A stretch of DNA of 64,000 bases from Bacteroidota bacterium (GTDB lineage: Bacteria; Bacteroidota; Bacteroidia; Bacteroidales; UBA12077), in NCBI GenBank assembly GCA_020444275.1, contig JAHLLG010000002.1:404266-468265 (forward strand), written 5' to 3'. Made by a program: the position numbers and the translations under genes. How positions within the stretch are numbered: position 1 is the first letter of the stretch; the number at the start of each line of letters is the position of its first letter. This document shows, in pieces, positions 1 to 64,000 of this stretch. Under the pieces are notes generated by a model. That model searched no databases. It worked only from the letters and a program-made list of their open reading frames with translations, and was not told where the DNA came from.

Positions 1-343
1 CAACACAAAAATTAACACTATTTAATGGCACTTTGGAGTGTAAATTCTTGAATTATTCTATCTACCAGGGAAGCAAAAAAAGCAAAAAATAACAGTCCAA
101 ACATTCGTTTATATAAGAAAAAACTGCGTTCATGAACTATTTTGATACGCTTAAAAAATAATTTTTGATACCAATCTTTTCTTGTTTACTTTTAATGGAG
201 AAAAATAGTATTAATTTGTCTGTTCAAGTTAGTAGTTTATGTTGGTTAAATATTAATTGAACCAATTTGTTATATAATTTGTTTTAAGTCGAAAAAAGTT
301 ATAAATTTATACAACTTGATAAGATATAAACTGTAAAGCCCTT

Positions 344-889
344 ATGAGCTTTAATATTGACGAGCGTTATAAAAAAATGAATAAAGGGGAGGTGCTTCTT
401 GCTTATAAAGGAAGTATAACTGCTGAACTTATTACTAACGTTTTAGGTGTAGTTGAGTCGAAACTCGATCATGTTATATCTAAATCAATTACAAAAAAGA
501 AAATATATAATATACTCGTTGAAAGTTTGCAAAATTTGTATCATCATGTTGACGACTTGCCTGATGAAATAAACGAAGGAATGGATATTCATTTTGGAAT
601 ATTTGTTATTTCCAAAGTAGATGAACAGTATGTGATTAGAACCGGAAATTTTTTAAAAAACGATAAGGTTAAGAAATTAAAGGAACGACTAGATAAAATT
701 AAATCATTATCAAAGGATGAATTAAAAGAGTTATATAAATTTGTACTCAATAATCAAAAGTTCTCAGATAAGGGTGGTGGCGGACTTGGCCTAATAGATA
801 TTGCAAGGAGAACGGATGGTAGAGTTGATTATGAGTTTGACGAATTTGACGATAATTACTCATTCTTTAACCTAAATATTACAATTTAG
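344..889 (+). CDS. SiaB-family / RsbW-SpoIIAB-like small serine-threonine protein kinase (GHKL ATPase fold)
   Basis: 181-aa ORF. It has a C-terminal GHKL G-box-like 'DKGGGGLGLIDIARR' and the size of an anti-sigma-type kinase. A DUF1987/SiaC-like gene follows 33 nt downstream. Confidence 0.6.
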   Translation: MSFNIDERYKKMNKGEVLLAYKGSITAELITNVLGVVESKLDHVISKSITKKKIYNILVESLQNLYHHVDDLPDEINEGMDIHFGIFVISKVDEQYVIRTGNFLKNDKVKKLKERLDKIKSLSKDELKELYKFVLNNQKFSDKGGGGLGLIDIARRTDGRVDYEFDEFDDNYSFFNLNITI

Positions 890-922
890 AACTAAAATAA
901 AAACTTAAAATAAAGCAATAAT

Positions 923-1303
923 ATGGAATCAATTTCAATTGAAGGAACTCCAAAAACTCCAACTGTAAATTTTGATGCCGCAACAGGGATAGTAGAAATT
1001 AAGGGAAGATCAATTCCTGAAAACTCAATTGAGTTTTATCGTCCGCTGGTTGAATGGTTAGAAGAATATTCAAAAGAACCACAAAAACTAACAACGGTTA
1101 ATATACAATTAGAGTATTTTAACACGAGTTCGTCAAAATGTATTTTGGATGTTTTCAAAAAGCTTGAGGCAATTAAAAAAGCCAGAAATGAGGTAGTTAT
1201 TAATTGGTATTACGAAGAGGATGATGAAGACATGCTTGAAGCAGGTGAAGATTATGAATCTATCATTCGTATTCCTTTTAAAATGATAGAGGTAGTTGAT
1301 TAA
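923..1303 (+). CDS. SiaC-family regulatory phosphoprotein (DUF1987)
   Basis: 126-aa ORF. Motifs 'IEGTPKTPTV', 'IPENSIEFYRPLVEWLEEY' and 'YFNTSSSK' match what I recall of P. aeruginosa SiaC/DUF1987. The acidic C-terminal half is also consistent. Confidence 0.65.
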   Translation: MESISIEGTPKTPTVNFDAATGIVEIKGRSIPENSIEFYRPLVEWLEEYSKEPQKLTTVNIQLEYFNTSSSKCILDVFKKLEAIKKARNEVVINWYYEEDDEDMLEAGEDYESIIRIPFKMIEVVD

Positions 1304-1382
1304 GTTTTAATTTTGAGTTAAGTTAAGCTTATTTTGTTTTTGAATTACCGAAAATTCAAAAAGACTTGGACATATAAAAAAT

Positions 1383-1401
1383 ACCCAACACACTGTTGGG
1401 T
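1383..1401. terminator. Bidirectional rho-independent terminator between convergent genes
   Basis: Hairpin ACCCAAC-ACACT-GTTGGGT. It is flanked by an A-run upstream and ATTTTCTTTT downstream, and sits between the + gene ending at 1303 and the - gene ending at 1410. Confidence 0.6.
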
Positions 1402-1409
1402 ATTTTCTT

Positions 1410-4400
1410 TTATTCTTTTTTAAATCTTTGTTGTTCAAAAATGTCTAATGCTTTCTTCAGTAACCTGTATCGCAATACAAACCATAACAGTATACTCATA
1501 GCCCAAATTACAAATATATTAACCCAGAATGTGCTATAATAGTTACCTAAGAATTGCTTGCGTGGTGCATAAAAATGTGCTTTGATAAACTTATTTCTCG
1601 GATCAAGAAATACCGGATCTATTTTCTGGAATAGTTCTCCATTATATTCAATAATCCGGTTAATTTCGTTAGAATTTCTTACCAGCTCTGCTAAATTTTC
1701 ATTAAAATGTTCACGCTTTAGTTTCATAAACTTTTCACGATCTTCTTCGGTTTTTTGTAAGTCGGAGATATGATTGTCTTTTAAGCTATTAGCTTTATTG
1801 TATAGTTTTATATAATACTTATTAAGAATGTCAAAGTATTGTTTTAGAGCTTGAATGGTCTCTTTATTTATTTTATCGTAATATAAGTTATCGTAATATT
1901 TAAATTTGACAATGCGTCCTGATTCCGATTCAAGCTCTTTTCTAATTTCATTTCGCAACAACTCTAAATTTTCCTTTAAGTCATCCAATCTTTCTTCATT
2001 ATCGAAATTACGTTCAATAAAAGCCACTTTATTATTGAGTGTTCGTATCCAATAATTTTTCTTAAAATCGGAAATACTCATAGCCTTGTCATATGCATAG
2101 ATGGGTTCTTCGTATTTGTTTTCTTTATACTGATATACAGCTAATGCTTCGTAAGCCCAACGTGCTGTAATAATTTCTCCATAAAATGGAATATCGCGAG
2201 GATTAGAAATATTAGGATTTAATTTCTCAAATTTAACAATAATACCACTTAAGATTAGCTGAGGAATAATTAAAAACGGAATTAAAATATAGATGGTTAT
2301 TACGGTTTTGAAACTGTCTGAAATAACTAAACCAAGAATATTTGAGAAACACCATGCACTAAATAGTACCAACCAGTACTCAAAATACATACCCTTTATT
2401 TCCATTATGGAGTTTCCAATAATCACAAACAAGAACGACTGAATAGCCGATAAAGTAAATTGAACAGCTACTTTAGAGAAAAGATAACTTGTCCAGCTTA
2501 AATTTAAGAATTTTTCCCGTTTTAAAATTTTCCTGTCTTTAATGATTTCTTCGGCACTAACTGTTAAACCAATAAATAGAGCTACAATTACCGACATAAA
2601 GATGTATACCGGTAAATTGCTATTCTCAATTAATGTATAACCTACCTGGTTGCCAACGTTAATATTATAGTACTTAATGATGTAAGCCAATAGAAATGCC
2701 AGAAAAGGTGCTTCAAGAAAGTTAATTACAAGGTATTGTGTGTTAGCAAGTTTAGAAAGTACATCCCGCTTAACAAATACTAAAAACTGCTTTAGTTTAT
2801 TAGGTGTTTTGAACGAAATTTCAGGCACTTCTCTGTCTGGTGCTGGTGGTTTTGAAGTTTGATCTTTATCCTGCTCTTTTTGATACTCAAAACTACTTCG
2901 CCACTCAGAAGGAGAAATTTTTCTTTCGCTGGTAAAGTTACCGTACTCATCAAGTACCTTGGTTTCAATAATGTTAAAAATCTGTTCCGGATTTACATTA
3001 CCGCAACAGTGGCATTCACTCTCGCTCCAGTTGGCATGTTGTATACTTGACTTAAAGTATATAATAGAATCAATTGGATCGCCATTGTAAATAAGATATC
3101 CCCCATTATCAAGAATAAGCAGCTTATCGAACATTTTAAAAATATCGGATGATGGCTGATGTATAACAACAAAAACCAACTTACCTTTTAAAGTTAGTTC
3201 TTTAAGCAAGTCCATGATATTTTCTGAATCTCTCGATGATAGCCCTGATGTTGGCTCATCAAGAAAAAGAACAGCAGGTTCTCTTATTAATTCAAGTGCA
3301 ATGTTAAGCCTCTTTCGTTGTCCTCCACTAATCTTTTTATTTAAGGGACTACCAACTTCAATATCTCTAATCTCATACAAACCAAGATTTTCTAACACAT
3401 CGAGCACAGCTTCCTGCAATTCTTCTTCTGTATAATTATCGAAGCATAACTTGGCATTATAATAGAGGTTTTGATAAACAGTAAGCTCCTCAATAAGCAG
3501 ATCATCTTGCGAAACGTGTCCAATTAGACCTTCAATTTTTTCTTTTTCAGTATGAATATTTATTCCATTAATCAAAACTTCACCCGATGTAGGAGGAGAG
3601 CTACCGTTTAAAACATTAAGCAATGTGGATTTTCCTGCTCCGCTGGCACCCATAATTCCAACGAGCTTCCCCGATTCTTCGGTAAAACTCATCGTATTTA
3701 AACCAATTGCACCTGTTCTGAATTTATAGCCAATTTCTCTTGCATCAAAAACAATTCGTGTTTTTATCCGGTCAACATTATATTGACTAATAATATCACC
3801 GTAATAAATTGGCTTGATCTTAGGGTTTCTTATGGATGCTCCATTGTTAAGGACATATACCTTTTCTTGTTCAAGTAACTGACCGTTTAAATAAAGTTCA
3901 CTTTTCCCAATGTATTTGATATAATACATGTTAGCCGAAGTCACTTCCAGCACTCTTAACTGTCCAACCAACGAAGTGTTTAACATGTGGTACACATTCT
4001 CGTTATCGAAATTCTCGTTGTTATCAATAACAAGCAGCTTTTTGGTATCCGGAAGTTTATCTTCGCCGAAGAATACAAAATCTTCAAGTTCTTGATATTC
4101 TTCCTGTTGAATATAGAAGCTATCGGCCACAGTTGTTATGAAAGCCATTTCCTGGTCGGTTATTTCACCACCGGATTTTACAAACTCAAGTAACTGAACC
4201 AACACAACATTTTTTTGTCGTTGCGTAAGTTCTTCATTAATTTGAGTGCAAATTTTTAGAACCCTTACAGAACTGGACGAGAAGCGCTTTTTTCGCTTAC
4301 TCTTTTCGCTCAGTTTTTCCTGATGAACTGTGTAGTAATCATCAAAAACCTTTAGATATGTTTTTACAGTTTCCTGATTAAGTTGTCTTTTAAGAAACGA

Positions 4401-4493
4401 TTCAACAATTGCTCTGCGATCTTTGGCATCACTTGTTGGATGTGCAATAATAGCAAAAAGTTGCATTAATGCTTTTAAAATCTGTTCACTCAT
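1410..4493 (-). CDS. ABC transporter ATP-binding/permease fusion (ABCG-like half transporter) with long N- and C-terminal extensions
   Basis: 1027 aa. Walker A is 'GASGAGKSTLLN', the ABC signature is 'SGGQRKRLNIALEL' and Walker B is 'LFLDEPTSGL'. A multi-TM ABC-2-type region follows, then a roughly 200-aa Lys/Glu-rich predicted coiled coil and a terminal TM helix. The N-terminus has a helical domain plus a weak FHA-like segment ('LYLNGQLL...VLNNGASIRN'). Confidence 0.8.
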   Translation of the reverse strand: MSEQILKALMQLFAIIAHPTSDAKDRRAIVESFLKRQLNQETVKTYLKVFDDYYTVHQEKLSEKSKRKKRFSSSSVRVLKICTQINEELTQRQKNVVLVQLLEFVKSGGEITDQEMAFITTVADSFYIQQEEYQELEDFVFFGEDKLPDTKKLLVIDNNENFDNENVYHMLNTSLVGQLRVLEVTSANMYYIKYIGKSELYLNGQLLEQEKVYVLNNGASIRNPKIKPIYYGDIISQYNVDRIKTRIVFDAREIGYKFRTGAIGLNTMSFTEESGKLVGIMGASGAGKSTLLNVLNGSSPPTSGEVLINGINIHTEKEKIEGLIGHVSQDDLLIEELTVYQNLYYNAKLCFDNYTEEELQEAVLDVLENLGLYEIRDIEVGSPLNKKISGGQRKRLNIALELIREPAVLFLDEPTSGLSSRDSENIMDLLKELTLKGKLVFVVIHQPSSDIFKMFDKLLILDNGGYLIYNGDPIDSIIYFKSSIQHANWSESECHCCGNVNPEQIFNIIETKVLDEYGNFTSERKISPSEWRSSFEYQKEQDKDQTSKPPAPDREVPEISFKTPNKLKQFLVFVKRDVLSKLANTQYLVINFLEAPFLAFLLAYIIKYYNINVGNQVGYTLIENSNLPVYIFMSVIVALFIGLTVSAEEIIKDRKILKREKFLNLSWTSYLFSKVAVQFTLSAIQSFLFVIIGNSIMEIKGMYFEYWLVLFSAWCFSNILGLVISDSFKTVITIYILIPFLIIPQLILSGIIVKFEKLNPNISNPRDIPFYGEIITARWAYEALAVYQYKENKYEEPIYAYDKAMSISDFKKNYWIRTLNNKVAFIERNFDNEERLDDLKENLELLRNEIRKELESESGRIVKFKYYDNLYYDKINKETIQALKQYFDILNKYYIKLYNKANSLKDNHISDLQKTEEDREKFMKLKREHFNENLAELVRNSNEINRIIEYNGELFQKIDPVFLDPRNKFIKAHFYAPRKQFLGNYYSTFWVNIFVIWAMSILLWFVLRYRLLKKALDIFEQQRFKKE

Positions 4494-4544
4494 AGGATTC
4501 TATTTGTAAGGAACACGGATATGTTGATATACACGAAAATACGA

Positions 4545-4970
4545 TTATTTTTCTTTAAAACCAATTAACAACATTACTTCATCTGTTAATTGTTCGTTGG
4601 TATCAAATTCAAGTTCTATTATACAATCAATTGTCGATGTAAATGTAAAGTTCCAGTAAGGAGTGTAGTCATGTTCTGAGTTGCAGAAAAGGAGATTTTT
4701 TTCTGTATCGTATAACGACATGATTAAAGGGTACTTTTCTGTATCACTGCATGCAATAAGTCTGTATTGGCTTCCACCATAAAATGTAGTGTAAAATTTG
4801 GCCCTATTGTTTTCATCTGGTTTCGCTATATATTCTTGTCCGTCTGATACAAATCCGGATCCCAGGTAATTATCGCAATTTTTTATGGAGTTTTCCTGTG
4901 AATATGCCGTGCCTATTAGAATGCAACTGATAAGTAGTAAAAATATATATTTTAGGTTAGAGCTATTCAT
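4545..4970 (-). CDS. Hypothetical exported protein
   Basis: 141-aa ORF with an N-terminal hydrophobic signal-like segment 'IFLLLISCILIGTAYSQ'. It is tightly packed between the neighbouring minus-strand genes. No recognisable motif. Confidence 0.5.
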   Translation of the reverse strand: MNSSNLKYIFLLLISCILIGTAYSQENSIKNCDNYLGSGFVSDGQEYIAKPDENNRAKFYTTFYGGSQYRLIACSDTEKYPLIMSLYDTEKNLLFCNSEHDYTPYWNFTFTSTIDCIIELEFDTNEQLTDEVMLLIGFKEK

Positions 4971-4979
4971 AATAAGTTG

Positions 4980-5882
4980 TTAATAAATAATATTATTTCT
5001 GATAGATGAGATTTTATTAGCTATGGTTTTTAAATGATATTCGGATATGATCACATTCGATTTACTTTTTATCAGTGTATGTTTTCTTTCAGGATTTATT
5101 TCAGGTTCTTCGTACGTGTAGCTATAGATAATTCCATCAAATTCATAAGCTAAATCAACTAAGCTATCAATTAGGTCAGAGAACTCTTCAGACTGATAGT
5201 AGTAAGGAGATAAAATTTCAATAAGATTATCTAAAGGATGCTTCTGTTCTCCCAAACGATTAATTAGTTGTCTGTTTTTGCTGTTAACGGCACTATGCGA
5301 GAGAATGTATAAGCTTTCTATCCATCCTCCGGTAATAATTAAAACACCGATATCTTTTCTGTTGTTCTTTTTTAAATACGAATCAAATTGTCTGTATGTG
5401 CCTGTTAGATAATATAGAAGAGAATCTTCATTATCAATATTATTTTCTATTTTATCAATAATCTCAACCTGCAAGGCGTCATCAATTCCCAATTCCTGAC
5501 TTAACTTCTTAATTACGGTAAAATATGATATCACATCCGGGATTTGATCGTAAACGTTTAAATAACCTAAATCAGTTCCATAAATACCTAAATTAACTGC
5601 TTGCTGGAAATTGGTTGTGTAATTCGATACGTTGTTTACCGGATTAAGTAATGTTTTATTGAACTCAATATTACTGTTTTTAATGGAATATGTTGCCTGG
5701 TAAGGCGAGGGTAATGTAAAAAGTGTATTATTTATTTTCAGCAGAACGGTTGATGTATCAATTTCTCGCAGTGGAACGGTATCGGCTTCGGTCTCCTTTT
5801 CTGTTTGTTGTTTACATGAAACAGAAGCAGTGAAAATAATAAAAACAAAAAGTAGTTGTATAGAAGGTATCTTTTTTAACAT
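4980..5882 (-). CDS. Hypothetical lipoprotein
   Basis: 300-aa ORF. Signal peptide with a lipobox-like 'FTASVSC'. It is the first gene of the 5882->1410 co-directional set. Confidence 0.55.
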   Translation of the reverse strand: MLKKIPSIQLLFVFIIFTASVSCKQQTEKETEADTVPLREIDTSTVLLKINNTLFTLPSPYQATYSIKNSNIEFNKTLLNPVNNVSNYTTNFQQAVNLGIYGTDLGYLNVYDQIPDVISYFTVIKKLSQELGIDDALQVEIIDKIENNIDNEDSLLYYLTGTYRQFDSYLKKNNRKDIGVLIITGGWIESLYILSHSAVNSKNRQLINRLGEQKHPLDNLIEILSPYYYQSEEFSDLIDSLVDLAYEFDGIIYSYTYEEPEINPERKHTLIKSKSNVIISEYHLKTIANKISSIRNNIIY

Positions 5883-6053
5883 CTAAAACAGTGTTACTAT
5901 AGTAATATTACTAGATATCAAATATACGAAGATTAATGTATTGCCATAAACCATAGCCTATAAAATTTGCTAAATAAGTAGTTTTAGTTGATAAAATATC
6001 TGTTTTGGCTGATTAGAATTAAACTTTCTATATACTGTGGACTAAAAATAGAT

Positions 6054-6061
6054 TATTTTTG
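6054..6061 (+). promoter_or_regulatory. Candidate Bacteroidetes -7 promoter box (TAnnTTTG)
   Basis: 'TATTTTTG' lies 21-28 nt upstream of the MATE start codon and fits the published Bacteroides sigma-A -7 consensus. Single-motif evidence only. Confidence 0.25.
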
Positions 6062-6081
6062 TGAGCTGATTTAGAAAAAGG

Positions 6082-7419
6082 ATGAGTTTTTATACGACAG
6101 TTACATATAAAGAAATCTGGAAAATTGCTTACCCGATTATTTTGGGTAGTATTGTTCAGAATATTATTAGTGTTACCGATACTGCATTTTTAGGCAGAGT
6201 TGGTGAAATAGAACTGGGTGCTGCTGCAATTGGTGGGGTATTTTATCTTACTCTGATTATGTTAGGATTTGGATTTTCAATTGGTGCTCAAATAATTGTA
6301 GCCCGACGTTTTGGTGAGAACAGGAATCATGAAATCGGAATTATTATTGAGCATTCGCACTATTTTTTGGTATTTCTTGCGTTGCTTCTTATTACCCTTA
6401 TGAAAATACTAATGCCATTTATTTTTGAGCATATTCTGGAATCTGATGAGATACGGGTGGCTACAAAAGAGTATTTAAATTATCGTATTCTGGGTTTGTT
6501 ATTTGCATGTGTAAATTTTGGTTTTAGAGCATTTTACATAGGAGTTGCAAAAACAAAAGTAATTACCTGGACTACAGTGTTTATGGCATTAACTAATGTG
6601 TTTTTCGACTATGTGCTCATTTTTGGGAATTTAGGATTTAAAGAGTATGGAATAGCTGGTGCAGCTATTGCATCTGTTATTGCTGAAATAGCAGCCTGCA
6701 TATTTTTTATTTTATATACCATAAAATTTATTGATACCAGGTTTTATGGTTTATTTCAATACACACGGTTTAGTTTCTCGCTGCTTAAAAGAATTCTTAC
6801 AGTATCACTTCCTATGATGTTGCAGAATTTTATCTCATTTACCGGGTGGTTTTTTTTCTTTTTATTTGTAGAGAAAATGGGTGAGCGTTCTTTGGCCATA
6901 TCGAATGTTATCAGAAGCATTTATGTTGTTATGCTAATTCCTATCTGGGGATTCACTTCTGCTTCAAATACATTAGTTAGTTTTGTTATAGGACGAGGAA
7001 GAACTAATGAGGTGATGGCTGTTGTATTTAAAATCTTAAAATTATGTCTGATAGGTGTGCTAGCATTAGTACTTATCAATATATCTATTCCGGAAAAAGT
7101 TATTTCAATTTATACTAATAATGTAAAATTAATACAGGATACCATACCAGCATTTTATGTAGTAAGTATTTCAGCTATATTTCTAACCATTGGATTTGTT
7201 CTTTTTAGTGGTGTTTCAGGAACAGGAATGACGAAAGTATCATTTGCCATTGAAACAGTAGTTATTATCATGTATGTATTGATAACATACTTATTAGTGA
7301 ACATGAAGAATTCCTCGATTGAAAAGGTGTGGATGGTAGAAGTGTTTTATGGAATTATTATTGGTTTTTTATCTTTTATGTATTTAAAATTTGGGAAATG
7401 GCAGGATAGATCCATTTAA
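6082..7419 (+). CDS. MATE family efflux transporter
   Basis: 445 aa and about 12 hydrophobic segments. The N-terminus 'IWKIAYPIILGSIVQNIISVTDTAFLGRVGEIELGAAAIG' is typical of MATE/NorM proteins. Confidence 0.8.
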   Translation: MSFYTTVTYKEIWKIAYPIILGSIVQNIISVTDTAFLGRVGEIELGAAAIGGVFYLTLIMLGFGFSIGAQIIVARRFGENRNHEIGIIIEHSHYFLVFLALLLITLMKILMPFIFEHILESDEIRVATKEYLNYRILGLLFACVNFGFRAFYIGVAKTKVITWTTVFMALTNVFFDYVLIFGNLGFKEYGIAGAAIASVIAEIAACIFFILYTIKFIDTRFYGLFQYTRFSFSLLKRILTVSLPMMLQNFISFTGWFFFFLFVEKMGERSLAISNVIRSIYVVMLIPIWGFTSASNTLVSFVIGRGRTNEVMAVVFKILKLCLIGVLALVLINISIPEKVISIYTNNVKLIQDTIPAFYVVSISAIFLTIGFVLFSGVSGTGMTKVSFAIETVVIIMYVLITYLLVNMKNSSIEKVWMVEVFYGIIIGFLSFMYLKFGKWQDRSI

Positions 7420-7451
7420 TAGTATAAAAGTTATTATATTCAATACAGTAA

Positions 7452-7476
7452 AAAGGGGCTTAACAAAAGCCCCTTT
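7452..7476. terminator. Bidirectional rho-independent terminator
   Basis: AAAGGGGCT-TAACAAA-AGCCCCTTT hairpin between convergent genes (7419 + end and 7502 - end). Confidence 0.6.
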
Positions 7477-7501
7477 AATATTCTTTTAAACTGTTATGAG
7501 T

Positions 7502-10500
7502 TTACATTAAGCAAGGACCTTCATCAACTGCTCCATTACAGTTATCATCAACTCCATTATCGCAAATTTCAACAGCTGTAGGATTTACATTAATTGCACT
7601 ATCATCACAGTCAGCATCATTTGATACATATCCTTCAGGTTGCTCACAAGTAATTGCTATAGATACGTTAGAACCGTATCCATCTCCATCATTATCAACG
7701 AACCATGTTACACCATCCACAGGATTTTCGTCTATTGATCCATTACAATTATTGTCTTCACCATCGCAAATTTCATCACTATCAAAATTTATTGATGCAT
7801 CATTATCGTTGCAATCAAGGTCAGCAGTGTAACCATCACCATCTTTATCACATAAGCTTTCAGGTAGTACTGTGTGTATACAAGCTCCTGTTGCTGCGTC
7901 GCAAGCATCAGCAGTACAAGGGTCTCCATCATCGCAATTTACAGGTGTTCCAACACATAAACAATCTTCATTTATTTGATCATTTTCAGTACAAGAATTT
8001 CCATCATCACATGCAGCACCAACAATACATCCATCACATATATCGCCAATTCCATTTCCGTCAGAATCTAATTGATTAGGATTAAATTCCGTGGGGCAGT
8101 TGTCGTCTGCATCAATAATACCATCTCCATCTGAATCAATAATACAAGGTGTACAGTCGGGGCCACCGCAATCAACACCTGTTTCATTTCCGTTTTGAAT
8201 ACCATCAGTACATGAAGCTTCCATACAAATGCCATTAACACAAATGCCTGATTCACAATCGCTATTTACGTTACAGAGACTTGCGGTAGAACAAGGTTGA
8301 CAATCAGGACCACCGCAATCTACATCCGTTTCAGCACCGTTTATTATACCATCATTACAAGTTTCAGTATCTGATACACATATTCCACTTATACAGGTTC
8401 CCTCAGAACATTGCATACCATCTGGAGCTGTTTGACCATCACAATTATAATCTACTAAACTACATTCAGGTTCCGGAGCTCCCGGGTAAATCGATGGATT
8501 ATTATCGTCACAATCCATATCGGCAGAGTAACCATCACCATCTGCATCATCTTCGCAAGGACAATCTGACGGACATGTTTCACAGTTTTCACCTGCATCA
8601 CAAATTCCGTCACCACATACCTGATCTTCTTCTAGCTGACATGAAGAGTCACATCCATCACCAGAAGACAAATTGCCATCATCACATTCTTCACAATCTT
8701 CAACAATCCCATTTCCGCATTCGCAGGTACTTGTTTCATCACAAGCATCACCAATACCATCGTCATTTTCATCTTCTTGCATTGGATTATAAGTGTTCGG
8801 GCAATTATCTACTTCATTAGGTATGCCATCTTCATCGCTATCTTCATTACTTCCATCACATTCCGGTGTTCCAATGCAATCTCCATCGTCACAATCTACC
8901 AGGCCATCAGCATCATTGTCCATTCCGTCGGAGCAGTTTGTTTCAGAAGCAACTACTTCTATACAATCTCCATTCATACATATAAAACCAGGAAGGCAAT
9001 CGTCATCTGACTCGCACATTGTAATGGTTCCCTCATCGACTTCTCCATCGCAGTCATTGTCCATACCATCGGTAACTTCTGTTCCTTCTGGATTTACATC
9101 TGGATTATTATCATCACAATCTGAATCATTATTTACATAACCTTCTGGTTGAGTACAGGCCACAATAGTATTATAAGGATCTCCATAACCATCATAGTCC
9201 AAATCTGCAAACCATGTTAATGCATCTACAGCATCTTCATCAATTATTCCATTACAATTGTTATCTATATCATCACAAAATTCGTCCTGATCTGGATTTA
9301 CATTCATGTTTGTATCATCACAGTCGTTGCTAATGCTTACGTAACCTTCTGGTTGTGAACAAGCAAGTATTATTTGATCTGGATTACCGTAACCATCCTC
9401 GTCAGAATCCAGATACCAAGTTGTAATATCAACGGGATTATCATCAATTACGCCATTGCAATCATTATCCATTCCATCACAATATTCATCAACAGAAGGA
9501 TTAATTGATTCGTTTTCATCATCACAGTCATCAGAATTTGTTACATATCCTTCACCAGCATTACAACTTACGATATAATTCTCGGCATTTCCATATCCAT
9601 CATTATCTGAATCTAAATACCAGGTTTGCATGTCTATGGCATCTTCATCTATTTCATTATCACAATCATTATCCATATTATCACAAATCTCATCAGCACT
9701 CGGATATGAATTGCTATTGCTGTCGTCACAGTCATCAGGATTTGTTGTATATCCCTCAGGGGCTTCAGGTGCATAAACTGCTTTATATTTATCACCGTAA
9801 CCATCCTGGTCCTGGTCACCCCAATAAAAATTAAAAGAAGGAGTATTGATTAAACTGTTATAATCACCATCAAAATCATCAGTATTATCTAAATCCAGAT
9901 TTTCAGGAACATCTTTTAGATCCATAAAACTGCCGCTAAAATCATTTGTTGAGTCTGTATCCAAATGAATAGGAGTATTTTGTAGACTTTGAAAGTCCCC
10001 ATCAAAATCATCAGTATTATCTAAATCCAAATTCTCAGGTATATCTTTTAGATCCATAAAACTACCGCTAAAATCATTTGTTGAGTCAGTATCTAAATGA
10101 ATAGGAATGTTTTGTAGATTTTGAAAGTCCCCATCAAAATCGTCAGTATTATCTAAATCCAGGTTTTCTGGGACATTATTAAGATCATTAAAATTACCGC
10201 TAAAAGTATTTCCAGCCATATTAGCATAGAAAGCATAAGGTACACTTAAAATTTGATTGGTTCCTACATGATCTCCATCAATTTTTACTGAAATGAAATA
10301 CGGAACATTTGACCAGTCAATGCTTTGGAAGCTAGTTGTTTCGATTGAACCAATAATTAAATTAATGATCCCATTGGATCCTGTATTTACTTCATGTGTT
10401 TCTTTGAAAATACTACTTCCTGACACAGAGCCTTGTAAGATAGAGATTTCAACTTCAATATCTTCATTTATTTTTAGTTGCCCGTCTGAGCTTCTTGTTA

Positions 10501-10600
10501 CTGCCTGATAGTTAATTCCTTGTGGGGATTGTGCAATGGCAAAAATACACATACACATAACTATAAAGAGAAAAAATAGTTTTTTCATGCTTGAAATCAT
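7502..10600 (-). CDS. Large secreted Cys/Asp-rich repeat protein (MopE-like metal-binding motifs, thrombospondin type-3-like Ca-binding repeats, Cys-rich repeats)
   Basis: 1032 aa with a signal peptide 'MKKLFFLFIVMCMCIFAIAQS' (an alternative start at 10588 is possible). Repeated 'D.D.DGYG...CDD.N..(I/V)NP...E.CDG.DNDC(D/N)G.(I/V)DE' modules. Two 'DSD.DGI.D..DNCP...NP.Q.D.D.(D/N)GIGD.CD' TSP3-like repeats. One 'CGNGIVEDCEECDDGN..SGDGCDSSC' Cys-rich repeat. Confidence 0.75.
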   Translation of the reverse strand: MISSMKKLFFLFIVMCMCIFAIAQSPQGINYQAVTRSSDGQLKINEDIEVEISILQGSVSGSSIFKETHEVNTGSNGIINLIIGSIETTSFQSIDWSNVPYFISVKIDGDHVGTNQILSVPYAFYANMAGNTFSGNFNDLNNVPENLDLDNTDDFDGDFQNLQNIPIHLDTDSTNDFSGSFMDLKDIPENLDLDNTDDFDGDFQSLQNTPIHLDTDSTNDFSGSFMDLKDVPENLDLDNTDDFDGDYNSLINTPSFNFYWGDQDQDGYGDKYKAVYAPEAPEGYTTNPDDCDDSNSNSYPSADEICDNMDNDCDNEIDEDAIDMQTWYLDSDNDGYGNAENYIVSCNAGEGYVTNSDDCDDENESINPSVDEYCDGMDNDCNGVIDDNPVDITTWYLDSDEDGYGNPDQIILACSQPEGYVSISNDCDDTNMNVNPDQDEFCDDIDNNCNGIIDEDAVDALTWFADLDYDGYGDPYNTIVACTQPEGYVNNDSDCDDNNPDVNPEGTEVTDGMDNDCDGEVDEGTITMCESDDDCLPGFICMNGDCIEVVASETNCSDGMDNDADGLVDCDDGDCIGTPECDGSNEDSDEDGIPNEVDNCPNTYNPMQEDENDDGIGDACDETSTCECGNGIVEDCEECDDGNLSSGDGCDSSCQLEEDQVCGDGICDAGENCETCPSDCPCEDDADGDGYSADMDCDDNNPSIYPGAPEPECSLVDYNCDGQTAPDGMQCSEGTCISGICVSDTETCNDGIINGAETDVDCGGPDCQPCSTASLCNVNSDCESGICVNGICMEASCTDGIQNGNETGVDCGGPDCTPCIIDSDGDGIIDADDNCPTEFNPNQLDSDGNGIGDICDGCIVGAACDDGNSCTENDQINEDCLCVGTPVNCDDGDPCTADACDAATGACIHTVLPESLCDKDGDGYTADLDCNDNDASINFDSDEICDGEDNNCNGSIDENPVDGVTWFVDNDGDGYGSNVSIAITCEQPEGYVSNDADCDDSAINVNPTAVEICDNGVDDNCNGAVDEGPCLM
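9026..9829 (-). repeat. Four tandem ~67-aa MopE-like modules (diverged coding repeats); two more copies near the C-terminus
   Basis: Reiterated '(W/Y)..D.D.DGYG........C...EGY......CDD.N....P...E.CD..DN(D/N)C(D/N)..IDE'. Confidence 0.6.
9842..10204 (-). repeat. In-frame tandem repeat, 132-nt (44-aa) unit, about 2.7 copies, with a 22-aa sub-period
   Basis: The unit 'FSGSFMDLKD(I/V)PENLDLDNTDDFDGDF(Q)(N/S)LQN(I/T)PIHLDTDSTND' is repeated. The nucleotide copies are near-identical by eye. Confidence 0.8.
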
Positions 10601-11082
10601 TAGGTTAATAAATAGTGTTTAATTACGATTCTTAAAGTATGTTACGAAAATAACATTATTATTAAATATTTGAAATTCAGATCAAAAAAGTTTTGTGCAA
10701 GATTGTATTCCCTGTTATTTTGACTAAATTGGTTTCGTTTATATTTCTGGCATAGATCGGTTTTTTAATATATCTTGATAATTTAAATTATGTTTTAATA
10801 TTATTTAATCTAAATTTAAATAATATTGAAATTTGGTTTTATCAGAGAACTAATAATGTTAGAAATCAACTTAGTTATAAAAAATAATAAAGATAGTACA
10901 GAATTAAAATAACATTTATATTAAGTATTTGCATATGAACCTAACTAATTTTAAAAAAAATGATTCCATTTTATGTCAGGTTGGCATACAAGGGGCTATA
11001 TTTTTGGTTTGGCAGAGAAATTGTAAATCTAAACATCTAAATATAAATATATATAAATAAAATAATTAAAAACAGGAATGAT

Positions 11083-11478
11083 ATGAATATGGAAATCTAT
11101 TTTGACGGAAATAAAAAAGTAAACGCAAATTGGAATGGAGCAACAATTAAAACGGATCAACCAGCACAAGCTGGAGGTGATGGAACTGCACCGGCACCTT
11201 TTGATCTGTTTCTGGCTTCGATTGGAACTTGCGCAGGTATATATGTTAAGGGATTTTGCGATCAGAGAGGAATCTCAACAGATAATATTAAAATTATTCA
11301 AAAGATGAATTTTAATCCTGCTACTCGCTTAATTGATAAGCTTGATCTTGAAATTCAGTTACCTGCTGATTTCCCTGAAAAATACAAAGAAGCAGTAATT
11401 AATTCTGCAAACTTATGTGCAGTTAAAAGGCACATGCAGCAACCCCCGGAATTCGATGTCTATACTAAAACTGTATAA
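11083..11478 (+). CDS. OsmC family protein (peroxiredoxin-like)
   Basis: 131 aa. The core 'APAPFDLFLASIGTCAGIYVKGFC' and a second Cys in 'ANLCAVKRH' fit the OsmC/Ohr fold pattern. Confidence 0.75.
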   Translation: MNMEIYFDGNKKVNANWNGATIKTDQPAQAGGDGTAPAPFDLFLASIGTCAGIYVKGFCDQRGISTDNIKIIQKMNFNPATRLIDKLDLEIQLPADFPEKYKEAVINSANLCAVKRHMQQPPEFDVYTKTV

Positions 11479-11485
11479 AATGTAT

Positions 11486-11520
11486 ACCCCGATTTTTTGA
11501 GTCGGGGTTTATTTTTTCTT
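11486..11520 (+). terminator. Rho-independent terminator
   Basis: ACCCCGA-(loop)-TCGGGGT hairpin followed by TTATTTTTTCTT, 8 nt after the OsmC stop. Confidence 0.65.
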
Positions 11521-11640
11521 TCTATCAGACTAAAAACTTTCTTATATAGAATTAATTCTGTAAAATTTGCCACAGAAGAATCTAAAATTAAGATAAATCC
11601 TTTTTTCTCATTATTTTTACAATTCAAATAATGAGAGTGA

Positions 11641-12027
11641 ATGGAACATATATTTAAGACCGAAGTAAGAGGTTACGAATTAGATTCGTATGGACATGTT
11701 AATAATGCAGTATATATTAATTATTTGGAACAAGCCCGTTGGGAGATATTGAAAAAAGACGAGGTATTAAAATCGCTGTATCATAAGAATCTGTTGTTGG
11801 TTGTTACCGAAACAAATATTCGCTACATGCGCGAACTAAAATTATTTGATAAGATTGAAATAGAAACTATCATAAAATTTGAAGCACCATACCTAATCTT
11901 TAATCACGATTTGGTTAATGTTTCAGCAAATACAAAATCAGCAAAGGCGGTAGTTAAAACACTGTTAATCGATCAAGACAGGATACCTCAGGATATTCCT
12001 GCAGAATTATTATCATTGGTAAATTAA
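11641..12027 (+). CDS. Hotdog-fold acyl-CoA/acyl-ACP thioesterase (4HBT/YbgC type)
   Basis: 128 aa. N-terminal 'VRGYELDSYGHVNNAVYINYLEQARWE' matches the YbgC/4HBT motif. Confidence 0.75.
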   Translation: MEHIFKTEVRGYELDSYGHVNNAVYINYLEQARWEILKKDEVLKSLYHKNLLLVVTETNIRYMRELKLFDKIEIETIIKFEAPYLIFNHDLVNVSANTKSAKAVVKTLLIDQDRIPQDIPAELLSLVN

Positions 12028-12036
12028 ATCGTATAC

Positions 12037-12774
12037 ATGCAAAAATCAAATATAGTTAGTTGGGAAAGGGAGAATGAAATTGGTATCTTATCTATTTCAA
12101 ATGGTAAGGAAAATTACTTGAATGTACCTGATTTTTTGGATATTTATGATCTAAAAAGATGGATGGAGGAGGAAGGTTTAAAAGGAGTTCTAATTACCGG
12201 GATTGGACGCAATTTTTCTGCTGGTGCCGATTTGGATAAGTTGAAAAGCTTGGTTGCCAGTGCTAACAAATTAGAAGCAAGTCTAAACAAAGGTAAAGAA
12301 ATATTAGATTATATAGAAGATCTAAATATTCCGGTTGTTGCTGCAATCAATGGATTATGTTTTGGAGGCGGTTTGGAAATAGCATTAGCAAGTCACATAC
12401 GAATTGCATCGGAAAGGGCTCTGTTTGCATTTCCGGAAACTAATCATGGGCTAATTCCGGGACTAGGAGGAACATATCGCTTAACAAAGATACTTGGGAA
12501 AAACGCAATAGAGCTTATCTTAAGTGGTGATATGATTAATGCTGATAAGGCTAAGGAATTAGCTTTGGTTCATACCATTGCTAACGAAAAGAATTCTCAG
12601 CAATTTGCAATGGACTATTTAAAAAGATTGGTTGCTGACAGACCTGTTGAAGTTATTCATGCTGCTATGAAAGCAATTCGGAATGCCGATACAATGGGAA
12701 GTGACCAGGCTTTAAAAGCAGAAACAGAACTGTTTTGTAACCTGGCTGTGAATATCAATGATCATGAAGAGTGA
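12037..12774 (+). CDS. Enoyl-CoA hydratase/isomerase (crotonase) family protein
   Basis: 'GRNFSAGADLDKL', 'NGLCFGGGLEIALASHIRIAS' and 'FAFPETNHGLIPGLGGTYRL'. Both catalytic Glu positions appear to be present. Confidence 0.85.
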   Translation: MQKSNIVSWERENEIGILSISNGKENYLNVPDFLDIYDLKRWMEEEGLKGVLITGIGRNFSAGADLDKLKSLVASANKLEASLNKGKEILDYIEDLNIPVVAAINGLCFGGGLEIALASHIRIASERALFAFPETNHGLIPGLGGTYRLTKILGKNAIELILSGDMINADKAKELALVHTIANEKNSQQFAMDYLKRLVADRPVEVIHAAMKAIRNADTMGSDQALKAETELFCNLAVNINDHEE

Positions 12775-13123
12775 AATGCATAAGAAAATAGTACAGGTAA
12801 AATCGGTTGATGAAATAGAAGAAATTTTATTTAAGCACGCCGATGATTATTATTTTATTGATAAAGAGTTGAAATCTGTTGAACATAAAAATACCATAAA
12901 GAGTTTGGGCGCCAGATATCTAATAAAAAAGTCAATACTTGATTTTTTGAACTTGGGCGATGAGTTTAATGATATCGAAATTGAAAACGAGGATACAGGA
13001 AGGCCTTTAGTTAAATATTCAGGAAAAGTTCGTGCTGCAATAACGAGTAAAAATGTTCGTAATGTTCAAATTTCCATTTCGCACTCAAGAAATTATGTTA
13101 CTACATTAGTTGTTATTGAATAA
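12758..13123 (+). CDS. AcpS-like 4'-phosphopantetheinyl transferase homolog, apparently degenerate
   Basis: The C-terminal half aligns with AcpS ('FNDIEIENEDTGRPLV', 'VQISISHSRNYVTTLVVIE'). The N-terminal 'GIG.DI' Asp and the 'AAKEA' Glu are replaced ('VQVKSVDEI', 'LIKKSI'). An alternative start at 12776 would avoid the 17-nt overlap with the upstream gene. Confidence 0.55.
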   Translation: MIMKSEMHKKIVQVKSVDEIEEILFKHADDYYFIDKELKSVEHKNTIKSLGARYLIKKSILDFLNLGDEFNDIEIENEDTGRPLVKYSGKVRAAITSKNVRNVQISISHSRNYVTTLVVIE

Positions 13124-13773
13124 TGTATAAAGTTTTAAATTGGCATATAAAAAAGGATATAGGATATTTAGAGATAAATAATCCACCTTCAAATCCCATG
13201 GATGTTACTTTTTTCAAGGAGTTTTATTGGTGGAGAACTGAATTATCGGAAAAGAAGGAGATAAAAGCTATTATAATTTATGGCAAAGGTCGACATTTTT
13301 CATCGGGTGCTGTGTTAAGCGATTTATTAGGAATTATAAATCGAAGGCATCAGAAAGATGGAGATATTCAGAAGGTAAGTAGTTTTTTAAACCAGAATAG
13401 CAAGCTTTTTTATTCTTTAAAAGAATTAAATATTCCGGTTATTGCTGCAGTTCGCGGAGTATGTTTGGGCTCTGCATTAGAGTTGGCCTTATGTTCCGAT
13501 TATATTGTTTGCGGAGAAAAAGCAGTTTTAGGTTTGCCAGAATCTACTTTTGGATTGATTCCGGGCTGCACCGGGACATACGTTTTACCAAAATTGGTAG
13601 GTAAGGCATTGGCAATTGATATTATTCTTTCCGGGCAAACATTTTCGCCTGCAGAGGCCAAAAATATGGGAATTGTACAACGCGTAGTTCCTACCAAAGA
13701 AGTACTGAAACATGCTGAGCAAATTGCTGAAAGATTAAAGACCAGGTTCTATAAAGAACTTAAATCCATATAA
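13123..13773 (+). CDS. Enoyl-CoA hydratase/isomerase (crotonase) family protein, short form
   Basis: 'GKGRHFSSGA', 'VRGVCLGSALELALCSDYIV' and 'LGLPESTFGLIPGCTGTYVL'. TAATG overlap with the upstream gene suggests translational coupling. Confidence 0.8.
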   Translation: MYKVLNWHIKKDIGYLEINNPPSNPMDVTFFKEFYWWRTELSEKKEIKAIIIYGKGRHFSSGAVLSDLLGIINRRHQKDGDIQKVSSFLNQNSKLFYSLKELNIPVIAAVRGVCLGSALELALCSDYIVCGEKAVLGLPESTFGLIPGCTGTYVLPKLVGKALAIDIILSGQTFSPAEAKNMGIVQRVVPTKEVLKHAEQIAERLKTRFYKELKSI

Positions 13774-13783
13774 AACTATTCAT

Positions 13784-14911
13784 ATGAGTCATAAATTATC
13801 AGACGAAATATATGTTAAATTAATCGGAGCAGGATCTTACTTGCCCGGAAAACCAATTACAATAGAAGAGGTTGATCATTATTTAGGAGAACTTTCGGAA
13901 GCACCAAGAAAAATTCAGAAATGGTTGCACCGCATGAAAAATTTAATGAAAGAGATGCTGGAAGTGGAATATTACCATTATGCCATTGATCCGGAAACGG
14001 GTGAGTTTACCGAGGATAACATTACCATGTCGGTTAAAGCAGCCAAAAATGCCCTAACTAATGCAGGATTAAAACCCGAAGATATTGATTTAATCGTATA
14101 CGGAAGCGCTCATCAGGATCAAATGCCAACAGCATCAGTTCGTATTCAGGAAGCTCTTGGAATTGAACAGTGTGGCGAAATGTCTATCCATGCAAATTGC
14201 ACCTCAGCATATAAAGCATTTTTAGTGGCAAGCGATTTTATTAAATCAGGGCGATATAAAAACGCTTTAGTGCTATCATCCAGTATGTCTTCATCAGAGT
14301 TAAGAGCCGATTATTATAATCAGGAACTTGTTAAAAAGGAGGAATTGTTTTTAAGATATTTCTTAAGCGATGGTGCAGGAGCTTTGGTCTTGCAGGCTGC
14401 AGAATCAAATGTAAATGGTTTGTTTGTAGAACATACATATATGGAGTCAATTGGTGGAAAAAAGCCAGCTGCAATGCTTAATAAACGACCGGCATACTGG
14501 ATGAATCCGAAGAAAGAATTTGAACTTGGATATCATCACCTGGCTCAAATGTTTAACGAGCAATTAAGAACGCATTTTCATGACCATGATGGAAGCGTTT
14601 TTTTAAAAGGATTAAAACGAATGCTCCAGAAGTATCCAATTAATTTAGATCAGTTAAAATATTTCCAGGTTAATTTTCCATCCAAACATATATCTGAGTT
14701 AATAATGGACGAATGTGAGGAAATAGGAATAAACAGAGATACACTCTACACTAAAATGGCTTCCATGGGCTATGCAGGTCCTCCAATGGCTTTTATATCT
14801 ATTGATAAAATTATTTCTGAAGAAAAGTTGCACTCTAATGATATAATTCTGAGCTTTGTAACCGAGGTTAGTAAATTTATGCAGGCCGGATATGTATTAA
14901 AGATGTACTAA
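13784..14911 (+). CDS. KAS III (FabH)-like thiolase-fold condensing enzyme, non-canonical active site
   Basis: 'KLIGAGSYLPG', active-site Cys context 'SIHANCTSAYKAF', and 'LSDGAGALVL'. The FabH 'PHQAN' and 'GNTSAAS' motifs are replaced by 'QVNFPSKH' and 'MGYAGPP'. Confidence 0.7.
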   Translation: MSHKLSDEIYVKLIGAGSYLPGKPITIEEVDHYLGELSEAPRKIQKWLHRMKNLMKEMLEVEYYHYAIDPETGEFTEDNITMSVKAAKNALTNAGLKPEDIDLIVYGSAHQDQMPTASVRIQEALGIEQCGEMSIHANCTSAYKAFLVASDFIKSGRYKNALVLSSSMSSSELRADYYNQELVKKEELFLRYFLSDGAGALVLQAAESNVNGLFVEHTYMESIGGKKPAAMLNKRPAYWMNPKKEFELGYHHLAQMFNEQLRTHFHDHDGSVFLKGLKRMLQKYPINLDQLKYFQVNFPSKHISELIMDECEEIGINRDTLYTKMASMGYAGPPMAFISIDKIISEEKLHSNDIILSFVTEVSKFMQAGYVLKMY

Positions 14912-15000
14912 TTTGGCATAGTTTATGTAAATCAAACAGAATAGAATCTTAATAGAATTTTTATTAACTTACAACAAATTATTAATTAACATTTAGGGTT

Positions 15001-15648
15001 ATGAAAAAGATTTTTACACTACTATTACTGGCTTTATTTGTGCAAGCATCTTTTGCACAGGAAGATGAGAAAGAAAAGCCTAAAAGAGGAGAGGATATAA
15101 ATACCATTTTTACAAAAGAAAATCTTAAGGTTACCGGTGGTTTTATTTCGCCTGAGTTAAAGGTTGGAAATGTTTACGAAGATGCATCCATGTTAGTTGG
15201 AGGTAGAATAGGTATGACATTTAATGATAAATTTAATTTAGGAATGGGAGGTTATGGATTGGTTAATAACAGCAATTTTGAAGCTATTGATTATCCTGGA
15301 ATAGATCAAGCTAGAATAAGTATGGGATATGGTGGACTTACCATGGAGTATGTTTTCTTTACCAATGAAAAAATTCATTTTACTATTCCTGTTCTTATTG
15401 GTGCCGGAGGTGTTTATATTTACGAAGATGTTGACGATTATTTTAATAACGATTGGAATGAATTAGAAAACTCAGCAGCTTTTATTGTTGAGCCTGGTAT
15501 ATATATTGAGTTTAATCTGTTTAAGTTTTTCAGAATAGATTTAGGGGCTTCTTATCGATTAGTAAGAGAAACTGACCTTGTGAATCTATCTGATGATGAT
15601 CTATCGGATTTTACAATAAACGCCGGATTTAAATTTGGATTCTTTTAA
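15001..15648 (+). CDS. Small outer-membrane beta-barrel protein (hypothetical)
   Basis: Signal peptide 'MKKIFTLLLLALFVQASFAQ', Gly/aromatic alternating strands, and a C-terminal 'GFKFGFF' with a terminal Phe. Confidence 0.6.
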   Translation: MKKIFTLLLLALFVQASFAQEDEKEKPKRGEDINTIFTKENLKVTGGFISPELKVGNVYEDASMLVGGRIGMTFNDKFNLGMGGYGLVNNSNFEAIDYPGIDQARISMGYGGLTMEYVFFTNEKIHFTIPVLIGAGGVYIYEDVDDYFNNDWNELENSAAFIVEPGIYIEFNLFKFFRIDLGASYRLVRETDLVNLSDDDLSDFTINAGFKFGFF

Positions 15649-15676
15649 TATTATTAATTGTATAGATGCTAATGTT

Positions 15677-15720
15677 GACTGTTCCTTTTGTATTAAGCGA
15701 ACAGTCTTTTTTTTTTTTTT
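15677..15720 (+). terminator. Strong rho-independent terminator
   Basis: GACTGTTC-(14-nt loop)-GAACAGTC hairpin followed by a run of 14 T. Confidence 0.8.
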
Positions 15721-15767
15721 GAAATAGAACCCGTAAATTTATTACATGAATTGATGTATTGATTGAA

Positions 15768-16769
15768 ATGAATGAGATAAAAATTATAGGTATTATTGGT
15801 AGTGGTAAAATGGGATCAGATTTGTTTAATTATCTTTCCGATTTTAATTTTCAGTTGGTATGGTTTACGCGTAACCTTGATCATAAGCAGCATTTGACAA
15901 AAACATTTCAGAAAAAAATCAAAAGACAACTAAAACATGGTATTATAACTCATGAGGTATTTGATTTTAAAAACCGATACAAGATTACAGACTGTTTAGA
16001 AGATTTGGAAAATGCAGATTTAATTATTGAATCAGTCATAGAAGAAAAAGAAATAAAGCAGGAGTTATTTAAGAAGCTTGATCAGATCGTAAAACCATCC
16101 TGTATATTAGCCTCAAACTCATCGTCTGTACTGCCCTCAGAGCTATCAGAAGTAAAAAGACCGAACAGGATTCTCGCTATACATTTTTTCTTTCCAATAG
16201 CTTTTAAAAATGTTGTTGAATTAATTGCTTCAGAGTTAACTGATGAAATAACGATAGAAAAAACCAGAATATTTCTAAAAGAGATTAAAAGATTTTTTAT
16301 TGAGCAGAATGAGAAAGGCGCTTTTATTCTGAACAGGTTCTTACTGCAATTGCAGATTGAAGCTTATAATTTAATCAAACAATATAATCTTGCATTTAAT
16401 CAGTTGGATGAAGTAAGTAAAGAACTGGTTCCTGAATTTGGTCTCTTTGAAATCATGGATCATGTAGGGCATTATACCATGTTCAATGCAGTAATGAACT
16501 ATTCACGAATGGATAAGGACAAAAAAAACTATGAGCCATTAATGAATGAATTGCAGAACAGGGCAAAGAATACAGGTAAACAAAAAGGACATTTATTTTA
16601 TGATGAACAGAAAGAATGGGCTGGAATAACGCAAGAAGCTAAACAAGAAATTATCGATACTCTTTCTGAAACTGCCAAATCATATTATAAGCAGCTAATA
16701 AACGATTATGAGTTAAATCCTTACCCTCTTAAGAAAGCTTTAGAAGAGTATTGTGGTATAGTTCTGTAA
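15768..16769 (+). CDS. 3-hydroxyacyl-CoA dehydrogenase family protein
   Basis: Rossmann 'IGIIGSGKMGSDL', 'ASNSSS' and 'HFFFPIAFKNVVELI' (HFFNP-type motif). I prefer the ATG at 15768 to the TTG at 15759 used in the ORF track. Confidence 0.8.
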   Translation: MNEIKIIGIIGSGKMGSDLFNYLSDFNFQLVWFTRNLDHKQHLTKTFQKKIKRQLKHGIITHEVFDFKNRYKITDCLEDLENADLIIESVIEEKEIKQELFKKLDQIVKPSCILASNSSSVLPSELSEVKRPNRILAIHFFFPIAFKNVVELIASELTDEITIEKTRIFLKEIKRFFIEQNEKGAFILNRFLLQLQIEAYNLIKQYNLAFNQLDEVSKELVPEFGLFEIMDHVGHYTMFNAVMNYSRMDKDKKNYEPLMNELQNRAKNTGKQKGHLFYDEQKEWAGITQEAKQEIIDTLSETAKSYYKQLINDYELNPYPLKKALEEYCGIVL

Positions 16770-16849
16770 TGAACATTACCTGTATTTAATTTGTCAATTA
16801 TTTTGTTATTTTTGAGCACTGAATCACCGAACCAATAATTGTTTAATAG

Positions 16850-18067
16850 ATGGGTAATAAAGTAGTAGTTACGGGTTTCAATATGATTACAGCCTTAGGA
16901 CTTGATTGGGAAGAAACCTGGAAAAATATACAAGAAGGGAAAAGTGGAGTAAAGAGAATATCCATATTTGATGCTTCTGATTTGCAAACCCAAGTTGCAG
17001 CAGAATTGCCTGCTGAATTTAATGATCTATCCAGAGAAAAGATTAAAAAGAGAATTTCAAAGCAAATGACACGTGTAACACAAATGTCGTATGTATGTGC
17101 ATTAGATGCTATTGAAAAGCACCAAATTGATTTTGAGCAGATAAATAAGAAGCGGGTGGGAGTAATTATGGGTGTTGTAAATACTGGTGATTCAAGTGCA
17201 GAGCAAGGAACAAATCCAAAAAATATGATTATTAAGCGTATGAACAATGCCATGTCGGCATGGATTGGAATGCGCTACAATATTGAAGGACCAAATTATA
17301 CAACATCATCGGCTTGTTCATCCTCAGCATTTGCCATTGCATTGGGGTATGATGCCATTAAAGCCGGGCGTGCCGATATGATGATTGTTGGCGGAGCTGA
17401 TTCTATTATTAATAAAGAAGAAATTGAAGGGTTTAACGAGATCTATGCACTTTCGGTGCAAAATGACAAGCCAGAAAAGGCAAGCTGTCCATTCTCTAAA
17501 AACCGCGATGGGTTTGTGATTGGTGAAGGCGCAGGAATTATGATTTTAGAATCGGAAGAATCAGCAAAAAAACGTGGAGCGACTATATATGCTGAGTTAT
17601 CTGATTATGCGTTTACCAACGAATCATATAACATTATGGCACCAAAACCTGATGGCGAAGGAATGGCAGATACCATGGAATTAGCTTTGCAACATGCCAA
17701 AATTTCAAAGGATGATGTAGATTATATCAATGCGCATGGAACCTCAACGATGCTTAACGATATGTTCGAAACCCAGGCTGTAAAGAAAGTGTTTGGTGAA
17801 CGAGCGTATAAAATTCCGGTATCATCAACCAAATCGATGACTGGACATACGATTGGTGCTGCAGGAGTGATTGAAGGTATAATAAGTGTTTTAGCGATTA
17901 AAGATAGCGTAATTCCTCCTACAATCAACTATAATGAACCTGATCCGGAACTGGATTTGGATTATGTTCCGAATAAGGCCCGAAAACAAGAAATTAAAGT
18001 AGCTTTAAGCAATTCGTTTGCTTTTGGAGGGCATAATGCAACGCTGGTTTTTAAACGGTACAGTTAG
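16850..18067 (+). CDS. Beta-ketoacyl-ACP synthase (FabF/FabB-type KS)
   Basis: Cys-His-His triad contexts: 'TSSACSSSAFAI', 'INAHGTSTMLND' and 'STKSMTGHTIGAAG'. Confidence 0.9.
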   Translation: MGNKVVVTGFNMITALGLDWEETWKNIQEGKSGVKRISIFDASDLQTQVAAELPAEFNDLSREKIKKRISKQMTRVTQMSYVCALDAIEKHQIDFEQINKKRVGVIMGVVNTGDSSAEQGTNPKNMIIKRMNNAMSAWIGMRYNIEGPNYTTSSACSSSAFAIALGYDAIKAGRADMMIVGGADSIINKEEIEGFNEIYALSVQNDKPEKASCPFSKNRDGFVIGEGAGIMILESEESAKKRGATIYAELSDYAFTNESYNIMAPKPDGEGMADTMELALQHAKISKDDVDYINAHGTSTMLNDMFETQAVKKVFGERAYKIPVSSTKSMTGHTIGAAGVIEGIISVLAIKDSVIPPTINYNEPDPELDLDYVPNKARKQEIKVALSNSFAFGGHNATLVFKRYS

Positions 18068-18105
18068 CAAAAACTTATTTATAATAATTATTTAAACATA
18101 ATAAA

Positions 18106-18130
18106 CCCATCCTGATATAGAGAGGATGGG
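18106..18130. terminator. Bidirectional rho-independent terminator
   Basis: CCCATCCT-(loop)-AGGATGGG hairpin followed by TTTTAT, between convergent genes. Confidence 0.65.
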
Positions 18131-18141
18131 TTTTATGCGTA

Positions 18142-19215
18142 TTAGTGTTTGTCACTTAGTTTCTTCTTATCTTTTTTGAAGTTACGAACCATTTTACCAA
18201 ATTCTTTATCTTTCTTTCGCTTTTCGACCACTGTTGATTGGAAGTGAGCTTTTTCTCTTTCCATTTTTAGATAATTATCATAAGCATTTTTATCTAGTTC
18301 GCCATTTTCTAGCGCTTCAATAACTGCACATCCGGTTTCGTTAACATGTTTACAATCTCCGAATTTACAATTTTCAGAAAGCCGGGTAATTTGGTCGAAT
18401 GTAGTATCCAAACCATCTGTTGTATCTGTAATTCCAACTTCACGCATCCCGGGATTATCAATCAATATTCCGCCACTCTCTAAAATAATTAATTCACGGT
18501 GACTTGTAATATGCTTTCCTTTATTGGTGGAATCACTAATGTTACCAGTCTTCATAATCTCCTTACCTGATAAGTTGTTGGATAATGTTGATTTACCAAC
18601 TCCCGATGAGCCAAGCATGCAATAAGTTTTTCCTTTTTCAATAATACTTTTCAGGTCGGTATAACCTTGTTGTGTAATATTGCTTATAGCCAAAACAGAA
18701 ATCTTATGATGTCGCTGCTTTATACTTTTAATAATCTCATGTATTCTCTCACGATCAACTAAATCCGTTTTAGTTAATACAACAATTGGAATTACTCTAG
18801 ATGAATAACATATGGTTAAGTATCTCTCTAACCGATTGATGTTAAAATCACGATCAACGGCCTGAACCACAAAGGCAAAATCTATATTGGCTGCGATTAT
18901 TTGTATTTCGCCATACTGACCTACAGCTTGTCTGCTAAGCATCGAAAAACGAGGAAATACCTTATGAATTATGGCTTGTTCAGTATCATAACTGATAAGT
19001 GCAACCCAATCGCCCACAGCCGGAAAATCTTCACGGTTGTGCGCAGAAAACCTTAAATTACCGGTAATTTCTGCTTCACATTCTCCCTTTTCAGTTTTTA
19101 CAATATATCGCTCTTTATGTTCTGCAATAACGCGTCCAATTTCAAATTCAGTAAGATTATTTTCCTTTCTATATACTTCGAAGGATTTGTTATATCCTAA
19201 ATCTTCTAATTTCAT
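18142..19215 (-). CDS. rsgA: Ribosome small-subunit-dependent GTPase A
   Basis: Circularly permuted GTPase: 'VLTKTDL' (G4) precedes 'GSSGVGKSTLSN' (G1). The C-terminal zinc knuckle is 'CKFGDCKHVNETGCAV'. Confidence 0.9.
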   Translation of the reverse strand: MKLEDLGYNKSFEVYRKENNLTEFEIGRVIAEHKERYIVKTEKGECEAEITGNLRFSAHNREDFPAVGDWVALISYDTEQAIIHKVFPRFSMLSRQAVGQYGEIQIIAANIDFAFVVQAVDRDFNINRLERYLTICYSSRVIPIVVLTKTDLVDRERIHEIIKSIKQRHHKISVLAISNITQQGYTDLKSIIEKGKTYCMLGSSGVGKSTLSNNLSGKEIMKTGNISDSTNKGKHITSHRELIILESGGILIDNPGMREVGITDTTDGLDTTFDQITRLSENCKFGDCKHVNETGCAVIEALENGELDKNAYDNYLKMEREKAHFQSTVVEKRKKDKEFGKMVRNFKKDKKKLSDKH

Positions 19216-19222
19216 TTTCTAA

Positions 19223-19840
19223 TTATTTTAAGTTAGCAATATCTACTTTGGGTTTGCCTTTTTCTTTAAAAGGAAATTGCTTTTCGAACTCTTTCAAAGC
19301 TTCTTCTTGAACATCAAAAGCTTCATCTTCAAAGAATCTTCCTTTAACAGGCTTCAAACTATTTTCATAGAATTCCAGTGCCATAAAAGGATCAAAGTTT
19401 TTATTATTTCTTGTAGATATTTCATATTCTTTTGCATTTTTAAAACCAAATCGATGATAATAGTTTGGATCTCCGAATAAAATCATCCCTTTAAATCCTA
19501 ATTTCTTGGCCTTATCAATAGCGTAATGTATAAGTTTAGAGCCAATTCCTTTTCCCTGAAGCTCAGGAAAAACAGAAATTGGTCCAACACATAATATTTC
19601 ATGCACCTCGTTTTGATCATCGACAACCTTAGCTTTTGTTGATAAAATATGTCCGATGATTTGCTCATTAGCTAAAGCAATCAAATCTAATTCACCAATA
19701 TAGCTATCACTTTTTCTAAGCAGATGCAATACGAGATGTTCTGAGCATCCTGAAGTATATAAATTCCAGAATGTTTCTCTGGTTAAATATTCAGTTGTAT
19801 AATATTCTTTTCTATTGGTTTCTCTTATTTTAATTTCCAT
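19223..19840 (-). CDS. GNAT family N-acetyltransferase
   Basis: 'ELQGKGIGSKLIHYAIDKAKKLGF' acetyl-CoA-binding motif. I set the start at the internal ATG 19840 ('MEIKIRE'), which removes the overlap with the upstream gene. Confidence 0.75.
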   Translation of the reverse strand: MEIKIRETNRKEYYTTEYLTRETFWNLYTSGCSEHLVLHLLRKSDSYIGELDLIALANEQIIGHILSTKAKVVDDQNEVHEILCVGPISVFPELQGKGIGSKLIHYAIDKAKKLGFKGMILFGDPNYYHRFGFKNAKEYEISTRNNKNFDPFMALEFYENSLKPVKGRFFEDEAFDVQEEALKEFEKQFPFKEKGKPKVDIANLK

Positions 19841-19868
19841 GATACAGTTTCTTAAATGTTTATAAGTT

Positions 19869-20423
19869 TTACTCTCTCCAATACTCAGGTTTATCCATAG
19901 CCTTGGCACAAATTATATCTCCTTTTTCTGTTATAAAACCTGTTGAGGTTAAGGATTGAACCATCCATGCATCTTTAACCTCTTCCGGAATGGGATAAGG
20001 AGCAGGATAACCCATTTTTTTGGCATCAGGAATAAAACCATGTTTTGGATAATAGGTAATATGCCCCAATACAAAAACCAGTTTGGAACCCATATCTTTC
20101 AATCTTTTAATACCTTCCTGGATTAACATGCCGCCAATTCCCTGATTTTGATATTCGGGAATAACTGCCAGCGGAGCTAAAATATGAACCAATGTTTCAT
20201 TCTTCATTGAATTGATATAAGCTCTGGTAAACAAGATATGTCCGATAGCTTGCTTATTGTCAAAAGCAAGCAAGGAAAGCACTGGTTCTGCCGATTTATC
20301 TTTTAACAGGTTTGTGGTTAACTGTGCTTCTTCATCACTACCGAATGCTAGTTTTTCAACATGAATAATCTCATTCATATTGTTGAAACTGGTTTCTTTA
20401 ATTTGAATATGTTGTTTTTTCAT
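19869..20423 (-). CDS. GNAT family N-acetyltransferase (paralog of neighbour)
   Basis: 'EYQNQGIGGMLIQEGIKRLKDMG' motif. The likely start is 'MKKQHIQIKE' at 20423. Confidence 0.75.
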   Translation of the reverse strand: MKKQHIQIKETSFNNMNEIIHVEKLAFGSDEEAQLTTNLLKDKSAEPVLSLLAFDNKQAIGHILFTRAYINSMKNETLVHILAPLAVIPEYQNQGIGGMLIQEGIKRLKDMGSKLVFVLGHITYYPKHGFIPDAKKMGYPAPYPIPEEVKDAWMVQSLTSTGFITEKGDIICAKAMDKPEYWRE

Positions 20424-20546
20424 TGTACTTAAAATTAGACTACACAAATATAAAGTGCAAGTGTGCAGTTAATGAATTTAAATGATTTTTAATTATATAT
20501 AAGTGATTATTAAAGCATTAGAGAAACAATGCTTTATAAAATATTC

Positions 20547-20574
20547 GACAGGTGTAAACGTATAATTACCTGTC
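20547..20574 (-). terminator. Candidate terminator hairpin
   Basis: GACAGGT-(14 nt)-ACCTGTC. On the minus strand it is followed by GAATATTTTAT. A second hairpin, AAAGCATT/AATGCTTT, lies at 20512-20535. Confidence 0.4.
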
Positions 20575-20645
20575 TGTTAAACCAGCTCCGAAGTGCTTGA
20601 AGTATGTACGAAATTTTTAATCATCCGGTGCAAAGATAATAATCT

Positions 20646-21065
20646 TTAGATTTTATTCTCCAGGTTGTTTAATAAATTTTCAACTTCGAGTACATTTAAT
20701 TTAAGATTTAATTGCTTAACAGCGCCTTCAACTGTTGAGCAATAATTATCAGTAAAGCCTCTGGTGTGTAATTCTTCTTTATATAAATGCGCAAGAGCAG
20801 TTGCAAAGGGATTAGTTACAATGCGCACATGATCATATTTCTTCTGTATACTTTTTTCTCTAATCTCCGCCAGTTCTTTTATTTGCTCTGTAGTTAGATC
20901 AGAAATTACCTCTCTAAAATCGGATAATACTTTATGAACTGAATTAAAATTTCCCTTGAGTTTAAATTCATCAATTGAATGTTTATAATCATTTAATGAC
21001 CAATTACCGCTAAATTTAAGTAACAGCAGTTTTTCATCTTTAATTATTTGGTATTCAATTTTCAT
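20646..21065 (-). CDS. Hypothetical protein (possibly STAS/SpoIIAA-like)
   Basis: 139-aa ORF with no signal peptide and only a weak resemblance to STAS-type domains. No motif I can name. Confidence 0.45.
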   Translation of the reverse strand: MKIEYQIIKDEKLLLLKFSGNWSLNDYKHSIDEFKLKGNFNSVHKVLSDFREVISDLTTEQIKELAEIREKSIQKKYDHVRIVTNPFATALAHLYKEELHTRGFTDNYCSTVEGAVKQLNLKLNVLEVENLLNNLENKI

Positions 21066-21258
21066 ATACCAGGAAATTAGATAATATAAATGTATTAAAT
21101 AATTTCCTGATAGTCAATACAGTAATTTACTTAAGAATACGAATTTAATTATACATTAAACAGGTAATATTATATTCAGTTCTTTCTTTTATCAATAAAC
21201 ACAACAAGTTTGTTATCAAGAAAGTAAAATATGCTAAACAGACATAGATTTAAAATAG

Positions 21259-22122
21259 TTAATTTTTTACACATCGAATATAATACTCGAAATATTCACT
21301 ATCTTCATATACATCAACGTAGTAACTAAATTGATAATACTTATTATTATAAAAAAGACTAAAATGAACTGGATGTTGAAAAGATTCAATAGTGCTTGTC
21401 CAAAATGAAGTTAGTTCTCCTATACCTTGAAAAGATGATGGACATTCTCCTCCAGGTAGAGCTGAGAATCCACTGCCATTAGTATTTTTTAAGTAATTTT
21501 GCCACAAAGTTGTATCAGATTTTAAGGCATTACCTGGTTCATCACCAATATAATTTATTAAAGTTTCATATTCCTTTCTACTAGGTAAGTGCCAGCCATC
21601 CGGACATGCATTTATAGCTGCAGCATAATTGTACAGAAGCCCATATACATTAGCATTTTCTTCGCTCCACCTATATGCAGTACTTCCTTCTGTTTCATAG
21701 TTAAGATTTTCAGCCATCCACCATTGATTACCAATCTTAACCGTTTTGTAAATTTTACCATCTCTTGTATCCTGAAGGTTTCCAGTAGTTGGAGTAACCT
21801 TAATATAATCTTGCTTTTCAGTATGGTCTCCCCCTTTTTCATTTTTTGCATATAGGGAGACCGTATAATTCCCGGCAAGTTTATAAGTATGAGAGGGATT
21901 TTGTGTTTCAGATGTTGAGTTATCTCCAAAATCCCAATTCCAACCTGTCGGATTATTTTGAGAGATATCGGTGAAATTTACGTTTTCGCCCATTTTAATA
22001 TCCGTTTTATCAGCAACAAATTCTGATTCTGGTACTTTTACTTCATCTTCGTTATTACATCCGATATTTACGATTAATAAACTAATGATTGCAAAACTTA
22101 ATTTAAACTTTCTCATAATCAA
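21259..22122 (-). CDS. Lipoprotein with PKD domain and Fibrobacter-succinogenes-major-paralogous (Fib_succ/TIGR02145-type) domain
   Basis: Lipobox 'IVNIGC'. PKD 'WNWDFGDNSTSETQNPSHTYKLAGNYTVSL'. Fib_succ motifs 'DTRDGKIYKTVKIGNQWWMAENL', 'CPDGWHLPS' and 'NGSGFSALPGG'. Confidence 0.8.
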   Translation of the reverse strand: MIMRKFKLSFAIISLLIVNIGCNNEDEVKVPESEFVADKTDIKMGENVNFTDISQNNPTGWNWDFGDNSTSETQNPSHTYKLAGNYTVSLYAKNEKGGDHTEKQDYIKVTPTTGNLQDTRDGKIYKTVKIGNQWWMAENLNYETEGSTAYRWSEENANVYGLLYNYAAAINACPDGWHLPSRKEYETLINYIGDEPGNALKSDTTLWQNYLKNTNGSGFSALPGGECPSSFQGIGELTSFWTSTIESFQHPVHFSLFYNNKYYQFSYYVDVYEDSEYFEYYIRCVKN

Positions 22123-22221
22123 TTATTTATATTTTAATTCTTTCTTTCTTTTTTTAATAAATACAATAGTTATAATTCTAAATACCTAGAAAATTTAGCT
22201 AAACAAACTTTTCTTATTTGT

Positions 22222-23085
22222 TTAATCCTTTACACAACGAATATAAAATTTAGTCTCATCACTATAGTAGTACTGGTCTATATAATGCACGAATTCGCAT
22301 ATAGAATTATGATCCCAGATTTCAAGATGAACTGGATTAGATCCAACTGTATTAGCAGTCCAAAAAGCTGCACATTCTCCCAATCCTCCCCAAAATGCAC
22401 CGCTTAAATATCCTCCAGGTAATGCTGAGAATCCACTTCCATTAGTATTATTTGAATACGATTTCCATAGGGTTGTGTCTTTTTTTAGTGCATTACCCGG
22501 ATCTGATCCAATATAATTTATTAATGTTTCGTATTCAGTTTTACTTGGTAAATGCCAACCTTCTGGACAGGCTTCATTTGATTCAGAAAAACTATATAGA
22601 AAACCATATAATTCTCCATATTCTTCACTTAATCTGTATGCAATGCAACCATCAGTTTCGTATTTTAAGTTTTCAGCCATCCACCATTGTCTACCAATCT
22701 TAACCGTTTTGTAAATTTTACCATCTCTTGTATCCTGAAGGTTTCCAGTAGTTGGAGTAACCTTAATATAATCTTGCTTTTCAGTATGGTCTCCCCCTTT
22801 TTCATTTTTTGCATATAGGGAGACCGTATAATTCCCGGCAAGTTTATAAGTATGAGAGGGATTTTGTGTTTCAGATGTGGAGTTATCTCCAAAATCCCAG
22901 TTCCATCCTGTCGGATTATTTTGAGAGATATCGGTGAAATTTACATTTTCACCCATTTTAATATCCGTTTTATCAGCAACAAATTCTGATTCTGGCACTT
23001 TTACTTCATCTTCGTTATCACATCCGATACTTACAATTACTAAACTAATAATAGCAAAACTTAATTTAAACTTTCTCATAATCAT
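22222..23085 (-). CDS. Lipoprotein with PKD domain and Fib_succ-type domain (tandem paralog)
   Basis: Same architecture and the same 287-aa length as 21259..22122. Confidence 0.8.
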   Translation of the reverse strand: MIMRKFKLSFAIISLVIVSIGCDNEDEVKVPESEFVADKTDIKMGENVNFTDISQNNPTGWNWDFGDNSTSETQNPSHTYKLAGNYTVSLYAKNEKGGDHTEKQDYIKVTPTTGNLQDTRDGKIYKTVKIGRQWWMAENLKYETDGCIAYRLSEEYGELYGFLYSFSESNEACPEGWHLPSKTEYETLINYIGSDPGNALKKDTTLWKSYSNNTNGSGFSALPGGYLSGAFWGGLGECAAFWTANTVGSNPVHLEIWDHNSICEFVHYIDQYYYSDETKFYIRCVKD

Positions 23086-23108
23086 TTAATTTGGTTAATT
23101 TATTTCGA

Positions 23109-24419
23109 TTATTTTTTTCTTTTATCAATAAACACAACCGGCTTACGTTTTAATTCAGGGAATTTAACTTTGTTAATGTCCTCTTTTGATTCGAACTGAA
23201 TGGTTGGGGCCACTCTTAACTTAGCTCTAAACCGGTCTTTAATTAATTTTTCAAAATTATCTGGTTTATAGCCATTGGTAGCAATTCTAATAAGAATATC
23301 ATCGGTTCCGATTTGGTTTGTAGACACTTCAATAATGTAGTTCTCGATACCTTTCATATCGTTTAGGATATCATATAGTGCAGGAGGGTAGAGCGTAGTT
23401 CCTTTATATTTTATCATTTCGTTTTTACGACCGATAACCGGACCTAAACGCATTGAATTTCGTCCACATTTACATGCTTCAGTATGGTGTTCCACAATAT
23501 CGCCGGTTTTAAAACGGATTAATGGCATTCCTTCTACTCCAAGTGTGGTGATTACCAATTCACCCGGTTCACCATCTTTTACAGGATTGTTATATTCATC
23601 TACAAATTCTGTAATGAGCAGTTCAGGGCGGTGATGACCACCAATTCCTTGCCCACATTCAGCAAATGCAGCACCCATTTCAGTAGATGCATAGGTAGAG
23701 TACAGTTTAATATCCCATTTATCCTTGATTCGTTGTCCTAATGTATTTAAAGTAAAGTCAGGATTTCTCAACGCTTCACCAATGCAAATAGCTTTTTTAA
23801 TACTTGAGTTTTTATAGTCAATACCATTTGCTTCGGCATATTCAATTAGTTTCAATATAAATGAAGGTACGGCTACCAAAGCATTGGGTTTGATTCTTCG
23901 TATGGTATCCCATTGCAGCTCTATCATTCCGTTTCCAACCCGAACCATTCCTGCTCCTAATTTTTTAATTCCAAGAAAGTAGGCTAAACCGGCCATAAAT
24001 CTTCTGTCCAGTGTTACCATTAGTTGGTAAATATCTTCCGGATTTCCATTGGAACATTTAAAAGAAATGTATTCGTTGTATGCTAATCGCTCCAGATCGG
24101 CATCTGTCATAGCAAAAGTTACCGGATCGCCTAATGTTCCCGAAGTGGTAATATAATCAACAATCTGTTTACGATCAACACAGATAAAATCATCGTTTTG
24201 CTCGTATAAATCATCTTTGGTTGTAAAAGGAAGCTTTTGCAGATCTTTCAAAGTTTTTATTGCATTTATATCGATATTCGACTCTTTAAACTGCTCCGAA
24301 TAGAACTTTGAATTCTTGTTTACATACTGTAGAATATCTCTAAGTTGTTCTTCCTGATACTGTTTTATCTCTTCTTTTGATTTGTGATCTATATCTTCCG
24401 GAAACTTTTTCATTTTCAA
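23109..24419 (-). CDS. Phenylacetate-CoA ligase (PaaK)-like adenylate-forming enzyme
   Basis: 436 aa. AMP-binding 'TTSGTLGDPVTF' and 'YASTEMG', with overall PaaK/F390-synthetase-like length and layout. Confidence 0.8.
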   Translation of the reverse strand: MKMKKFPEDIDHKSKEEIKQYQEEQLRDILQYVNKNSKFYSEQFKESNIDINAIKTLKDLQKLPFTTKDDLYEQNDDFICVDRKQIVDYITTSGTLGDPVTFAMTDADLERLAYNEYISFKCSNGNPEDIYQLMVTLDRRFMAGLAYFLGIKKLGAGMVRVGNGMIELQWDTIRRIKPNALVAVPSFILKLIEYAEANGIDYKNSSIKKAICIGEALRNPDFTLNTLGQRIKDKWDIKLYSTYASTEMGAAFAECGQGIGGHHRPELLITEFVDEYNNPVKDGEPGELVITTLGVEGMPLIRFKTGDIVEHHTEACKCGRNSMRLGPVIGRKNEMIKYKGTTLYPPALYDILNDMKGIENYIIEVSTNQIGTDDILIRIATNGYKPDNFEKLIKDRFRAKLRVAPTIQFESKEDINKVKFPELKRKPVVFIDKRKK

Positions 24420-24470
24420 AAATATTTGGAACCTTCAAATTTAATATCTTAAAAATAAAAGCATAAAAAA

Positions 24471-24494
24471 ACCGGGAATTATTTTTGTCCCGGT
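24471..24494 (-). terminator. Rho-independent terminator (minus strand)
   Basis: ACCGGGA/TCCCGGT hairpin. On the minus strand it is followed by TTTTTTTATGC. It lies downstream of the TPR gene. Confidence 0.65.
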
Positions 24495-24507
24495 TTTATA
24501 ATCAGAT

Positions 24508-25383
24508 TTATTTTGCTCGTTTTTCGTAGTATGCTGCTTTTTGTTCGTCTTTGTATCTTGTGTAGATTTGCGACAGGAATTTAGCATATTCTGGTTTTGG
24601 GTCCATTTTATACAATTTTAAGTAGAGGTCTCTGGACTTTTGATAATTCGGCCAAACCTGTTCAAGTGCTTTGAGTAATTTATTATACTGGCTTCTGGTT
24701 CTGTTCTTTTGGTAAGCACTCATTTCCTTTACATAAAGGTTTTCTGCCAACCAGAAATATTTTTCAGCATAATATTCAAGAAATACAATGTTATCAGGAT
24801 CCAGCTTGTAAATTTTTTGTGCAAGCTCTTCGCAAGTGGAAGAGTTTTCAAGGTTTTTATTTACAATCAGAAAGTTTGCTAACATATCAGCATTGGTCTG
24901 AGCTTGTTTTTCAATGCTTGGCCAAAGTTCCACTGCATAATCCCAGTTTTCGCTTTCTACATACGTTTCCAATAATCTTGCATTAACCTTTTCTATTTCT
25001 TCACCCTCCGGATATTTTTTATGATAAGTTTCTAATGCAGTTATTTCTTTGGATAGATTATCAATGGTTTTATATATTTTTGCTAGCGTAGCGTATAGTT
25101 CTGGTGTAGAGTATTGTAAGCCTCTGGCTGATTCAAGATATTTTCGGGCTTTATCTGTTTGTTCTAGCTTAAATGCTGCTAAACCTGCTTTCTCATATAT
25201 CGTAGCTTTTGCTTTTTTACCTGCATTTTCTTTGCTTTCGATAATCTGATCGTATGCTTTTAAAGCTTCTTCGTAGTTACCTTCTGTATACTTTAGATTT
25301 CCTTCTTCTGCTAGTTTTGTTGATGCACACGAATATGCAATAAAAGTGATAAGTACTAATTTTAGAATATTAGATAATTTCAT
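24508..25383 (-). CDS. TPR-repeat lipoprotein
   Basis: Lipobox-like 'FIAYSC'. Repeated Ala/Tyr/Leu helical TPR-like patterns ('YEEALKAYDQII', 'AEKYFWLAENLY'). Confidence 0.6.
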   Translation of the reverse strand: MKLSNILKLVLITFIAYSCASTKLAEEGNLKYTEGNYEEALKAYDQIIESKENAGKKAKATIYEKAGLAAFKLEQTDKARKYLESARGLQYSTPELYATLAKIYKTIDNLSKEITALETYHKKYPEGEEIEKVNARLLETYVESENWDYAVELWPSIEKQAQTNADMLANFLIVNKNLENSSTCEELAQKIYKLDPDNIVFLEYYAEKYFWLAENLYVKEMSAYQKNRTRSQYNKLLKALEQVWPNYQKSRDLYLKLYKMDPKPEYAKFLSQIYTRYKDEQKAAYYEKRAK

Positions 25384-25457
25384 GATTTTCTATTTTAATG
25401 AGGTGGACAAAAATAAGATAAATTTTTATTCTTAAAAATTGCGATTGGCAAGTGCAA

Positions 25458-27146
25458 TTATTCAATAACCTCGTTAAGCTTTTCCTGAATGCTTTCTCTT
25501 TGATAAATATTGGGTATTTCTTTTGAAAGCGCTTTTTTATAAGCTAAAATGGATTTATCTGCTATGTTAAAATGATTGAAATAATCTCCTATATAAACGT
25601 ATGTTTCAAAGAATTCTGGATTCTTCTGTATGATCTCACTCATTAACACATCTTCGTTAGCGATGCGTTGGCTTGTCTTAATTGATCTTTTAATTTGATC
25701 TCTAATTTCTTTAAAACGATTAAAATCTTGAAACTGCTGAGAATACAAAAAACTATCGGCAGGAATTGTTAAATCACTTTCGTAGATTATTTTCTTAGCA
25801 TGACGATTTTCAGCATCCGCAAAAACTTGGTTAAGATCATAACATACATATTCACCAAGCTGGAATGGTGAGGTAGAAACCCAAACTTTCAGTTCTTCGG
25901 GTTTAAAGATAATCGAATGGTGAGCTATGAGTTGATTCACTGCTTTTTCATTTCCCATTCCAATGTTTTCATCCTGTAATCCTTTTTGATCGCGCAATAT
26001 TTCAGCTACATTTTTAACATTTAATTTAGGGTTTTGACTTAAAAGCTCTTCAACCCGCTCTAAACGATAGGTTGTGGCGTAATCAGAGATATCAGCTTTT
26101 TTATAGATATCTTTCTTCATCTCTTTACTCTGGAAATGATTGCTACATATAATATAGTCATTTGATGTTTCAAACAGTGCTTGCTGATCCGGTGATTTCT
26201 CAATAGTAGCTGTTTTGCCATCTTTTGCAGAACCAATAAATAACGACTCAGATACAAACATTTTACGCTTTTCTGCAATTTTATAAGCTTCTTCAATGGT
26301 TGATGCGTACTGAAGAATTTCTCTAGCTACCAATGATACAGGAGTGGCAGCACCAAACGGTATATCCGATTTTGCTGCGTTCAGTGTAACGGTTAATCCC
26401 TGATCGTTCATTCCAGATGTTGCACCAATCATTCCACCCCAGGTTACAATCATAAATTTATGTCCTTTTTCAGGATTACAGAACATAATGATCTTATCTT
26501 CGGCAAATTCATCACCCACATAAAAATCAAAGTTTCTGCCAATAATCAATGAACTGTCTGCTGATTTTGAATCCCAACCCGAAAATGCTGTACATGCAAC
26601 CAGGTTCATATTCTGTAAGGCATGACCAATGTCGTGTGCTGCGTGGTAATTTAAGATCCTATGGTAATTCGTACCGATAAAATCAAACTTCTCTGATGCC
26701 GATTGTGAAATTCCATAAATCTCTTTTTGATATTCAGGAATTACATGTTTATCGATATTTCTGTTAAAAAAGCCTATAAAGCTTTTGAGAAATTTTAAAT
26801 ATGATTCTGAAGGAATCATTACTTTTATTTGATTTACAAAAGCGTCTTCCTGCTTGAAAATTAAATCTTTGGATAGTTTACCATTAATAACACCACGTTC
26901 ATAAGCTTCGCCTTCAATATACATTTCCCAAAGCCCATAATCGTTTTTTTGTAACCAATTTTTATTTAAGGAGCGAAACAGAGAATCTGTTTGGGTTACA
27001 TTCAAACTTTCTAATTCTGTGCTACTCACCTCAGGTGGGTTTACTTTAGTAATGATTTCAAAAATGACAGTTAAAACAATAACCATGAATAAAATCCAAA
27101 GTAGTGTATTTAACAATGCCCTTGCTATTATCTTTATTTTATGCAT
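25458..27146 (-). CDS. C45 family peptidase / acyl-CoA:6-APA acyltransferase-like protein with N-terminal TM anchor
   Basis: 562 aa. N-terminal TM helix, a candidate Ntn-type nucleophile context 'NLVACTAFSGWD', and a C-terminal TPR-like tail. This family recurs in flexirubin/APE loci. Confidence 0.65.
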   Translation of the reverse strand: MHKIKIIARALLNTLLWILFMVIVLTVIFEIITKVNPPEVSSTELESLNVTQTDSLFRSLNKNWLQKNDYGLWEMYIEGEAYERGVINGKLSKDLIFKQEDAFVNQIKVMIPSESYLKFLKSFIGFFNRNIDKHVIPEYQKEIYGISQSASEKFDFIGTNYHRILNYHAAHDIGHALQNMNLVACTAFSGWDSKSADSSLIIGRNFDFYVGDEFAEDKIIMFCNPEKGHKFMIVTWGGMIGATSGMNDQGLTVTLNAAKSDIPFGAATPVSLVAREILQYASTIEEAYKIAEKRKMFVSESLFIGSAKDGKTATIEKSPDQQALFETSNDYIICSNHFQSKEMKKDIYKKADISDYATTYRLERVEELLSQNPKLNVKNVAEILRDQKGLQDENIGMGNEKAVNQLIAHHSIIFKPEELKVWVSTSPFQLGEYVCYDLNQVFADAENRHAKKIIYESDLTIPADSFLYSQQFQDFNRFKEIRDQIKRSIKTSQRIANEDVLMSEIIQKNPEFFETYVYIGDYFNHFNIADKSILAYKKALSKEIPNIYQRESIQEKLNEVIE

Positions 27147-28629
27147 CCTGAATCTTTTTCAATAAATATTCCATTCCCAGTAAATTAGTACATGTAAGAA
27201 CCGAGCCTACAGTAACACCTAAAACTCCGTGTAAATTTACGTTTTGTCCGCTTAATAACAAATTGGGGATTTTTGTCCGTGGAGCTATTCGTGACTTTAA
27301 TGGTTCGTTGCTATCATGTTGGATACCATAAATGGAACCGTTTCGTGTGCCTGTGTAAGAAACCATTGAAAGAGGAGTAGAGGTATAGTAAGTTGTAATA
27401 CTTGATTTGAATCCCGGAAATTGTTTATCAATTTGATCAATAAGTAGTTCAGCTTTATATTTTTTAAATGCCTCGTAATCATCGCCTCGTTTACCAATGC
27501 TTGAATTTTCCCATTGCTTTACTTCACTGTATTTCATGTAGGTCATAGCAGTAGCTGTTTCTGCGTATTTCTTCGACTTACTTGAAGGTAATGTTAAAAA
27601 CAGATATTCCTGGGGCCACCGTTCCGGATCGTAATGCGGAATACTCCATACAGAATCTTCATTAAACTGATAGTAGTTGTAATTTAAATAAGGAAAGCTA
27701 TCTGGCTTAAAGGCAACGTAAATAGCAAATACAGAAATTGTTTCTTCAATATCATGAATCCGGTTACGATATGATTTTCGTAGCAAATGAGTATCTGTCA
27801 TTGCTAAAGTTAGTGTAGGATGTATGGCCGAAATGAAATTATTTGCTTCAATTACCTCGCCACTTTTCAATACGGCAGATTCTACTTTTTCACTTCCTAC
27901 ATTCAATTTAACTACCTCGCTGTCATTTAATAATGTTCCTCCGTTTTTCTGAATGGATTCAATAAGTACATCAGCAATTTGATGACTTCCATCTTCAAAT
28001 CGGTATGCTCCTTCAATTAAGGAATTGGTAATTAATGCATGAATTGCTACCGGAGTTTTATCCGGAATTCCCGCATAAAGCAAATTATTACCAGCCAGCA
28101 CATTTTGCAACGTTCTATTTGATGTAACAGAATTGATAAAGCTACCTACATTCTTTTCGTAGTAAATGTGTTCATCATCTTTTCCAAGGTTTGGTCGCAC
28201 ATTATACAAAGGAAACTCATTACAAATTTTCTTAATTTCATTGGTATACTTTTTTAACGACTCTTTTTCTTCAGGAAAATCCTGGGCTAAAGTTTCAATG
28301 AAATTATCATATCCCTGCGCATATGCATATTTTTTACCTTGAAAGTTTATTTGATCAAAAGAATCTAAATCTAATCTTTCTAACTTTAAGTCATCAATTA
28401 TTCCTGCATATTTAAAATACTGATGAAGGTTTTGACCTTCGCCTAATCCTCCAACGTAGTGAATTCCGGTATCAAATATTTTACCATCGCGCTTGAATGT
28501 TTGCAGGTTACCTCCAAAATGTTTCTGTTTCTCTAATACACAAACACTCATTCCTTCTTTGCTTAGAATATTTGCGCAAAAAAGACCTCCTAAACCACTA
28601 CCAATAATTACAACATCATACTTTGGCAT
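27139..28629 (-). CDS. FAD-dependent oxidoreductase, phytoene desaturase/CrtI-like
   Basis: N-terminal 'YDVVIIGSGLGGLFCANILSKEGMSVCVLEKQKHFGGN' dinucleotide-binding motif. 496 aa. 8-nt overlap with the downstream gene. Confidence 0.8.
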   Translation of the reverse strand: MPKYDVVIIGSGLGGLFCANILSKEGMSVCVLEKQKHFGGNLQTFKRDGKIFDTGIHYVGGLGEGQNLHQYFKYAGIIDDLKLERLDLDSFDQINFQGKKYAYAQGYDNFIETLAQDFPEEKESLKKYTNEIKKICNEFPLYNVRPNLGKDDEHIYYEKNVGSFINSVTSNRTLQNVLAGNNLLYAGIPDKTPVAIHALITNSLIEGAYRFEDGSHQIADVLIESIQKNGGTLLNDSEVVKLNVGSEKVESAVLKSGEVIEANNFISAIHPTLTLAMTDTHLLRKSYRNRIHDIEETISVFAIYVAFKPDSFPYLNYNYYQFNEDSVWSIPHYDPERWPQEYLFLTLPSSKSKKYAETATAMTYMKYSEVKQWENSSIGKRGDDYEAFKKYKAELLIDQIDKQFPGFKSSITTYYTSTPLSMVSYTGTRNGSIYGIQHDSNEPLKSRIAPRTKIPNLLLSGQNVNLHGVLGVTVGSVLTCTNLLGMEYLLKKIQDA

Positions 28630-28633
28630 ATCT

Positions 28634-31600
28634 TTACGATTGGTTCTTCCTTATAATATAAACTATATTCGACGTTAACTTGGTCTGATCAACAATTTCA
28701 ACTTGCATATTGTGTTTATTGAACATTTCCAGGATATCGTCGGATGATAAAAAGTATAACTGTTTTGAGCTATCTTTTGTTTTATTAAAACCAATAATTT
28801 TTGTTGATAAAAACTCCGAGAATTTGGTTCCTTTATGTCGTTCTTTTAGGTTTGTATTGGCATCACGTATTATGATCATTCCTTGGTCATTCAAATTTTT
28901 AATACAATTTGACACCAGAGTTTTCTGATCTTTCTTAGGAAGATAATGCAATACATCACTCAATAAAAAAACATCGGCCGGTTCAAAATTATACGTCGTA
29001 CTATCGGCACATTCAAAATTAACATGCTCGTTTTTTGAAATACAATTATTGGCAACCTGAATTTTTTCGCAATCATAATCGATACCGGTTACTACTCTAT
29101 CTTCAGAAACAAAGTGGAGCATGTATGAAAGGTATCCATAACCACATCCGATATCATAAATTTTTCCAGATCGCGGAATGATAGAATTAAACAATTCATA
29201 ATTGTTTTCCATTATCAGTTTTACTCGCAAATACCATTCTAAGACAGGTCCCTTGTAGGTATAATTCTTGATTAACTGATGTCGATAGTATTTTGTATCT
29301 TCTAACTCAAGGCGCATTTCATTATACATTTTCCGGAAATACCGACCAACCTTTTTCGCTCTTTCTGAATAGCTTTCACCAAACTCTTTATTTTCAGGAG
29401 TAATTCTATCCAAGAATTTTGCAGTTACAGTTCCGTTTTTAAGGAGCAGATCATCGCCTTTTGTCATGCAATATCCTGTCCCATGCAAAACTATTGGAAG
29501 AATATCAATATTAAGTTTCTCGGCTAAATAGAAAGCACCTTTATGGAATCGTTTCATTTTGTAGTTGGTAACACGGGTACCTTCCGGATAAACCAAAATG
29601 GAATATCCTTCATCAATCTTTTTCTGTAGTTTAGGCACAAGTGCTTCATATCCTTCAGAAACCGGATAGAAATCGGCCATTCGCACTACATGACCATAAA
29701 TTTTACTATTTTGAACCCAGTCGTTGGTAAGAATAATAATTTTGGGACTCATCAACATATTGTAAATTAGATCAATATGCGACTGGTGATTGCAAATAAT
29801 AATGCTGGGCTTTTTAAAATCTTCCTTGTTAGGATTAAGAATTACTTTCTTAATATTAAACATGCCATAAAATAGCGATGATGCAGAAAACACAATGGAA
29901 TAATTATATAGCAGCTTAATTTTCTTGTTATTAACATGCAAAATCTTAAATAAGACAAACCCTGTAATTGTAGTAAGAACTGAACCACCTATAAATAAAC
30001 TCCAGGCAAAAGTAGAACTTACAACTTCTTGAAAAGTATATGCAATTTTACCCTTTTTCTTTCGATTTAAAAGGAATAGATTAAACAAAGCAGGTTCTAA
30101 GGTATAGGATATGATAATTACCGATAATATCCCTATAATGGATAAAATAGCCATTGATTTTAAAGCAGGATGCTGCGCAATTATGAGTACTCCAATTCCG
30201 GTAATGGTAGTAACTCCGGATAAGAAAATGGAAGTTTTATATGAATCGAGGTTTTTAATTCCATATTTATAATCCTGCAATAATCCTCGCATGATAAAGA
30301 TAGAGTAATCAATTCCTAAACCGAAAATAAAAGTGGAAATAATGATGTTGAAGATCGTGAACTTAATACCTAAAATTCCCATAATTCCCAGCGTCCATAT
30401 CCATGAAATTGACATTGGGATAAAGGTTAGCAGAGCAAGTTCAATTCTACCAAATGATAATAGAAGGATTAGAAATACAATGGCTAAGGAAAGTTTAACC
30501 AGCAAGTTGAAATCATCCTTGAGCACACGAACCAAATTATCGGTCATATATTTCTTATCGAAAACCAAGAGATTTTGATCATCCGAAAAGGTTTCATAGA
30601 TTTTGTGTTTATCTAACTCATCCGCTTTTAAAACGCTAACCACAGTGGTCATTTTCTTATTTTCAGTAATAAAATCACTTACAAACAGATCTTGTAAATC
30701 TTTCAGTTCATCCTGATTAATTTGAGTGAATTCTTTTTCAAGCAATTGATAAAAATCTGTAAATGCATCACCTTTGAACTTATACTTTTCACCTGCATTT
30801 TGCAGGTTTTCTTTTAACTGATCAACTCTTTGAGTTGTCCAAAAGGCATTCCAACGCTCAATTCTTTTGCGTTGTAACGATTCAGAAATCAATACTGTAC
30901 TTACATTTGTGTATTGGCTAACAACACCACTCTCTTTTAATTTCTGTAGGTAGGGAATAGCTCTTTCATTATGTGTTAGGGCTTCTTCAAGATTATCGCC
31001 TGTACTAATTAAATAAACAGATTTTAAGGTAACATTGGCTATTTTATTCAGATTATCTTCAGCCTTTTTCAACTCTGGTGACAGGTAACTCATCTTATCC
31101 ATATCACCATCGAAGGATGTTTTACCTGAAAAAAAGAACGAAACAATAGTAAATGCAATTATTACAAGGATTAGGAATTTGTTCTTTTCATATGGATAGG
31201 ATGTAATTCTTTCGATGACTGATTTTTTCGAACGTACCTGGTTTTTTTCATAATCTCTTTTTCGCAAGAAATGAGGCAGAACAATCAAAGAAAACAGTGC
31301 TGCAACCGCAACACTAATTGCGGCAAACAGACCTAAATCCTGCAATGCCTTAGAGCTTACAAAAAGCAAGCATAAAAATGCAGAAGCGGTTGTGAGTGTA
31401 CTCATTAAAACAGGAGTGGAGATATCTTGTAAAACCTTTTTAATATCTCCAATGCTTCTGTAATGCGTAAAAAGGTGTAATGAATAATCAACAGTTATAC
31501 CAAGCAATACGGAGCCAATTCCAAGAGATATAGCCGAAATTTGTCCTTTAATCAAAAACAGGATGGCCAGTGATAAACTTCCTCCAAAAATGGCGGGAAG

Positions 31601-32500
31601 AAATAAAATAATGAAAATACTTTTCTTTCTAAAGAACAGACTCATAAATACCAGCAAGATGATAAGTGCAATGGTAACAGTTAGTTTAATGTCCTGCTTA
31701 ATTCTGTTTGCATTACCTACGGCAACTGCTGCTGCACCATAATACTGAATATCAATTGTCTGATTAAATTGTGTTTCAAGACTATCAACTTGTTCATCAA
31801 TAATAGAAATCAGTTCGCCATTTTTCTGGGTTTCGCCCGAAGGATGTGCTGATGTAAGAAATAGACTCAGGTTCTTTTGATCTTTGGTAAAAATTCTGCT
31901 GTTGTATATTTCATAGTTATCGCCAATTTGGAAACTGTTTAATCGGTTAAGAACAATAGGTGTAAAATGAAGTGGATCTTTCATTACATATTGTTTCATA
32001 ACCATGCTGGCCGGCGAAATTAGTGTTTTGAAGTTGTTCTTTATGGCTTGCTCAATAGAAGATTCCTGCAATAAACTATCTATCTTCTGATAATCCTCTT
32101 CTTCTAAAAAAATAGGCAGATTGTGAAAGAAAACATCATAAACTTCATTCATTACCTGGTCGGAAACCTGATAGTTAATCGTTTTTATCAGATCGGATTG
32201 ATGTTTTTCAAGTTTTCTGTTTAAAATATCAGCACACTCAATTAATTGGGCAGGATCTGTTTTTGTGCTATCGGTTAATGAAAAATTGATAATCAACTTA
32301 TCCATGAAGTTGATATTTTGTGATGCTTCACTTATTCGCTGAATATTTTCATCGGACGGAAGCATTCGGGTAATATCCTCTTCGAATTGTATTTTTGAAA
32401 CAAAGTACGCAGACAATCCAAATAAAATCAGGATTATCAAGATTGATGAGACGCTGAATTTTCTGATGAATTTGTATATACCGTAAAATAGATTGGACAT
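28634..32500 (-). CDS. Trifunctional MMPL/RND-type exporter - PlsC-type acyltransferase - class I SAM methyltransferase fusion
   Basis: 1288 aa. Two blocks of roughly 6 TM helices (MMPL-like) come first. The acyltransferase motifs are 'NHQSHIDL' (HX4D, nt ~29772-29795) and 'YPEGTR' (nt ~29580-29600). The C-terminal SAM motif I is 'IYDIGCGYGYLS' (nt ~29135-29160). Confidence 0.85.
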   Translation of the reverse strand: MSNLFYGIYKFIRKFSVSSILIILILFGLSAYFVSKIQFEEDITRMLPSDENIQRISEASQNINFMDKLIINFSLTDSTKTDPAQLIECADILNRKLEKHQSDLIKTINYQVSDQVMNEVYDVFFHNLPIFLEEEDYQKIDSLLQESSIEQAIKNNFKTLISPASMVMKQYVMKDPLHFTPIVLNRLNSFQIGDNYEIYNSRIFTKDQKNLSLFLTSAHPSGETQKNGELISIIDEQVDSLETQFNQTIDIQYYGAAAVAVGNANRIKQDIKLTVTIALIILLVFMSLFFRKKSIFIILFLPAIFGGSLSLAILFLIKGQISAISLGIGSVLLGITVDYSLHLFTHYRSIGDIKKVLQDISTPVLMSTLTTASAFLCLLFVSSKALQDLGLFAAISVAVAALFSLIVLPHFLRKRDYEKNQVRSKKSVIERITSYPYEKNKFLILVIIAFTIVSFFFSGKTSFDGDMDKMSYLSPELKKAEDNLNKIANVTLKSVYLISTGDNLEEALTHNERAIPYLQKLKESGVVSQYTNVSTVLISESLQRKRIERWNAFWTTQRVDQLKENLQNAGEKYKFKGDAFTDFYQLLEKEFTQINQDELKDLQDLFVSDFITENKKMTTVVSVLKADELDKHKIYETFSDDQNLLVFDKKYMTDNLVRVLKDDFNLLVKLSLAIVFLILLLSFGRIELALLTFIPMSISWIWTLGIMGILGIKFTIFNIIISTFIFGLGIDYSIFIMRGLLQDYKYGIKNLDSYKTSIFLSGVTTITGIGVLIIAQHPALKSMAILSIIGILSVIIISYTLEPALFNLFLLNRKKKGKIAYTFQEVVSSTFAWSLFIGGSVLTTITGFVLFKILHVNNKKIKLLYNYSIVFSASSLFYGMFNIKKVILNPNKEDFKKPSIIICNHQSHIDLIYNMLMSPKIIILTNDWVQNSKIYGHVVRMADFYPVSEGYEALVPKLQKKIDEGYSILVYPEGTRVTNYKMKRFHKGAFYLAEKLNIDILPIVLHGTGYCMTKGDDLLLKNGTVTAKFLDRITPENKEFGESYSERAKKVGRYFRKMYNEMRLELEDTKYYRHQLIKNYTYKGPVLEWYLRVKLIMENNYELFNSIIPRSGKIYDIGCGYGYLSYMLHFVSEDRVVTGIDYDCEKIQVANNCISKNEHVNFECADSTTYNFEPADVFLLSDVLHYLPKKDQKTLVSNCIKNLNDQGMIIIRDANTNLKERHKGTKFSEFLSTKIIGFNKTKDSSKQLYFLSSDDILEMFNKHNMQVEIVDQTKLTSNIVYIIRKNQS

Positions 32501-32510
32501 TGTGAATTGA

Positions 32511-33719
32511 TTAATCTTGATAAGATTTTACATACTCTTCCTGTAGAACAGGTTTTTTTCTAAAGATAAGAAGTAAAATATAAGTAACAAAACCAAACGT
32601 TAGGGCCAGGATTACACCAAATACAAGGCTTCCGACCACATATTGAATTAAGTTATCTTTAATTAAATCAAAAGTGATATTTGAATTGAAGCTAAGATTC
32701 AACTTATTCGCATCAATAAACAATTCTCCGGTTTTAAAACTTGCGTAAAGAATAATTGGAATCATAGGAGGAATACTGATATTTGATGTAACCAGTACAA
32801 TTACTTTATTCAATTTTAAAATATGTGCTAAAGCAAAAGCAATCAACATCTGATATCCCCACACAGGAGCAACACCCATAAACAGTCCCAACATAACAGC
32901 AAGTGTAATTTTAATATTGGGTTCTTTGTTTTGAAGTATTTGTACACGTAAGAATTCCTGAATATTTCTTTTGTTTAATCTCTTAACAAAGGCAAACGGT
33001 TTGGTTACCAAAAGAGCATAAAAAACCAGAAAAGTGTTTAAAATGCTTATTCGGGTAAAATCCTTAAACGGGTTAAAATGAGAAACCCGAGTTTCTTTAG
33101 GAGCATAATAAACCTGTATAGGCAAATGTGTTACATCTATTCCTTTCCATGCTGCACGAACAATTACTTCAATTTCGAATTCGTACTTTCTGGTAAAAAA
33201 ATGCATTTTACTTAATGGTTTTAGGGGATAAAGTCTAAAACCAGATTGTGTATCGGGCAAGGATATTCCTGTTTCGAACTTAAACCAGAAATTGGAAAAG
33301 CGGTTACCAAAACTACTCTTACCGGGTATTCCATCCTGCTCCATATTTCGGTTACCGATAATAATTGCATTGGGATTTTCCTCTATAGCTTCTACAAATT
33401 TTGGTAAATCTGAAGCAAAATGTTGTCCATCAGAATCAATGGTAATAGCATACTCATACCCTTTATTCCACGCATGTTTAAAGCCGGTTCTTAAAGCAAA
33501 TCCTTTTCCTTTGTTTTTAGCATAGCTTACCACATCAATTGGATCTATCTGGTTTAAAAGATCCTGGGTATTATCTGTAGAACCGTCGTTTACTACAATA
33601 ACCTGATTAGTGTATTTCAATACATCAGCAACAACTTTTTCAATGGTTTGATGATTATTGTACGTTGGTATGATTACACAGCATTTTCGCTCCCTGAACA
33701 GTTCGTGGTACTTTTCCAA
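32511..33719 (-). CDS. Family 2 glycosyltransferase with C-terminal membrane domain
   Basis: 'CCVIIPTYNNHQTI', 'VVNDGSTDNT' and 'IDSDGQH'. The C-terminal third has several TM helices. Confidence 0.85.
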   Translation of the reverse strand: MEKYHELFRERKCCVIIPTYNNHQTIEKVVADVLKYTNQVIVVNDGSTDNTQDLLNQIDPIDVVSYAKNKGKGFALRTGFKHAWNKGYEYAITIDSDGQHFASDLPKFVEAIEENPNAIIIGNRNMEQDGIPGKSSFGNRFSNFWFKFETGISLPDTQSGFRLYPLKPLSKMHFFTRKYEFEIEVIVRAAWKGIDVTHLPIQVYYAPKETRVSHFNPFKDFTRISILNTFLVFYALLVTKPFAFVKRLNKRNIQEFLRVQILQNKEPNIKITLAVMLGLFMGVAPVWGYQMLIAFALAHILKLNKVIVLVTSNISIPPMIPIILYASFKTGELFIDANKLNLSFNSNITFDLIKDNLIQYVVGSLVFGVILALTFGFVTYILLLIFRKKPVLQEEYVKSYQD

Positions 33720-33737
33720 AATAAGTTCCTCCCCAAA

Positions 33738-34112
33738 TTACTTTGCAGTAAAGTTACCTTTAAATTTATAAAAAACCTGATCTCCAAAATAAGTAACGCT
33801 GTTTACCTTAATAAGGTTTTGTTCATTATCATATTTTACTTTTAGATCAACATGAAGGGTTTGATTAACTTCCGGATTTACTACTGCCATGAACTTAATA
33901 TTATCAGCGTATACAAGCTTTAATTCCTTTTTTTCTGCTGCTTCCATTATTTCTTTAATCAATTGTGTAAGGCAAACCCCCGGAACAACCGGATTGCCCG
34001 GAAAATGACCTTTATACACTTCATGATCTTTGTTCAGATCGATAATGGCTTTCAGGTTCTCTTGATCACTGGTATTTAATTCGGTTAGGGTATAGAAATT
34101 TTTTAAGAGCAT
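33738..34112 (-). CDS. Hotdog-fold 3-hydroxyacyl-ACP dehydratase (FabZ/FabA-like)
   Basis: 'YKGHFPGNPVVPGVCLTQLIKE' matches the FabZ 'HFP..PV.PGV' active-site motif. Confidence 0.75.
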   Translation of the reverse strand: MLLKNFYTLTELNTSDQENLKAIIDLNKDHEVYKGHFPGNPVVPGVCLTQLIKEIMEAAEKKELKLVYADNIKFMAVVNPEVNQTLHVDLKVKYDNEQNLIKVNSVTYFGDQVFYKFKGNFTAK

Positions 34113-34113
34113 T

Positions 34114-34800
34114 TTATTGTATCAGTTTTAAATCCATGTTTAGTTTTATATTATGATGTTCCAGTTTTATTTCTCCTGGTATATCACCCCGGTATGCATA
34201 CAAACCTACTGAAATTTTTTCAGAATTTCGTTTCGATAAGTTCATGTTTACAACCCTTTGAGTATTGATATTTTCTATATAATTATAGTTTAGATTACCT
34301 TTTGCAAACTGCCAGATTCTCTGATTTTGATCTTTATTATCAATTAGATGAATGCCATCAAACTGGTTTTGCATCAAGAGCAGATTAAAATCTGTTTGGA
34401 ATGTATTCAGAATTACTTTTTTATTAAGATACTCAACGCAATATTCAACCTGTAGTTCTCCGTTATTCAGTTCAAAATCAAATAGTTTTAATCCAAACTG
34501 CGTGGTTAAGGCAATCCGGAATACTTTTTCTTCAATCTTCTTTATGATCAACAAGCCACCAATATCATTTTTGTAAAAACGAATATCTGCTTTGTAAATT
34601 AAGGTTTCATCGGAGTGGGGAAGGGCATATGGTATTTTTTGAATATCTGCTTTATTAAGTTTCGTGCTGGGTAGGTTTTTGTATGGATTAGCACAGCTTG
34701 AAAGACATATAAAAATTACAAATATCAAATATCGAATAAGATTCAATTTAATCTGCTGGCATTTTTTTGCAGTGTTTATTATTCGGTGTTCAATATTCAT
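34114..34800 (-). CDS. Hypothetical lipoprotein (APE-locus associated)
   Basis: 228 aa. TM/lipobox 'FICLSSC'. Its position between the dehydratase and LolA-like genes is the same as for unknown lipoproteins in aryl-polyene loci. Confidence 0.5.
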   Translation of the reverse strand: MNIEHRIINTAKKCQQIKLNLIRYLIFVIFICLSSCANPYKNLPSTKLNKADIQKIPYALPHSDETLIYKADIRFYKNDIGGLLIIKKIEEKVFRIALTTQFGLKLFDFELNNGELQVEYCVEYLNKKVILNTFQTDFNLLLMQNQFDGIHLIDNKDQNQRIWQFAKGNLNYNYIENINTQRVVNMNLSKRNSEKISVGLYAYRGDIPGEIKLEHHNIKLNMDLKLIQ

Positions 34801-34915
34801 TTAATTTTAGATTATTAGATATATATTACTTTGTGCTTCTTTTTGACTTGGCGTCTTTGTGGCAAGATTATAATAGCCACTAAGTCTCAAAGACTCTAAA
34901 TTAAACTAAGAATAA

Positions 34916-35554
34916 TTATAAAATAAATTTATCACTATCAATTTTTTGATTCAGTTTTCTATTAATGAAATCAATGCTTGTATAATCATCTGAACTTTCA
35001 ATCATCTTAATTTTGGCAACTGAAATCTCTGATTTATCAATATATATTTTAATTATTTTCAGCATGCTTTTCATTTCTGGTAATTTAGGTTCCAGATCAA
35101 GTAAGTACTGTGTTGAATTTTCGAAATAACTCACATTAAAACGCTCATTATCTGTAAATAAATTACCTTGTATGGTACCAATCATCATATTGTTGATTTC
35201 ACTAAACATTTTGTTCGATTCGGTATCGAAAGTACTGATTTTAGATCCATCTTTAATAAATATATTCTTGTCATTAAACACAATAATATATTCGAATGGT
35301 TCGGAATATTCCCAACGCAGTTTATCAGGACTTTTAAAATAGAATTTACCTTTGGAGATAATGTTCTCTGTTAAAAAACTTAGATGTTTTTCCTGTATAA
35401 ACTGGCTTTGAATGGTTGAGGTGTTTTCTGTTAATTTAGCCAATTCGGTTTTAACCTTTTCAATGTTGTTTACCTTATTGAATCCATTATCTTGTGCTTT
35501 TAAAAAAGCAACAAATATGAGTAAACTTAAAACTGTACTTAATATTTTATTCAT
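34916..35554 (-). CDS. LolA-like outer-membrane lipoprotein carrier protein
   Basis: Signal peptide. 'FIQEKHLSFL....SKGKFYFKSPDKLRWEYSEPFEYIIVFNDKNIFI' is the LolA family pattern. Confidence 0.7.
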   Translation of the reverse strand: MNKILSTVLSLLIFVAFLKAQDNGFNKVNNIEKVKTELAKLTENTSTIQSQFIQEKHLSFLTENIISKGKFYFKSPDKLRWEYSEPFEYIIVFNDKNIFIKDGSKISTFDTESNKMFSEINNMMIGTIQGNLFTDNERFNVSYFENSTQYLLDLEPKLPEMKSMLKIIKIYIDKSEISVAKIKMIESSDDYTSIDFINRKLNQKIDSDKFIL

Positions 35555-36308
35555 ATACTTTAATATCTAAAAGTTCATCGAGCGGAACAATTTTATAATT
35601 CTCTGATTGAGCAAACTCTAAAAATGGTTTTAATATTTCAGTAATTTGTTCCCGGTTATCATGAAATAAGATAATTGCTCCTGGCTTTAATTTATTCTTT
35701 AACCTAAATACGGTTTTTTTAACATGATTAATTGTATCAAAAGAACGAATGCTCCATCCAATAGTGTTAAAATCGAAATTTTTAATGGCTTTTTTCAAAG
35801 AAGGATTGGTAACACCATATGGTGGGCGAAATAATTTCGGTTTTTTACCAATTGTCTCAAATATCAAGCCATTTGTTTTTTCAATTTCCAGCTTCATTTT
35901 TTCAGCAGGATACAGATCGAACCATCGTTCATGCGACCAGCTGTGATTCCCTATTAAATGCCCTTTCTGATCAATTAATTTCAGGGTTTCTTTATTTTCT
36001 TCAATGTGTTTTCCAATACAGAAAAATGTAGCTTTTACATTGAATTGATTTAACAGTTCTAAAACTTGTGGTGTGATTTTAGGATCAGGACCATCGTCAA
36101 AAGTAATGGAGATTTTTCTTTCTGAAGTATCTGCGATACAGTGTGTTTTTATATAAACCTGAGAACAGATAGCGTATGAGCAATATACAAGATGTGCTAA
36201 AAAAAGTGCTGTAATTATACTAAAAAATATCCCTTTCCATGGAAGAAAGAGATAAACCAGGACTAAAACAATGATGTAAAGAACGAATGTAGTTCTTGGT
36301 TTTATCAT
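35547..36308 (-). CDS. Polysaccharide deacetylase (NodB/CE4) family protein, membrane anchored
   Basis: 'ISITFDDGPDP', 'GNHSWSHE' and 'RPPYG' NodB motifs, with N-terminal TM helices. Confidence 0.85.
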   Translation of the reverse strand: MIKPRTTFVLYIIVLVLVYLFLPWKGIFFSIITALFLAHLVYCSYAICSQVYIKTHCIADTSERKISITFDDGPDPKITPQVLELLNQFNVKATFFCIGKHIEENKETLKLIDQKGHLIGNHSWSHERWFDLYPAEKMKLEIEKTNGLIFETIGKKPKLFRPPYGVTNPSLKKAIKNFDFNTIGWSIRSFDTINHVKKTVFRLKNKLKPGAIILFHDNREQITEILKPFLEFAQSENYKIVPLDELLDIKVYE

Positions 36309-37369
36309 TGAGTTAATAAAAATAATGAATGATCAACTTCTCTAAAATGATTATATACCAATACATTCTTGATTGGCTTTTCAGTAAAGTTTTCTTTTCT
36401 GAAACGAGCAACTTCAGGTACTTTCTGATGTTTAATAGTATTTGCAGCAAACCATAATGCAAATGATCCGACGGTATGATAATCGCCCGACAGGTGTTTA
36501 AAGTAAGCGTAATTGGTATTAAAATAGTTATCTGCCAAGTGATAGTAAACATCATCGGTATCAACATTTCCGTTTAATCCTAAAAGTACCAGGTCAATAT
36601 CATCTTTGGTAAGATTATTTTTAGCTAAAAACTCATCAATTTTTGTTTCAATTTCCTGATTATCTTTAGGCTTATAGATGGTTTTGATATCTTGTATTTT
36701 GGCGTAGTTCGCATCAGATTTTTTTCCCGTAAGCGCAAAAAAGCTCACACCTTCGCCTACAATTGTTCCTTGTGTTTTATGATCTAATAGTTCTAAACTA
36801 TTAATAGTTTCCTTTTTTACCCAACGAGTTTTTTTAATAATAGAATGATGCTCTTGGGTTATTTCATCAAATCCACCCACTAAAACATCATCAGCGTCTT
36901 TATTTTCGACCAATAACATACCATCTAACAAAGCACTTTCGAAAGAGAAACCACGATGCGAGTAGGTATTGTTATAATTGAAACATTTTAAGGCAATGGC
37001 AACCTGACCACTTATTGTATTGTGTGTAGACTGAATGAAAGCAGTGGGAGTAAGGAATTCTTCGTTAAAATCTAACACCTGATTTAGGAACTTTTCTGTA
37101 TCACCAACTAATCCCAATCCTGTTCCGGTAATTATAGCACCAGGTTGTTCAATTCCGGCATCCTTTAAGCAAATTTTAGAGGATGCAATTCCCATCTTGA
37201 TTAATTTACTCATCCTACGGAGCTGAATAGGATTTATATATTCCTTGTACTTAGGTTCAACACTTAACAGAAAATCTGTTTCGTGATTAATGATATCATC
37301 TAAAAATACATTAGGATCTGTTGTATTTTGAGGCGAAATATTACCTATGCCTTTTATATAAACTTCCAT
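36305..37369 (-). CDS. KS-like chain-length-factor type protein (no active-site Cys)
   Basis: Thiolase-fold length and pattern, but the KS Cys position reads 'FIQSTHNTISGQ'. 4-nt overlap with the downstream gene, and it sits directly after a true KS. Confidence 0.7.
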   Translation of the reverse strand: MEVYIKGIGNISPQNTTDPNVFLDDIINHETDFLLSVEPKYKEYINPIQLRRMSKLIKMGIASSKICLKDAGIEQPGAIITGTGLGLVGDTEKFLNQVLDFNEEFLTPTAFIQSTHNTISGQVAIALKCFNYNNTYSHRGFSFESALLDGMLLVENKDADDVLVGGFDEITQEHHSIIKKTRWVKKETINSLELLDHKTQGTIVGEGVSFFALTGKKSDANYAKIQDIKTIYKPKDNQEIETKIDEFLAKNNLTKDDIDLVLLGLNGNVDTDDVYYHLADNYFNTNYAYFKHLSGDYHTVGSFALWFAANTIKHQKVPEVARFRKENFTEKPIKNVLVYNHFREVDHSLFLLTQ

Positions 37370-37372
37370 ACT

Positions 37373-38572
37373 CTAATATCTTGAGAAAATTAATGCTGAA
37401 TTATTACCACCAAATCCAAATGAGTTGGATAAAACATGATCGACCTTTACATTTTCTAATAATTCAGTAACCGGCTTGAATTTTAAATCTTTCATTTGAG
37501 TCTTAAAATTCAAATTTGGAAAAATCATATTGTGTTGAAGTGTAAGCACAGAAATAACTGCTTCTACACCACCTGCTGCACTAGTTGTATGACCGGTATA
37601 TGATTTTGTTGAACTTACTTTTGGTATGTTATCACCAAAAATGTTTTCAATTGCTCTGCCTTCTGAAAGGTCATTGTTCTCGGTTCCTGTACCATGTGCA
37701 TTTACATAATCAATATCCTCAGGTTTTAATCCGCTTCTGTCAATGGCTTCTTTCATGGCCGCATAAGCACCTTTACCTTCAGGTGTTGATGCTGTTTGGT
37801 GAAATGCTTCGCACGAATTTCCGTAACCTGTTAACTCAGCCAATACTTTTTTTCCTGATTTTTTAACCATCTCTTCTGATTCAAGTACCAGAAAAGCAGC
37901 ACCTTCACCAAGATTTAAGCCCTGACGGTTTTCGTCAAAGGGTTTACATTGTTCACGGTCAAGTATCATTAAGGTATTAAAACCATTCATATGATACTTG
38001 GTTAACGATTCAATACCACCGGCTATAACCCGATCCAGCATTCCGTTTTTTATCATTCGGGTACCTAATATCATTGAGTTTGCTGCCGAAGAACAAGCCG
38101 TACTTGTGGTTGAAACAAAATCTTTAACACCAATATAATCTGCTATTCGCTCTGTACTATCTCCACAATCATGCGTTTCGATATATTCTATGTGATTTGT
38201 AGTGGAAAGAAGATCTTTATAAAACATTTCGCTTTTATCCATTCCACCAACAGTGGTTCCGGATATCAATCCTGTTTTATATTCAGCCATATCGGTAATT
38301 TGAGCATTTTTAACCGCTTCATTAGCAGCAATGATACCAATTAGTGTTGCACGTGTATATGGCTCACCTTTTGGTAAATTCGCTCTTTCGATAAGCTCTT
38401 CTTCCGACAGCTTTACTTCAGAAACGGGAATCGTTCCCTTATGATTGGTTTCAAGATATTTAATGTCGGTTACACCAGACTTCTTCTCTTTTAAAGATTG
38501 CAGTGTTTCTTCAACATTATTTCCAATTCCGGAAATAATACCTATACCCGTTACAAAAACCCTTTGTGACAT
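37373..38572 (-). CDS. Beta-ketoacyl-ACP synthase (KS)
   Basis: 'TSTACSSAANSM', 'VNAHGTGTENND' and 'STKSYTGHTTSAAG'. Confidence 0.9.
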   Translation of the reverse strand: MSQRVFVTGIGIISGIGNNVEETLQSLKEKKSGVTDIKYLETNHKGTIPVSEVKLSEEELIERANLPKGEPYTRATLIGIIAANEAVKNAQITDMAEYKTGLISGTTVGGMDKSEMFYKDLLSTTNHIEYIETHDCGDSTERIADYIGVKDFVSTTSTACSSAANSMILGTRMIKNGMLDRVIAGGIESLTKYHMNGFNTLMILDREQCKPFDENRQGLNLGEGAAFLVLESEEMVKKSGKKVLAELTGYGNSCEAFHQTASTPEGKGAYAAMKEAIDRSGLKPEDIDYVNAHGTGTENNDLSEGRAIENIFGDNIPKVSSTKSYTGHTTSAAGGVEAVISVLTLQHNMIFPNLNFKTQMKDLKFKPVTELLENVKVDHVLSNSFGFGGNNSALIFSRY

Positions 38573-38598
38573 CTACAAATCCCCTTTTGAAATAGTAA

Positions 38599-38853
38599 TT
38601 ATTTCTTGTGTTCTTCAATATATTCTGCAATGGTTCTAATTGAATAGAAAATCTTTTTACCATCTTTTGGATCTTCTATTTTTAAACCATACTGTTTTTC
38701 CAATAAAACAATTAATTCCAGCGCGTCGATAGAATCAAGTCCTAAACCATCGCCAAATAATGGTGCATCAGTATCTATATCATCTGGTTCAATGTCTTCT
38801 AAGTTTAACACTTCTATAACTTGCTCTTTAATCTTTACTATTAAATCTTCCAT
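38599..38853 (-). CDS. Acyl carrier protein
   Basis: 84 aa, with 'GLGLDSIDALELIVLLE' as the phosphopantetheine Ser motif. Confidence 0.9.
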   Translation of the reverse strand: MEDLIVKIKEQVIEVLNLEDIEPDDIDTDAPLFGDGLGLDSIDALELIVLLEKQYGLKIEDPKDGKKIFYSIRTIAEYIEEHKK

Positions 38854-38859
38854 TTCTCT

Positions 38860-39495
38860 TTACTTAATTATTCTATTAATGATTTCGGGTTTAAAACTAA
38901 TATTATCTTTTTTATTTTCCTTATTTTTTTCAACTAAAAACAGCATTGCACAATAATCGCCATCAATATAATCTACCCAACCTGTTATGCATGCATCAAT
39001 TTTATTTTTATCCATCAACTCATTAACATATTCACATACAAACTCAGGATCGAATTGTTTGGCAATGAAACAGGTATTTTCACCCTGAAATTTATTGCGA
39101 ATACAGATTTCACCAATCATCACATTAGGTAGGGTATAAACAAATACCGCAGGACTGGGAAAGTAGTTTGATTTATCTTTTATGGTTTCGTAATACTTTT
39201 GATCAGTATCCAGTGAAGAGTGTGCATTTTGCAAAATAACGCCTACTTTGGTCGGATCCAGGTTTTTAAGGTGCTCATTACTCTGTAGAACAATTTCTGA
39301 AGCAACAAAAGCAAGCTTACAAAGATTATCCATTTTAAAATACTTTGGATATTTTATTTCGTAGTGCTTGTATACTGATTTCAGAAAAGCTCCAAATTCA
39401 TTTTTATCCGGATCAGTATATGCCGTTTCTCCATCAACAATTACTTGATGTGGCTTTATAATACAATATTTAGATATACTATTTTCCATAATCAT
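38860..39495 (-). CDS. Small KS-N-terminal-like protein typical of aryl-polyene loci
   Basis: 211 aa with no catalytic triad recognisable. Its position between an ACP and a KS is as in APE clusters. The call is mainly by context. Confidence 0.5.
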   Translation of the reverse strand: MIMENSISKYCIIKPHQVIVDGETAYTDPDKNEFGAFLKSVYKHYEIKYPKYFKMDNLCKLAFVASEIVLQSNEHLKNLDPTKVGVILQNAHSSLDTDQKYYETIKDKSNYFPSPAVFVYTLPNVMIGEICIRNKFQGENTCFIAKQFDPEFVCEYVNELMDKNKIDACITGWVDYIDGDYCAMLFLVEKNKENKKDNISFKPEIINRIIK

Positions 39496-39501
39496 TCTTA
39501 A

Positions 39502-40662
39502 TTAATCGGCATTTAATTCGGAAAAGTATAGCGCAGCATTACTTCCTCCAAAACCTGATGCTGTTTTTAAGAAATTATTTATTTTCGTTTCTTTAAACTC
39601 GGTGATAACATTTATCGACTCGGTTACGCCATGCTCATTATATCCTTGGGTTTTAATCAAGCAGTTTTCTTTAATAGAATGAATTCCTGCAATGCTTTCA
39701 ATAATTCCGGCTGCACCTAGTGTATGTCCCCAGTATCCTTTCAGACTATTAACTGGCACATGCTTAAGTTCAGCCCAGGCAATTGCTTTCGATTCCATTT
39801 CATCGTTGTACGGAGTAGCTGTTCCATGACCTGATATATAATCTATTTCTGTATCCTTTTTATTGGACTCCTTCAGTGCATTTCTGATTGCATAATACAA
39901 CCCGTCGCCAGTTCTGGAAGGTCCAGAAATATGATTTGCATCGTTTGTATTTGCTCCACCTCTGAATATTACCGGATTATCTTCCTTAACAAGCATTTTA
40001 TCGTTGGTTAAGATAATTGTTCCGGCTGCCTCGCCGAGTGTAATTCCAGTTCTGTTAGTATCAAAAGGTTTACAAGGTTCACTGCTAACTGCCTTGAAAG
40101 ATTGAAAACCAGAAGGTGTAAATTCAGAGATAATATCACCACCACAAACAACCGCATTGGTATATTTTTTCTGTTTTAAATATTGTGCAGCTGTTATCAG
40201 GGCAGTTGCACCCGATATGCATGCATTGGAAACAAAAATTGGATTGTTCTTTGCATTGAAAAAATTACATACTGTTTCCGATATTGCCCAAAGATTAATC
40301 CGATCTTTTTCAAAGGCATGATTTTCATTTTCAATTAAATCTATATTTCCTTTAACAGATGAAAACACAAATAATGTATCATTTTGCGACGGATCAATTC
40401 CCGATTGCTTTATACAGTCAGTTATGGATAATATCATTAATTTTTCTAAACGGGTAAACTGATCTGGATCACCAATTTTAGAAAACTCCGAATTTAATCT
40501 TTCAGAATCAATTTGAGAGCAGGGCATAGGTGTTTGTGTAATTTTTGGATCATTACTTATTTCTATACCCGATTCAGATTGTTTAAGTTTATGGAAGTTT
40601 TCATTACTTGTAAACCCAAGTGAAGATATTATATTATCAGCTATTGTGTAAATTGTTTCCAT
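39502..40662 (-). CDS. Beta-ketoacyl synthase (KS)
   Basis: 'VSNACISGATAL', 'ISGHGTATPYND' and 'LKGYWGHTLGAAG'. Confidence 0.85.
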   Translation of the reverse strand: METIYTIADNIISSLGFTSNENFHKLKQSESGIEISNDPKITQTPMPCSQIDSERLNSEFSKIGDPDQFTRLEKLMILSITDCIKQSGIDPSQNDTLFVFSSVKGNIDLIENENHAFEKDRINLWAISETVCNFFNAKNNPIFVSNACISGATALITAAQYLKQKKYTNAVVCGGDIISEFTPSGFQSFKAVSSEPCKPFDTNRTGITLGEAAGTIILTNDKMLVKEDNPVIFRGGANTNDANHISGPSRTGDGLYYAIRNALKESNKKDTEIDYISGHGTATPYNDEMESKAIAWAELKHVPVNSLKGYWGHTLGAAGIIESIAGIHSIKENCLIKTQGYNEHGVTESINVITEFKETKINNFLKTASGFGGSNAALYFSELNAD

Positions 40663-40673
40663 ACAAGCTTAAA

Positions 40674-41102
40674 TTATTCTATTAATCCCATTTTTCGTTT
40701 CCATTCAAGGAAAAAATCAGGAGCAATCAATACCAGTTCTCTGTCTAAATTTAAGAACACCTGAATGCTTGCTCCGGTTGCTGCTATTTTATTATTCTTT
40801 TTGTTATAAATGGTATATTCAAAATGAATTTTTGCAGCATCATGATCGATATATCTGGTTTCAATAATTGCTGTATCGCCATACTCGAGAGGAGTTTTAT
40901 ATTCGAAATCAAGCTTAACCAAAGGTGTTAAATGTTTGTTTGCATAAACATCCAAATAACTTAATCCTAAAGCTTTACCAAATGCTTCTCGTCCGTCTTC
41001 AAAGTACTTGGCATAATTTCCATGCCATACAATTCCCATGGAATCTACTTCACTAAATCTTATGATTATCTCGGTTCTGTGTATAAGGGGTTTTTTCTCC
41101 AA
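40674..41102 (-). CDS. Hotdog-fold thioesterase (4HBT/YbgC type)
   Basis: 'IRFSEVDSMGIVWHGNYAKYFEDGREAF'. The only in-frame start upstream of this motif is TTG at 41102, with a stop 3 codons further up. Confidence 0.75.
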   Translation of the reverse strand: MEKKPLIHRTEIIIRFSEVDSMGIVWHGNYAKYFEDGREAFGKALGLSYLDVYANKHLTPLVKLDFEYKTPLEYGDTAIIETRYIDHDAAKIHFEYTIYNKKNNKIAATGASIQVFLNLDRELVLIAPDFFLEWKRKMGLIE

Positions 41103-41342
41103 TTCTTTTCAAATTTTAACAAATCGCTAATTTAAACTGTATGATTTAAAAATTAGCATATTATGATTCTATTTATTAACAAAATTTCAAATATTAATTT
41201 CAAATTCCAGATTTAACTCCTTTTGATACTCACTGCGTTCGTGAGAACGCTTCGCTTAGTTCGTTGAGCTTGCTTTGCTTGGTTCAGAGTCCTTATTTGT
41301 TAATGGTTATTTGAAGAATTAAATCTGAAACCTGAGATCGCG

Positions 41343-42626
41343 TTATTTTGTTTTTGTGTAATTATTATAAACAACTGCTATGATGAGCATAATAACAAAA
41401 AACAGCAAAAGCTTTGCACTTTCGGCAAGTATTACCGAAATATCGCCACCACGAAGAAATATATCGTAAAAGCCATTTAATCCCCAATGCAGAGGCGAAA
41501 ACTGGCTAATAATTCTAATGTTAGCTGGCATTACATAGGTTGGAACCCAAATTCCTCCCAAGGCAGCAAAAATAATGATAGAAACTGATCCAAATGTTGC
41601 GGCTTGCTCGTGACTGGTTGCAATGGTTCCTAAAGTAACACCATATCCAGTTGCTGCTAATCCGGAAGATAATGCCATAATACCAAGTGCAATTTTATGC
41701 GGACCAATTTCTAACTGAGGCAGGCCTAATAACGGCATTATATAAACTCCTACTGCAAGCATTAAAATAAGCTGAATAAAGGCAACACCAAGAAATATAA
41801 ATATTTTACTGAACATTACGGTAATAAATGATCCCGGCATGGTCTTTAGTCTGAATGCACTTCCATCTTCGCGTTCTTTAATGATATTTCCTGCCAGTGG
41901 AAGAACTATAAAAAACATGGCAAACATGGTCCAGGCGGGAACATTATGCTGAACTGAATTGGGAACGATATTATCTTCCTTTGTTGATGCATATACCTGT
42001 TCATACTTTATGGTTTCAAAGCTTTCAAATTCAATAGGATTTTGGCCGGGCATTAACTGGGCCATGGCTTCCGAGAAATTCTTAAAAAACATCTCAATTT
42101 CCAGTTGTGATGTGAATTCTTTAAGTGAGCTCATCACCATATTCTTGAATGAAACACTTGTTGCCGGATCGATATAAATAGTTACATTAATTGTGCTCTT
42201 TTTTGTTCTTTTTTTAAGTCCGGGAACATTGAATGATTTGAACGATTTATTGATAAGTGCATCAACGTTTCCACGAATAGCGTCCGTAGCTCTTTCCGGT
42301 ATAATTACACCGATTTTGTATTTTCCCCGGGCAACTAATTCTCTAGCTTTTTCTTCGGTAATTTTTTCACCATCAATTTCTTCAACAATATCGAAGTAAT
42401 CTGATGCATATAAGCCTTCGCTAATGGCTTCCCCTAAGCTATCTTTATCATTATTTACCAGGACCATCGAAATATCAACTTCATTTACTGTCCTGAACGT
42501 TGCATCCTGAATCAAGGTCATGATAATAATGAGCACCAAAGGCATTAAAAATAAGATAATTAAACCTGCACGGTCTCTTATTAAAACTAAAAACTCTTTA
42601 TATATTGATGATAATAATCGTATCAT
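41343..42626 (-). CDS. ABC-2 type transporter permease
   Basis: 427 aa. N-terminal TM, large extracytoplasmic loop, then 5 C-terminal TM helices. It is adjacent to the ABC ATPase. Confidence 0.8.
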   Translation of the reverse strand: MIRLLSSIYKEFLVLIRDRAGLIILFLMPLVLIIIMTLIQDATFRTVNEVDISMVLVNNDKDSLGEAISEGLYASDYFDIVEEIDGEKITEEKARELVARGKYKIGVIIPERATDAIRGNVDALINKSFKSFNVPGLKKRTKKSTINVTIYIDPATSVSFKNMVMSSLKEFTSQLEIEMFFKNFSEAMAQLMPGQNPIEFESFETIKYEQVYASTKEDNIVPNSVQHNVPAWTMFAMFFIVLPLAGNIIKEREDGSAFRLKTMPGSFITVMFSKIFIFLGVAFIQLILMLAVGVYIMPLLGLPQLEIGPHKIALGIMALSSGLAATGYGVTLGTIATSHEQAATFGSVSIIIFAALGGIWVPTYVMPANIRIISQFSPLHWGLNGFYDIFLRGGDISVILAESAKLLLFFVIMLIIAVVYNNYTKTK

Positions 42627-42637
42627 ATTTTTAAAAT

Positions 42638-43399
42638 TTATTCGTCGCGTAATGCTCTTCCTGTTATATGTAAGAAAATACTTTCCAAATCGGTGTATTC
42701 CGGTTTGCTATTGACCAACTCTTTTGGTCTGCCAACTGTAAGAATTTCTCCTTTATCAATAATGGCTACTTTGGAACAAAAGTTTTCAGCCTCTTCCATG
42801 TAATGCGAAGTGTAAATAATTGTTGTTCCTTCTTTATTGATTGTTCTGAGATGATCTAATATGACCGTTCTGGATTGTACATCAACACCAACAGTTGGTT
42901 CATCTAAATAGATAATTTTTGGTTTATGAAGAATACCTGCTATCAGGTTGATTCTTCTTTTCATTCCTCCGGAAAAAGTTTTAATCCGACGATTGGCATT
43001 TTTTTCCAAACCAAACAGTTCAAGGCATTCGTTTATTCGACTCTTAAGTTCCTTACCTTTTAATCCGTACATGTGTCCAAAGAACGTAAGATTTTCTCTG
43101 GCGGTTAATAAAGGGTACAAGGCTATTTCCTGCGGAACTACACCAATTATATTTTTTATTTTTTCTCTTGAATGCTGGTATTCCATTCCATCAATAAAAA
43201 CATTGCCTGATGTTGGCCCAAATAGCCCGCATAAGATGGAAATTGTGGTTGTCTTACCAGCACCATTGGGGCCAAGTAAACCATATATTTCGCCTTTGTC
43301 AATATTCAAACTGATATTATCAATGGCAGGAACATTTGAGCCTTTATAGTACTTGGTAAGATATTTTAATTCAATAATATGATTATTTTCCTGCATCAC
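42638..43399 (-). CDS. ABC transporter ATP-binding protein
   Basis: 'GLLGPNGAGKTT', 'FSGGMKRRINL' and 'IIYLDEPTVGVD'. Confidence 0.9.
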   Translation of the reverse strand: MMQENNHIIELKYLTKYYKGSNVPAIDNISLNIDKGEIYGLLGPNGAGKTTTISILCGLFGPTSGNVFIDGMEYQHSREKIKNIIGVVPQEIALYPLLTARENLTFFGHMYGLKGKELKSRINECLELFGLEKNANRRIKTFSGGMKRRINLIAGILHKPKIIYLDEPTVGVDVQSRTVILDHLRTINKEGTTIIYTSHYMEEAENFCSKVAIIDKGEILTVGRPKELVNSKPEYTDLESIFLHITGRALRDE

Positions 43400-44399
43400 T
43401 TATTAATTTCTTTAGTTCAGTAAAAAATCTTTCTTCATCGTCGGCTATTTCCAGCATTAAATTAGCCACTGTATTGTAACCATCCGGGTCGGATGATCGG
43501 CCTTTGCATGTTTGTGCTGCCAATGAAGAAAATTTTCTCCATTTATCACCAATATTAGTCATCTCTTTTGAGATTTCGAAATATCTAGGATCATCAAATA
43601 CTTCAGAAACCTCCTGAAGGAATGCTGCATAAATAAAGCGAAATCCGGCTCCTCCTGTTCCAATTTCTTCGAGCATTCTTACCAACTGAGCCAGGTAGGA
43701 AGCAGCCTTACGAGCACCTAATTTATCGGGCCATTTGCGAACTCTTTTTGAGAGATACCGGATACCTTTAACTCCAAACAACGGAACAGGAATGGTTAAC
43801 ATCCAGTCGCATGTTTGTTTAATTCCTTTTAAAATGGCTGGCTTTAATTCAATATCTTCAGGGATATCGATTGGGTAATACATCTTACCATTCGGACTTA
43901 GCGGTCCTTTTGCAAATCGCGCCTTTTTAAGTTCTTGGTGAGTTAGGGTAGTTGGATATTCCATAACCGGATCACTAATATGATACGTTCCGTTTTCTTT
44001 TCCAAAAACTGTTAAGTTATGTGCATTAAAGTGAAAACGATAAGCAGGAGGAAAGTAGGATAAATGATAAACTCCGGTTTGAACACCAACAGGTAGTTTC
44101 TTTTCAAGAACCTTATCGAGCTCGTCCATTGCCCTCTTGGGTTGTTTCCGAAAGGTTTGCTTTTTCATTTTAATTCCCAGGCGTTTTGCTGCCCGGGCAA
44201 AAATCATTCCCGGAACAGGACGGAACGAGGCTAAAGGAATGCCATTTACTTTTACAAAAGGCATATAAGCAAAAAAGTAGCCACTGCCAATTCCGAAAAT
44301 CATCGCTTCGCTTAAGTTTAAACCGTGATACCGTAATAAGCTGGAGATTACTCCATTTTCACAGTGTCCGGCTGGTATATGTTCGAAATCAAGTTTCAT
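43383..44399 (-). CDS. BtrH N-terminal-domain (papain-like fold) protein, DUF4872-type C-terminus
   Basis: 338 aa. N-terminal 'AGHCENGVISSLL' (candidate nucleophile Cys) and 'FNAHNLTVFG' (candidate His). It is a paralog of 52205..53218. Confidence 0.65.
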   Translation of the reverse strand: MKLDFEHIPAGHCENGVISSLLRYHGLNLSEAMIFGIGSGYFFAYMPFVKVNGIPLASFRPVPGMIFARAAKRLGIKMKKQTFRKQPKRAMDELDKVLEKKLPVGVQTGVYHLSYFPPAYRFHFNAHNLTVFGKENGTYHISDPVMEYPTTLTHQELKKARFAKGPLSPNGKMYYPIDIPEDIELKPAILKGIKQTCDWMLTIPVPLFGVKGIRYLSKRVRKWPDKLGARKAASYLAQLVRMLEEIGTGGAGFRFIYAAFLQEVSEVFDDPRYFEISKEMTNIGDKWRKFSSLAAQTCKGRSSDPDGYNTVANLMLEIADDEERFFTELKKLISDAGK

Positions 44400-44403
44400 T
44401 TAT

Positions 44404-44805
44404 CTATTCTGGTTTAAAATTTACTAATTCGTTTACACTAATATTGAATACTTTTGCGTACTTATCTAGTTGTTCTGATTTTAATTTCTTGAATGCTTTG
44501 GGTTTTAAATGTCTTTTAACTTTCCATTTGGAAAGCTCAACATAATCGGCTAATAAAGTGACATTCATCTGGTTTTTAGCCATAAAGTGCATAATAGGGC
44601 TGGCTTTTCCCGCTTTTATTTTTTCATCAGCCTCATCAACTTGCTCCTGGATATCTTCCCAGGCTAATTCATTTACAATATTTTTTGGTTCCCAACCTTT
44701 GCTGAACGTTTTTACATATTTACCATCTTTATCAACAGCATATTGCACTTCGCGGGTAACACCTCCGGTTATTCCCTCATCTTGTGGTACTTTATCTTTT
44801 TCCAT
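44404..44805 (-). CDS. Small HTH-containing protein (XRE-like), cluster regulator candidate
   Basis: 133 aa. The C-terminal 'MNVTLLADYVELSKWKVKRHLK...LDKYAKVFNISVNELVNF' resembles an XRE HTH. It is a paralog of 51708..52205. Confidence 0.5.
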   Translation of the reverse strand: MEKDKVPQDEGITGGVTREVQYAVDKDGKYVKTFSKGWEPKNIVNELAWEDIQEQVDEADEKIKAGKASPIMHFMAKNQMNVTLLADYVELSKWKVKRHLKPKAFKKLKSEQLDKYAKVFNISVNELVNFKPE

Positions 44806-44831
44806 AGCAATGTGATTAAGTTAGGTTGGAG

Positions 44832-45278
44832 CTAATTTTCTTTTTCATCCAGAAAGATTTTCATCGTACAATCAGCAATTAATTCATTATCGCATGTAAT
44901 CTTTCCATTAATGAGTGTTGTGTTAAAAACTTTGTGTTCAACATTTATTTCTGTGATAATACTTTTACCAATTTCCGGTAGTTTATGAATCGTTAGTTTC
45001 TGAACTGCACCAATGTATCCTGTTGGCACTTCTTTGTCGGCATTTCTATATTCAAATCCAACACCTACAGCAGCTGTTTGAGCTATATTTTCAATTAATC
45101 CGGGTTCTTGTAAAACTCCGTCGCTGCAAAAAATATTTTCTTTTTTTATCTCAAAACTGCCAATGGTCTGACCACCTTCTGCTTTATGCAATTTCTCTAC
45201 CATAACCATTGGTGCTCTTTGAGGGATAAATTTTAAAATATCTTCTCCCGTAGCAATTACATTGTCATATATTCCCAT
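44832..45278 (-). CDS. Hotdog-fold dehydratase (FabZ-like, APE type)
   Basis: 'ILKFIPQRAPMVMVEKL' corresponds to the FabZ 'LPHRYPFLLVD' N-terminal motif with His replaced by Gln. 148 aa. Confidence 0.6.
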   Translation of the reverse strand: MGIYDNVIATGEDILKFIPQRAPMVMVEKLHKAEGGQTIGSFEIKKENIFCSDGVLQEPGLIENIAQTAAVGVGFEYRNADKEVPTGYIGAVQKLTIHKLPEIGKSIITEINVEHKVFNTTLINGKITCDNELIADCTMKIFLDEKEN

Positions 45279-46615
45279 AATGGTCCTTTTTTTCCTCGCT
45301 GTCTAAGCTTGTTGGTAATTATTGTGGTATCTTCATCAGGAAATACCCAACGTTTTCTTGTTTTATATGCCCTTTCTTTTAGTGTGTCGTAATTTACATC
45401 TTTGGAAAGGTAATATTTTGGTTCTAATAAGTTATCATTTGCATCTATAAAACCTTCCTGTATAGCATATTCCTGAAGTTTAGTTCCGGGATATATTCGC
45501 ATTCCCACAAAGGTAAAGAATACCGAATTATCAATATGTTTCGAATTTTCAAAGGTTTCATCTACAGTTTCATCAGTTTCTCCGTAACCTCCTGTAATTA
45601 AAAAGTGAGCAAAATCGATATCCAATTTATTACACAATGCAGATTTTTCAATAACATCCTGAACTGTAAAATTCTTTCCGTAGGTTTTAAGGCACTTCTC
45701 AGAAATTGCCTCTGTTCCAAATTCGACATGCTGTAAACCCGATTTCTTTAATATCTTAAGTAAGTTTTCATCCAGATTTTTAAAGGTGAAATAGCCTCCC
45801 CAATGAATTTTAATTCCACTGGCAATTATTTTTTCTGCAAGCTCGTAGTTGTAGTCATTCTTAATATTAAAAACCGAATCGGTAAAGAAAACATAATCGA
45901 TACCCTTTTGGTAGTACAGTTTTTTTAATGTTTCAACAATTTTATCCGTATTTAAGGTACGCACCTTTTTACCTTCAATTAAAGGGTAGGTGCAATAAAT
46001 GCAGCTATATGGACAACCACGCTTTGTTTGAACATTTAGCATCCCGCTTTTCTGCCAGTAAAAATCAATCAAATCTTTATCAAAATCTAAATCCAGATCA
46101 CTGAAATAACTTTCGTTTTTATTGAAAACACATTGACCGTTTTTTTTGTAAACTAGTCTGCTTATTCCTGTAAAATCCTCGTTGTTATCCAGTGTATTAA
46201 TTAAGTTCAGGATAGTTTGTTCTCCTTCTCCGTATACCCCGAAATCAGGATTTAATCTGTCAAACATCAGTTCCGGAAAAATTGAAAAACCTGAACCACC
46301 AACAATAATTTTAGCATCTGATACTATACGCAGATGATCAATTACATTTTTGTAATGCGTAACAAATTCTTCGCGGTTATATGAGTTAACATCATCAATG
46401 TTTCTGAACGAAACACCAATATATTTAGGGCTATACTCTTTAGTAAGTGATTGCAATTCTTCAACGTTGGTAAAGTTGAGATCAACAACCTTTATTTCGT
46501 AGTTGGGTAATCGGTCTTGTAAATATGTTGTAATATAAGATAATCCAATAGGATAAACCGGATAAGGATTTACATGTTGATTTGCCGAAATAAATAGTAT
46601 CTTGTTTTCTTTCAT
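45257..46615 (-). CDS. B12-binding-domain radical SAM protein
   Basis: N-terminal flavodoxin-like B12-binding region. The CX3CX2C motif is 'GCPYSCIYCTYP'. 452 aa. Confidence 0.85.
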   Translation of the reverse strand: MKENKILFISANQHVNPYPVYPIGLSYITTYLQDRLPNYEIKVVDLNFTNVEELQSLTKEYSPKYIGVSFRNIDDVNSYNREEFVTHYKNVIDHLRIVSDAKIIVGGSGFSIFPELMFDRLNPDFGVYGEGEQTILNLINTLDNNEDFTGISRLVYKKNGQCVFNKNESYFSDLDLDFDKDLIDFYWQKSGMLNVQTKRGCPYSCIYCTYPLIEGKKVRTLNTDKIVETLKKLYYQKGIDYVFFTDSVFNIKNDYNYELAEKIIASGIKIHWGGYFTFKNLDENLLKILKKSGLQHVEFGTEAISEKCLKTYGKNFTVQDVIEKSALCNKLDIDFAHFLITGGYGETDETVDETFENSKHIDNSVFFTFVGMRIYPGTKLQEYAIQEGFIDANDNLLEPKYYLSKDVNYDTLKERAYKTRKRWVFPDEDTTIITNKLRQRGKKGPLWEYMTM

Positions 46616-46618
46616 AAC

Positions 46619-47515
46619 TTACTCTTCTTTCCAAAACTGATAGTAGTTGAACCACTGGTTTGGATACATTCTTAAAATTCGTTCGAACTCTTTTGCATAT
46701 TTCTTAGCAAAATGCTCCAATTCCTGTTCTTGTTTTTCAGGATCTCTATAACGCTTTACAGTTTCTGGCGCTGAAGCATAAAAATGATAGTGTGTTTTTG
46801 TTTCTTTCATGGCAAATGCAAATGTAACCGGAACGCCAAACCGGGCTGCCAAATAAAACGGACCTGTAGGAAACATTGCCTTTTTACCCATGAAATCAAC
46901 TTCAACAACTTTACTTTCTTCAATAAACCGATCACCAGCCATGGCTATAAGTTCTTTATTTATTAGAGCTTCGCTTATAGGTATAATGTGCGAAAAATCA
47001 TTCTGAATTGCAATTATGTTTACATCACGATTAACCATTACATCGGAGAGATATTTTTTTATATTTTGATGCTCTGCATCGAGCATTAATACGTTAATTT
47101 TTGTATTTAACCTTTCCAGTAACTGTCCTGCAATTTCAAAATTCCCGATATGCGCGTTTACAATAATTCCGCCTGTTTTTCCCTGAGCCATTTCACGTAA
47201 ATAGTTTTCTCCATCGAAATTGTAGGAGAATTTTCCTTTTAATCCTCCCAGAATTGCAATTTTATCGAGTAGTATTTGTCCAAAAACAAAATAGTTTTTA
47301 TAAACACTCCACTTAGCTTTAAGAGGGGAGTATTTTAAAATCTTATGAAAGTAATAATATGTTGATTCTGAACTTTTTTTAGAAAACAGGAAATAATAGA
47401 AAGCTACAAAAATGAGAATAAAATAGGCAAAAGATAATCCCAGATGTTTTAATGTAAAAACAAATATTTTATATCCTAATACGTTTCCGCGGGACTTTCC
47501 TTTCCATGATGGCAT
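46619..47515 (-). CDS. LpxL/HtrB-like (lysophospholipid/lipid A) acyltransferase
   Basis: N-terminal TM helix and the 'NAHIGNFE' HX4(D/E) motif. 298 aa. Confidence 0.75.
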   Translation of the reverse strand: MPSWKGKSRGNVLGYKIFVFTLKHLGLSFAYFILIFVAFYYFLFSKKSSESTYYYFHKILKYSPLKAKWSVYKNYFVFGQILLDKIAILGGLKGKFSYNFDGENYLREMAQGKTGGIIVNAHIGNFEIAGQLLERLNTKINVLMLDAEHQNIKKYLSDVMVNRDVNIIAIQNDFSHIIPISEALINKELIAMAGDRFIEESKVVEVDFMGKKAMFPTGPFYLAARFGVPVTFAFAMKETKTHYHFYASAPETVKRYRDPEKQEQELEHFAKKYAKEFERILRMYPNQWFNYYQFWKEE

Positions 47516-47548
47516 GTAAAACCCTCCAATTTGGTTTTAACAGGGGAT

Positions 47549-47797
47549 TTAATTCTCTTGTGCTCGTTTTATAATATAGTCATAAAAATCTTGAAGTGAT
47601 TTTATATTTGCAAAATCTTCGCCTTTTACTTTAAAACCAAAATTCTTTTCGATAATCACAACAAGGTCAACATAATCGAGGCTGTCAATTTCCAAGGTTT
47701 CTTTTAAACTAGCTGAGGGAATAAGTTGATCTTCTTCCAGTTCGAATTCATCAATTAAGAAGTCATTCACTTTATTAATTATCTCCTGATTCTCCAT
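47549..47797 (-). CDS. Acyl carrier protein
   Basis: 82 aa, with 'LEIDSLDYVDLVVIIE'. Confidence 0.85.
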   Translation of the reverse strand: MENQEIINKVNDFLIDEFELEEDQLIPSASLKETLEIDSLDYVDLVVIIEKNFGFKVKGEDFANIKSLQDFYDYIIKRAQEN

Positions 47798-47824
47798 ATT
47801 TCCAATAATCTCCCAGTTAAATAC

Positions 47825-49048
47825 TTATTTTATTTTTTTTACAATCAATGATGAGTTTGTACCACCAAACCCAAAAGAGTTTGACAAAAATATATCAATA
47901 TTATGATTTTTTATAGTTTCGACTGCAATATTTAATTTTGCTGAATATTCATCGGGATTTTCAAAATTAATATTTGGTGCAACATACGAGTTTTGCATCA
48001 TTAATATGGAATAAATGATCTCGCTTGCACCTCCCATCCACATTTCATGTCCGGTCATCGATTTTGTTGAGCTAACATAAGGTGTTTTAGCTCCAAAAAC
48101 CTTACTAATAGCTTGTGCTTCATTTAAGTCGCCAACCGGTGTGGCTGTTGCATGTGCATTAATATAATCAATATCTTTTGCGTTGAGTTTGGCATCTTTA
48201 AGTGCCATTTCCAATGATTTTGCAGGACCTTCTACGTTAGGAACTGAAATATGATCGCCATTGGATGAGAATCCATAACCTATTACTTCGGCAATAATCG
48301 GCGCTCCTCTTTTAATAGCCGATTCATAACTTTCAAGAATTACTGTTGCAGCTCCTCCACTTGGAACTAAACCATCCCGATCTCGATCAAACGGGCGACA
48401 AGCTTTTTGAGGTTCATTTTCACGAATAGAGAATGCTCCTAAACCATCGAAGCTTCCCATGGAGTGAAAGTTAATTTCTTGACCTCCGCCACATATGATA
48501 ACGTCCTGTAATCCACTTTGTATAAAATGGTATCCCATGCCAATGGCATGCGATCCGCTCGCACAGGCTGCACTTATTGTTAAGTTAATACCTCGTAATC
48601 TGAATATGGTTGATAAATTCATTGTAATTGTAGAATTCATCGACTGGAAAATTGCACCTGAACCTAATAAAGCAGTATCCTTTTTTTCTTTTAGTAAATC
48701 ATAAGAATCTACAACTGATCTGGCAGAACTATCGTTACCGTATAGAATTCCAACATCATTTTTATCCAAGAAGTCATCGTCAATTTTGGCCTGATTTAGA
48801 GCCTCAACAGTTGCAATATAGGCATATTCACCTTCTTCTGCCATTCCCACACGTTGCCGTCTCTTTAATAGTCCTTTTAGGTTTGGTTTTTCAAGAACAC
48901 CTGTTAATCCTGATCTAAAGCCAAGCTCTTTTCTTTCTTGTTCAAAACCGATTCCTGATTTTCCCAAATAAAGAGAATTGTTAACTTCTTCAATATTTTT
49001 GCCGATCGTGGAATAGATTCCCATTCCTGTGATTACCACTCTGTTCAT
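47825..49048 (-). CDS. Beta-ketoacyl-ACP synthase (KS)
   Basis: 'ISAACASGSHAIG', 'INAHATATPVGD' and 'STKSMTGHEMWMGG'. Confidence 0.9.
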   Translation of the reverse strand: MNRVVITGMGIYSTIGKNIEEVNNSLYLGKSGIGFEQERKELGFRSGLTGVLEKPNLKGLLKRRQRVGMAEEGEYAYIATVEALNQAKIDDDFLDKNDVGILYGNDSSARSVVDSYDLLKEKKDTALLGSGAIFQSMNSTITMNLSTIFRLRGINLTISAACASGSHAIGMGYHFIQSGLQDVIICGGGQEINFHSMGSFDGLGAFSIRENEPQKACRPFDRDRDGLVPSGGAATVILESYESAIKRGAPIIAEVIGYGFSSNGDHISVPNVEGPAKSLEMALKDAKLNAKDIDYINAHATATPVGDLNEAQAISKVFGAKTPYVSSTKSMTGHEMWMGGASEIIYSILMMQNSYVAPNINFENPDEYSAKLNIAVETIKNHNIDIFLSNSFGFGGTNSSLIVKKIK

Positions 49049-49074
49049 AGGTCTGTATTACAGTGTTTTACATG

Positions 49075-49803
49075 TTATGTATATAGTCCTCCATTTACAG
49101 ATATTACTTCACCGGTAACGTAAGATGCATTTGGTGAAGCTAAAAATGACACTACATGAGCAACTTCTTCCGCTTTACCGAATCTGCTCATCGGAATTAT
49201 TCGTTTGTAATCTTTCTCCTCCAGTTCCTGTGTCATGTCTGTTTTAATAAATCCCGGGGCAACACAATTTACTGTAACATTTTTCTTGGCAACTTCCTGA
49301 GCTAAAGCTTTACTTGCTGCAATAACTCCTCCCTTAGCAGCAGAATAATTGGTTTGGCCCGGTAAACCTTTAATACCAGATAATGAAACTACATTAACAA
49401 TTCTTCCATATTTGTTAACAATCATATCTTGTACTAAATGTTTTGTAATATAATAAAAACTATCGAGATTTGTATTTAATACATCCTTCCAGTCTTCATC
49501 TTTCATCCACATAATAAGCGCATCTTTTCTAATACCGGCATTATTTACAAGCACCTCGATTACAGCATCCGGATTCTTTTCTTTCCATTGATTAATTGCT
49601 GCTTTTATTCCTTCAGGATCAGAAACATCAAATGGCATTAACTCACCTGAACCTCCGTTTTCTTTTATTTGGTTCAGGGTGTTTTGTGCTTCTTCGATAT
49701 TACTTCTGTAGTTGATTAATACATGGTATCCCAACTTTGATATTTCAAGGCATATAGCCTTGCCAATTCCTCTTGATCCTCCTGTAACTAATGCAAATTT
49801 CAT
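49075..49803 (-). CDS. 3-oxoacyl-ACP reductase (FabG-like SDR)
   Basis: 'VTGGSRGIGKAI', 'NNAGI' and the 'YSAAKGG' catalytic Tyr-x3-Lys. Confidence 0.9.
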   Translation of the reverse strand: MKFALVTGGSRGIGKAICLEISKLGYHVLINYRSNIEEAQNTLNQIKENGGSGELMPFDVSDPEGIKAAINQWKEKNPDAVIEVLVNNAGIRKDALIMWMKDEDWKDVLNTNLDSFYYITKHLVQDMIVNKYGRIVNVVSLSGIKGLPGQTNYSAAKGGVIAASKALAQEVAKKNVTVNCVAPGFIKTDMTQELEEKDYKRIIPMSRFGKAEEVAHVVSFLASPNASYVTGEVISVNGGLYT

Positions 49804-49810
49804 TTTGATA

Positions 49811-51352
49811 TTATTTTAAAATATTTGGCTTATTTTCAACTAAATAGTTGTTAATATTTTCGATATGCTTATATAATGGTTCGTCTTTTGTGATTGTTGG
49901 CACTAATTTTCTTAACTCATGATATACTTCTTTTCCTGTTGCAGATAATCTATCTTTAAATTTCATGTAATCTACTATCTGTAACAGACTTAAAAACTTA
50001 ATGGCTAAAACCTGAAATGAATTCTCGATTACTTTTTTTGTAATTAATGCTGCGTTTGTTCCCATACTTACAATATCCTGGTTATCACCATTATTAGGTA
50101 TACTGTGAACGTACATAGGGTTTGACAACATTTGACTCTCTGCTGTTGTGCTGGTAGCAGTAAATTGAGCAGCTTGTAATCCAAGGTCAAGACCAACAAC
50201 TCCTAAATTTGCAAATGGAGGGAATTTTTCATTAATCTTGTTATTATACAGGTAATTAATTTGTCGTTCAACCAACATGGTAAGCTTAGTAATAACAATT
50301 TTTAACTTATCCATCTCAAGCGAAACATAATCACCATGGAAATTTCCACCATGAAGTACGTCGATGTTTTCATTTTCGATGATCGGATTATCGTTCACTG
50401 AGTTGATTTCATTAATCAAAACTTCTTCCACATGATTAAGTGTTTCGTAAACCGGCCCTAAAACTTGTGGAACACATCGCAGTGAATAATACTCCTGAAC
50501 TTTAACCTTTATAACACCTACACCAATATTATTATCGTAGAATAGATCTGCTCTTTTTTGAATCAAATCACTTGATTCAACAATTTTACGCATTTGCTCT
50601 GCAATAACATTTTGTCCCTTATGAAGTTTTACCTGGTTAAGTTCTTTTGAAAAATGATCATCTACAGACTCAACAACTTCATTGATCATGGTTGATGAAA
50701 TTAATGCCCAGTTTAAAAGATTTTTGGCATGAAGTAGATTAATTAATCCTATACCTGTCATACATGATGTTCCATTGATTAAAGCCAACCCTTCTCTCAA
50801 GTGGATTTGTAATGGTTCAAGGTTATTTGCCTTAAATACTTCTTTTGCAGGACGATACTTTCCATCGTAAAAGATTTCACCTTCTCCAATCAAATTTAGC
50901 GCCAGATGCGCTAATTGCACTAGGTCGCCACTGGCTCCAACTCCACCATGTTCAAAAATCTTTGGATAAATATCTCTGTTAATGAACTCTTTTAGCAAGT
51001 AGATAGCATCAGTATGAACACCGGAATATCCACGCATAAAAGTATTCAACCGTCCAATCATTAATGCTTTTACATAGATGTTTGGCAGAGGATTTCCTGT
51101 ACCCGCAGCATGACTGCGAATAAGGTTGTACTGAAGTAGTTTTTGGTCCTCGTCGCTAATCTTGTATTGAGCCATTGGACCAAAGCATGTATTAATGCCG
51201 TATATTACTTTATCCTTGGAAAAATCTTCTAGAAAATTATAATTCTTTTCAACTTTATGTAATGATTCAGAATCTAAGTCTATTTTTTCTCCTTCATAAA
51301 GTGCTTTGTAAAAATCATTTAGATTGAGATTCTTACCCCCTAATATTATCAT
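49811..51352 (-). CDS. MIO-dependent aromatic amino acid ammonia-lyase (tyrosine ammonia-lyase of the flexirubin type)
   Basis: 'GGVGASGDLVQLAH' (Ala-Ser-Gly MIO triad). Long stretches resemble my recollection of the Flavobacterium johnsoniae TAL ('QYNLIRSH..GTG', 'NGTS.MTGIG', 'QEYYSLRCVPQ.LGP', 'TATSTTAESQMLSNPMYVHSIPNN'). Confidence 0.9.
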   Translation of the reverse strand: MIILGGKNLNLNDFYKALYEGEKIDLDSESLHKVEKNYNFLEDFSKDKVIYGINTCFGPMAQYKISDEDQKLLQYNLIRSHAAGTGNPLPNIYVKALMIGRLNTFMRGYSGVHTDAIYLLKEFINRDIYPKIFEHGGVGASGDLVQLAHLALNLIGEGEIFYDGKYRPAKEVFKANNLEPLQIHLREGLALINGTSCMTGIGLINLLHAKNLLNWALISSTMINEVVESVDDHFSKELNQVKLHKGQNVIAEQMRKIVESSDLIQKRADLFYDNNIGVGVIKVKVQEYYSLRCVPQVLGPVYETLNHVEEVLINEINSVNDNPIIENENIDVLHGGNFHGDYVSLEMDKLKIVITKLTMLVERQINYLYNNKINEKFPPFANLGVVGLDLGLQAAQFTATSTTAESQMLSNPMYVHSIPNNGDNQDIVSMGTNAALITKKVIENSFQVLAIKFLSLLQIVDYMKFKDRLSATGKEVYHELRKLVPTITKDEPLYKHIENINNYLVENKPNILK

Positions 51353-51707
51353 TTCAGTTCTTTGGTTAAGCGTTAAAGTGGTTTAAACCTATAAATTTTT
51401 TATGCTCTTTTTTGTAAAAATGCAAATTTAATAAATACTTTGAATAAACCTTAGTTACTTTTTTGTTTTAATCAACATTTTTATAAATAATCAAAAATCT
51501 ATGATAAATGTAATGTAATGCTCAAAGAACACTTGAGCTGTCATATGAAGGTCCTAAAATCTTAAACAATCAATGTTACGTTTTGTTTACTAAATATTTA
51601 TTTTGGCATAAATTTATTTTGATATAATTTAGTAGGCTTAAATTTTGATTGAATGCTTTGATTATTTGGAACGAAAGCAAAGAGTTATACACTTCAATTT
51701 TGTTATA
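51353..51707. promoter_or_regulatory. Divergent intergenic control region between the APE core operon and the accessory sub-cluster
   Basis: 355-nt AT-rich spacer between divergent gene starts. It contains a GCTCAA-(7 nt)-TTGAGC inverted repeat at 51520-51538, and an HTH gene lies next to it. No promoter was mapped. Confidence 0.3.
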
Positions 51708-52205
51708 ATGAAAGAAAAAGACGCTTATGTCGATTTTGAACCACAGCAACTTATAATGTATGTTGAAAAGGAAGATGGAACCTATGGTCCAATTCAAACT
51801 GGTTCATATATATCAAAAAATTATTTGGATGATTTTTGGGAAAAGACTGTAAGACTTAGAAGCATGTTGCTCGATAAACTTAAAAAGAATGAAATTACAT
51901 CGATATATTTTTATAAATTAATTCACGATTTTAATGATGTTGAACTATCGCGCAGAACAGGAATATCCGTGCGGAGAGTAAAAAAGCATCAGAAAGTGGA
52001 TTGTTTTAAAAGGGCTCGCTTGTCAGATCTCCGGAAATATGCTTATGCGTTTGATATTCCTGTATCTAATTTACTTCAAACGATTGTTGTGGGAGAAGAA
52101 GAGCAAAATCCAGATATAGAAAGTGAAAAGCGTCAAGTAAAAGTAAAGCAATCGAGAACGGAAAATCCATTTTTAGTTATTACCAAAATAGATCTTAATA
52201 CATAA
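51708..52205 (+). CDS. Small HTH-containing protein (XRE-like), paralog of 44404..44805
   Basis: 'DVELSRRTGISVRRVKKHQK...LSDLRKYAYAFDIPVSNLLQ'. I prefer the ATG at 51708 ('MKEKDAYV') by comparison with the paralog; the ORF track starts at 51645. The stop overlaps the next start (TAATG). Confidence 0.55.
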   Translation: MKEKDAYVDFEPQQLIMYVEKEDGTYGPIQTGSYISKNYLDDFWEKTVRLRSMLLDKLKKNEITSIYFYKLIHDFNDVELSRRTGISVRRVKKHQKVDCFKRARLSDLRKYAYAFDIPVSNLLQTIVVGEEEQNPDIESEKRQVKVKQSRTENPFLVITKIDLNT

Positions 52206-53218
52206 TGATAATAGATTCTTTTAAACACAATATGGCGGCTCACTGTGAGTCGGGTACATTAACCGCTTTATTAAAACATAAAGGTTTAGAGATAACCGAA
52301 CCTATGATATTTGGTTTAGGAAGCGGTTTATACTTCGGGTATCTTAGTCATACGCCAAATTTAAGTTTTCCGATGTTTATTTTAAGAACGAAGCCTGGAA
52401 AACTTCGCAAGAAGATTGCAAAAAGAACTGATATAAAATTTAATACTCAGAGGTTTAAAAGCGAAGATAAAGCAGAACAGGAATTAGATGAACTAATAAG
52501 TAAGGGTATTCCTGTAGCTTGTCAGGTGGATTTTTACTACATGGATTATATTCCACAGTGGGAGAGAGTTCATGCTAACATTCACTTTATTACGGTTGTT
52601 GGAAAAGAGGGCGATGAATATCTTGTTAGTGATAGTTATTTTCCAAAATTAGCGCGTATTCACAAAGATAAATTAAGAAAAGCTCGATTTGCAGGAGGCT
52701 ATTTAGCACCAAAAGGTTTTCGATATTTTATTGAATCTGTTCCGGAAACTATTAATTATGAAAAATTAATACCAGTTTCAATAAAAAACACCATTAATAA
52801 TATGATCGGAGTGCAACCTCCTTTTATTGGGGTGCGTGGTATTAGAACTTTTGCAAAAAAATTGCAGGGTTGGCCTAAAATTACACGAGATATTGATCAC
52901 CTTTCACACGAAGTGATGAAAATTAATGTATTTTTGGAAGACCAGGGAACCGGTGGTGGAGGATTTCGATATTTATATGCAACATTCCTTAGACAATGTG
53001 CTGATAAAATATCAAATAAGGAGTTAGAAGAGATGTCGAAAAAGATGATGGAAATCGGCGATGGTTGGCGAAATATTTCTTACTTTGCAGCCAAAATAGG
53101 AAAGAACAGAGATTTAGGAGCTGATAAACTTAAGGAGCTTGGAGATATGATTAACGAAAGAGCTGATGCCGAAGAAGCATTTTATAAGGAGTTGAAAGTA
53201 GTTATAAATAATATTTAA
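52205..53218 (+). CDS. BtrH N-terminal-domain (papain-like fold) protein, DUF4872-type C-terminus
   Basis: 337 aa, with 'AAHCESGTLTALL' and 'HANIHFITVVG'. It is colinear with 43383..44399 along its whole length, including 'GTGG.GFR..YA.FL'. Confidence 0.65.
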   Translation: MIIDSFKHNMAAHCESGTLTALLKHKGLEITEPMIFGLGSGLYFGYLSHTPNLSFPMFILRTKPGKLRKKIAKRTDIKFNTQRFKSEDKAEQELDELISKGIPVACQVDFYYMDYIPQWERVHANIHFITVVGKEGDEYLVSDSYFPKLARIHKDKLRKARFAGGYLAPKGFRYFIESVPETINYEKLIPVSIKNTINNMIGVQPPFIGVRGIRTFAKKLQGWPKITRDIDHLSHEVMKINVFLEDQGTGGGGFRYLYATFLRQCADKISNKELEEMSKKMMEIGDGWRNISYFAAKIGKNRDLGADKLKELGDMINERADAEEAFYKELKVVINNI

Positions 53219-53231
53219 TTTTTCAGATATA

Positions 53232-53507
53232 ATGGGAGAACATAATGGTACAGAGTTGAAGGCGGATATTAAAAAGATGATTATTGAAACATTGAATATG
53301 CAAGATATTACGCCCGAAGATATAGATGATGATTTACCGCTTTTTGGTGGTGATAATACTTTAGGTCTTGATTCTATTGATGCAATTGAGTTGGTAATGT
53401 CTGTTCAGCGCCAGTTCAAAGTACGTATTGATGATCAGAATTTAGCCCGTGAGGTGTTAAAAGATGTAAATTCTATTGCAGAATTTATTCAAAGTAAGGC
53501 TGAGTAA
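53232..53507 (+). CDS. Acyl carrier protein
   Basis: 91 aa, with 'LGLDSIDAIELVMSVQ'. Confidence 0.85.
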   Translation: MGEHNGTELKADIKKMIIETLNMQDITPEDIDDDLPLFGGDNTLGLDSIDAIELVMSVQRQFKVRIDDQNLAREVLKDVNSIAEFIQSKAE

Positions 53508-53545
53508 GTCTTTTTCTTTTATTTAAAATCCGAACCAAACTAATT

Positions 53546-54634
53546 ATGAAAAGTGCTTACCTGATAGCAGGTATGAGACTATCCAGATTCATAAAACTTA
53601 TGATGAAAAATGGAATGTCTGTTCGTCCAAAATTCTTGGTTCGCTTTTTATTTCTTTTCCAGAATGGTATCTGGGCTTCAATTTTTTATCGCAAGGAGAA
53701 ATCAATCTATAAAGATCTTATTAAAAAACACAGATTACCCGATGATCCAATTATTATTGTAGGACATTGGAGAACTGGTAGTACTTTTTTGCACCAACTG
53801 TTAGCTCTTGATCCAAATATTGTAACTTCTAATGTTTTTCAGGGGTCAATACCTGATAGTTTCCTGACTTCCAGAAAGTCGTATGAGCCAATAATGGGCA
53901 GAGCGCTTAAAGGTACTCGCCCAATGGATCAGGTTAAGTTGAGTATGGACGAACCATTGGAAGATGAATATGCCTTATTTCGTTTATGCAGCTATTCACC
54001 ACTCGAAGGAGTTATTTTTCCTAAACAGGACGGATATTTTTTAAATCACTTTCCGGGATTTTTACCTGAAGATGAAAAATTAGAACAATGGAAAAGTGCA
54101 CTTAAATATTTTTATAAAAAATTAACTATAAACAACAACTCAAGAATATTAATTAAAAATCCTTTTCATTCTTTTCGAATTAAAGTTTTAAACGAAATAT
54201 TCCCCAATGCAAAGTATATTCATATCATCAGGCACCCACATAAAGTGGTGCCATCTACTATTCGCATGTGGGATATAGTAGGATCCCAAAATGCAATGAA
54301 TACCAAATGGAGAAAGCCTACAGCTGGCGAGGTAAGTGATGTTTTTAATAAAATGATTCTGCAAATAGAAAAAGATTTTAAAGGTCTTTCTGCAGAAAGG
54401 TATTATGAGTTGAAGTTTGAAGATTTGGAGAAAAATCCAATAAACGAGATAAAGGCAATCTATAAGCATTTAAATGTTCAATTTTCTGATGAATTTGAGC
54501 AACAAATATTACAATTTTTAAATTCGGTAAAAGGGTACAAAAAAAATAAATATACAATTCCGGAATCGGATAAACTGGAAATCAATAACATCCTGAAATC
54601 ATGGATGCAAGCGAAAGATTATAGTTTGGATTAG
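53546..54634 (+). CDS. PAPS-dependent sulfotransferase family protein
   Basis: 5'-PSB loop 'VGHWRTGSTFLHQLL' and a 3'-PB-like 'IIRHPHKVVPST'. 362 aa. Confidence 0.8.
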   Translation: MKSAYLIAGMRLSRFIKLMMKNGMSVRPKFLVRFLFLFQNGIWASIFYRKEKSIYKDLIKKHRLPDDPIIIVGHWRTGSTFLHQLLALDPNIVTSNVFQGSIPDSFLTSRKSYEPIMGRALKGTRPMDQVKLSMDEPLEDEYALFRLCSYSPLEGVIFPKQDGYFLNHFPGFLPEDEKLEQWKSALKYFYKKLTINNNSRILIKNPFHSFRIKVLNEIFPNAKYIHIIRHPHKVVPSTIRMWDIVGSQNAMNTKWRKPTAGEVSDVFNKMILQIEKDFKGLSAERYYELKFEDLEKNPINEIKAIYKHLNVQFSDEFEQQILQFLNSVKGYKKNKYTIPESDKLEINNILKSWMQAKDYSLD

Positions 54635-54686
54635 TTTATTTTTTTGATACTTTTAACCATTAAATTAAGAAGAAAACAAAGAACGT

Positions 54687-55961
54687 ATGAAATTTCAATT
54701 AATATTTCCCAAGTGGAGAAAGCTGGAAGGACAAACAACATTTAATTTACCACCACATGGTGCGATTGTATTTGCATCAACCATTCCTGAAGAGTTTGAA
54801 GTTGAATTTATAGATGAAAATCTTGAGGAAATGAGATTCGATGATGATGTTGATTTTGTGGGAATATCCATGTTGTTAACAACACAAATAAAACGAGGTT
54901 GGGCAATAGCCGACGAGTATAGAAAAAGAGGCAAGAAAGTTATATTTGGTGGTATTGCAACCATGCTGCATGCCGAAGAAACGATGGAACATGCCGATAG
55001 TGTTTTCCTTGGAGAAGCTGAAGGACACATGGATCAGGTTTTCAAAGATTTCAAGAATGGAGAATTGAAGAAATTTTATAATTTCATGAATGATCTTCCG
55101 CCGATTGAAATTGTTGGTCCTGCACGAAGAGAGCTTTACAACAGAGATTTGTATTATCATAAAGGAGTTCAAATGGTTGACTTATTCCATGCTTCGCGTG
55201 GTTGTCGCTATAGTTGTTATCCTTGTGCAGTTTCTTATTTAGGTGGTCGTCAGTTTCGACCAAGACCCATTGATAAATCCATTGAAGAGCTGGAGACAAT
55301 AGATAATAACAGACTATTTATTGTAGATAATTCGCTGGCACAAGATACTCAATGGGAAAAGGATCTGTTTAAGGCAATGATTCCACTTAAGAAAAAATGG
55401 TGTAGTCATACAATTGAAGATAAGCCAGAGGTTCTTGATTTGGCAGCGCAAGCTGGTGCATGGTATGTTTACCAGGCTGTTTTTGATACTTCGGACTATA
55501 TTAAAAATCGTGTAAAACGATATCATGATTACGGAATTGGAGTAGAAGGTACTATTTTATTAGGTCTAGATAACCAAACAGAGGATGATATTAAGCGATT
55601 AATTGATTTCTTACTGGAGATTGATCTTGACCTGGCCGAATTTACAGTATTGGCACCATTCCCACATACTAAAGCCTGGACCGATTTAAGAAAACAAAAC
55701 AGAATTTTCGATTACAACTGGGATAACTACAATGCTGGTCAGGTGGTTTATCACCCAAAACACATGAGTGCTGAGCGTTTACAAGAGTTGTATCAGTATG
55801 CATGGGATACATTCTATAAAGATGAAACGCAGGAAGAAAAGATGTTTAAACTCTTGAAAAAGGTTGTTTCAAGAGAAATGGAAGATGGAACTTTCAGAAA
55901 GCGCCGACAGGATCTTTCAAAATCCAGCTTTGGAAAAAATGTTAAACATAAAATTGCATAA
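54687..55961 (+). CDS. B12-binding-domain radical SAM protein
   Basis: N-terminal B12-binding-like region. CX3CX2C motif 'GCRYSCYPCAV'. 424 aa. Confidence 0.85.
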   Translation: MKFQLIFPKWRKLEGQTTFNLPPHGAIVFASTIPEEFEVEFIDENLEEMRFDDDVDFVGISMLLTTQIKRGWAIADEYRKRGKKVIFGGIATMLHAEETMEHADSVFLGEAEGHMDQVFKDFKNGELKKFYNFMNDLPPIEIVGPARRELYNRDLYYHKGVQMVDLFHASRGCRYSCYPCAVSYLGGRQFRPRPIDKSIEELETIDNNRLFIVDNSLAQDTQWEKDLFKAMIPLKKKWCSHTIEDKPEVLDLAAQAGAWYVYQAVFDTSDYIKNRVKRYHDYGIGVEGTILLGLDNQTEDDIKRLIDFLLEIDLDLAEFTVLAPFPHTKAWTDLRKQNRIFDYNWDNYNAGQVVYHPKHMSAERLQELYQYAWDTFYKDETQEEKMFKLLKKVVSREMEDGTFRKRRQDLSKSSFGKNVKHKIA

Positions 55962-55975
55962 TTGTTGATTGTACG

Positions 55976-56353
55976 ATGGAAACAAAAACAAGTAAATATC
56001 AGGATCAATTGTATCATTTTAAGGGATTATGGGATCTTCCATCAGTTTGTGGGTTGAAAATTGTAAAAAAAGCTGATCAAGCAATTATCATTGCTACTGA
56101 TTTGTTTGATGAAAACCCCGGAACTTCTATTACGGAATGGAATACAAAGTTAGCGAAAGAGCTGTGCGATAATCATGATATAAATTACCAGGATTTAATT
56201 TATATTGAGCATACCCCAAATAAGGATACCAAGTTATCGTTTAACAGAGAAACATTTTATAAAGTTAATTTTGATATTAGCGACAATGGATTTGATAATC
56301 CACAGTGGGAGGAGTTAACAAAAAGTGAAGTAGATAAATTATTAACAGAATAA
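55976..56353 (+). CDS. Hypothetical protein
   Basis: 125-aa ORF, tightly packed in the operon. No motif recognised. Confidence 0.5.
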   Translation: METKTSKYQDQLYHFKGLWDLPSVCGLKIVKKADQAIIIATDLFDENPGTSITEWNTKLAKELCDNHDINYQDLIYIEHTPNKDTKLSFNRETFYKVNFDISDNGFDNPQWEELTKSEVDKLLTE

Positions 56354-56363
56354 ACAAAATATA

Positions 56364-56666
56364 ATGGCTAAAATTACTGATAACACAAGAAATGAGGTTA
56401 AAGAAATCGTTCTGGATTTTTTTGCAGAGGAGTGTGAGGTTGATGCAGAAGAGATATCAGAAGATGCAAATATTATTAGTGATCTGGATGGTGATTCTTT
56501 AATGTTTCTTGAGCTTATTGAAATATTTAAAAAGAAATATAATTTAAATATAGAATTAAAAACAATTGGTAAATATGCGGTTAAGCATCCGGTAAAAACT
56601 ATTGGAGAGCTTATCGATATGCAAATGCTTATCATTGAGCACGAAAATAATATTTTGGATTTGTAA
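56364..56666 (+). CDS. Acyl carrier protein (divergent)
   Basis: 100 aa, with 'SDLDGDSLMFLELIEIF' as an ACP-like DSL motif. Confidence 0.75.
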   Translation: MAKITDNTRNEVKEIVLDFFAEECEVDAEEISEDANIISDLDGDSLMFLELIEIFKKKYNLNIELKTIGKYAVKHPVKTIGELIDMQMLIIEHENNILDL

Positions 56667-56681
56667 GATACTATTCAGTGG

Positions 56682-57050
56682 ATGATATTAAGTTGTGGTA
56701 TTGATATTGAAGAGATAGAACGATTTAATAAGCACTACTTTCACAAAGGAAAGTTGTCTGATTTAATGTACGATATTTTTACTACTAAGGAGATAGATAA
56801 TTTGTCTGTTTTCGGTAAAGAAGCCTTTTTAAAAGGCTTTTGTTTTAAGGAGGCATTCTATAAGGCCATAAATAATACAAATGTAGGTTTCTTGGATATT
56901 CAGATTATTTTTAGCAGTGAAAAAAGTTTTGAAATTTTAAAGTCGAAAGAACTTGATAATATCTTAAATAGTTTGGCCATAAAAGAGATTCAGGTAGAAT
57001 TTCAAACAGAGAAACAATACATCATTTCAAAGGTTTTATTAGTACACTAA
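56682..57050 (+). CDS. AcpS-type 4'-phosphopantetheinyl transferase
   Basis: 'CGIDIEEIERF', 'FTTKE' and 'CFKEAFYKAI'. Both AcpS Mg-ligand positions (Asp, Glu) are conserved. Confidence 0.75.
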   Translation: MILSCGIDIEEIERFNKHYFHKGKLSDLMYDIFTTKEIDNLSVFGKEAFLKGFCFKEAFYKAINNTNVGFLDIQIIFSSEKSFEILKSKELDNILNSLAIKEIQVEFQTEKQYIISKVLLVH

Positions 57051-57940
57051 TGAAAAAGAAAGCATATATTTTCCCTGCATTTATTACTGAATTTACAGGT
57101 AAAGAAATATCTTTTCTTGAAGATCATAACATTGATATCAATACGTATCTGTCCAATATTTCCGAATCTTTAGCTATTGAATTACCAACTTTTTCTTATG
57201 AGCACGAATTTTATAAAGAAGAGCTAAATTCTCAATTAATTGCTTACTCGTTTAGCTGTGCTTTTTCCGATATTTTAAAATCTAAACAGATTATTCCTGA
57301 TTATATCGCCGGATACAGTATGGGAATTTATGCTTCACTTTATGCTTCTGGCAGCATCGATTTTATTCAGGGAGCTCAAATAATATTTAAAGCATATAAT
57401 CTGGTTAAAGCTCTTTCTGACGAAGGATTACACGGTATGGGAGCAGTTGTTGGGTTAACGTATTCAGAATTAAATGAGTTAATCTTAAAACATAATTATG
57501 CTCTGGAGATAATAAACACCAACAACGAGCACTCGTTAGTTCTAGCCGGAAAGAAGAACGATCTTAAAGAACTTTTAACCATAGCTAAAGATTTAGGTGC
57601 ATTATCTGCAGGAGATTTAACCGTAAATACACCATATCATTCCAGATTTTTAAAGCAGTTTGCTGCTCCATTCAGGTGCTTTTTAGATCAGTTGAATATT
57701 TCTGATAGTAAACTGCCTCTAATATCCACGTATGATCAAAAGCTTGTGTTCAAAGTTTCGGATGTAAAGTTGGAGTTAGTAATTAACTTAACGGAATCTA
57801 TTAACTGGGGAAGAACCATGCTTAAATTAATTGATCTTGGAGTGGAAGAGATGTACGAATGTGGAGCAGGTAAGGATTTAAAAAAGATATCGCGTTTTAT
57901 TCATGGTAATTACAAAATCAAATCGGTATATAATATATAA
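57050..57940 (+). CDS. FabD-like acyl-CoA:ACP transacylase, non-canonical specificity residues
   Basis: It aligns to E. coli FabD: 'AGYSMGIYASL' (Ser nucleophile kept, GHSLG becomes GYSMG), 'TPYHSRFL' (His kept) and 'YECGAGK'. 'GQGSQ' is replaced by 'AFITEF', and the Arg of 'EMRGKFM' is replaced in 'IFKAYNLV'. Confidence 0.75.
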   Translation: MKKKAYIFPAFITEFTGKEISFLEDHNIDINTYLSNISESLAIELPTFSYEHEFYKEELNSQLIAYSFSCAFSDILKSKQIIPDYIAGYSMGIYASLYASGSIDFIQGAQIIFKAYNLVKALSDEGLHGMGAVVGLTYSELNELILKHNYALEIINTNNEHSLVLAGKKNDLKELLTIAKDLGALSAGDLTVNTPYHSRFLKQFAAPFRCFLDQLNISDSKLPLISTYDQKLVFKVSDVKLELVINLTESINWGRTMLKLIDLGVEEMYECGAGKDLKKISRFIHGNYKIKSVYNI

Positions 57941-57944
57941 AAAA

Positions 57945-57965
57945 GGAACCTAATTTTGAGGTTCC
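57945..57965. terminator. Bidirectional rho-independent terminator
   Basis: GGAACC-(9 nt)-GGTTCC hairpin, flanked by AAAA upstream and TTTTTTGTTT downstream, between convergent genes. Confidence 0.7.
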
Positions 57966-57989
57966 TTTTTTGTTTAAAATAGTTAATTC

Positions 57990-58604
57990 CTATTTAAAAG
58001 CTTTTTTTACTAAATAAGCACCGAATTCTTTTCCACCTTTTGCATAGGCTTCTGAAATTCTGTAACCAGTATCATAATCATTACCCATAGCGTCGCGTCC
58101 GGGAACTTTTTCCATGGTCATTACGGCTAAAACATTATCACGGTTTTCTGTTTCAGCAAATACAATTTCAAGGTCAATCATTGCATCTTTTCTCATAACG
58201 CCAACATTAAATCCTGGTTCTGTAAACGTAACTTTTACAACCGCAACATATTTTGCATTAATATTGGTTTGATCAATATTGCAATTGGCTTTTGCTAAGT
58301 ATTTATTAGCAAGTTCTTCGAATTTAGGATGGAAACGTCCTTCTCTGTCTGCAACCCAGCTTTCTGCCCATTCATCACCTTTGCCAGGCTCTTTTTCGTT
58401 GTACTCAGCTACTTTTTTGGCTACATAGTCTTCTTCTCTCTCAAATTTGCCAACAGCCATATTACTGTAATCATATTCCACCAATAATTCCGTTTGGCCT
58501 TTCAGGAAATCTAAGTCGCCACGTACAACTTTGATTTTTTGTGCTTGAACATTTGTTGCAACAACTACAATTAGTGCAACTAAAACAGTTTTTAAAATTT
58601 TCAT
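57990..58604 (-). CDS. Hypothetical secreted protein
   Basis: 204 aa with signal peptide 'MKILKTVLVALIVVVATNVQAQ'. No recognisable motif. Confidence 0.55.
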   Translation of the reverse strand: MKILKTVLVALIVVVATNVQAQKIKVVRGDLDFLKGQTELLVEYDYSNMAVGKFEREEDYVAKKVAEYNEKEPGKGDEWAESWVADREGRFHPKFEELANKYLAKANCNIDQTNINAKYVAVVKVTFTEPGFNVGVMRKDAMIDLEIVFAETENRDNVLAVMTMEKVPGRDAMGNDYDTGYRISEAYAKGGKEFGAYLVKKAFK

Positions 58605-58641
58605 ACGAAGTAATTTTTTGTTTGTAATTAAATATTTAAAA

Positions 58642-58818
58642 TTATATAAAAATTGCTAGGGTGCCATGAACCATCGCTGTTATGAATAAAGTAATGCCCA
58701 AACGTCGGTGTAAAGTAAATTTTACTTTAATGATGCGTAGTCCACTTAAAAGTTGAAATAATGCCAGAATAAAATTGATTATTCCTAACCATAAGATGAT
58801 ATTAATTCCAAAAATCAT
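58642..58818 (-). CDS. Small (58-aa) two-TM membrane protein, not in the supplied ORF track
   Basis: My manual translation is MIFGINIILWLGIINFILALFQLLSGLRIIKVKFTLHRRLGITLFITAMVHGTLAIFI*. It has two hydrophobic helices, each followed by or containing a His. It starts 11 nt after the stop of the upstream SOR-like gene. Confidence 0.45.
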   Translation of the reverse strand: MIFGINIILWLGIINFILALFQLLSGLRIIKVKFTLHRRLGITLFITAMVHGTLAIFI

Positions 58819-58829
58819 ATGTTTATGTT

Positions 58830-59207
58830 TTATTTTATTTCAATTTTGACCGAATCAAGGCCTTTAGAACCATGCAGGTTACAATTCCCTTTTGCTTCTA
58901 TGGTTGTTGGGGCGTCAATTTTTAAGGTAAACTCAAGTGTGAAGTTTTCTTCCTCAGGTTTGCTAAAACCACCATATTCCCACTTTTTATATTCTTTGTC
59001 ATTTACTTTTACCCAAACCCAGTTGGTATGATGCAAAAAGTTATTACCACTATGAGTTACTTCAATTTTAATAGTTACTTCAGATCCTTTTTCAACTTTT
59101 TCTGGGGCATCTATTTTTACTGAAGTTTCATTTGCTAGCGAATGAAGAGAGAAAATTAGAATCAATAATAATGAGATTGTACTTGCTTGTAATAATTTCT
59201 TTTTCAT
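58830..59207 (-). CDS. Exported desulfoferrodoxin/neelaredoxin (superoxide reductase)-like domain protein
   Basis: 125 aa with a signal peptide. 'EVTHSGNNFLHHTNWVWVKV' and 'GNCNLHGSKG' parallel the SOR 'H-x6-HH(I/Y)..I' and 'CN.HG' Fe-ligand motifs. 'PEKVEKG' sits where SOR has 'EKHVP'. Confidence 0.6.
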   Translation of the reverse strand: MKKKLLQASTISLLLILIFSLHSLANETSVKIDAPEKVEKGSEVTIKIEVTHSGNNFLHHTNWVWVKVNDKEYKKWEYGGFSKPEEENFTLEFTLKIDAPTTIEAKGNCNLHGSKGLDSVKIEIK

Positions 59208-59243
59208 AATATTTTAGTTTGAATTTGAATTATTGGTCAAGTA

Positions 59244-59621
59244 TTATTCTACACTAACAGTAAATTTATCTTCTCCTTTAGATCCATGTTTGTTGCAATT
59301 ACCTTCTGCAACTATTTCGAGGTTAGCATTGGCAATTATTTTATATTCTAAAGTGAAGTTTTGGTCGTCAGGCAGGTTGTCTTTTGAATATTCCCATCGC
59401 TTAACTTCTTCGCCGTTAACTTTCAACGAAACCCAGTCGGTGTAGTGTCCTTTTGTATTTCCAATATGTTTAACTTCAATTTTAACAGTTACTTCTGTCC
59501 CTTTTTTTACTTTTTCCGGAGCAACAATTGTTACAGATGTTTTATTGGCAAAAACTCCTGAAGAGATTAGCAGAAGAGCCATTAATGCAAAAATACCTAA
59601 TAAAGTGTTTTTTCTTTTCAT
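59244..59621 (-). CDS. Exported desulfoferrodoxin/neelaredoxin-like domain protein (tandem paralog)
   Basis: 125 aa with a signal peptide. Motifs 'EVKHIGNTKGHYTDWVSLKV', 'GNCNKHGSKG' and 'PEKVKKG'. Confidence 0.6.
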   Translation of the reverse strand: MKRKNTLLGIFALMALLLISSGVFANKTSVTIVAPEKVKKGTEVTVKIEVKHIGNTKGHYTDWVSLKVNGEEVKRWEYSKDNLPDDQNFTLEYKIIANANLEIVAEGNCNKHGSKGEDKFTVSVE

Positions 59622-59652
59622 AGTATGATTCCCCTTTTTAGTGATAAGCTAA

Positions 59653-59721
59653 TTTACTAAAAAAAGAATATAAATGGTTATTTTTTATGAAATTGGGATT
59701 AATTTTTACTAAAAAAAGAAT
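59653..59721. repeat. 17-nt exact direct repeat pair in an intergenic region
   Basis: TTTACTAAAAAAAGAAT occurs at 59653-59669 and again at 59705-59721, between the rSAM gene and the first SOR-like gene. Confidence 0.7.
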
Positions 59722-59740
59722 CATACAAATACTTTAAGTA

Positions 59741-61081
59741 TTAAATTACATCTGTACCTTTCTTTATTAACCATAGCTTACCAACATTTTCATAAAATTT
59801 TTCCAGAGGTAACTTGGTTTTAAGAACACTATTGAAAAAGTTATATTTTGTGAGATCAAAATCAATAATTTGCTCTTTTACTTCATCATAGAAAGGTGTA
59901 CCAGGCATTGGTGTTAAAATGGTATATCCGGCATACGTTACTTTGTGAGAGCTGGTATATTCAGATAAGGCTTTAAAGTCAGATTCATCGTAATCATTAG
60001 GTATTACATAATTACCTCTTAGCATGATGTCATTTTTATGAAAAATATCAATAGCTTCATGTATTAACCTAGCTTCGGCACTTTTGTTATATCTTTTCAA
60101 CTCTTCTTCTCTAAACGATTCAAAACCACAGATCACTACTTTTAAACCATTCCTTGCTAGTTTTTCAATTAATTTTGGATGTTTAACAGCCGTATCTGTT
60201 CTAATGTCCATGATATAGGTTTTCTTAATACCTTCCTGTTCTATTCTATCAAACAGATAATCAATAACCTTTTCGTTAACAATGGTATTGGCATCGGCAA
60301 AACGAACAATGTTATAGTCAATCTGCTTTAACTCGGTGATTATACTTTCCACATCACGCTGCAAATATTTTCCATGATACTGGCACCAAATAGAGCAAAA
60401 AGTACATTTGTATGGACAACCCAATGAAGTAAACAAATAAGTTGATGGTTCATTTGCATTTCCTACAATATAGCTGTCCCGCCAGGGCTCAACTAATTTT
60501 CGGTTCGGCATCAAAAAATCTTCTTTGGCCGAGTTAAAATCATATCTCCTTAGTTTCGTTTTTTTTAGCTCACCATTATGATTGATGATGATTCCCGGAA
60601 TATGATCAAATGTCTTATTTTTTTCTTTAGCTTGTATAACTTCTCTGAAAATGTGCGCTGATTGTCCTGGAAGAACAAGGTCTACCGATGGATCTGAAAA
60701 ATCGGTGGGAGATGAGGTAGCATGTAGTCCGCCGGCTACAGTTAAAATTTGAGGATTGAACGATTTTACAGTTTTAAAAATTTCTATGGCGTAATCAAAT
60801 TCTGAAGCAATGGTAGTTGTTCCAACAACATCGGGTTGATGTTCATTTAATAATTTAAGTACTAACTCTTGTAATGGTGGAGTAGTTTCCGGGTACAAAT
60901 CATACTGACCTTTAGTTTCAAAAAAAACTACATCATAATCTTTAACTGCTTCGGCAACGGTTAATAGTCCTAATGGCGGACCAATTAATTTTTTATGAAT
61001 ATATTTTTTGGCTTCTGCAGGTGCAGATTCAAGAATCATATTATGAGGTGAACGCGGTGTATTAATTAATAGAATTTTCAT
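59741..61081 (-). CDS. B12-binding-domain radical SAM protein
   Basis: N-terminal B12-binding-like region ('MKILLINTP...'). CX3CX2C motif 'GCPYKCTFCSIW'. 446 aa. Confidence 0.85.
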   Translation of the reverse strand: MKILLINTPRSPHNMILESAPAEAKKYIHKKLIGPPLGLLTVAEAVKDYDVVFFETKGQYDLYPETTPPLQELVLKLLNEHQPDVVGTTTIASEFDYAIEIFKTVKSFNPQILTVAGGLHATSSPTDFSDPSVDLVLPGQSAHIFREVIQAKEKNKTFDHIPGIIINHNGELKKTKLRRYDFNSAKEDFLMPNRKLVEPWRDSYIVGNANEPSTYLFTSLGCPYKCTFCSIWCQYHGKYLQRDVESIITELKQIDYNIVRFADANTIVNEKVIDYLFDRIEQEGIKKTYIMDIRTDTAVKHPKLIEKLARNGLKVVICGFESFREEELKRYNKSAEARLIHEAIDIFHKNDIMLRGNYVIPNDYDESDFKALSEYTSSHKVTYAGYTILTPMPGTPFYDEVKEQIIDFDLTKYNFFNSVLKTKLPLEKFYENVGKLWLIKKGTDVI

Positions 61082-61159
61082 GCTAACCGAAGTAAAACGT
61101 AAGCTGCGAATATACTAAAAAGATTATTAAAGATTAGAATTACGACTTTTCAGTTGTCT

Positions 61160-63514
61160 TTAAAATTGTATTCTGTAGCTTGCCATAGGATACAATGCCA
61201 TTTCGTAATTATGATAAATTTTACCTGTTAATGGATCAATTCTTTGTTCGTAAACACTGGTATAGTTTGTTCGATACTGGAGATCCATAGCAATTTCAAC
61301 GTTGAATTTTGGCTTATTTCTACGTATCCCCAATCGTAAGTTAACTCTAAAATAATCTTCTTGTCTGTGTTCATACGCATGGTCCCAATCTAAAACTTCT
61401 TCGCGTTGAGCAATAGTTGCTTCCACATCGTATGGTACATAAGGGCGCCCACCTGCATATGTGGTCTTCAGACCTATAATAAAAGCGTTGGTTTTGCGCA
61501 GTGGTATTTCATAACCACCAAGCACATTAATAGCAAAATTACCATTAAATGCTGTATTCCTTTCCTTACCATCATATCCTCTATAAGTTGATTCGTAGAG
61601 TGATGTTGTAAGTAAGAAGTAGAAATTATCTTCAAAAAATCGCTCTAATGTGAGCTCGATACCATAGTTTTCACCAGTTCCATCATTGGTTAAGCTATCC
61701 ACTCGTTCGATAAAATATTCTGCGCCAAAATTAAGTACCGAATATTCCGGTTGACTGGGTTTTACAGGAATATCGTAAAGGTACTGATAGTACGTTTCGA
61801 ACTTTAATCTGAGATTATCGCTAAACAGATGATCATATCCAATAACAAACTGGTGACTCTTTGTTAAATCAAGATTTTTATTGGTATATACATAAGATCC
61901 ATCGTCCAATTTTGTTTGTGTAAAATAGATTACGCGCAGTTGCGCCTGACTGTGCAATCCATAACCCATTTTAAATGAGTTTCTGGAATTTATAGTCCAG
62001 TTAAAACCTAAGCGTGGTTCGATGGAATAAGTGTCGTTTAAATCTAAATACTGAAAGTTAATTCCGGAATAGAGATCAATGTAATTTGTAAATTTGTGTT
62101 TAAACTGCGCATATGCCTGAAACATATCAAACTGTTCATTTCTTACGTCAGTATCAACTTGAAAAACGCCATTGTTAATGGTGCTATCTTCAAAACTTAC
62201 AAAATAACGATCTACCTTTATACCGTAATTCAGAATGTTTTTATTATTAAGCTTGGTATTTATATGTGATGTCAGACTAGCTTTTACTTCAGATGATTTT
62301 TCACCTGCCCAGTTACCAATTAGCTCAGGATCGAGATAGAATGTGTCAATTTGTGTTGTAACAGCTGATCCATAAAGTGATACTGCGGTTTGCATACGTG
62401 TTTTTGTTCCAAAGAAATGAACATATGACAGAGCCAATGAACCTATGTCAGAACCATTACTGAGATCTTCTCCCCAGTCATCAAATGACCATTCACTTTG
62501 ATCATCATTAGAATCAAACATTTCAATATAGCTTTTCCCGCCCAAACCAACCAGGCTTAATCTTCCTTTTTTCATTGGAAAATTAAGTTTAACGGTTAAG
62601 TCCTGGTATTTTGTAGTTTCCACTTCGGCACCCAAAAGATCAATAATGTCAACCATCGAATATCGATAGGAAATTAAATATGATGCATTGGAATTTTTAG
62701 AGAAAGGTCCTTCGGTTCCAAATTCTAAACCATTATAACCAAATTCCAACCAGTGTTCTCTTTTTTCGTTATTTCCGGTGCGCATTTTCATATCAAAAAC
62801 ACCTGCTAAAGCATTACCATATTCAGCAGGAAATGCTCCGGTAAAGAAATCTGAATTGCTTAACAAATTATTATTCAAAATAGTTATTGGTCCTCCTGTG
62901 GTCCCCGATGCAGCAAAATGATTCGGATTCGGAATTTCAATACCATCTAATCGCCATAGTAATCCTGTGGATGAATTACCACGAATAATAATATCATTTC
63001 TGTTATCGCGTACCGACATAACTCCTGCATAGTTTGCAGCCATGCGTGCCGGATCATCATAACTTCCGGGGTATCTGCTCGTTTCTTCAACGGTAAATGA
63101 CCGGGCACTTACAGTTGCCATTTTATTGATAGGTTTGTCTTTTTGAACGGTAGCTTTTATAACAACTTCATCGAGCTCGGTAACTGATTCTTCTAATTCT
63201 ATTTTAAGGATTTTTTCTTTAGCTGAGCTAATGGTAATATTGTCAAGAGCTTGTGTTTTGTAACCTACGTAGCTGGCTTGAATAGTTTGCCTGCCCACAG
63301 GAACATTATCAAAACGAAAGGTTCCATTCTCATCACTTATGGTACCTTGTTGCGGACTTGTATTTGGCAAAATGATATTCACCCCGGAAAGTGGTATCTG
63401 AGTTTCTCTGTCTACTACAACACCTCGTAATGTTTGTGTAAGTATTTTTTGTGCAAAACCAGATAAAACAGGTATGCTAACTAAACAGATAAGCAACAAA
63501 AGTTTTTGCTTCAT
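61160..63514 (-). CDS. TonB-dependent receptor with N-terminal carboxypeptidase-regulatory-like domain
   Basis: 784 aa. Signal peptide, then 'LRGVVVDRETQIPLSGVNIILPN...GTFRFDNVPVG' (CarboxypepD_reg). The plug region has 'IIIRGNSSTGLLWRLDGIEI'. The beta-barrel ends in 'SYRIQF'. Confidence 0.9.
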   Translation of the reverse strand: MKQKLLLLICLVSIPVLSGFAQKILTQTLRGVVVDRETQIPLSGVNIILPNTSPQQGTISDENGTFRFDNVPVGRQTIQASYVGYKTQALDNITISSAKEKILKIELEESVTELDEVVIKATVQKDKPINKMATVSARSFTVEETSRYPGSYDDPARMAANYAGVMSVRDNRNDIIIRGNSSTGLLWRLDGIEIPNPNHFAASGTTGGPITILNNNLLSNSDFFTGAFPAEYGNALAGVFDMKMRTGNNEKREHWLEFGYNGLEFGTEGPFSKNSNASYLISYRYSMVDIIDLLGAEVETTKYQDLTVKLNFPMKKGRLSLVGLGGKSYIEMFDSNDDQSEWSFDDWGEDLSNGSDIGSLALSYVHFFGTKTRMQTAVSLYGSAVTTQIDTFYLDPELIGNWAGEKSSEVKASLTSHINTKLNNKNILNYGIKVDRYFVSFEDSTINNGVFQVDTDVRNEQFDMFQAYAQFKHKFTNYIDLYSGINFQYLDLNDTYSIEPRLGFNWTINSRNSFKMGYGLHSQAQLRVIYFTQTKLDDGSYVYTNKNLDLTKSHQFVIGYDHLFSDNLRLKFETYYQYLYDIPVKPSQPEYSVLNFGAEYFIERVDSLTNDGTGENYGIELTLERFFEDNFYFLLTTSLYESTYRGYDGKERNTAFNGNFAINVLGGYEIPLRKTNAFIIGLKTTYAGGRPYVPYDVEATIAQREEVLDWDHAYEHRQEDYFRVNLRLGIRRNKPKFNVEIAMDLQYRTNYTSVYEQRIDPLTGKIYHNYEMALYPMASYRIQF

Positions 63515-63560
63515 TACTATTTTGGTTCTTAATTAGATATGTAAAGCAAATATATAAGAA

Positions 63561-64000
63561 TTATTGATTTGTTTTGATAGAAAATCCTGCCTGTTCCAGA
63601 ATATTTCCCAGCTGAACATATTTTCCATGCGAATAGGCCATGAGTTCGTTGTGTTGCATATTAATCGTATTATTCGTATCGATATAATCTTCAGCAACCT
63701 GGATATTAACCACTTCAGCCAAAAACATATCATGTGATCCCAACTCTTTTATTTCTGTTACTTTACATTCAATATTGATAGGCGATTCTTTAATAACAGG
63801 CGCGCTAACTTCTTTTCCTTTTTCCGGGGTTAAATTCATCTCTTTGAATTTATTATAGTCACGTCCTGATCTGCGTCCGCAAAAATCGGCTGCTCTAACC
63901 AAATCTTTGGTAGAATAATTAATAACAAACTCTTTGTTTCGTTCGATAATTGCATGTGAGTGCCTGTCTTTCCGAATAGAAACATAACACATTGGTGGTA
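63561..64000 (-). CDS. Flavin reductase-like (FMN-binding split-barrel) protein, 5' end beyond window
   Basis: The reading frame stays open to the window edge ('..PPMCYVSIRKDRHSH..'). 'FVINYSTKDL' and 'SPINIECKV' fit the flavin reductase domain pattern. Confidence 0.65.
   Translation of the reverse strand, partial: PPMCYVSIRKDRHSHAIIERNKEFVINYSTKDLVRAADFCGRRSGRDYNKFKEMNLTPEKGKEVSAPVIKESPINIECKVTEIKELGSHDMFLAEVVNIQVAEDYIDTNNTINMQHNELMAYSHGKYVQLGNILEQAGFSIKTNQ

Follow-up and report, generated by a model that had tools for sequence, protein, structure and literature searches.

One-iron superoxide reductases (SORs; neelaredoxin, class II SOR), exemplified by the Ignicoccus hospitalis enzyme (PDB 4bk8/4brj), are cytoplasmic proteins of anaerobes that hold their metal in an Fe(His)4(Cys) site and have rubredoxin as their partner. 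Exported SOR-type proteins have been predicted before, as the 'TAT-SOR' class of SORGOdb (PMC3116461) and as the 'periplasmic SOR' of Sulfurimonas pluma (PMC10066037). Both are uncharacterised, predicted to be exported and proposed to act as periplasmic superoxide scavengers, and a membrane partner has been described for neither (PMC3116461; PMC10066037).

Another example of a periplasmic system directed against oxidative damage is MsrPQ of Escherichia coli, where electrons flow from the cytosolic flavin reductase Fre to the membrane protein MsrQ and on to periplasmic MsrP (PMC12525009; PMC5676040). MsrQ is a haem-bearing protein of the ferric-reductase-domain kind, a family with six transmembrane helices and bis-His motifs on helices 3 and 5 (PMC5676040), which have the spacing H-x13-H (PMC5676040; PMC12525009). 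MsrP is a molybdoenzyme that is unrelated to SOR. In cytochrome b the bis-His spacing is H-x13-H, with a matching glycine pattern G-x13-G. The bundles of cytochrome b/b6, NOX and FRE have the His pair 14 positions apart on one helix and the Gly pair 14 apart on its neighbour, place one haem near each membrane face, and build their four helices from one chain of six to eight.

Here, we describe a locus in which an exported SOR-like protein is paired with a membrane protein of 58 residues, found in a 64,000-nucleotide stretch of DNA (the window) from a Bacteroidota bacterium (GCA_020444275.1 JAHLLG010000002.1:404266-468265). The original prediction of six co-directional minus-strand genes, with a terminator beyond the last gene and a flavin reductase gene upstream, was borne out in each part (Table 1). 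The six genes are separated by gaps of 11-119 bp, and the terminator hairpin, reported on the minus strand with a 13-bp stem, lies between the stop of the P204 gene (57990) and the stop of a convergent acyltransferase gene (57940).

Table 1. Features of the locus, with positions counted from the first base of the window
Feature	Position	Strand	Basis
204-aa secreted protein (P204) gene	57990-58604	-	ORF, 204 aa
58-aa membrane protein ('tiny') gene	58642-58818	-	ORF, 58 aa
SOR-like copy A gene, motif NNFLHH, adjoining the tiny gene	58830-59207	-	ORF, 125 aa
SOR-like copy B gene, motif GNTKGHY	59244-59621	-	ORF, 125 aa
B12-binding radical SAM enzyme (rSAM2) gene	59741-61081	-	ORF, 446 aa
TonB-dependent-receptor-like outer-membrane protein gene	61160-63514	-	ORF, 784 aa
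Flavin-reductase-domain gene, cut by the window end	63561..64000	-	Pfam Flavin_Reduct
Hairpin terminator, common to convergent operons	57939..57971	.	13-pair stem, then T-run

The two SOR-like proteins, which are 48% identical to each other, belong to the same Pfam family as one-iron SOR (Desulfoferrodox, PF01880, 34.8 bits for copy A and 35.2 for copy B against a gathering score of 22.2), and score 26 and 20.9 bits, far under the cut-off of 61.9, with the NCBIfam model of the SOR ferrous iron-binding domain (TIGR00332). Copy A has a counterpart of 100% identity in an NCBI MAG, named 'class II SORL domain-containing protein', and its best PDB sequence match is the I. hospitalis SOR. The AF2 model of copy A (pLDDT 88) has the SOR fold, with 4brj as the top PDB fold match (E 6e-7, TM 0.66); SoxY/SoxZ (SoxYZ) match this model about as well as SOR. 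None of the other loci examined holds two SOR-like copies.

Across 87 sequences four residues (H52, H59, C109 and H112) never vary, and they are kept even in distant relatives. The motifs C-N-x-H-G and H-x6-H (H-x5-H in SOR) align with the Cys and three His ligands of SOR, and three of the four His plus the Cys are thus retained. The complete Fe(His)4(Cys) set is absent: the first His, that of E-K-H, is replaced by Thr or Ser in 83 of the 87 sequences, and as read from the alignment the metal site is not the canonical His4Cys. The position of the catalytic Lys in E-K-H is occupied by Lys in 71 of the 87, including copy B; copy A has Glu. The place of the SOR Glu in the E-K-H-x-P loop falls to the N-terminal Asn/Asp of the predicted mature protein, and among 77 wider relatives 67-71 retain Ala followed by Asn or Asp where cleavage is predicted.

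It is conceivable that these proteins are not redox-active; the SOR-like protein would then be an envelope protein of immunoglobulin-like type, derived from SOR by drift, and the tiny protein would only anchor it to the membrane or assist its assembly. The fold fits SoxYZ and CARDB domains almost as closely as SOR, a putative S-layer protein is weakly matched in NCBIfam, and in four distant exported relatives (P0266, P0279, P0280 and P0284) the domain stands at the N-terminus of a long surface-type protein that has Pro/Thr linkers and a C-terminal anchor. However, the four invariant residues lie exactly at SOR ligand positions, in distant relatives as well, and a mere anchor would need neither the invariant H-x13-H nor the G-x13-G of the tiny protein described below; we regard this explanation as very improbable.

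Both SOR-like proteins had been predicted to be exported, and both begin with a Sec-type signal (MKKK... and MKRK..., a hydrophobic core and an A-x-A-like site), unlike cytoplasmic one-iron SOR. Because export is by Sec, metal loading must take place in the periplasm. The TAT-SOR class is marked by a twin-arginine signal, and, with the families compared by description, the translated window proteins (MKKKLLQAS... and MKRKNTLLG...) lack this motif; a minority of their relatives do carry twin-arginine signals (L031, L032, L076, P0175 and P0192), so the two classes probably overlap. The original prediction was right that the SOR-like domains have export signals, and it noted that proteins of this fold are normally cytoplasmic; exported SOR-type proteins had already been predicted (PMC3116461), so that export alone is not new. 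The SOR-like proteins differ from SOR in their partner as well, a membrane protein in place of rubredoxin.

In the tiny protein, seven residues are invariant in 68 sequences (G12, N15, Q22, G26, H37, G41 and H51), and these include a G-x13-G pair on helix 1 (G12, G26) and an H-x13-H pair on helix 2 (H37, H51). A His pair of this spacing on a transmembrane helix is a mark of ferric reductase domains; with 58 residues, two helices and one such pair, the tiny protein differs from the six-helix, two-motif members of that family. Ferric_reduct (PF01794) is the commonest Pfam family matched, with sub-threshold matches in 34 of 42 members (best E 5e-4), and its gathering score is reached by none of the 42 (16 bits against 28 for the window protein). 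A comparison with MsrQ by hhalign gave no significant similarity, and a profile search of PDB with the tiny family gave no match. The MsrQ motif [H/R]-R-x-L-G-x9-H can nevertheless be set in register with the tiny protein by hand, and in this manual register H51 falls on H91 of E. coli MsrQ, the haem ligand on the periplasmic side, and H37-R-R on R77-R78 on the cytosolic side. The arrangement of the His pair and the Gly pair is that of the cytochrome b/b6, NOX and FRE bundles, and with its two helices the tiny protein resembles one half of a two-haem bundle of the cytochrome b type, in which case it would bind haem.

The SOR-like gene and the tiny gene form a module present in 80 genome loci, all carriers being MAGs. 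The loci derive from Bacteroidales (29), Desulfobacterota-type (34) and Leptospirales/Spirochaetota (9) genomes and from other MAGs. Of 85 loci, 67 have the tiny gene immediately after the SOR-like gene and on its strand; of the rest, about 14 have downstream DNA without a tiny gene and 4 are cut. An independent look-up of the context of two proteins of the tiny family showed each immediately following a gene truncated at the contig end; one of these truncated genes, when translated, proved to be the C-terminus of a SOR-like protein. Two natural single-chain fusions, P0188 (216 aa) and P0203 (295 aa), have the order signal, SOR-like domain, linker and C-terminal tiny domain, and are matched by the tiny HMM at E 3e-20 and 1e-21. 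These fusions fix the topology of the tiny protein, which agrees with a positive-inside loop. The pairing is not obligate, since SOR-like genes without a tiny gene despite downstream DNA occur in the aforementioned 14 or so genome loci and in 5 metagenome loci; these include members with Tat signals and several Bacteroidales loci of the copy B subtype, which in some cases stands without an adjacent tiny gene. Outside Bacteroidales, the module is flanked by unrelated housekeeping genes. The core of the finding is a hitherto undescribed pair of genes, a putative redox module facing the periplasm.

In the mechanism that we propose, the tiny protein would form a helical hairpin whose N- and C-termini both lie outside and whose Lys/Arg loop lies inside, and two copies would associate into a four-helix bundle. 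The four invariant His of such a dimer may bind two b-type haems, held by H37 near the cytoplasmic face and by H51 near the periplasmic face, with G12 and G26 of the other helix leaving room for them. Electrons would enter from the cytoplasmic side, where the adjacent flavin reductase is a candidate donor in Bacteroidales and a general flavin reductase or quinol elsewhere, and would cross the membrane by way of both haems. From there they would pass to the mononuclear centre of the exported SOR-like protein and reduce its metal; this centre is predicted to have three His and one Cys as ligands, with the mature N-terminal Asn/Asp occupying the place of the fourth His and the Glu of SOR. The reduced centre would in turn reduce a small periplasmic oxidant, most likely superoxide.

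This homodimeric two-haem conduit feeding a periplasmic SOR-like centre would be analogous to Fre–MsrQ–MsrP, and we hold it with middling confidence. Weighing against it are the loss of the first SOR His, the Glu of copy A in place of the catalytic Lys, the low NCBIfam score, the equally good fit of SoxY/SoxZ, the low scores that connect the tiny protein with haem proteins, a pairing that is not obligate, the need to load the metal outside the cytoplasm, and the restriction of the linked flavin reductase to Bacteroidales. It follows the same logic of a cytosolic flavin reductase, a haem-bearing membrane protein and a periplasmic enzyme, with the genes of the latter two adjacent (PMC12525009; PMC5676040). 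MsrQ has six helices, with one haem and FMN, whereas the tiny protein with its two helices would need to dimerise. More tentatively, the tiny homodimer may be the smallest natural transmembrane electron wire known, one that would rebuild the two-haem four-helix core and join it to a new kind of exported SOR-like centre whose ligands would be three His, one Cys and the N-terminus of the protein itself. If true, anaerobes of several phyla would possess an undescribed periplasmic system for reducing superoxide or another oxidant.

Two roles suggested in the original prediction, periplasmic detoxification of superoxide or another oxidant and an outward electron relay through the 58-aa protein and the flavin reductase, combine naturally in this mechanism. 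The evidence favours the relay, with the flavin reductase as its donor only perhaps. The flavin-reductase ORF matches Flavin_Reduct at E 2e-24 from profile position 38, its frame stays open to base 64000, and its orthologue in locus L001 has 189 aa. The gene is linked to the module in two gene orders, lying directly upstream of the receptor-like gene in Bacteroidales loci and, in L082, about 0.8 kb before the SOR-like gene, where receptor and rSAM genes are missing from the interval; outside Bacteroidales, none of the loci has a linked flavin reductase.

The same operon could instead serve metal handling, with the SOR-like protein as a periplasmic binder or metalloreductase for Fe, Cu or another metal, and with the tiny protein either reducing the bound metal, as the ferric/cupric reductases FRE and STEAP do, or forming a small inward channel lined by His, Asn and Gln in the manner of MerP-MerT and CopC-CopD, coupled in Bacteroidales to the receptor-like importer and the flavin reductase. 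The receptor-like and flavin-reductase-domain genes do share this Bacteroidales operon, in L049 the SOR-like gene comes immediately after the receptor-like one, and the weak Pfam similarity of the tiny protein is to the ferric-reductase family. The site, in which three His and one Cys are joined by a conserved residue at the N-terminus, is also reminiscent of periplasmic copper sites in which the N-terminal amine takes part, helix 1 of the tiny protein has the polar invariant residues N15 and Q22, and in CopC-CopD, too, the periplasmic binder and the membrane protein that it works with occur as natural fusions. We nonetheless consider metal handling unlikely: the two His lie 14 positions apart, some 20 Å in depth, which fits two haems and not one metal site; outside Bacteroidales, genes for receptors, transporters and metal homeostasis are lacking beside the module; and a riboswitch search at the locus detected none. 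Moreover, where the module is missing, the receptor-like gene stays with the pigment cluster.

The assignment of this protein as a TonB-dependent receptor, as originally predicted, is backed only in part. It has CarboxypepD_reg domains (CarbopepD_reg_2 73.3 bits), an N-terminal extension as in Bacteroidota receptors, a DEVVIKA string resembling a TonB box and a C-terminal Phe. The Plug match is just under threshold in the window protein (23.5 against 23.9 bits) and present in 13 of 13 orthologues (best E 2.2e-5), but no family of Pfam or NCBIfam for the 22-strand barrel is matched, and the matches of a PDB profile search are confined to N-terminal domains, those of a SusC homologue and of a TonB-dependent receptor.

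The set is syntenic elsewhere, far more often than chance would allow: in full it recurs in about 25-30 Bacteroidales loci, whose carriers are anaerobic. As the original prediction stated, it corresponds to no described system. The view of the six genes as a single conserved unit did not hold, since only the SOR-like and tiny genes travel together across phyla, and the remainder of the 'operon' is a Bacteroidales-specific assembly around the two-gene module, at the edge of a flexirubin-type pigment cluster. This adjoining cluster has an FlxA equivalog of the tyrosine ammonia-lyase type (819.5 against 700 bits), a TIGR04072 rSAM (422.7 against 360 bits), KS, KR, ACPs and an LpxL-like acyltransferase, all shared with described flexirubin/aryl-polyene clusters, from which it differs in its three B12-rSAM genes and a sulfotransferase. 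To our knowledge, SOR-like, tiny-cytochrome and TonB-receptor-like genes are absent from the described clusters.

The module could act on the pigment, modifying a flexirubin/aryl-polyene-type molecule in the periplasm or re-reducing oxidised pigment in the envelope, with the receptor-like protein, rSAM2 and P204 as further pathway or export components. In Bacteroidales the module is always at the edge of a flexirubin-type cluster, and it stands beside polyene-type genes in at least four gene orders (that of the window, L044/L068/L089, L049 and L082), as it does in four Desulfobacterota loci (L004, L005, L080 and L039) with B12-rSAM, ACP, ApeP-like, KR and LolA genes. However, about 45 of the 80 genome loci have no polyketide or pigment genes within 10 kb, and in L101 and L104 closely related pigment clusters keep the receptor-like and rSAM2 genes and lack the SOR-like, tiny and P204 genes. 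We also know of no such redox step in the described flexirubin and aryl-polyene pathways, and a pigment role is in our view distinctly unlikely.

The prediction of a B12-dependent radical SAM enzyme was confirmed for rSAM2, which matches both B12-binding (PF02310, 45.3 bits) and Radical_SAM (PF04055, 53.2 bits) and has the cluster motif CPYKCTFC (CxxxCxxC). It falls in none of the named equivalogs tested (HpnR 147.7 against 650, BchE 126.7 against 481 and TIGR04072 21.6 against 360 bits), and judged by these scores its likeness to HpnR and BchE is at superfamily level only. In Bacteroidales loci the P204 gene comes after those of the SOR-like and tiny proteins; P204 begins with a signal-like helix and has no Pfam, NCBIfam or PDB sequence match. 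Its family comprises more than 620 database clusters across Bacteroidota, a few members being named DUF4410 by UniRef, and occurs without the other genes of the set in the aerobic Cytophagales Fulvivirga and Cesiribacter. The AF2 model of P204 (pLDDT 89.6) shows faint fold matches, with TM about 0.35, to PelC, DUF330 and LptE-like periplasmic/outer-membrane accessory proteins.

An ORF check bears out the six minus-strand genes of the operon at the coordinates claimed for them in the original prediction, with intergenic gaps of 11 to 119 bp. Directly 3' of the last gene, P204, lies the sole terminator-like hairpin outside coding DNA, which is common to the operon and the convergent acyltransferase gene, and upstream of the operon is an ORF with a flavin reductase domain (Flavin_Reduct in Pfam, E 2e-24) that stays open up to the window's final base and is thus cut by the window end. 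The six genes had been read as one set. This interpretation is supported in part. The object that emerges consists of two genes rather than six, a superoxide reductase (SOR)-like gene and the gene for a tiny 58-aa protein (together, the module), and is spread over several phyla.

Features of the operon and of the adjoining pigment cluster (window positions)
Feature	Position	Strand	Remarks
Flexirubin-type pigment cluster	38860-57940		host apparently anaerobic Bacteroidales MAG
125-aa protein, no family match	55976-56353	+	conserved between rSAM and ACP gene, ~21 loci
Terminator-like hairpin	57939-57971		
P204 (204 aa)	57990-58604	-	
Tiny protein (58 aa)	58642-58818	-	
SOR-like copy A (125 aa)	58830-59207	-	
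SOR-like copy B (125 aa)	59244-59621	-	
Tandem SOR-like pair	58830-59621	-	
rSAM2 (446 aa)	59741-61081	-	
Receptor-like protein (784 aa)	61160-63514	-	
Flavin reductase	from 63561	-	

Both SOR-like proteins pass Pfam Desulfoferrodox (~35 bits vs 22.2), are 48% identical to each other, and begin with a Sec-type signal that has no twin-arginine motif. Among proteins of solved structure, the closest in sequence is the one-iron SOR from Ignicoccus hospitalis, which is also the top PDB match of the AlphaFold model (pLDDT 88; E 6e-7, TM 0.66), and SoxY/SoxZ folds score about equally on the same model. In a comparison of 87 family members, H52, N55, H59, F89, C109, N110, H112 and G113 are invariant; H52, H59 and H112 occupy the sites of three SOR His ligands out of four, and C109 that of the SOR Cys ligand, while nothing matches the first SOR His, which belongs to the E-K-H-x-P loop and whose place is taken by Thr or Ser. 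It is very unlikely, with the SoxY/SoxZ scores on one side and these invariant ligand positions on the other, that the SOR-like protein is a non-redox envelope protein for which the tiny protein serves as an anchor. The predicted signal-peptidase site has Ala at -1 in 86 of the 87 members, and the first predicted mature residue is Asn or Asp, placed exactly at the position of the SOR Glu. Lys comes next in 71/87, window copy B among them, and copy A has Glu there; the A↓N/D junction is retained even among remote exported relatives. We infer that the mature N-terminus takes part in the metal site.

Annotation treats the SOR-like genes as ordinary members of the desulfoferrodoxin family. Their products fall far under the cut-off of the NCBIfam SOR-domain model, so that they are best described, from their sequences, as an exported, ligand-variant branch of the SOR fold that is not filed as SORs. 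The branch is small and distinct: a profile search of 1.84 billion representatives, with E up to 0.001 allowed, brings up no more than 248 relatives. Among ~100 loci examined, the window is the only one with two tandem SOR-like genes, of which one copy belongs to the subtype that adjoins the tiny gene and the other to a subtype that lacks it in some relatives. Six distant exported SOR-like domains (P0266, P0279, P0280, P0284, P0278 and P0291), which begin A↓NVP and contain the motif H-C-[TI]-V-H-G, head long chains that go on with Pro/Thr linkers and Cys-rich repeat units (CRMSLCDCQCYP...) and end in a membrane anchor; these look like cell-surface proteins.

The tiny protein belongs to no family, its sole match being a sub-threshold one to Pfam Ferric_reduct, and its homologues are unnamed in every source. 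Ferric_reduct is likewise the commonest Pfam match among the members (34/42), always under threshold. Across 68 sequences from several phyla G12, N15, Q22, G26, H37, G41 and H51 are invariant, and helix 1 carries two Gly with 13 residues between them, a spacing shared by the two His of helix 2. The haem bundle of cytochrome b shows this combination of paired Gly residues with H-x13-H. In ferric-reductase domains, too, a membrane helix with H-x13-H provides the bis-His motif for haem (PMC5676040, PMC12525009). By manual alignment, H37-R-R-L-G41...H51 of the tiny protein can be set against R77-R78-L-L-G81...H91 of Escherichia coli MsrQ, in which H91 is a haem ligand on the periplasmic side and R77/R78 lie toward the cytosol (PMC12525009). 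A comparison of the tiny alignment with E. coli MsrQ by hhalign gave no signal (probability 0.5%) and a profile search of PDB sequences returned chance matches only, so that haem binding by the tiny protein, proposed with moderate confidence, is based on motif, spacing and topology and not on significant homology.

SOR-like relatives were sought in one genome per species, which yielded 107 genomes with matches, and 80 loci, all from MAGs, were taken (29 Bacteroidales/Bacteroidota, 34 Desulfobacterota-type, 9 Leptospirales/Spirochaetota and 8 others). The tiny gene lies immediately downstream of the SOR-like gene, on the same strand, in 67/85 loci, and outside Bacteroidales the neighbours of the module are unrelated housekeeping genes. 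Independently picked tiny-family proteins also directly follow a gene cut at the contig end, and the one such gene that was translated encodes a SOR-like C-terminus. In addition, two relatives, P0188 and P0203, are naturally fused chains in which a signal, a SOR-like domain and a linker precede a tiny domain, the last recognized by the tiny HMM at E 3e-20 and 1e-21, respectively. By these fusions the N-terminus of the tiny domain falls on the outer side, with H37 and the Lys/Arg loop at the cytoplasmic face and H51 at the periplasmic one. We hold with high confidence that the SOR-like and tiny genes work together. Their pairing is not obligate: the tiny gene is absent despite downstream DNA in some 14 loci from genomes and 5 from metagenomes, including copy-B-subtype Bacteroidales and Tat-signal members. 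Another fixed partner in these loci was considered and rejected, as the downstream genes there share nothing.

In Leptospirales/Spirochaetota (loci L034, L040 and L059 and the contig of P0040), the module is followed by a convergent glutamate-1-semialdehyde aminomutase-like gene (Aminotran_3) and, on one contig, by a porphobilinogen synthase (ALAD) gene too, both of which are haem-synthesis genes. Two further relatives carry a SOR-like C-terminal half fused to a tiny-like N-terminus (P0209) or to a histidine-kinase fragment (P0205); these chimeras are likely assembly or frameshift artefacts.

The module is most likely a self-contained, periplasm-facing redox pair, for whose cofactors, electron flow and substrate we infer the following arrangement. 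A pair of tiny chains would assemble into a four-helix bundle with two b haems, one by each face of the inner membrane, and through these haems the exported SOR-like protein would receive, at its metal centre, electrons that come from the cytoplasmic side, with the product of the linked flavin-reductase gene in Bacteroidales possibly taking the Fre role. Superoxide would be the simplest substrate of such a centre, and is proposed with low to moderate confidence because of the SOR fold, because the ligands and Lys are retained, and because the carriers are strict anaerobes, for which, by analogy, reducing superoxide would be preferable to dismutating it. Aerobes have a periplasmic Cu,Zn-SOD, and the module bears on the protection of the periplasm in anaerobes. 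To our knowledge, exported SOR-type proteins have so far been a database curiosity whose electron supply is not known; a membrane conduit encoded beside, and sometimes fused to, the exported protein would provide that supply, an idea that is directly testable. A dimer-forming, two-haem protein of 58 residues would, if true, be a very small natural model of transmembrane electron transfer and bear on the origin of six-helix ferric-reductase domains and cytochrome b, and the altered metal site is of interest to SOR chemistry.

The closest working analogue of this wiring is the Fre-MsrQ-MsrP system of E. coli (PMC12525009), and we rate the module as SOR-type chemistry combined with MsrPQ-type wiring, in which the metal site is altered and the conduit minimal. 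A prediction of exported SOR-type proteins dates from 2011, when seven sequences were classed as 'TAT-SOR' (PMC3116461), and one in Sulfurimonas pluma has been proposed as a periplasmic SOR (PMC10066037); neither report mentions a membrane partner. Some SOR-like relatives bear Tat signals, and the TAT-SOR class and the present family therefore probably overlap. Searches of the available literature turned up no paper in which SOR-like proteins are connected with a small cytochrome or with flexirubin clusters.

The neighbouring pigment cluster contains a FlxA-equivalog ammonia-lyase (819.5 vs 700 bits), a TIGR04072 rSAM (422.7 vs 360 bits), KS, KR, ACPs, a phosphopantetheinyl transferase, acyltransferases, a sulfotransferase and an ABC-2 exporter, along with two BtrH_N/DUF4872 proteins and a weak DarG-like protein. 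The module adjoins polyene-type genes in several gene orders and in some Desulfobacterota as well, and these genes are absent from most non-Bacteroidales module loci; that the module is a redox step in service of the pigment is rated as improbable. With a further B12-rSAM of the cluster and rSAM2 counted in, three cobalamin rSAM genes lie in or around the cluster. The receptor was considered as a cobalamin importer for the three enzymes under a B12 riboswitch, which was rejected on the Rfam result, no RNA family having been found in scans of the window and four loci.

Family scans support the predicted gene content with two reservations, namely that the 784-aa protein is only receptor-like and that the 446-aa rSAM2, a cobalamin-type radical SAM enzyme, fits no named equivalog. 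The 784-aa protein has strong CarboxypepD_reg domains, a Plug score slightly under threshold (23.5 vs 23.9 bits) and no barrel-family match; Plug is matched weakly in 13/13 orthologues tested. Against the PDB, a 13-sequence profile matches a SusC homologue and a TonB-dependent receptor, in both cases in their N-terminal domains only, and phmmer finds no match; receptor-like is the best name. For P204, phmmer likewise finds no PDB match; its family exceeds 620 clusters, and its predicted model (pLDDT 89.6) shows only a faint likeness to PelC/LptE-type accessory proteins. Members of the P204 family are present in Fulvivirga and Cesiribacter too, where their gene surroundings are unrelated. The idea that receptor and P204 form a conserved pair was given up because the Fulvivirga receptor beside a P204 homologue aligns with the window receptor in the N-terminal domain only and is not its orthologue, and because the 196-aa neighbour there is no P204 paralogue.

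In ~25-30 Bacteroidales loci the order is flavin reductase, receptor-like, (repeat protein), rSAM2, SOR-like, tiny and P204, with convergent pigment genes next. The synteny of the set is thus kept there, but its members separate elsewhere: receptor-like and rSAM2 genes still adjoin pigment genes in loci L101 and L104, which have no SOR-like, tiny or P204 gene; locus L082 has flavin reductase, SOR-like, tiny and P204 genes beside an ammonia-lyase gene, with neither receptor nor rSAM; and P204 stands apart in Fulvivirga and Cesiribacter. That the pair handles or reduces a metal in connection with the receptor-like importer, a reading with the shared order for it and these separations against it, is unlikely. 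The repeat protein, which is secreted, has 367 aa and repeats the motif WG[YF]I[ND], is encoded between the receptor-like and rSAM2 genes in 11 loci (e.g. L013, 1676-2779); the window lacks it, and the gap there is 78 bp. The full Bacteroidales-type order is also seen on contig JBKHIH010000006.1 (L001 / L006), labelled 'Thiohalospira sp.', which is probably mis-binned and whose SOR-like protein shares 70% identity with that of the window.

Follow-up and report, generated by a model that had tools for sequence, protein, structure and literature searches.

Tandem superoxide reductase-like proteins with predicted signal peptides, an altered metal-ligand set and a two-helix membrane partner

Two adjacent genes in the window, which is the whole stretch of 64,000 nucleotides analysed here, specify similar small proteins resembling superoxide reductases (SORs), and both proteins appear to combine an export signal with an incomplete set of metal ligands. 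The locus raises the question of what such proteins could do outside the cytoplasm, and with the help of which partner. Anaerobes rely mainly on superoxide reductases for their defence against superoxide. As superoxide does not cross membranes, protection of the periplasm is a matter of its own, and it is poorly understood in strict anaerobes. In all solved SOR structures matched by the family described here, the iron site is of the His4Cys type and a signal peptide is absent, and the literature searched for exported or three-histidine SOR-like families, or for a membrane partner of SOR, yielded only mentions of TAT-SORs.

The two genes, designated SORL-A and SORL-B (Table 1), are separated by 36 bp, and their products are 48% identical over 124 residues (BLASTP E 2e-40). 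Assignment of both 125-aa proteins to the neelaredoxin fold had originally been based on short sequence strings, THSGNNFLHH, CNLHG and APEKVEKG in SORL-A and KHIGNTKGHY, CNKHG and APEKVKKG in SORL-B, all of which are present. A profile search against PF01880 (Desulfoferrodoxin) had been named as a check, and absence of the domain would have spoken against the assignment. In this search, both proteins exceeded the gathering score (E about 2e-8). The more specific model TIGR00332 (neela_ferrous, NCBIfam) yielded 26.0 bits for SORL-A and 20.9 bits for SORL-B, far under its cutoff of 61.9. The AF2 model of SORL-A (pLDDT 89.7) is a β-sandwich of seven strands, the Ig-like arrangement known from 1Fe-SOR and neelaredoxin, and Foldseek aligned it with the SOR of Ignicoccus hospitalis (4bk8/4brj) at a TM score of 0.63, an rmsd of 2.3-2.4 Å and an E value of about 5e-6. 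Membership in the fold is therefore supported by profile, model and structural match alike. Homologues occur in anaerobe lineages, with 245 matches to the SORL domain among 50%-identity representatives and 113 homologues of SORL-B at 90%-identity clustering. The SORL clade is an uncharacterised but well-conserved family and a variant of the known SOR domain; judged by their sequences, SORL-A and SORL-B are paralogues, predicted to be exported by Sec, in a distinct clade of the SOR centre-II domain.

Table 1. Features of the SORL locus, listed in the direction of transcription (positions are those of the window)
Feature	Position	Strand	Remarks
Flavin reductase-like gene	63561..63992	minus	PF01613; head of the same-strand run
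TonB-dependent-receptor-like outer-membrane gene	61160..63514	minus	Upstream; CarboxypepD_reg domain and marginal Plug match
B12-binding radical SAM gene	59741..61081	minus	Upstream; PF02310 and PF04055
SORL-B	59244..59621	minus	125 aa; PF01880 35.2 bits (cutoff 22.2)
SORL-B predicted Sec signal peptide	59547..59621	minus	Residues 1-25, MKRKNTLLGIFALMALLLISSGVFA, cleavage before N26; read from sequence
SORL-B candidate ligands	H52 59466-59468, H59 59445-59447, C109 59295-59297, H112 59286-59288	minus	Codons checked
SORL-A	58830..59207	minus	125 aa; PF01880 34.8 bits (cutoff 22.2)
SORL-A predicted Sec signal peptide	59133..59207	minus	Residues 1-25, MKKKLLQASTISLLLILIFSLHSLA, cleavage before N26; read from sequence
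SORL-A candidate ligands	H52 59052-59054, H59 59031-59033, C109 58881-58883, H112 58872-58874	minus	Codons checked
58-aa two-helix membrane protein	58642..58818	minus	ORF; starts 11 bp past the SORL-A stop codon
Invariant histidines of the 58-aa protein	H37 58708-58710, H51 58666-58668	minus	
204-aa secreted protein	57990..58604	minus	Last gene of the same-strand run; no Pfam or NCBIfam match
Terminator-like hairpin	57939..57971	minus	Stem of 13 bp with a T run behind it, immediately downstream of the 204-aa gene; consensus scan

The N-termini of both proteins have the layout of Sec signal peptides, a basic n-region (MKKK in SORL-A, MKRK in SORL-B), a hydrophobic core and an A-x-A-type end, and the predicted cleavage sites follow the sequences HSLA and GVFA, each succeeded by Asn. 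In the AF2 model of SORL-A, residues 2-21 form a helix at lower confidence. A twin-arginine (RR) motif is absent from both N-termini (MKKKLLQ… and MKRKNTLL…), and anchoring as lipoproteins was rejected, as neither signal peptide contains a Cys. The same layout recurs in the family: a Sec-like N-terminus was seen in 171 of 184 proteins and a Tat-like one in about six, and the Ala at position -1 of the predicted cleavage site (A25) is kept in 255 of 261 aligned domains. The export signals originally predicted for both proteins are thus backed by conservation across the family. Mature SORL-A would begin with N26-E27-T28 and mature SORL-B with N26-K27-T28.

Comparison of the ligand positions revealed that three of the four histidines and the cysteine of the SOR centre are present, H52, H59, H112 and C109 in both paralogues, and that the complete [Fe(His)4(Cys)] set is not, since the position of the first His is occupied by T28. 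Twenty-four homologues show no exchange at H52, H59, C109, H112 and G113. The same picture emerged when 289 aligned domains from a search of 1.84 billion representative proteins were counted column by column, gaps included, with His at position 52 in 264 domains and at position 59 in 269, Cys at position 109 in 234, His at position 112 in 226 and the loop Gly in 236; the C-N-x-H-G loop reads CNLHG in SORL-A and CNKHG in SORL-B. At position 28, Thr (141), Ser (50), Pro (41) or Ala (26) are found and His never. Position 26 is Asn in 208 and Asp in 36 domains (Asn/Asp about 93% conserved), and position 27 is Lys in 181. The loss of one His ligand with retention of the other three and the Cys, noted originally for the two proteins, is consequently a property of the whole family, and so is the presence of the H-x6-H and CN.HG pairs, whose residues are nearly invariant.

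The location of the altered residue had to be revised. The segments EKVEK and EKVKK had been taken as the counterpart of EKHVP, with Val in place of the first His and the Glu-Lys pair kept. The SOR of I. hospitalis has both motifs (…E-T-H-T-P-K-I-E-A-P-E-K-V-K…), and three independent alignments (by phmmer, by comparison of the family profile with PDB sequences, and by MAFFT including two canonical SORs) pair the APEKV of the SORL proteins with its APEKV, which is a separate segment. Because the same alignments place the canonical E-K-H on N26-[E/K]27-T28, the first His is replaced by Thr and not by Val. Nor is the Glu-Lys pair kept, as SORL-A reads N-E-T and SORL-B N-K-T; the latter, which retains the Lys, is also the family consensus. 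In the E-K-H of SOR, Glu is the sixth ligand of the ferric form and Lys steers the substrate, and the characterised I. hospitalis enzyme also departs from this motif (E-T-H). For the remaining ligands, hhalign paired VTHSGNNFLHH…CNLHGS with VAHPM-EEKHY…CNLHGL of a canonical Dx-SOR; the H-x6-H spacing is one residue above the H-x5-H of the two canonical SORs compared. Canonical SOR chemistry is not assured, because a ligand is lost, the His-His loop is longer and SORL-A is without the catalytic-type Lys, and the original description as a variant metal centre with unknown chemistry is still fair. The in-register alignment to solved SORs, together with the strand topology, suggests that H52, H59, C109 and H112 cluster in three dimensions. 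In the model, the N-terminus and the loops 52-59 and 109-112 would likewise lie at one pole of the sandwich, and the position of the lost ligand is only two residues away from the predicted mature N-terminus N26.

The gene immediately downstream of SORL-A specifies a membrane protein of only 58 aa, for which AF2 predicted two helices, residues 2-26 and 34-57 (pLDDT 93). Five K/R residues are found in the loop between the helices and none in the termini; both ends are in the periplasm (N-out), a topology set by two natural fusions of a SORL domain to the two-helix protein (P0153 and P0168). The family comprises about 930 clusters at 90% identity. G12, N15, Q22, G26, H37, G41 and H51 are invariant, and the corresponding motifs, H-x13-H on helix 2 (H37 and H51) and G-x2-N-x6-Q-x3-G, occur in 120 out of 120 of the best-scoring homologues. 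Two histidines about 13-14 residues apart on one helix represent a bis-haem spacing. A match to PF01794 (Ferric_reduct) reached 16.0 bits, below the gathering score of 28, and weak matches of this kind were obtained for 26 of 31 members, all of them sub-threshold (best E 2.6e-4), while a few members match other haem-b membrane families (Sdh_cyt, DUF4405, cytochrome b561, Ni_hydr_CYTB). The partner, having two helices only, lacks the six-helix architecture of this superfamily in which TM3 and TM5 each bear a His pair (PMC11031084). A Foldseek search of the PDB with the hairpin gave three matches with E values of 6 or more, and the family profile detected matches at chance level only among PDB sequences. 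From its sequence features, the partner looks like a haem electron wire reduced to a minimum, and we propose that it serves, as a dimer, as a di-haem b conduit.

Linkage of the two genes is not restricted to the window. Of the 84 loci compared in Bacteroidales, Desulfobacterota, Spirochaetota and others, 69 have the two-helix gene directly downstream of SORL, and in all three loci looked up starting from the two-helix gene, a SORL gene was immediately upstream. About 11 untruncated loci are without the partner gene, among them the Tat-type loci L034 and L035 and some from Bacteroidales. For 80 species loci, 27 from Bacteroidales and 53 from other groups, neighbourhoods were compared with tblastn and phmmer and by clustering of the neighbours; in the latter 53, only the SORL gene and the two-helix gene are conserved, and most have unrelated neighbours. 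Tandem duplication was rejected as a family trait, as only the window has two copies among the 84 loci. The duplication is common to the close relatives L095 and L096, and L092 has a single A-type copy. Markers of O2/ROS defence are found near the pair in five of the 53 non-Bacteroidales loci and in none of the Bacteroidales loci examined. The association is striking in Desulfobacterium sp. N47 and its relatives, and some Desulfobacteraceae have the pair within an island of O2-defence genes; in N47 the pair is located among genes for rubrerythrin, a canonical Dx-SOR, a rubredoxin-like protein, flavodoxin, cytochrome bd, a flavodiiron protein and peroxiredoxin. In another locus (L087), genes for a Fur-family regulator and rubrerythrin adjoin the pair. 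A universal tie to such genes was rejected, the genomes being few and partly related, and the association is regarded as supporting, not decisive.

Starting from the established domain membership, ligand pattern with its family-wide conservation, gene pairing and fusions, a mechanism can tentatively be put forward, in which a di-haem b hairpin dimer feeds an exported 3His/Cys centre that scavenges periplasmic superoxide or a related oxidant. Two 58-aa hairpins, assumed to dimerise, would associate into a four-helix bundle holding one haem b near each membrane face, each ligated by two His, as in TM3/TM5 of the ferric-reductase/NOX domain. Electrons would pass from a cytoplasmic or quinol donor through the bundle to the exported centre, the metal of which would most probably be iron, and what the centre would reduce in the anaerobes' periplasm is superoxide or a small oxidant related to it. 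The vacated equatorial position might be open, or it might be filled by the conserved N-terminal Asn/Asp through its α-amine or its side chain. In a more far-reaching form, for which the outlook is rather doubtful, the two proteins would constitute a minimal transmembrane redox machine. The hairpin would correspond to one NOX/FRD haem helix plus a packing helix, and its homodimer, the smallest di-haem cytochrome b with 58 residues, would conduct electrons from a cytoplasmic reductant to the exported protein; the new N-terminal Asn/Asp would stand in for the lost fourth histidine, giving a His3-Cys-N(terminal) centre completed on signal-peptide cleavage and acting as a periplasmic superoxide reductase or oxidant scavenger. 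Its maturation logic would be comparable to that of NiSOD or histidine-brace proteins.

The identity of the metal leads to the strongest competing explanation. Proteins exported by Sec acquire their metal outside the cytoplasm, which favours Cu or Zn over Fe for His/Cys sites, and given Sec-type export of 171 of 184 members, folding and metallation would therefore be expected to occur there. The 3His/Cys site could then bind copper or another non-iron metal, and the protein would be a cupredoxin-like periplasmic carrier or metal handler wired to the hairpin. A His3Cys site with a C-x2-H loop recalls the loops of blue-copper proteins and the copper site, of the 3His+Met type, in the β-sandwich proteins P19/FetP, the Asn/Asp at the mature N-terminus is conserved and α-amines are common ligands of Cu(II), and one canonical Fe ligand is lost and the loop remodelled. 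Nevertheless, this explanation is considered unlikely. The nearest relatives by sequence and fold are iron SORs with an identical C-N-x-H-G motif, the few members with Tat signals fit loading of the cofactor in the cytoplasm, and gene context, where informative, is that of Fe-based O2/ROS defence. Copper-homeostasis genes were not seen among the neighbour genes examined, and the hosts are anaerobes of sediments and sulfidic settings, habitats inferred for them, in which copper is scarce.

A function in iron acquisition is suggested by the genes upstream of the pair in Bacteroidales, where the operon starts with the flavin reductase gene and the TonB-dependent-receptor-like gene. The hairpin, whose only family resemblance is to the transmembrane component of ferric reductases, would in this case reduce iron or another metal held by the exported β-sandwich before uptake, and the Fur-family regulator gene of L087 could be cited in support. 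Yet the receptor and flavin reductase context is lineage-specific (0 of 53 loci elsewhere); within Bacteroidales, a flavin reductase homologue is present in 14 of 27 loci. A permease or ABC importer conserved beside the pair was not detected, the two genes themselves being all that is conserved in the 53 non-Bacteroidales loci. When a Fur-family protein is encoded beside rubrerythrin in an anaerobe, it is typically a peroxide regulator of the PerR type, and an invariant buried Cys/His site suggests a cofactor instead of transient cargo. Such a metal reductase module is held to be improbable. For the preferred oxidant-scavenging pathway, one may speculate that the flavin reductase-like product is a possible cytoplasmic electron donor.

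About as little weight is given to a link with the genes on the other side, an explanation suggested by a flexirubin/aryl-polyene-type lipid gene cluster occupying the window from 35.5 to 58 kb. It contains genes for a tyrosine/aromatic ammonia-lyase, ketosynthases, a ketoreductase, ACPs, a thioesterase, a LipA-type acyltransferase, an ABC-2 exporter and B12-radical-SAM proteins, and the SORL pair might be its accessory, either acting outside the cytoplasm as a tailoring oxidoreductase or protecting the pigment. In 22-27 of the 27 Bacteroidales loci, synteny extends to the neighbouring genes for ACP, ACPS, acyltransferase and B12-rSAM; the B12-binding radical SAM gene upstream of SORL-B, which lies outside the conserved two-gene module, is found in 27 of these 27 loci and in two of the 53 others, and the 204-aa gene downstream of the pair in 20-21 of 27 and in none of the 53. 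Two differently arranged loci, L004 (Desulfosalsimonadaceae) and L006, also have the pair inside ACP/ketosynthase/LolA clusters. Synteny inside one order can, however, be plain inheritance, and outside Bacteroidales (53 loci) the cluster genes have almost no homologues within 8 kb (KR in four, B12-rSAM in two to three, the rest in none). A universal tie was rejected accordingly, as outside Bacteroidales the cluster accompanies the pair in no more than two or three loci. In the window, the SORL operon is convergent to the last cluster genes, with the terminator-like hairpin between them, which probably marks the end of the transcription unit. In addition, ACP-bound chemistry is cytoplasmic and the SORL proteins are predicted to be exported.

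Least probable is a non-catalytic protein with a vestigial His/Cys pattern, be it a degenerate SOR relic or a SoxY/SoxZ-like carrier or structural Ig-like domain: SoxZ and SoxY were ranked as high as SOR by Foldseek, SORL-A has a weak SoxY match in Pfam (E 0.002), a canonical ligand is lost and remote relatives are multi-domain cell-surface proteins, but across phyla and down to about 35% identity hardly any variation is seen in the three His, the Cys and the Asn and Gly next to them, which is unexpected for a relic, and both the fusions and a dedicated membrane partner bearing His residues speak for a redox function.

In the SORL clade, an exported SOR fold goes together with a ligand set that is altered systematically and with a mini-membrane protein of its own, which is unannotated and bears a bis-haem signature. 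Should the favoured mechanism be true, the pair would define a new class of systems that scavenge oxidants outside the cytoplasm, the SOR centre would gain a new coordination variant, and the partner would be a very small natural transmembrane electron wire of interest for protein design. If the centre turns out to be copper or non-catalytic, caution would be advisable with the automated annotation of SORL proteins as superoxide reductases in metagenomes.

Among known systems, 1Fe-SOR/neelaredoxin (4BK8, Pyrococcus furiosus SOR) and centre II of 2Fe-SOR are the closest, having the PF01880 domain, the β-sandwich and the C-N-x-H-G loop in common with the SORL proteins, which also retain the APEKV strand of I. 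hospitalis SOR, the loop Asn and both loop His. The SORL clade differs from 1Fe-SOR by Thr, Ser, Pro or Ala at the first equatorial His, the E-K-H being changed to [N/D]-[K/E]-[T/S], by a His-His spacing one residue longer, and by a predicted cleavable signal peptide, which replaces the whole N-terminal arm before E-K-H. Furthermore, SOR is cytoplasmic and uses soluble rubredoxin-type donors, whereas the SORL proteins are predicted to be exported and are paired with a membrane protein.

Predicted export is also a feature of the TAT-SOR class of SORGOdb, which is exemplified by Gmet_2613 of Geobacter metallireducens and has a twin-arginine signal and active site II (PMC3116461); the 'periplasmic SOR' of Sulfurimonas pluma is another example (PMC10066037). 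Both TAT-SORs and SORL proteins have the SOR domain, and scavenging of periplasmic superoxide is proposed for both (PMC3116461, PMC10066037). Compared with TAT-SORs by class description, SORL-A and SORL-B are of the Sec type without RR and one His is missing. Top Foldseek matches also include another kind of periplasmic Ig-like β-sandwich, SoxY/SoxZ (2oxh, 2ox5; TM up to 0.67 on the query). The C-terminal GGCGG carrier arm of SoxY is absent from both SORL proteins, which end with …VKIEIK and …FTVSVE, the invariant Cys is located in the SOR-type C-N-x-H-G loop, and PF13501 (SoxY) was matched by SORL-A only, with 18.7 bits against a threshold of 28.4.

With respect to its proposed working, the pair is reminiscent of E. 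coli MsrPQ, in which MsrQ passes electrons to periplasmic MsrP (PMC11031084). In both cases an FRD-type haem membrane component stands beside an exported redox enzyme, electrons would cross the membrane and the purpose would be defence against oxidative damage, a likeness in the way of working only (PMC11031084). MsrQ has six helices and a flavin site, in contrast to a 58-aa hairpin which needs to dimerise, and MsrP is a molybdoenzyme repairing Met-sulfoxide and not of the SOR fold; sequence homology to the partner is limited to the weak match at the His-bearing helix. Within the ferric reductase superfamily as a whole (NOX, STEAP, FRE, MsrQ; PF01794), the partner is set apart by its sub-threshold score, by two helices instead of six and by a second His-bearing helix that would have to be provided by another subunit. 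On the other hand, it has two His about 13-14 residues apart on one helix, and the first of these, which is at the cytoplasmic end, begins an H-[R/K]-x-x-G sequence. In SpNOX, H69 and H82 of TM3 bind, with His of TM5, two haems about 21.5 Å apart (PMC11031084), and the spacing of the partner histidines fits this haem-haem distance of roughly 21 Å.

Both genes of the original prediction are present as tandem 125-aa ORFs separated by 36 bp. They encode the exported superoxide reductase (SOR)-like paralogues SORL-A, in which the quoted strings THSGNNFLHH, CNLHG and APEKVEKG were found, and SORL-B, with KHIGNTKGHY, CNKHG and APEKVKKG. The two proteins are 48% identical (E 2e-40). Their membership in the desulfoferrodoxin family (Pfam PF01880) was borne out by scores of 34.8 (A) and 35.2 bits (B), the gathering score being 22.2; for NCBIfam TIGR00332, 26.0 and 20.9 bits were obtained, far under its stricter cutoff of 61.9. 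The exact sequences of both are also found in a Bacteroidetes MAG, where their NCBI name is 'class II SORL domain-containing protein'. An AlphaFold2 model of SORL-A, with an alignment of 24 homologues as input, was confident (pLDDT 89.7) and consists of an N-terminal helix, the predicted signal peptide, and seven β-strands. Foldseek comparison of this model with the PDB detected Ignicoccus hospitalis SOR (4bk8/4brj; TM 0.63, rmsd 2.3-2.4 Å) and also Thermotoga TM0658. Antisense ORFs of 70 aa lie over both genes and recur in 32 related loci (neighbour cluster 1). Their recurrence is most simply a side effect of sense-strand conservation and does not point to a gene.

Features of the SORL region and the adjoining lipid gene cluster
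Feature	Position	Strand	Remarks
Flavin reductase-like	63561..63992	-	PF01613
TonB-dependent-receptor-like	61160..63514	-	CarboxypepD_reg domain; Plug only marginal (23.5 bits vs 23.9)
B12-radical-SAM	59741..61081	-	member of same-strand run
SORL-B	59244..59621	-	ORF, 125 aa
Antisense ORF over SORL	59233..59445	+	70 aa
SORL-A	58830..59207	-	ORF, 125 aa
Antisense ORF over SORL	58819..59031	+	70 aa
Two-helix partner	58642..58818	-	ORF, 58 aa; starts 11 bp past SORL-A stop codon
Secreted protein	57990..58604	-	204 aa; signal peptide; last gene of run
Terminator-like hairpin	57939..57971		end of same-strand run
Lipid gene cluster	35547..57940		~35.5-58 kb
B12-binding radical SAM	54687..55961		lipid cluster
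Sulfotransferase	53546..54634		lipid cluster
BtrH_N/DUF4872 protein	52205..53218		lipid cluster
Aromatic amino-acid ammonia-lyase	49811..51352		lipid cluster core
B12-binding radical SAM	45257..46615		lipid cluster
BtrH_N/DUF4872 protein	43383..44399		lipid cluster

The motifs EKVEK and EKVKK had been taken as counterparts of canonical EKHVP, with the first His ligand replaced by Val. This assignment is wrong. I. hospitalis SOR contains both motifs in series (…A-E-T-H-T-P-K-I-E-A-P-E-K-V-K…), and in three alignments (phmmer, the family profile against PDB sequences, and MAFFT with two canonical SORs, from I. hospitalis and the Dx-SOR of locus L037) APEKV aligns to APEKV and the canonical Glu-Lys-His to N26-E27-T28 in SORL-A and N26-K27-T28 in SORL-B. 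Therefore, the first His is replaced by Thr and the Glu by Asn; the Lys is present in SORL-B only. Canonical SORs align in register over the C-N-x-H-G loop. Both loop His residues are kept, but they are spaced H-x6-H compared to H-x5-H in the two canonical SORs. Judging by the strand order in the model, the N-terminus and the loops 52-59 and 109-112 would all sit at one pole of the sandwich.

When 1.84 billion representative proteins were searched with a family profile, 245 relatives were obtained at E ≤1e-3, 37 of them at ≤1e-30. Among 289 aligned family domains, gaps counted in, Ala precedes the predicted cleavage site at position 25 in 255, and the predicted mature N-terminus, position 26, is N in 208 and D in 36. 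The canonical Lys (position 27) is found in 181, and the position of the lost His (28) is occupied by T (141), S (50), P (41) or A (26), never by His. Loss of the first His is a property of the whole family. The loop His residues are present at positions 52 (264) and 59 (269), followed by Cys109 (234), His112 (226) and Gly113 (236). From these counts, the consensus after cleavage is N-K-T-S-V in place of canonical E-K-H-x-P, and the new N-terminal Asn/Asp is the only strictly conserved residue of this segment. Signal peptides are Sec-like in 171/184 proteins and Tat-like in about six. Judged by their sequences, the SORL proteins represent an exported clade of the SOR fold with an invariant His3Cys pattern and without the first His.

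When 185,579 species, each represented by one genome, were scanned with a pattern, 163 stretches were confirmed. Bacteroidales account for 27 of the best 80, followed by Desulfobacterales/Thermodesulfobacteriota, Leptospirales/Spirochaetota and few others; nearly all are MAGs. Tandem copies are rare, two being found only in the window among 84 loci. The duplication is also seen in two close relatives (L095, L096); in L092, the only copy is of the A type. One contig labelled 'Thiohalospira sp.' (L007) encodes a SORL 70% identical to SORL-A and shares the Bacteroidales-type two-helix and 204-aa genes and lipid-cluster homologues, e.g. the ammonia-lyase; it therefore looks like a Bacteroidales contig binned into a gammaproteobacterial MAG.

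Directly downstream of SORL and on the same strand, a gene for a homologue of the 58-aa two-helix membrane protein is present in 69/84 loci; some of the others stop at a contig edge, and about 11 genuinely lack it. Reciprocal look-up from partner proteins revealed a PF01880 gene directly upstream in all three cases. The partner family comprises ~930 clusters at 90% identity, and the homologues named among the top hits listed are all 'hypothetical' without a precomputed Pfam domain. Invariant residues are G12, N15, Q22, G26, H37, G41 and H51, and the motifs H-x13-H and G-x2-N-x6-Q-x3-G occur in 120/120 best matches. AlphaFold2 predicted two helices, 2-26 and 34-57, arranged as a hairpin (pLDDT 93). 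Five Lys/Arg are located in the connecting loop and none at the termini, so that both termini should be periplasmic by the positive-inside rule. When 31 partners were scanned singly, 26 matched the ferric-reductase transmembrane component (PF01794) weakly (best E 2.6e-4), none reaching the threshold; scattered weak matches to other haem-b membrane families (Sdh_cyt, DUF4405, cytochrome b561, Ni_hydr_CYTB) were also obtained. In the FRD superfamily, inner and outer haem are ligated by His pairs of TM3 and TM5; the TM3 ligands of SpNOX are H69/H82, with an iron-iron distance of 21.5 Å, and MsrQ passes electrons to periplasmic MsrP via such an arrangement (PMC11031084). By analogy, a partner homodimer, each subunit contributing one His-pair helix, could form an FRD-like bis-haem bundle.

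In nature, SORL domain, linker and hairpin are combined within two proteins, P0153 (216 aa) and P0168 (295 aa) (hairpin HMM, E 5e-20 and 1e-20), which confirms the functional link and the topology of the partner. As a dedicated partner, the two-helix protein bears a bis-His motif and in some cases forms one polypeptide with the SORL domain. Other architectures were noted as well. In P0174 (109 aa), what reads as hairpin helix 1 is joined straight to the second half of a SORL domain; this is probably an artefact of assembly or deletion. P0273 (289 aa) carries a SORL-like domain and a larger His-containing multi-helix membrane domain, for which a Pfam search gave no match. A remote clade (P0231, P0242, P0248, P0268, P0269 and similar) has the mature N-terminus A|N-V-P and the motifs HLNPxxxHYIDW and AHCxxHG, also 3His+Cys. 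After these come repeats of Cys-rich modules (…CxMSLCDCQCYPxGQTPEE…CGINCLG…NATGC…), linkers rich in Pro and Thr, and a membrane anchor at the C-terminus. NCBIfam NF033506 ('PACE-CTERM putative S-layer protein'), to which SORL-A shows a weak match (E 9.5e-6), may be equivalent to this clade; our guess is that the proteins of the clade are archaeal surface proteins. In two related loci from MAGs of Desulfosudis oleivorans and Desulfobacterium sp. (L034, L035; ~9940..10375), SORL has a twin-arginine-type signal (MNRRSFLSYG…) and is followed by a membrane sensor-like gene instead of the two-helix gene; Tat export and partner loss may be linked in these two loci.

Most can be learned from the context in Desulfobacterium sp. 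N47 (L037, 2322..11447), an O2/ROS-defence island of the kind classical for anaerobes, in which the genes are arranged as rubrerythrin, canonical Dx-SOR, rubredoxin-like, flavodoxin, cytochrome bd I and II, FMN reductase, flavodiiron protein, HEAT-repeat protein, SORL, two-helix partner and peroxiredoxin. Canonical cytoplasmic Dx-SOR and exported 3-His SORL with its partner occur together here, which suggests labour divided between compartments. Counting L039, L046, L050 and L054, these markers were found in 5/53 non-Bacteroidales loci, which are partly related to each other. The pair of L087 has a Fur-family regulator and a rubrerythrin on its flanks. The HEAT-repeat gene (9297..9983 in L037) directly precedes SORL in four related loci.

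In the mechanism proposed, the partner would dimerise, bind two haems b and relay electrons over the membrane to the putative SORL metal centre, by homology most likely iron, at which superoxide or a related oxidant in the periplasm would be reduced. The equatorial position left vacant might be open or occupied by the N-terminal residue. For this complete chain, chances appear slightly below even; a metal-binding exported redox protein with a membrane partner is rated much higher. Copper or another metal in the SORL centre, for which Sec export and the His3Cys ligand set speak, is rather unlikely, and a role of the module in metal reduction or iron uptake is improbable.

The SORL pair belongs to a run of seven genes on the minus strand. 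With its ORF starting a mere 8 bp from the end of the window and a profile match from position 38 of 153 onwards, the flavin reductase gene may run past the window. The enzyme might serve the putative haem hairpin as electron donor in the cytoplasm, by analogy with Fre for MsrQ. For the 204-aa protein, no Pfam or NCBIfam match was found; its gene directly follows the SORL/two-helix pair in 20-21/27 Bacteroidales loci and, without an intervening two-helix gene, SORL itself in L011 and L013. The run adjoins a flexirubin/aryl-polyene-type lipid gene cluster, whose core includes an ammonia-lyase, four ketosynthase-type genes, ketoreductase, ACPs, ACPS, a malonyl-type acyltransferase, 4HBT thioesterase, LipA-type acyltransferase, ABC-2 exporter and polysaccharide deacetylase. 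Unusual extras are two further B12-binding radical SAM genes, a sulfotransferase and two BtrH_N/DUF4872 proteins. The window neighbours are syntenic in 20-27/27 Bacteroidales loci. In two other loci, L004 and L006, the pair is located in ACP/ketosynthase/LolA clusters. The neighbour genes of the window are essentially absent from the 53 non-Bacteroidales loci, where SORL and the two-helix gene are the sole conserved genes and the flanks are diverse. That the pair is an accessory of the lipid cluster in Bacteroidales is as improbable as the role in metal reduction or iron uptake. Periplasmic SoxZ/SoxY β-sandwiches rank as high as SOR in the Foldseek comparison. A non-catalytic relic or SoxYZ-like carrier is very improbable.

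In the literature searched, with most subscription journals outside its scope, neither a Sec-exported 3-His SOR-like family nor a hairpin partner of SORL is described. The SORL pair shares the PF01880 domain family with canonical SOR but lacks the His4Cys set, the E-K-H motif and a TIGR00332 threshold score. The TAT-SOR class of SORGOdb is characterised by a twin-arginine signal and site II (PMC3116461; PMC10066037); the window proteins are without this signal and a complete site II and are therefore not TAT-SOR. SORL and its partner constitute a coherent, widely conserved and testable two-gene module, for which metal identity, haem binding and activity are predictions, and which resembles MsrPQ, the haem-b membrane protein MsrQ and exported reductase MsrP of E. 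coli, in logic only.
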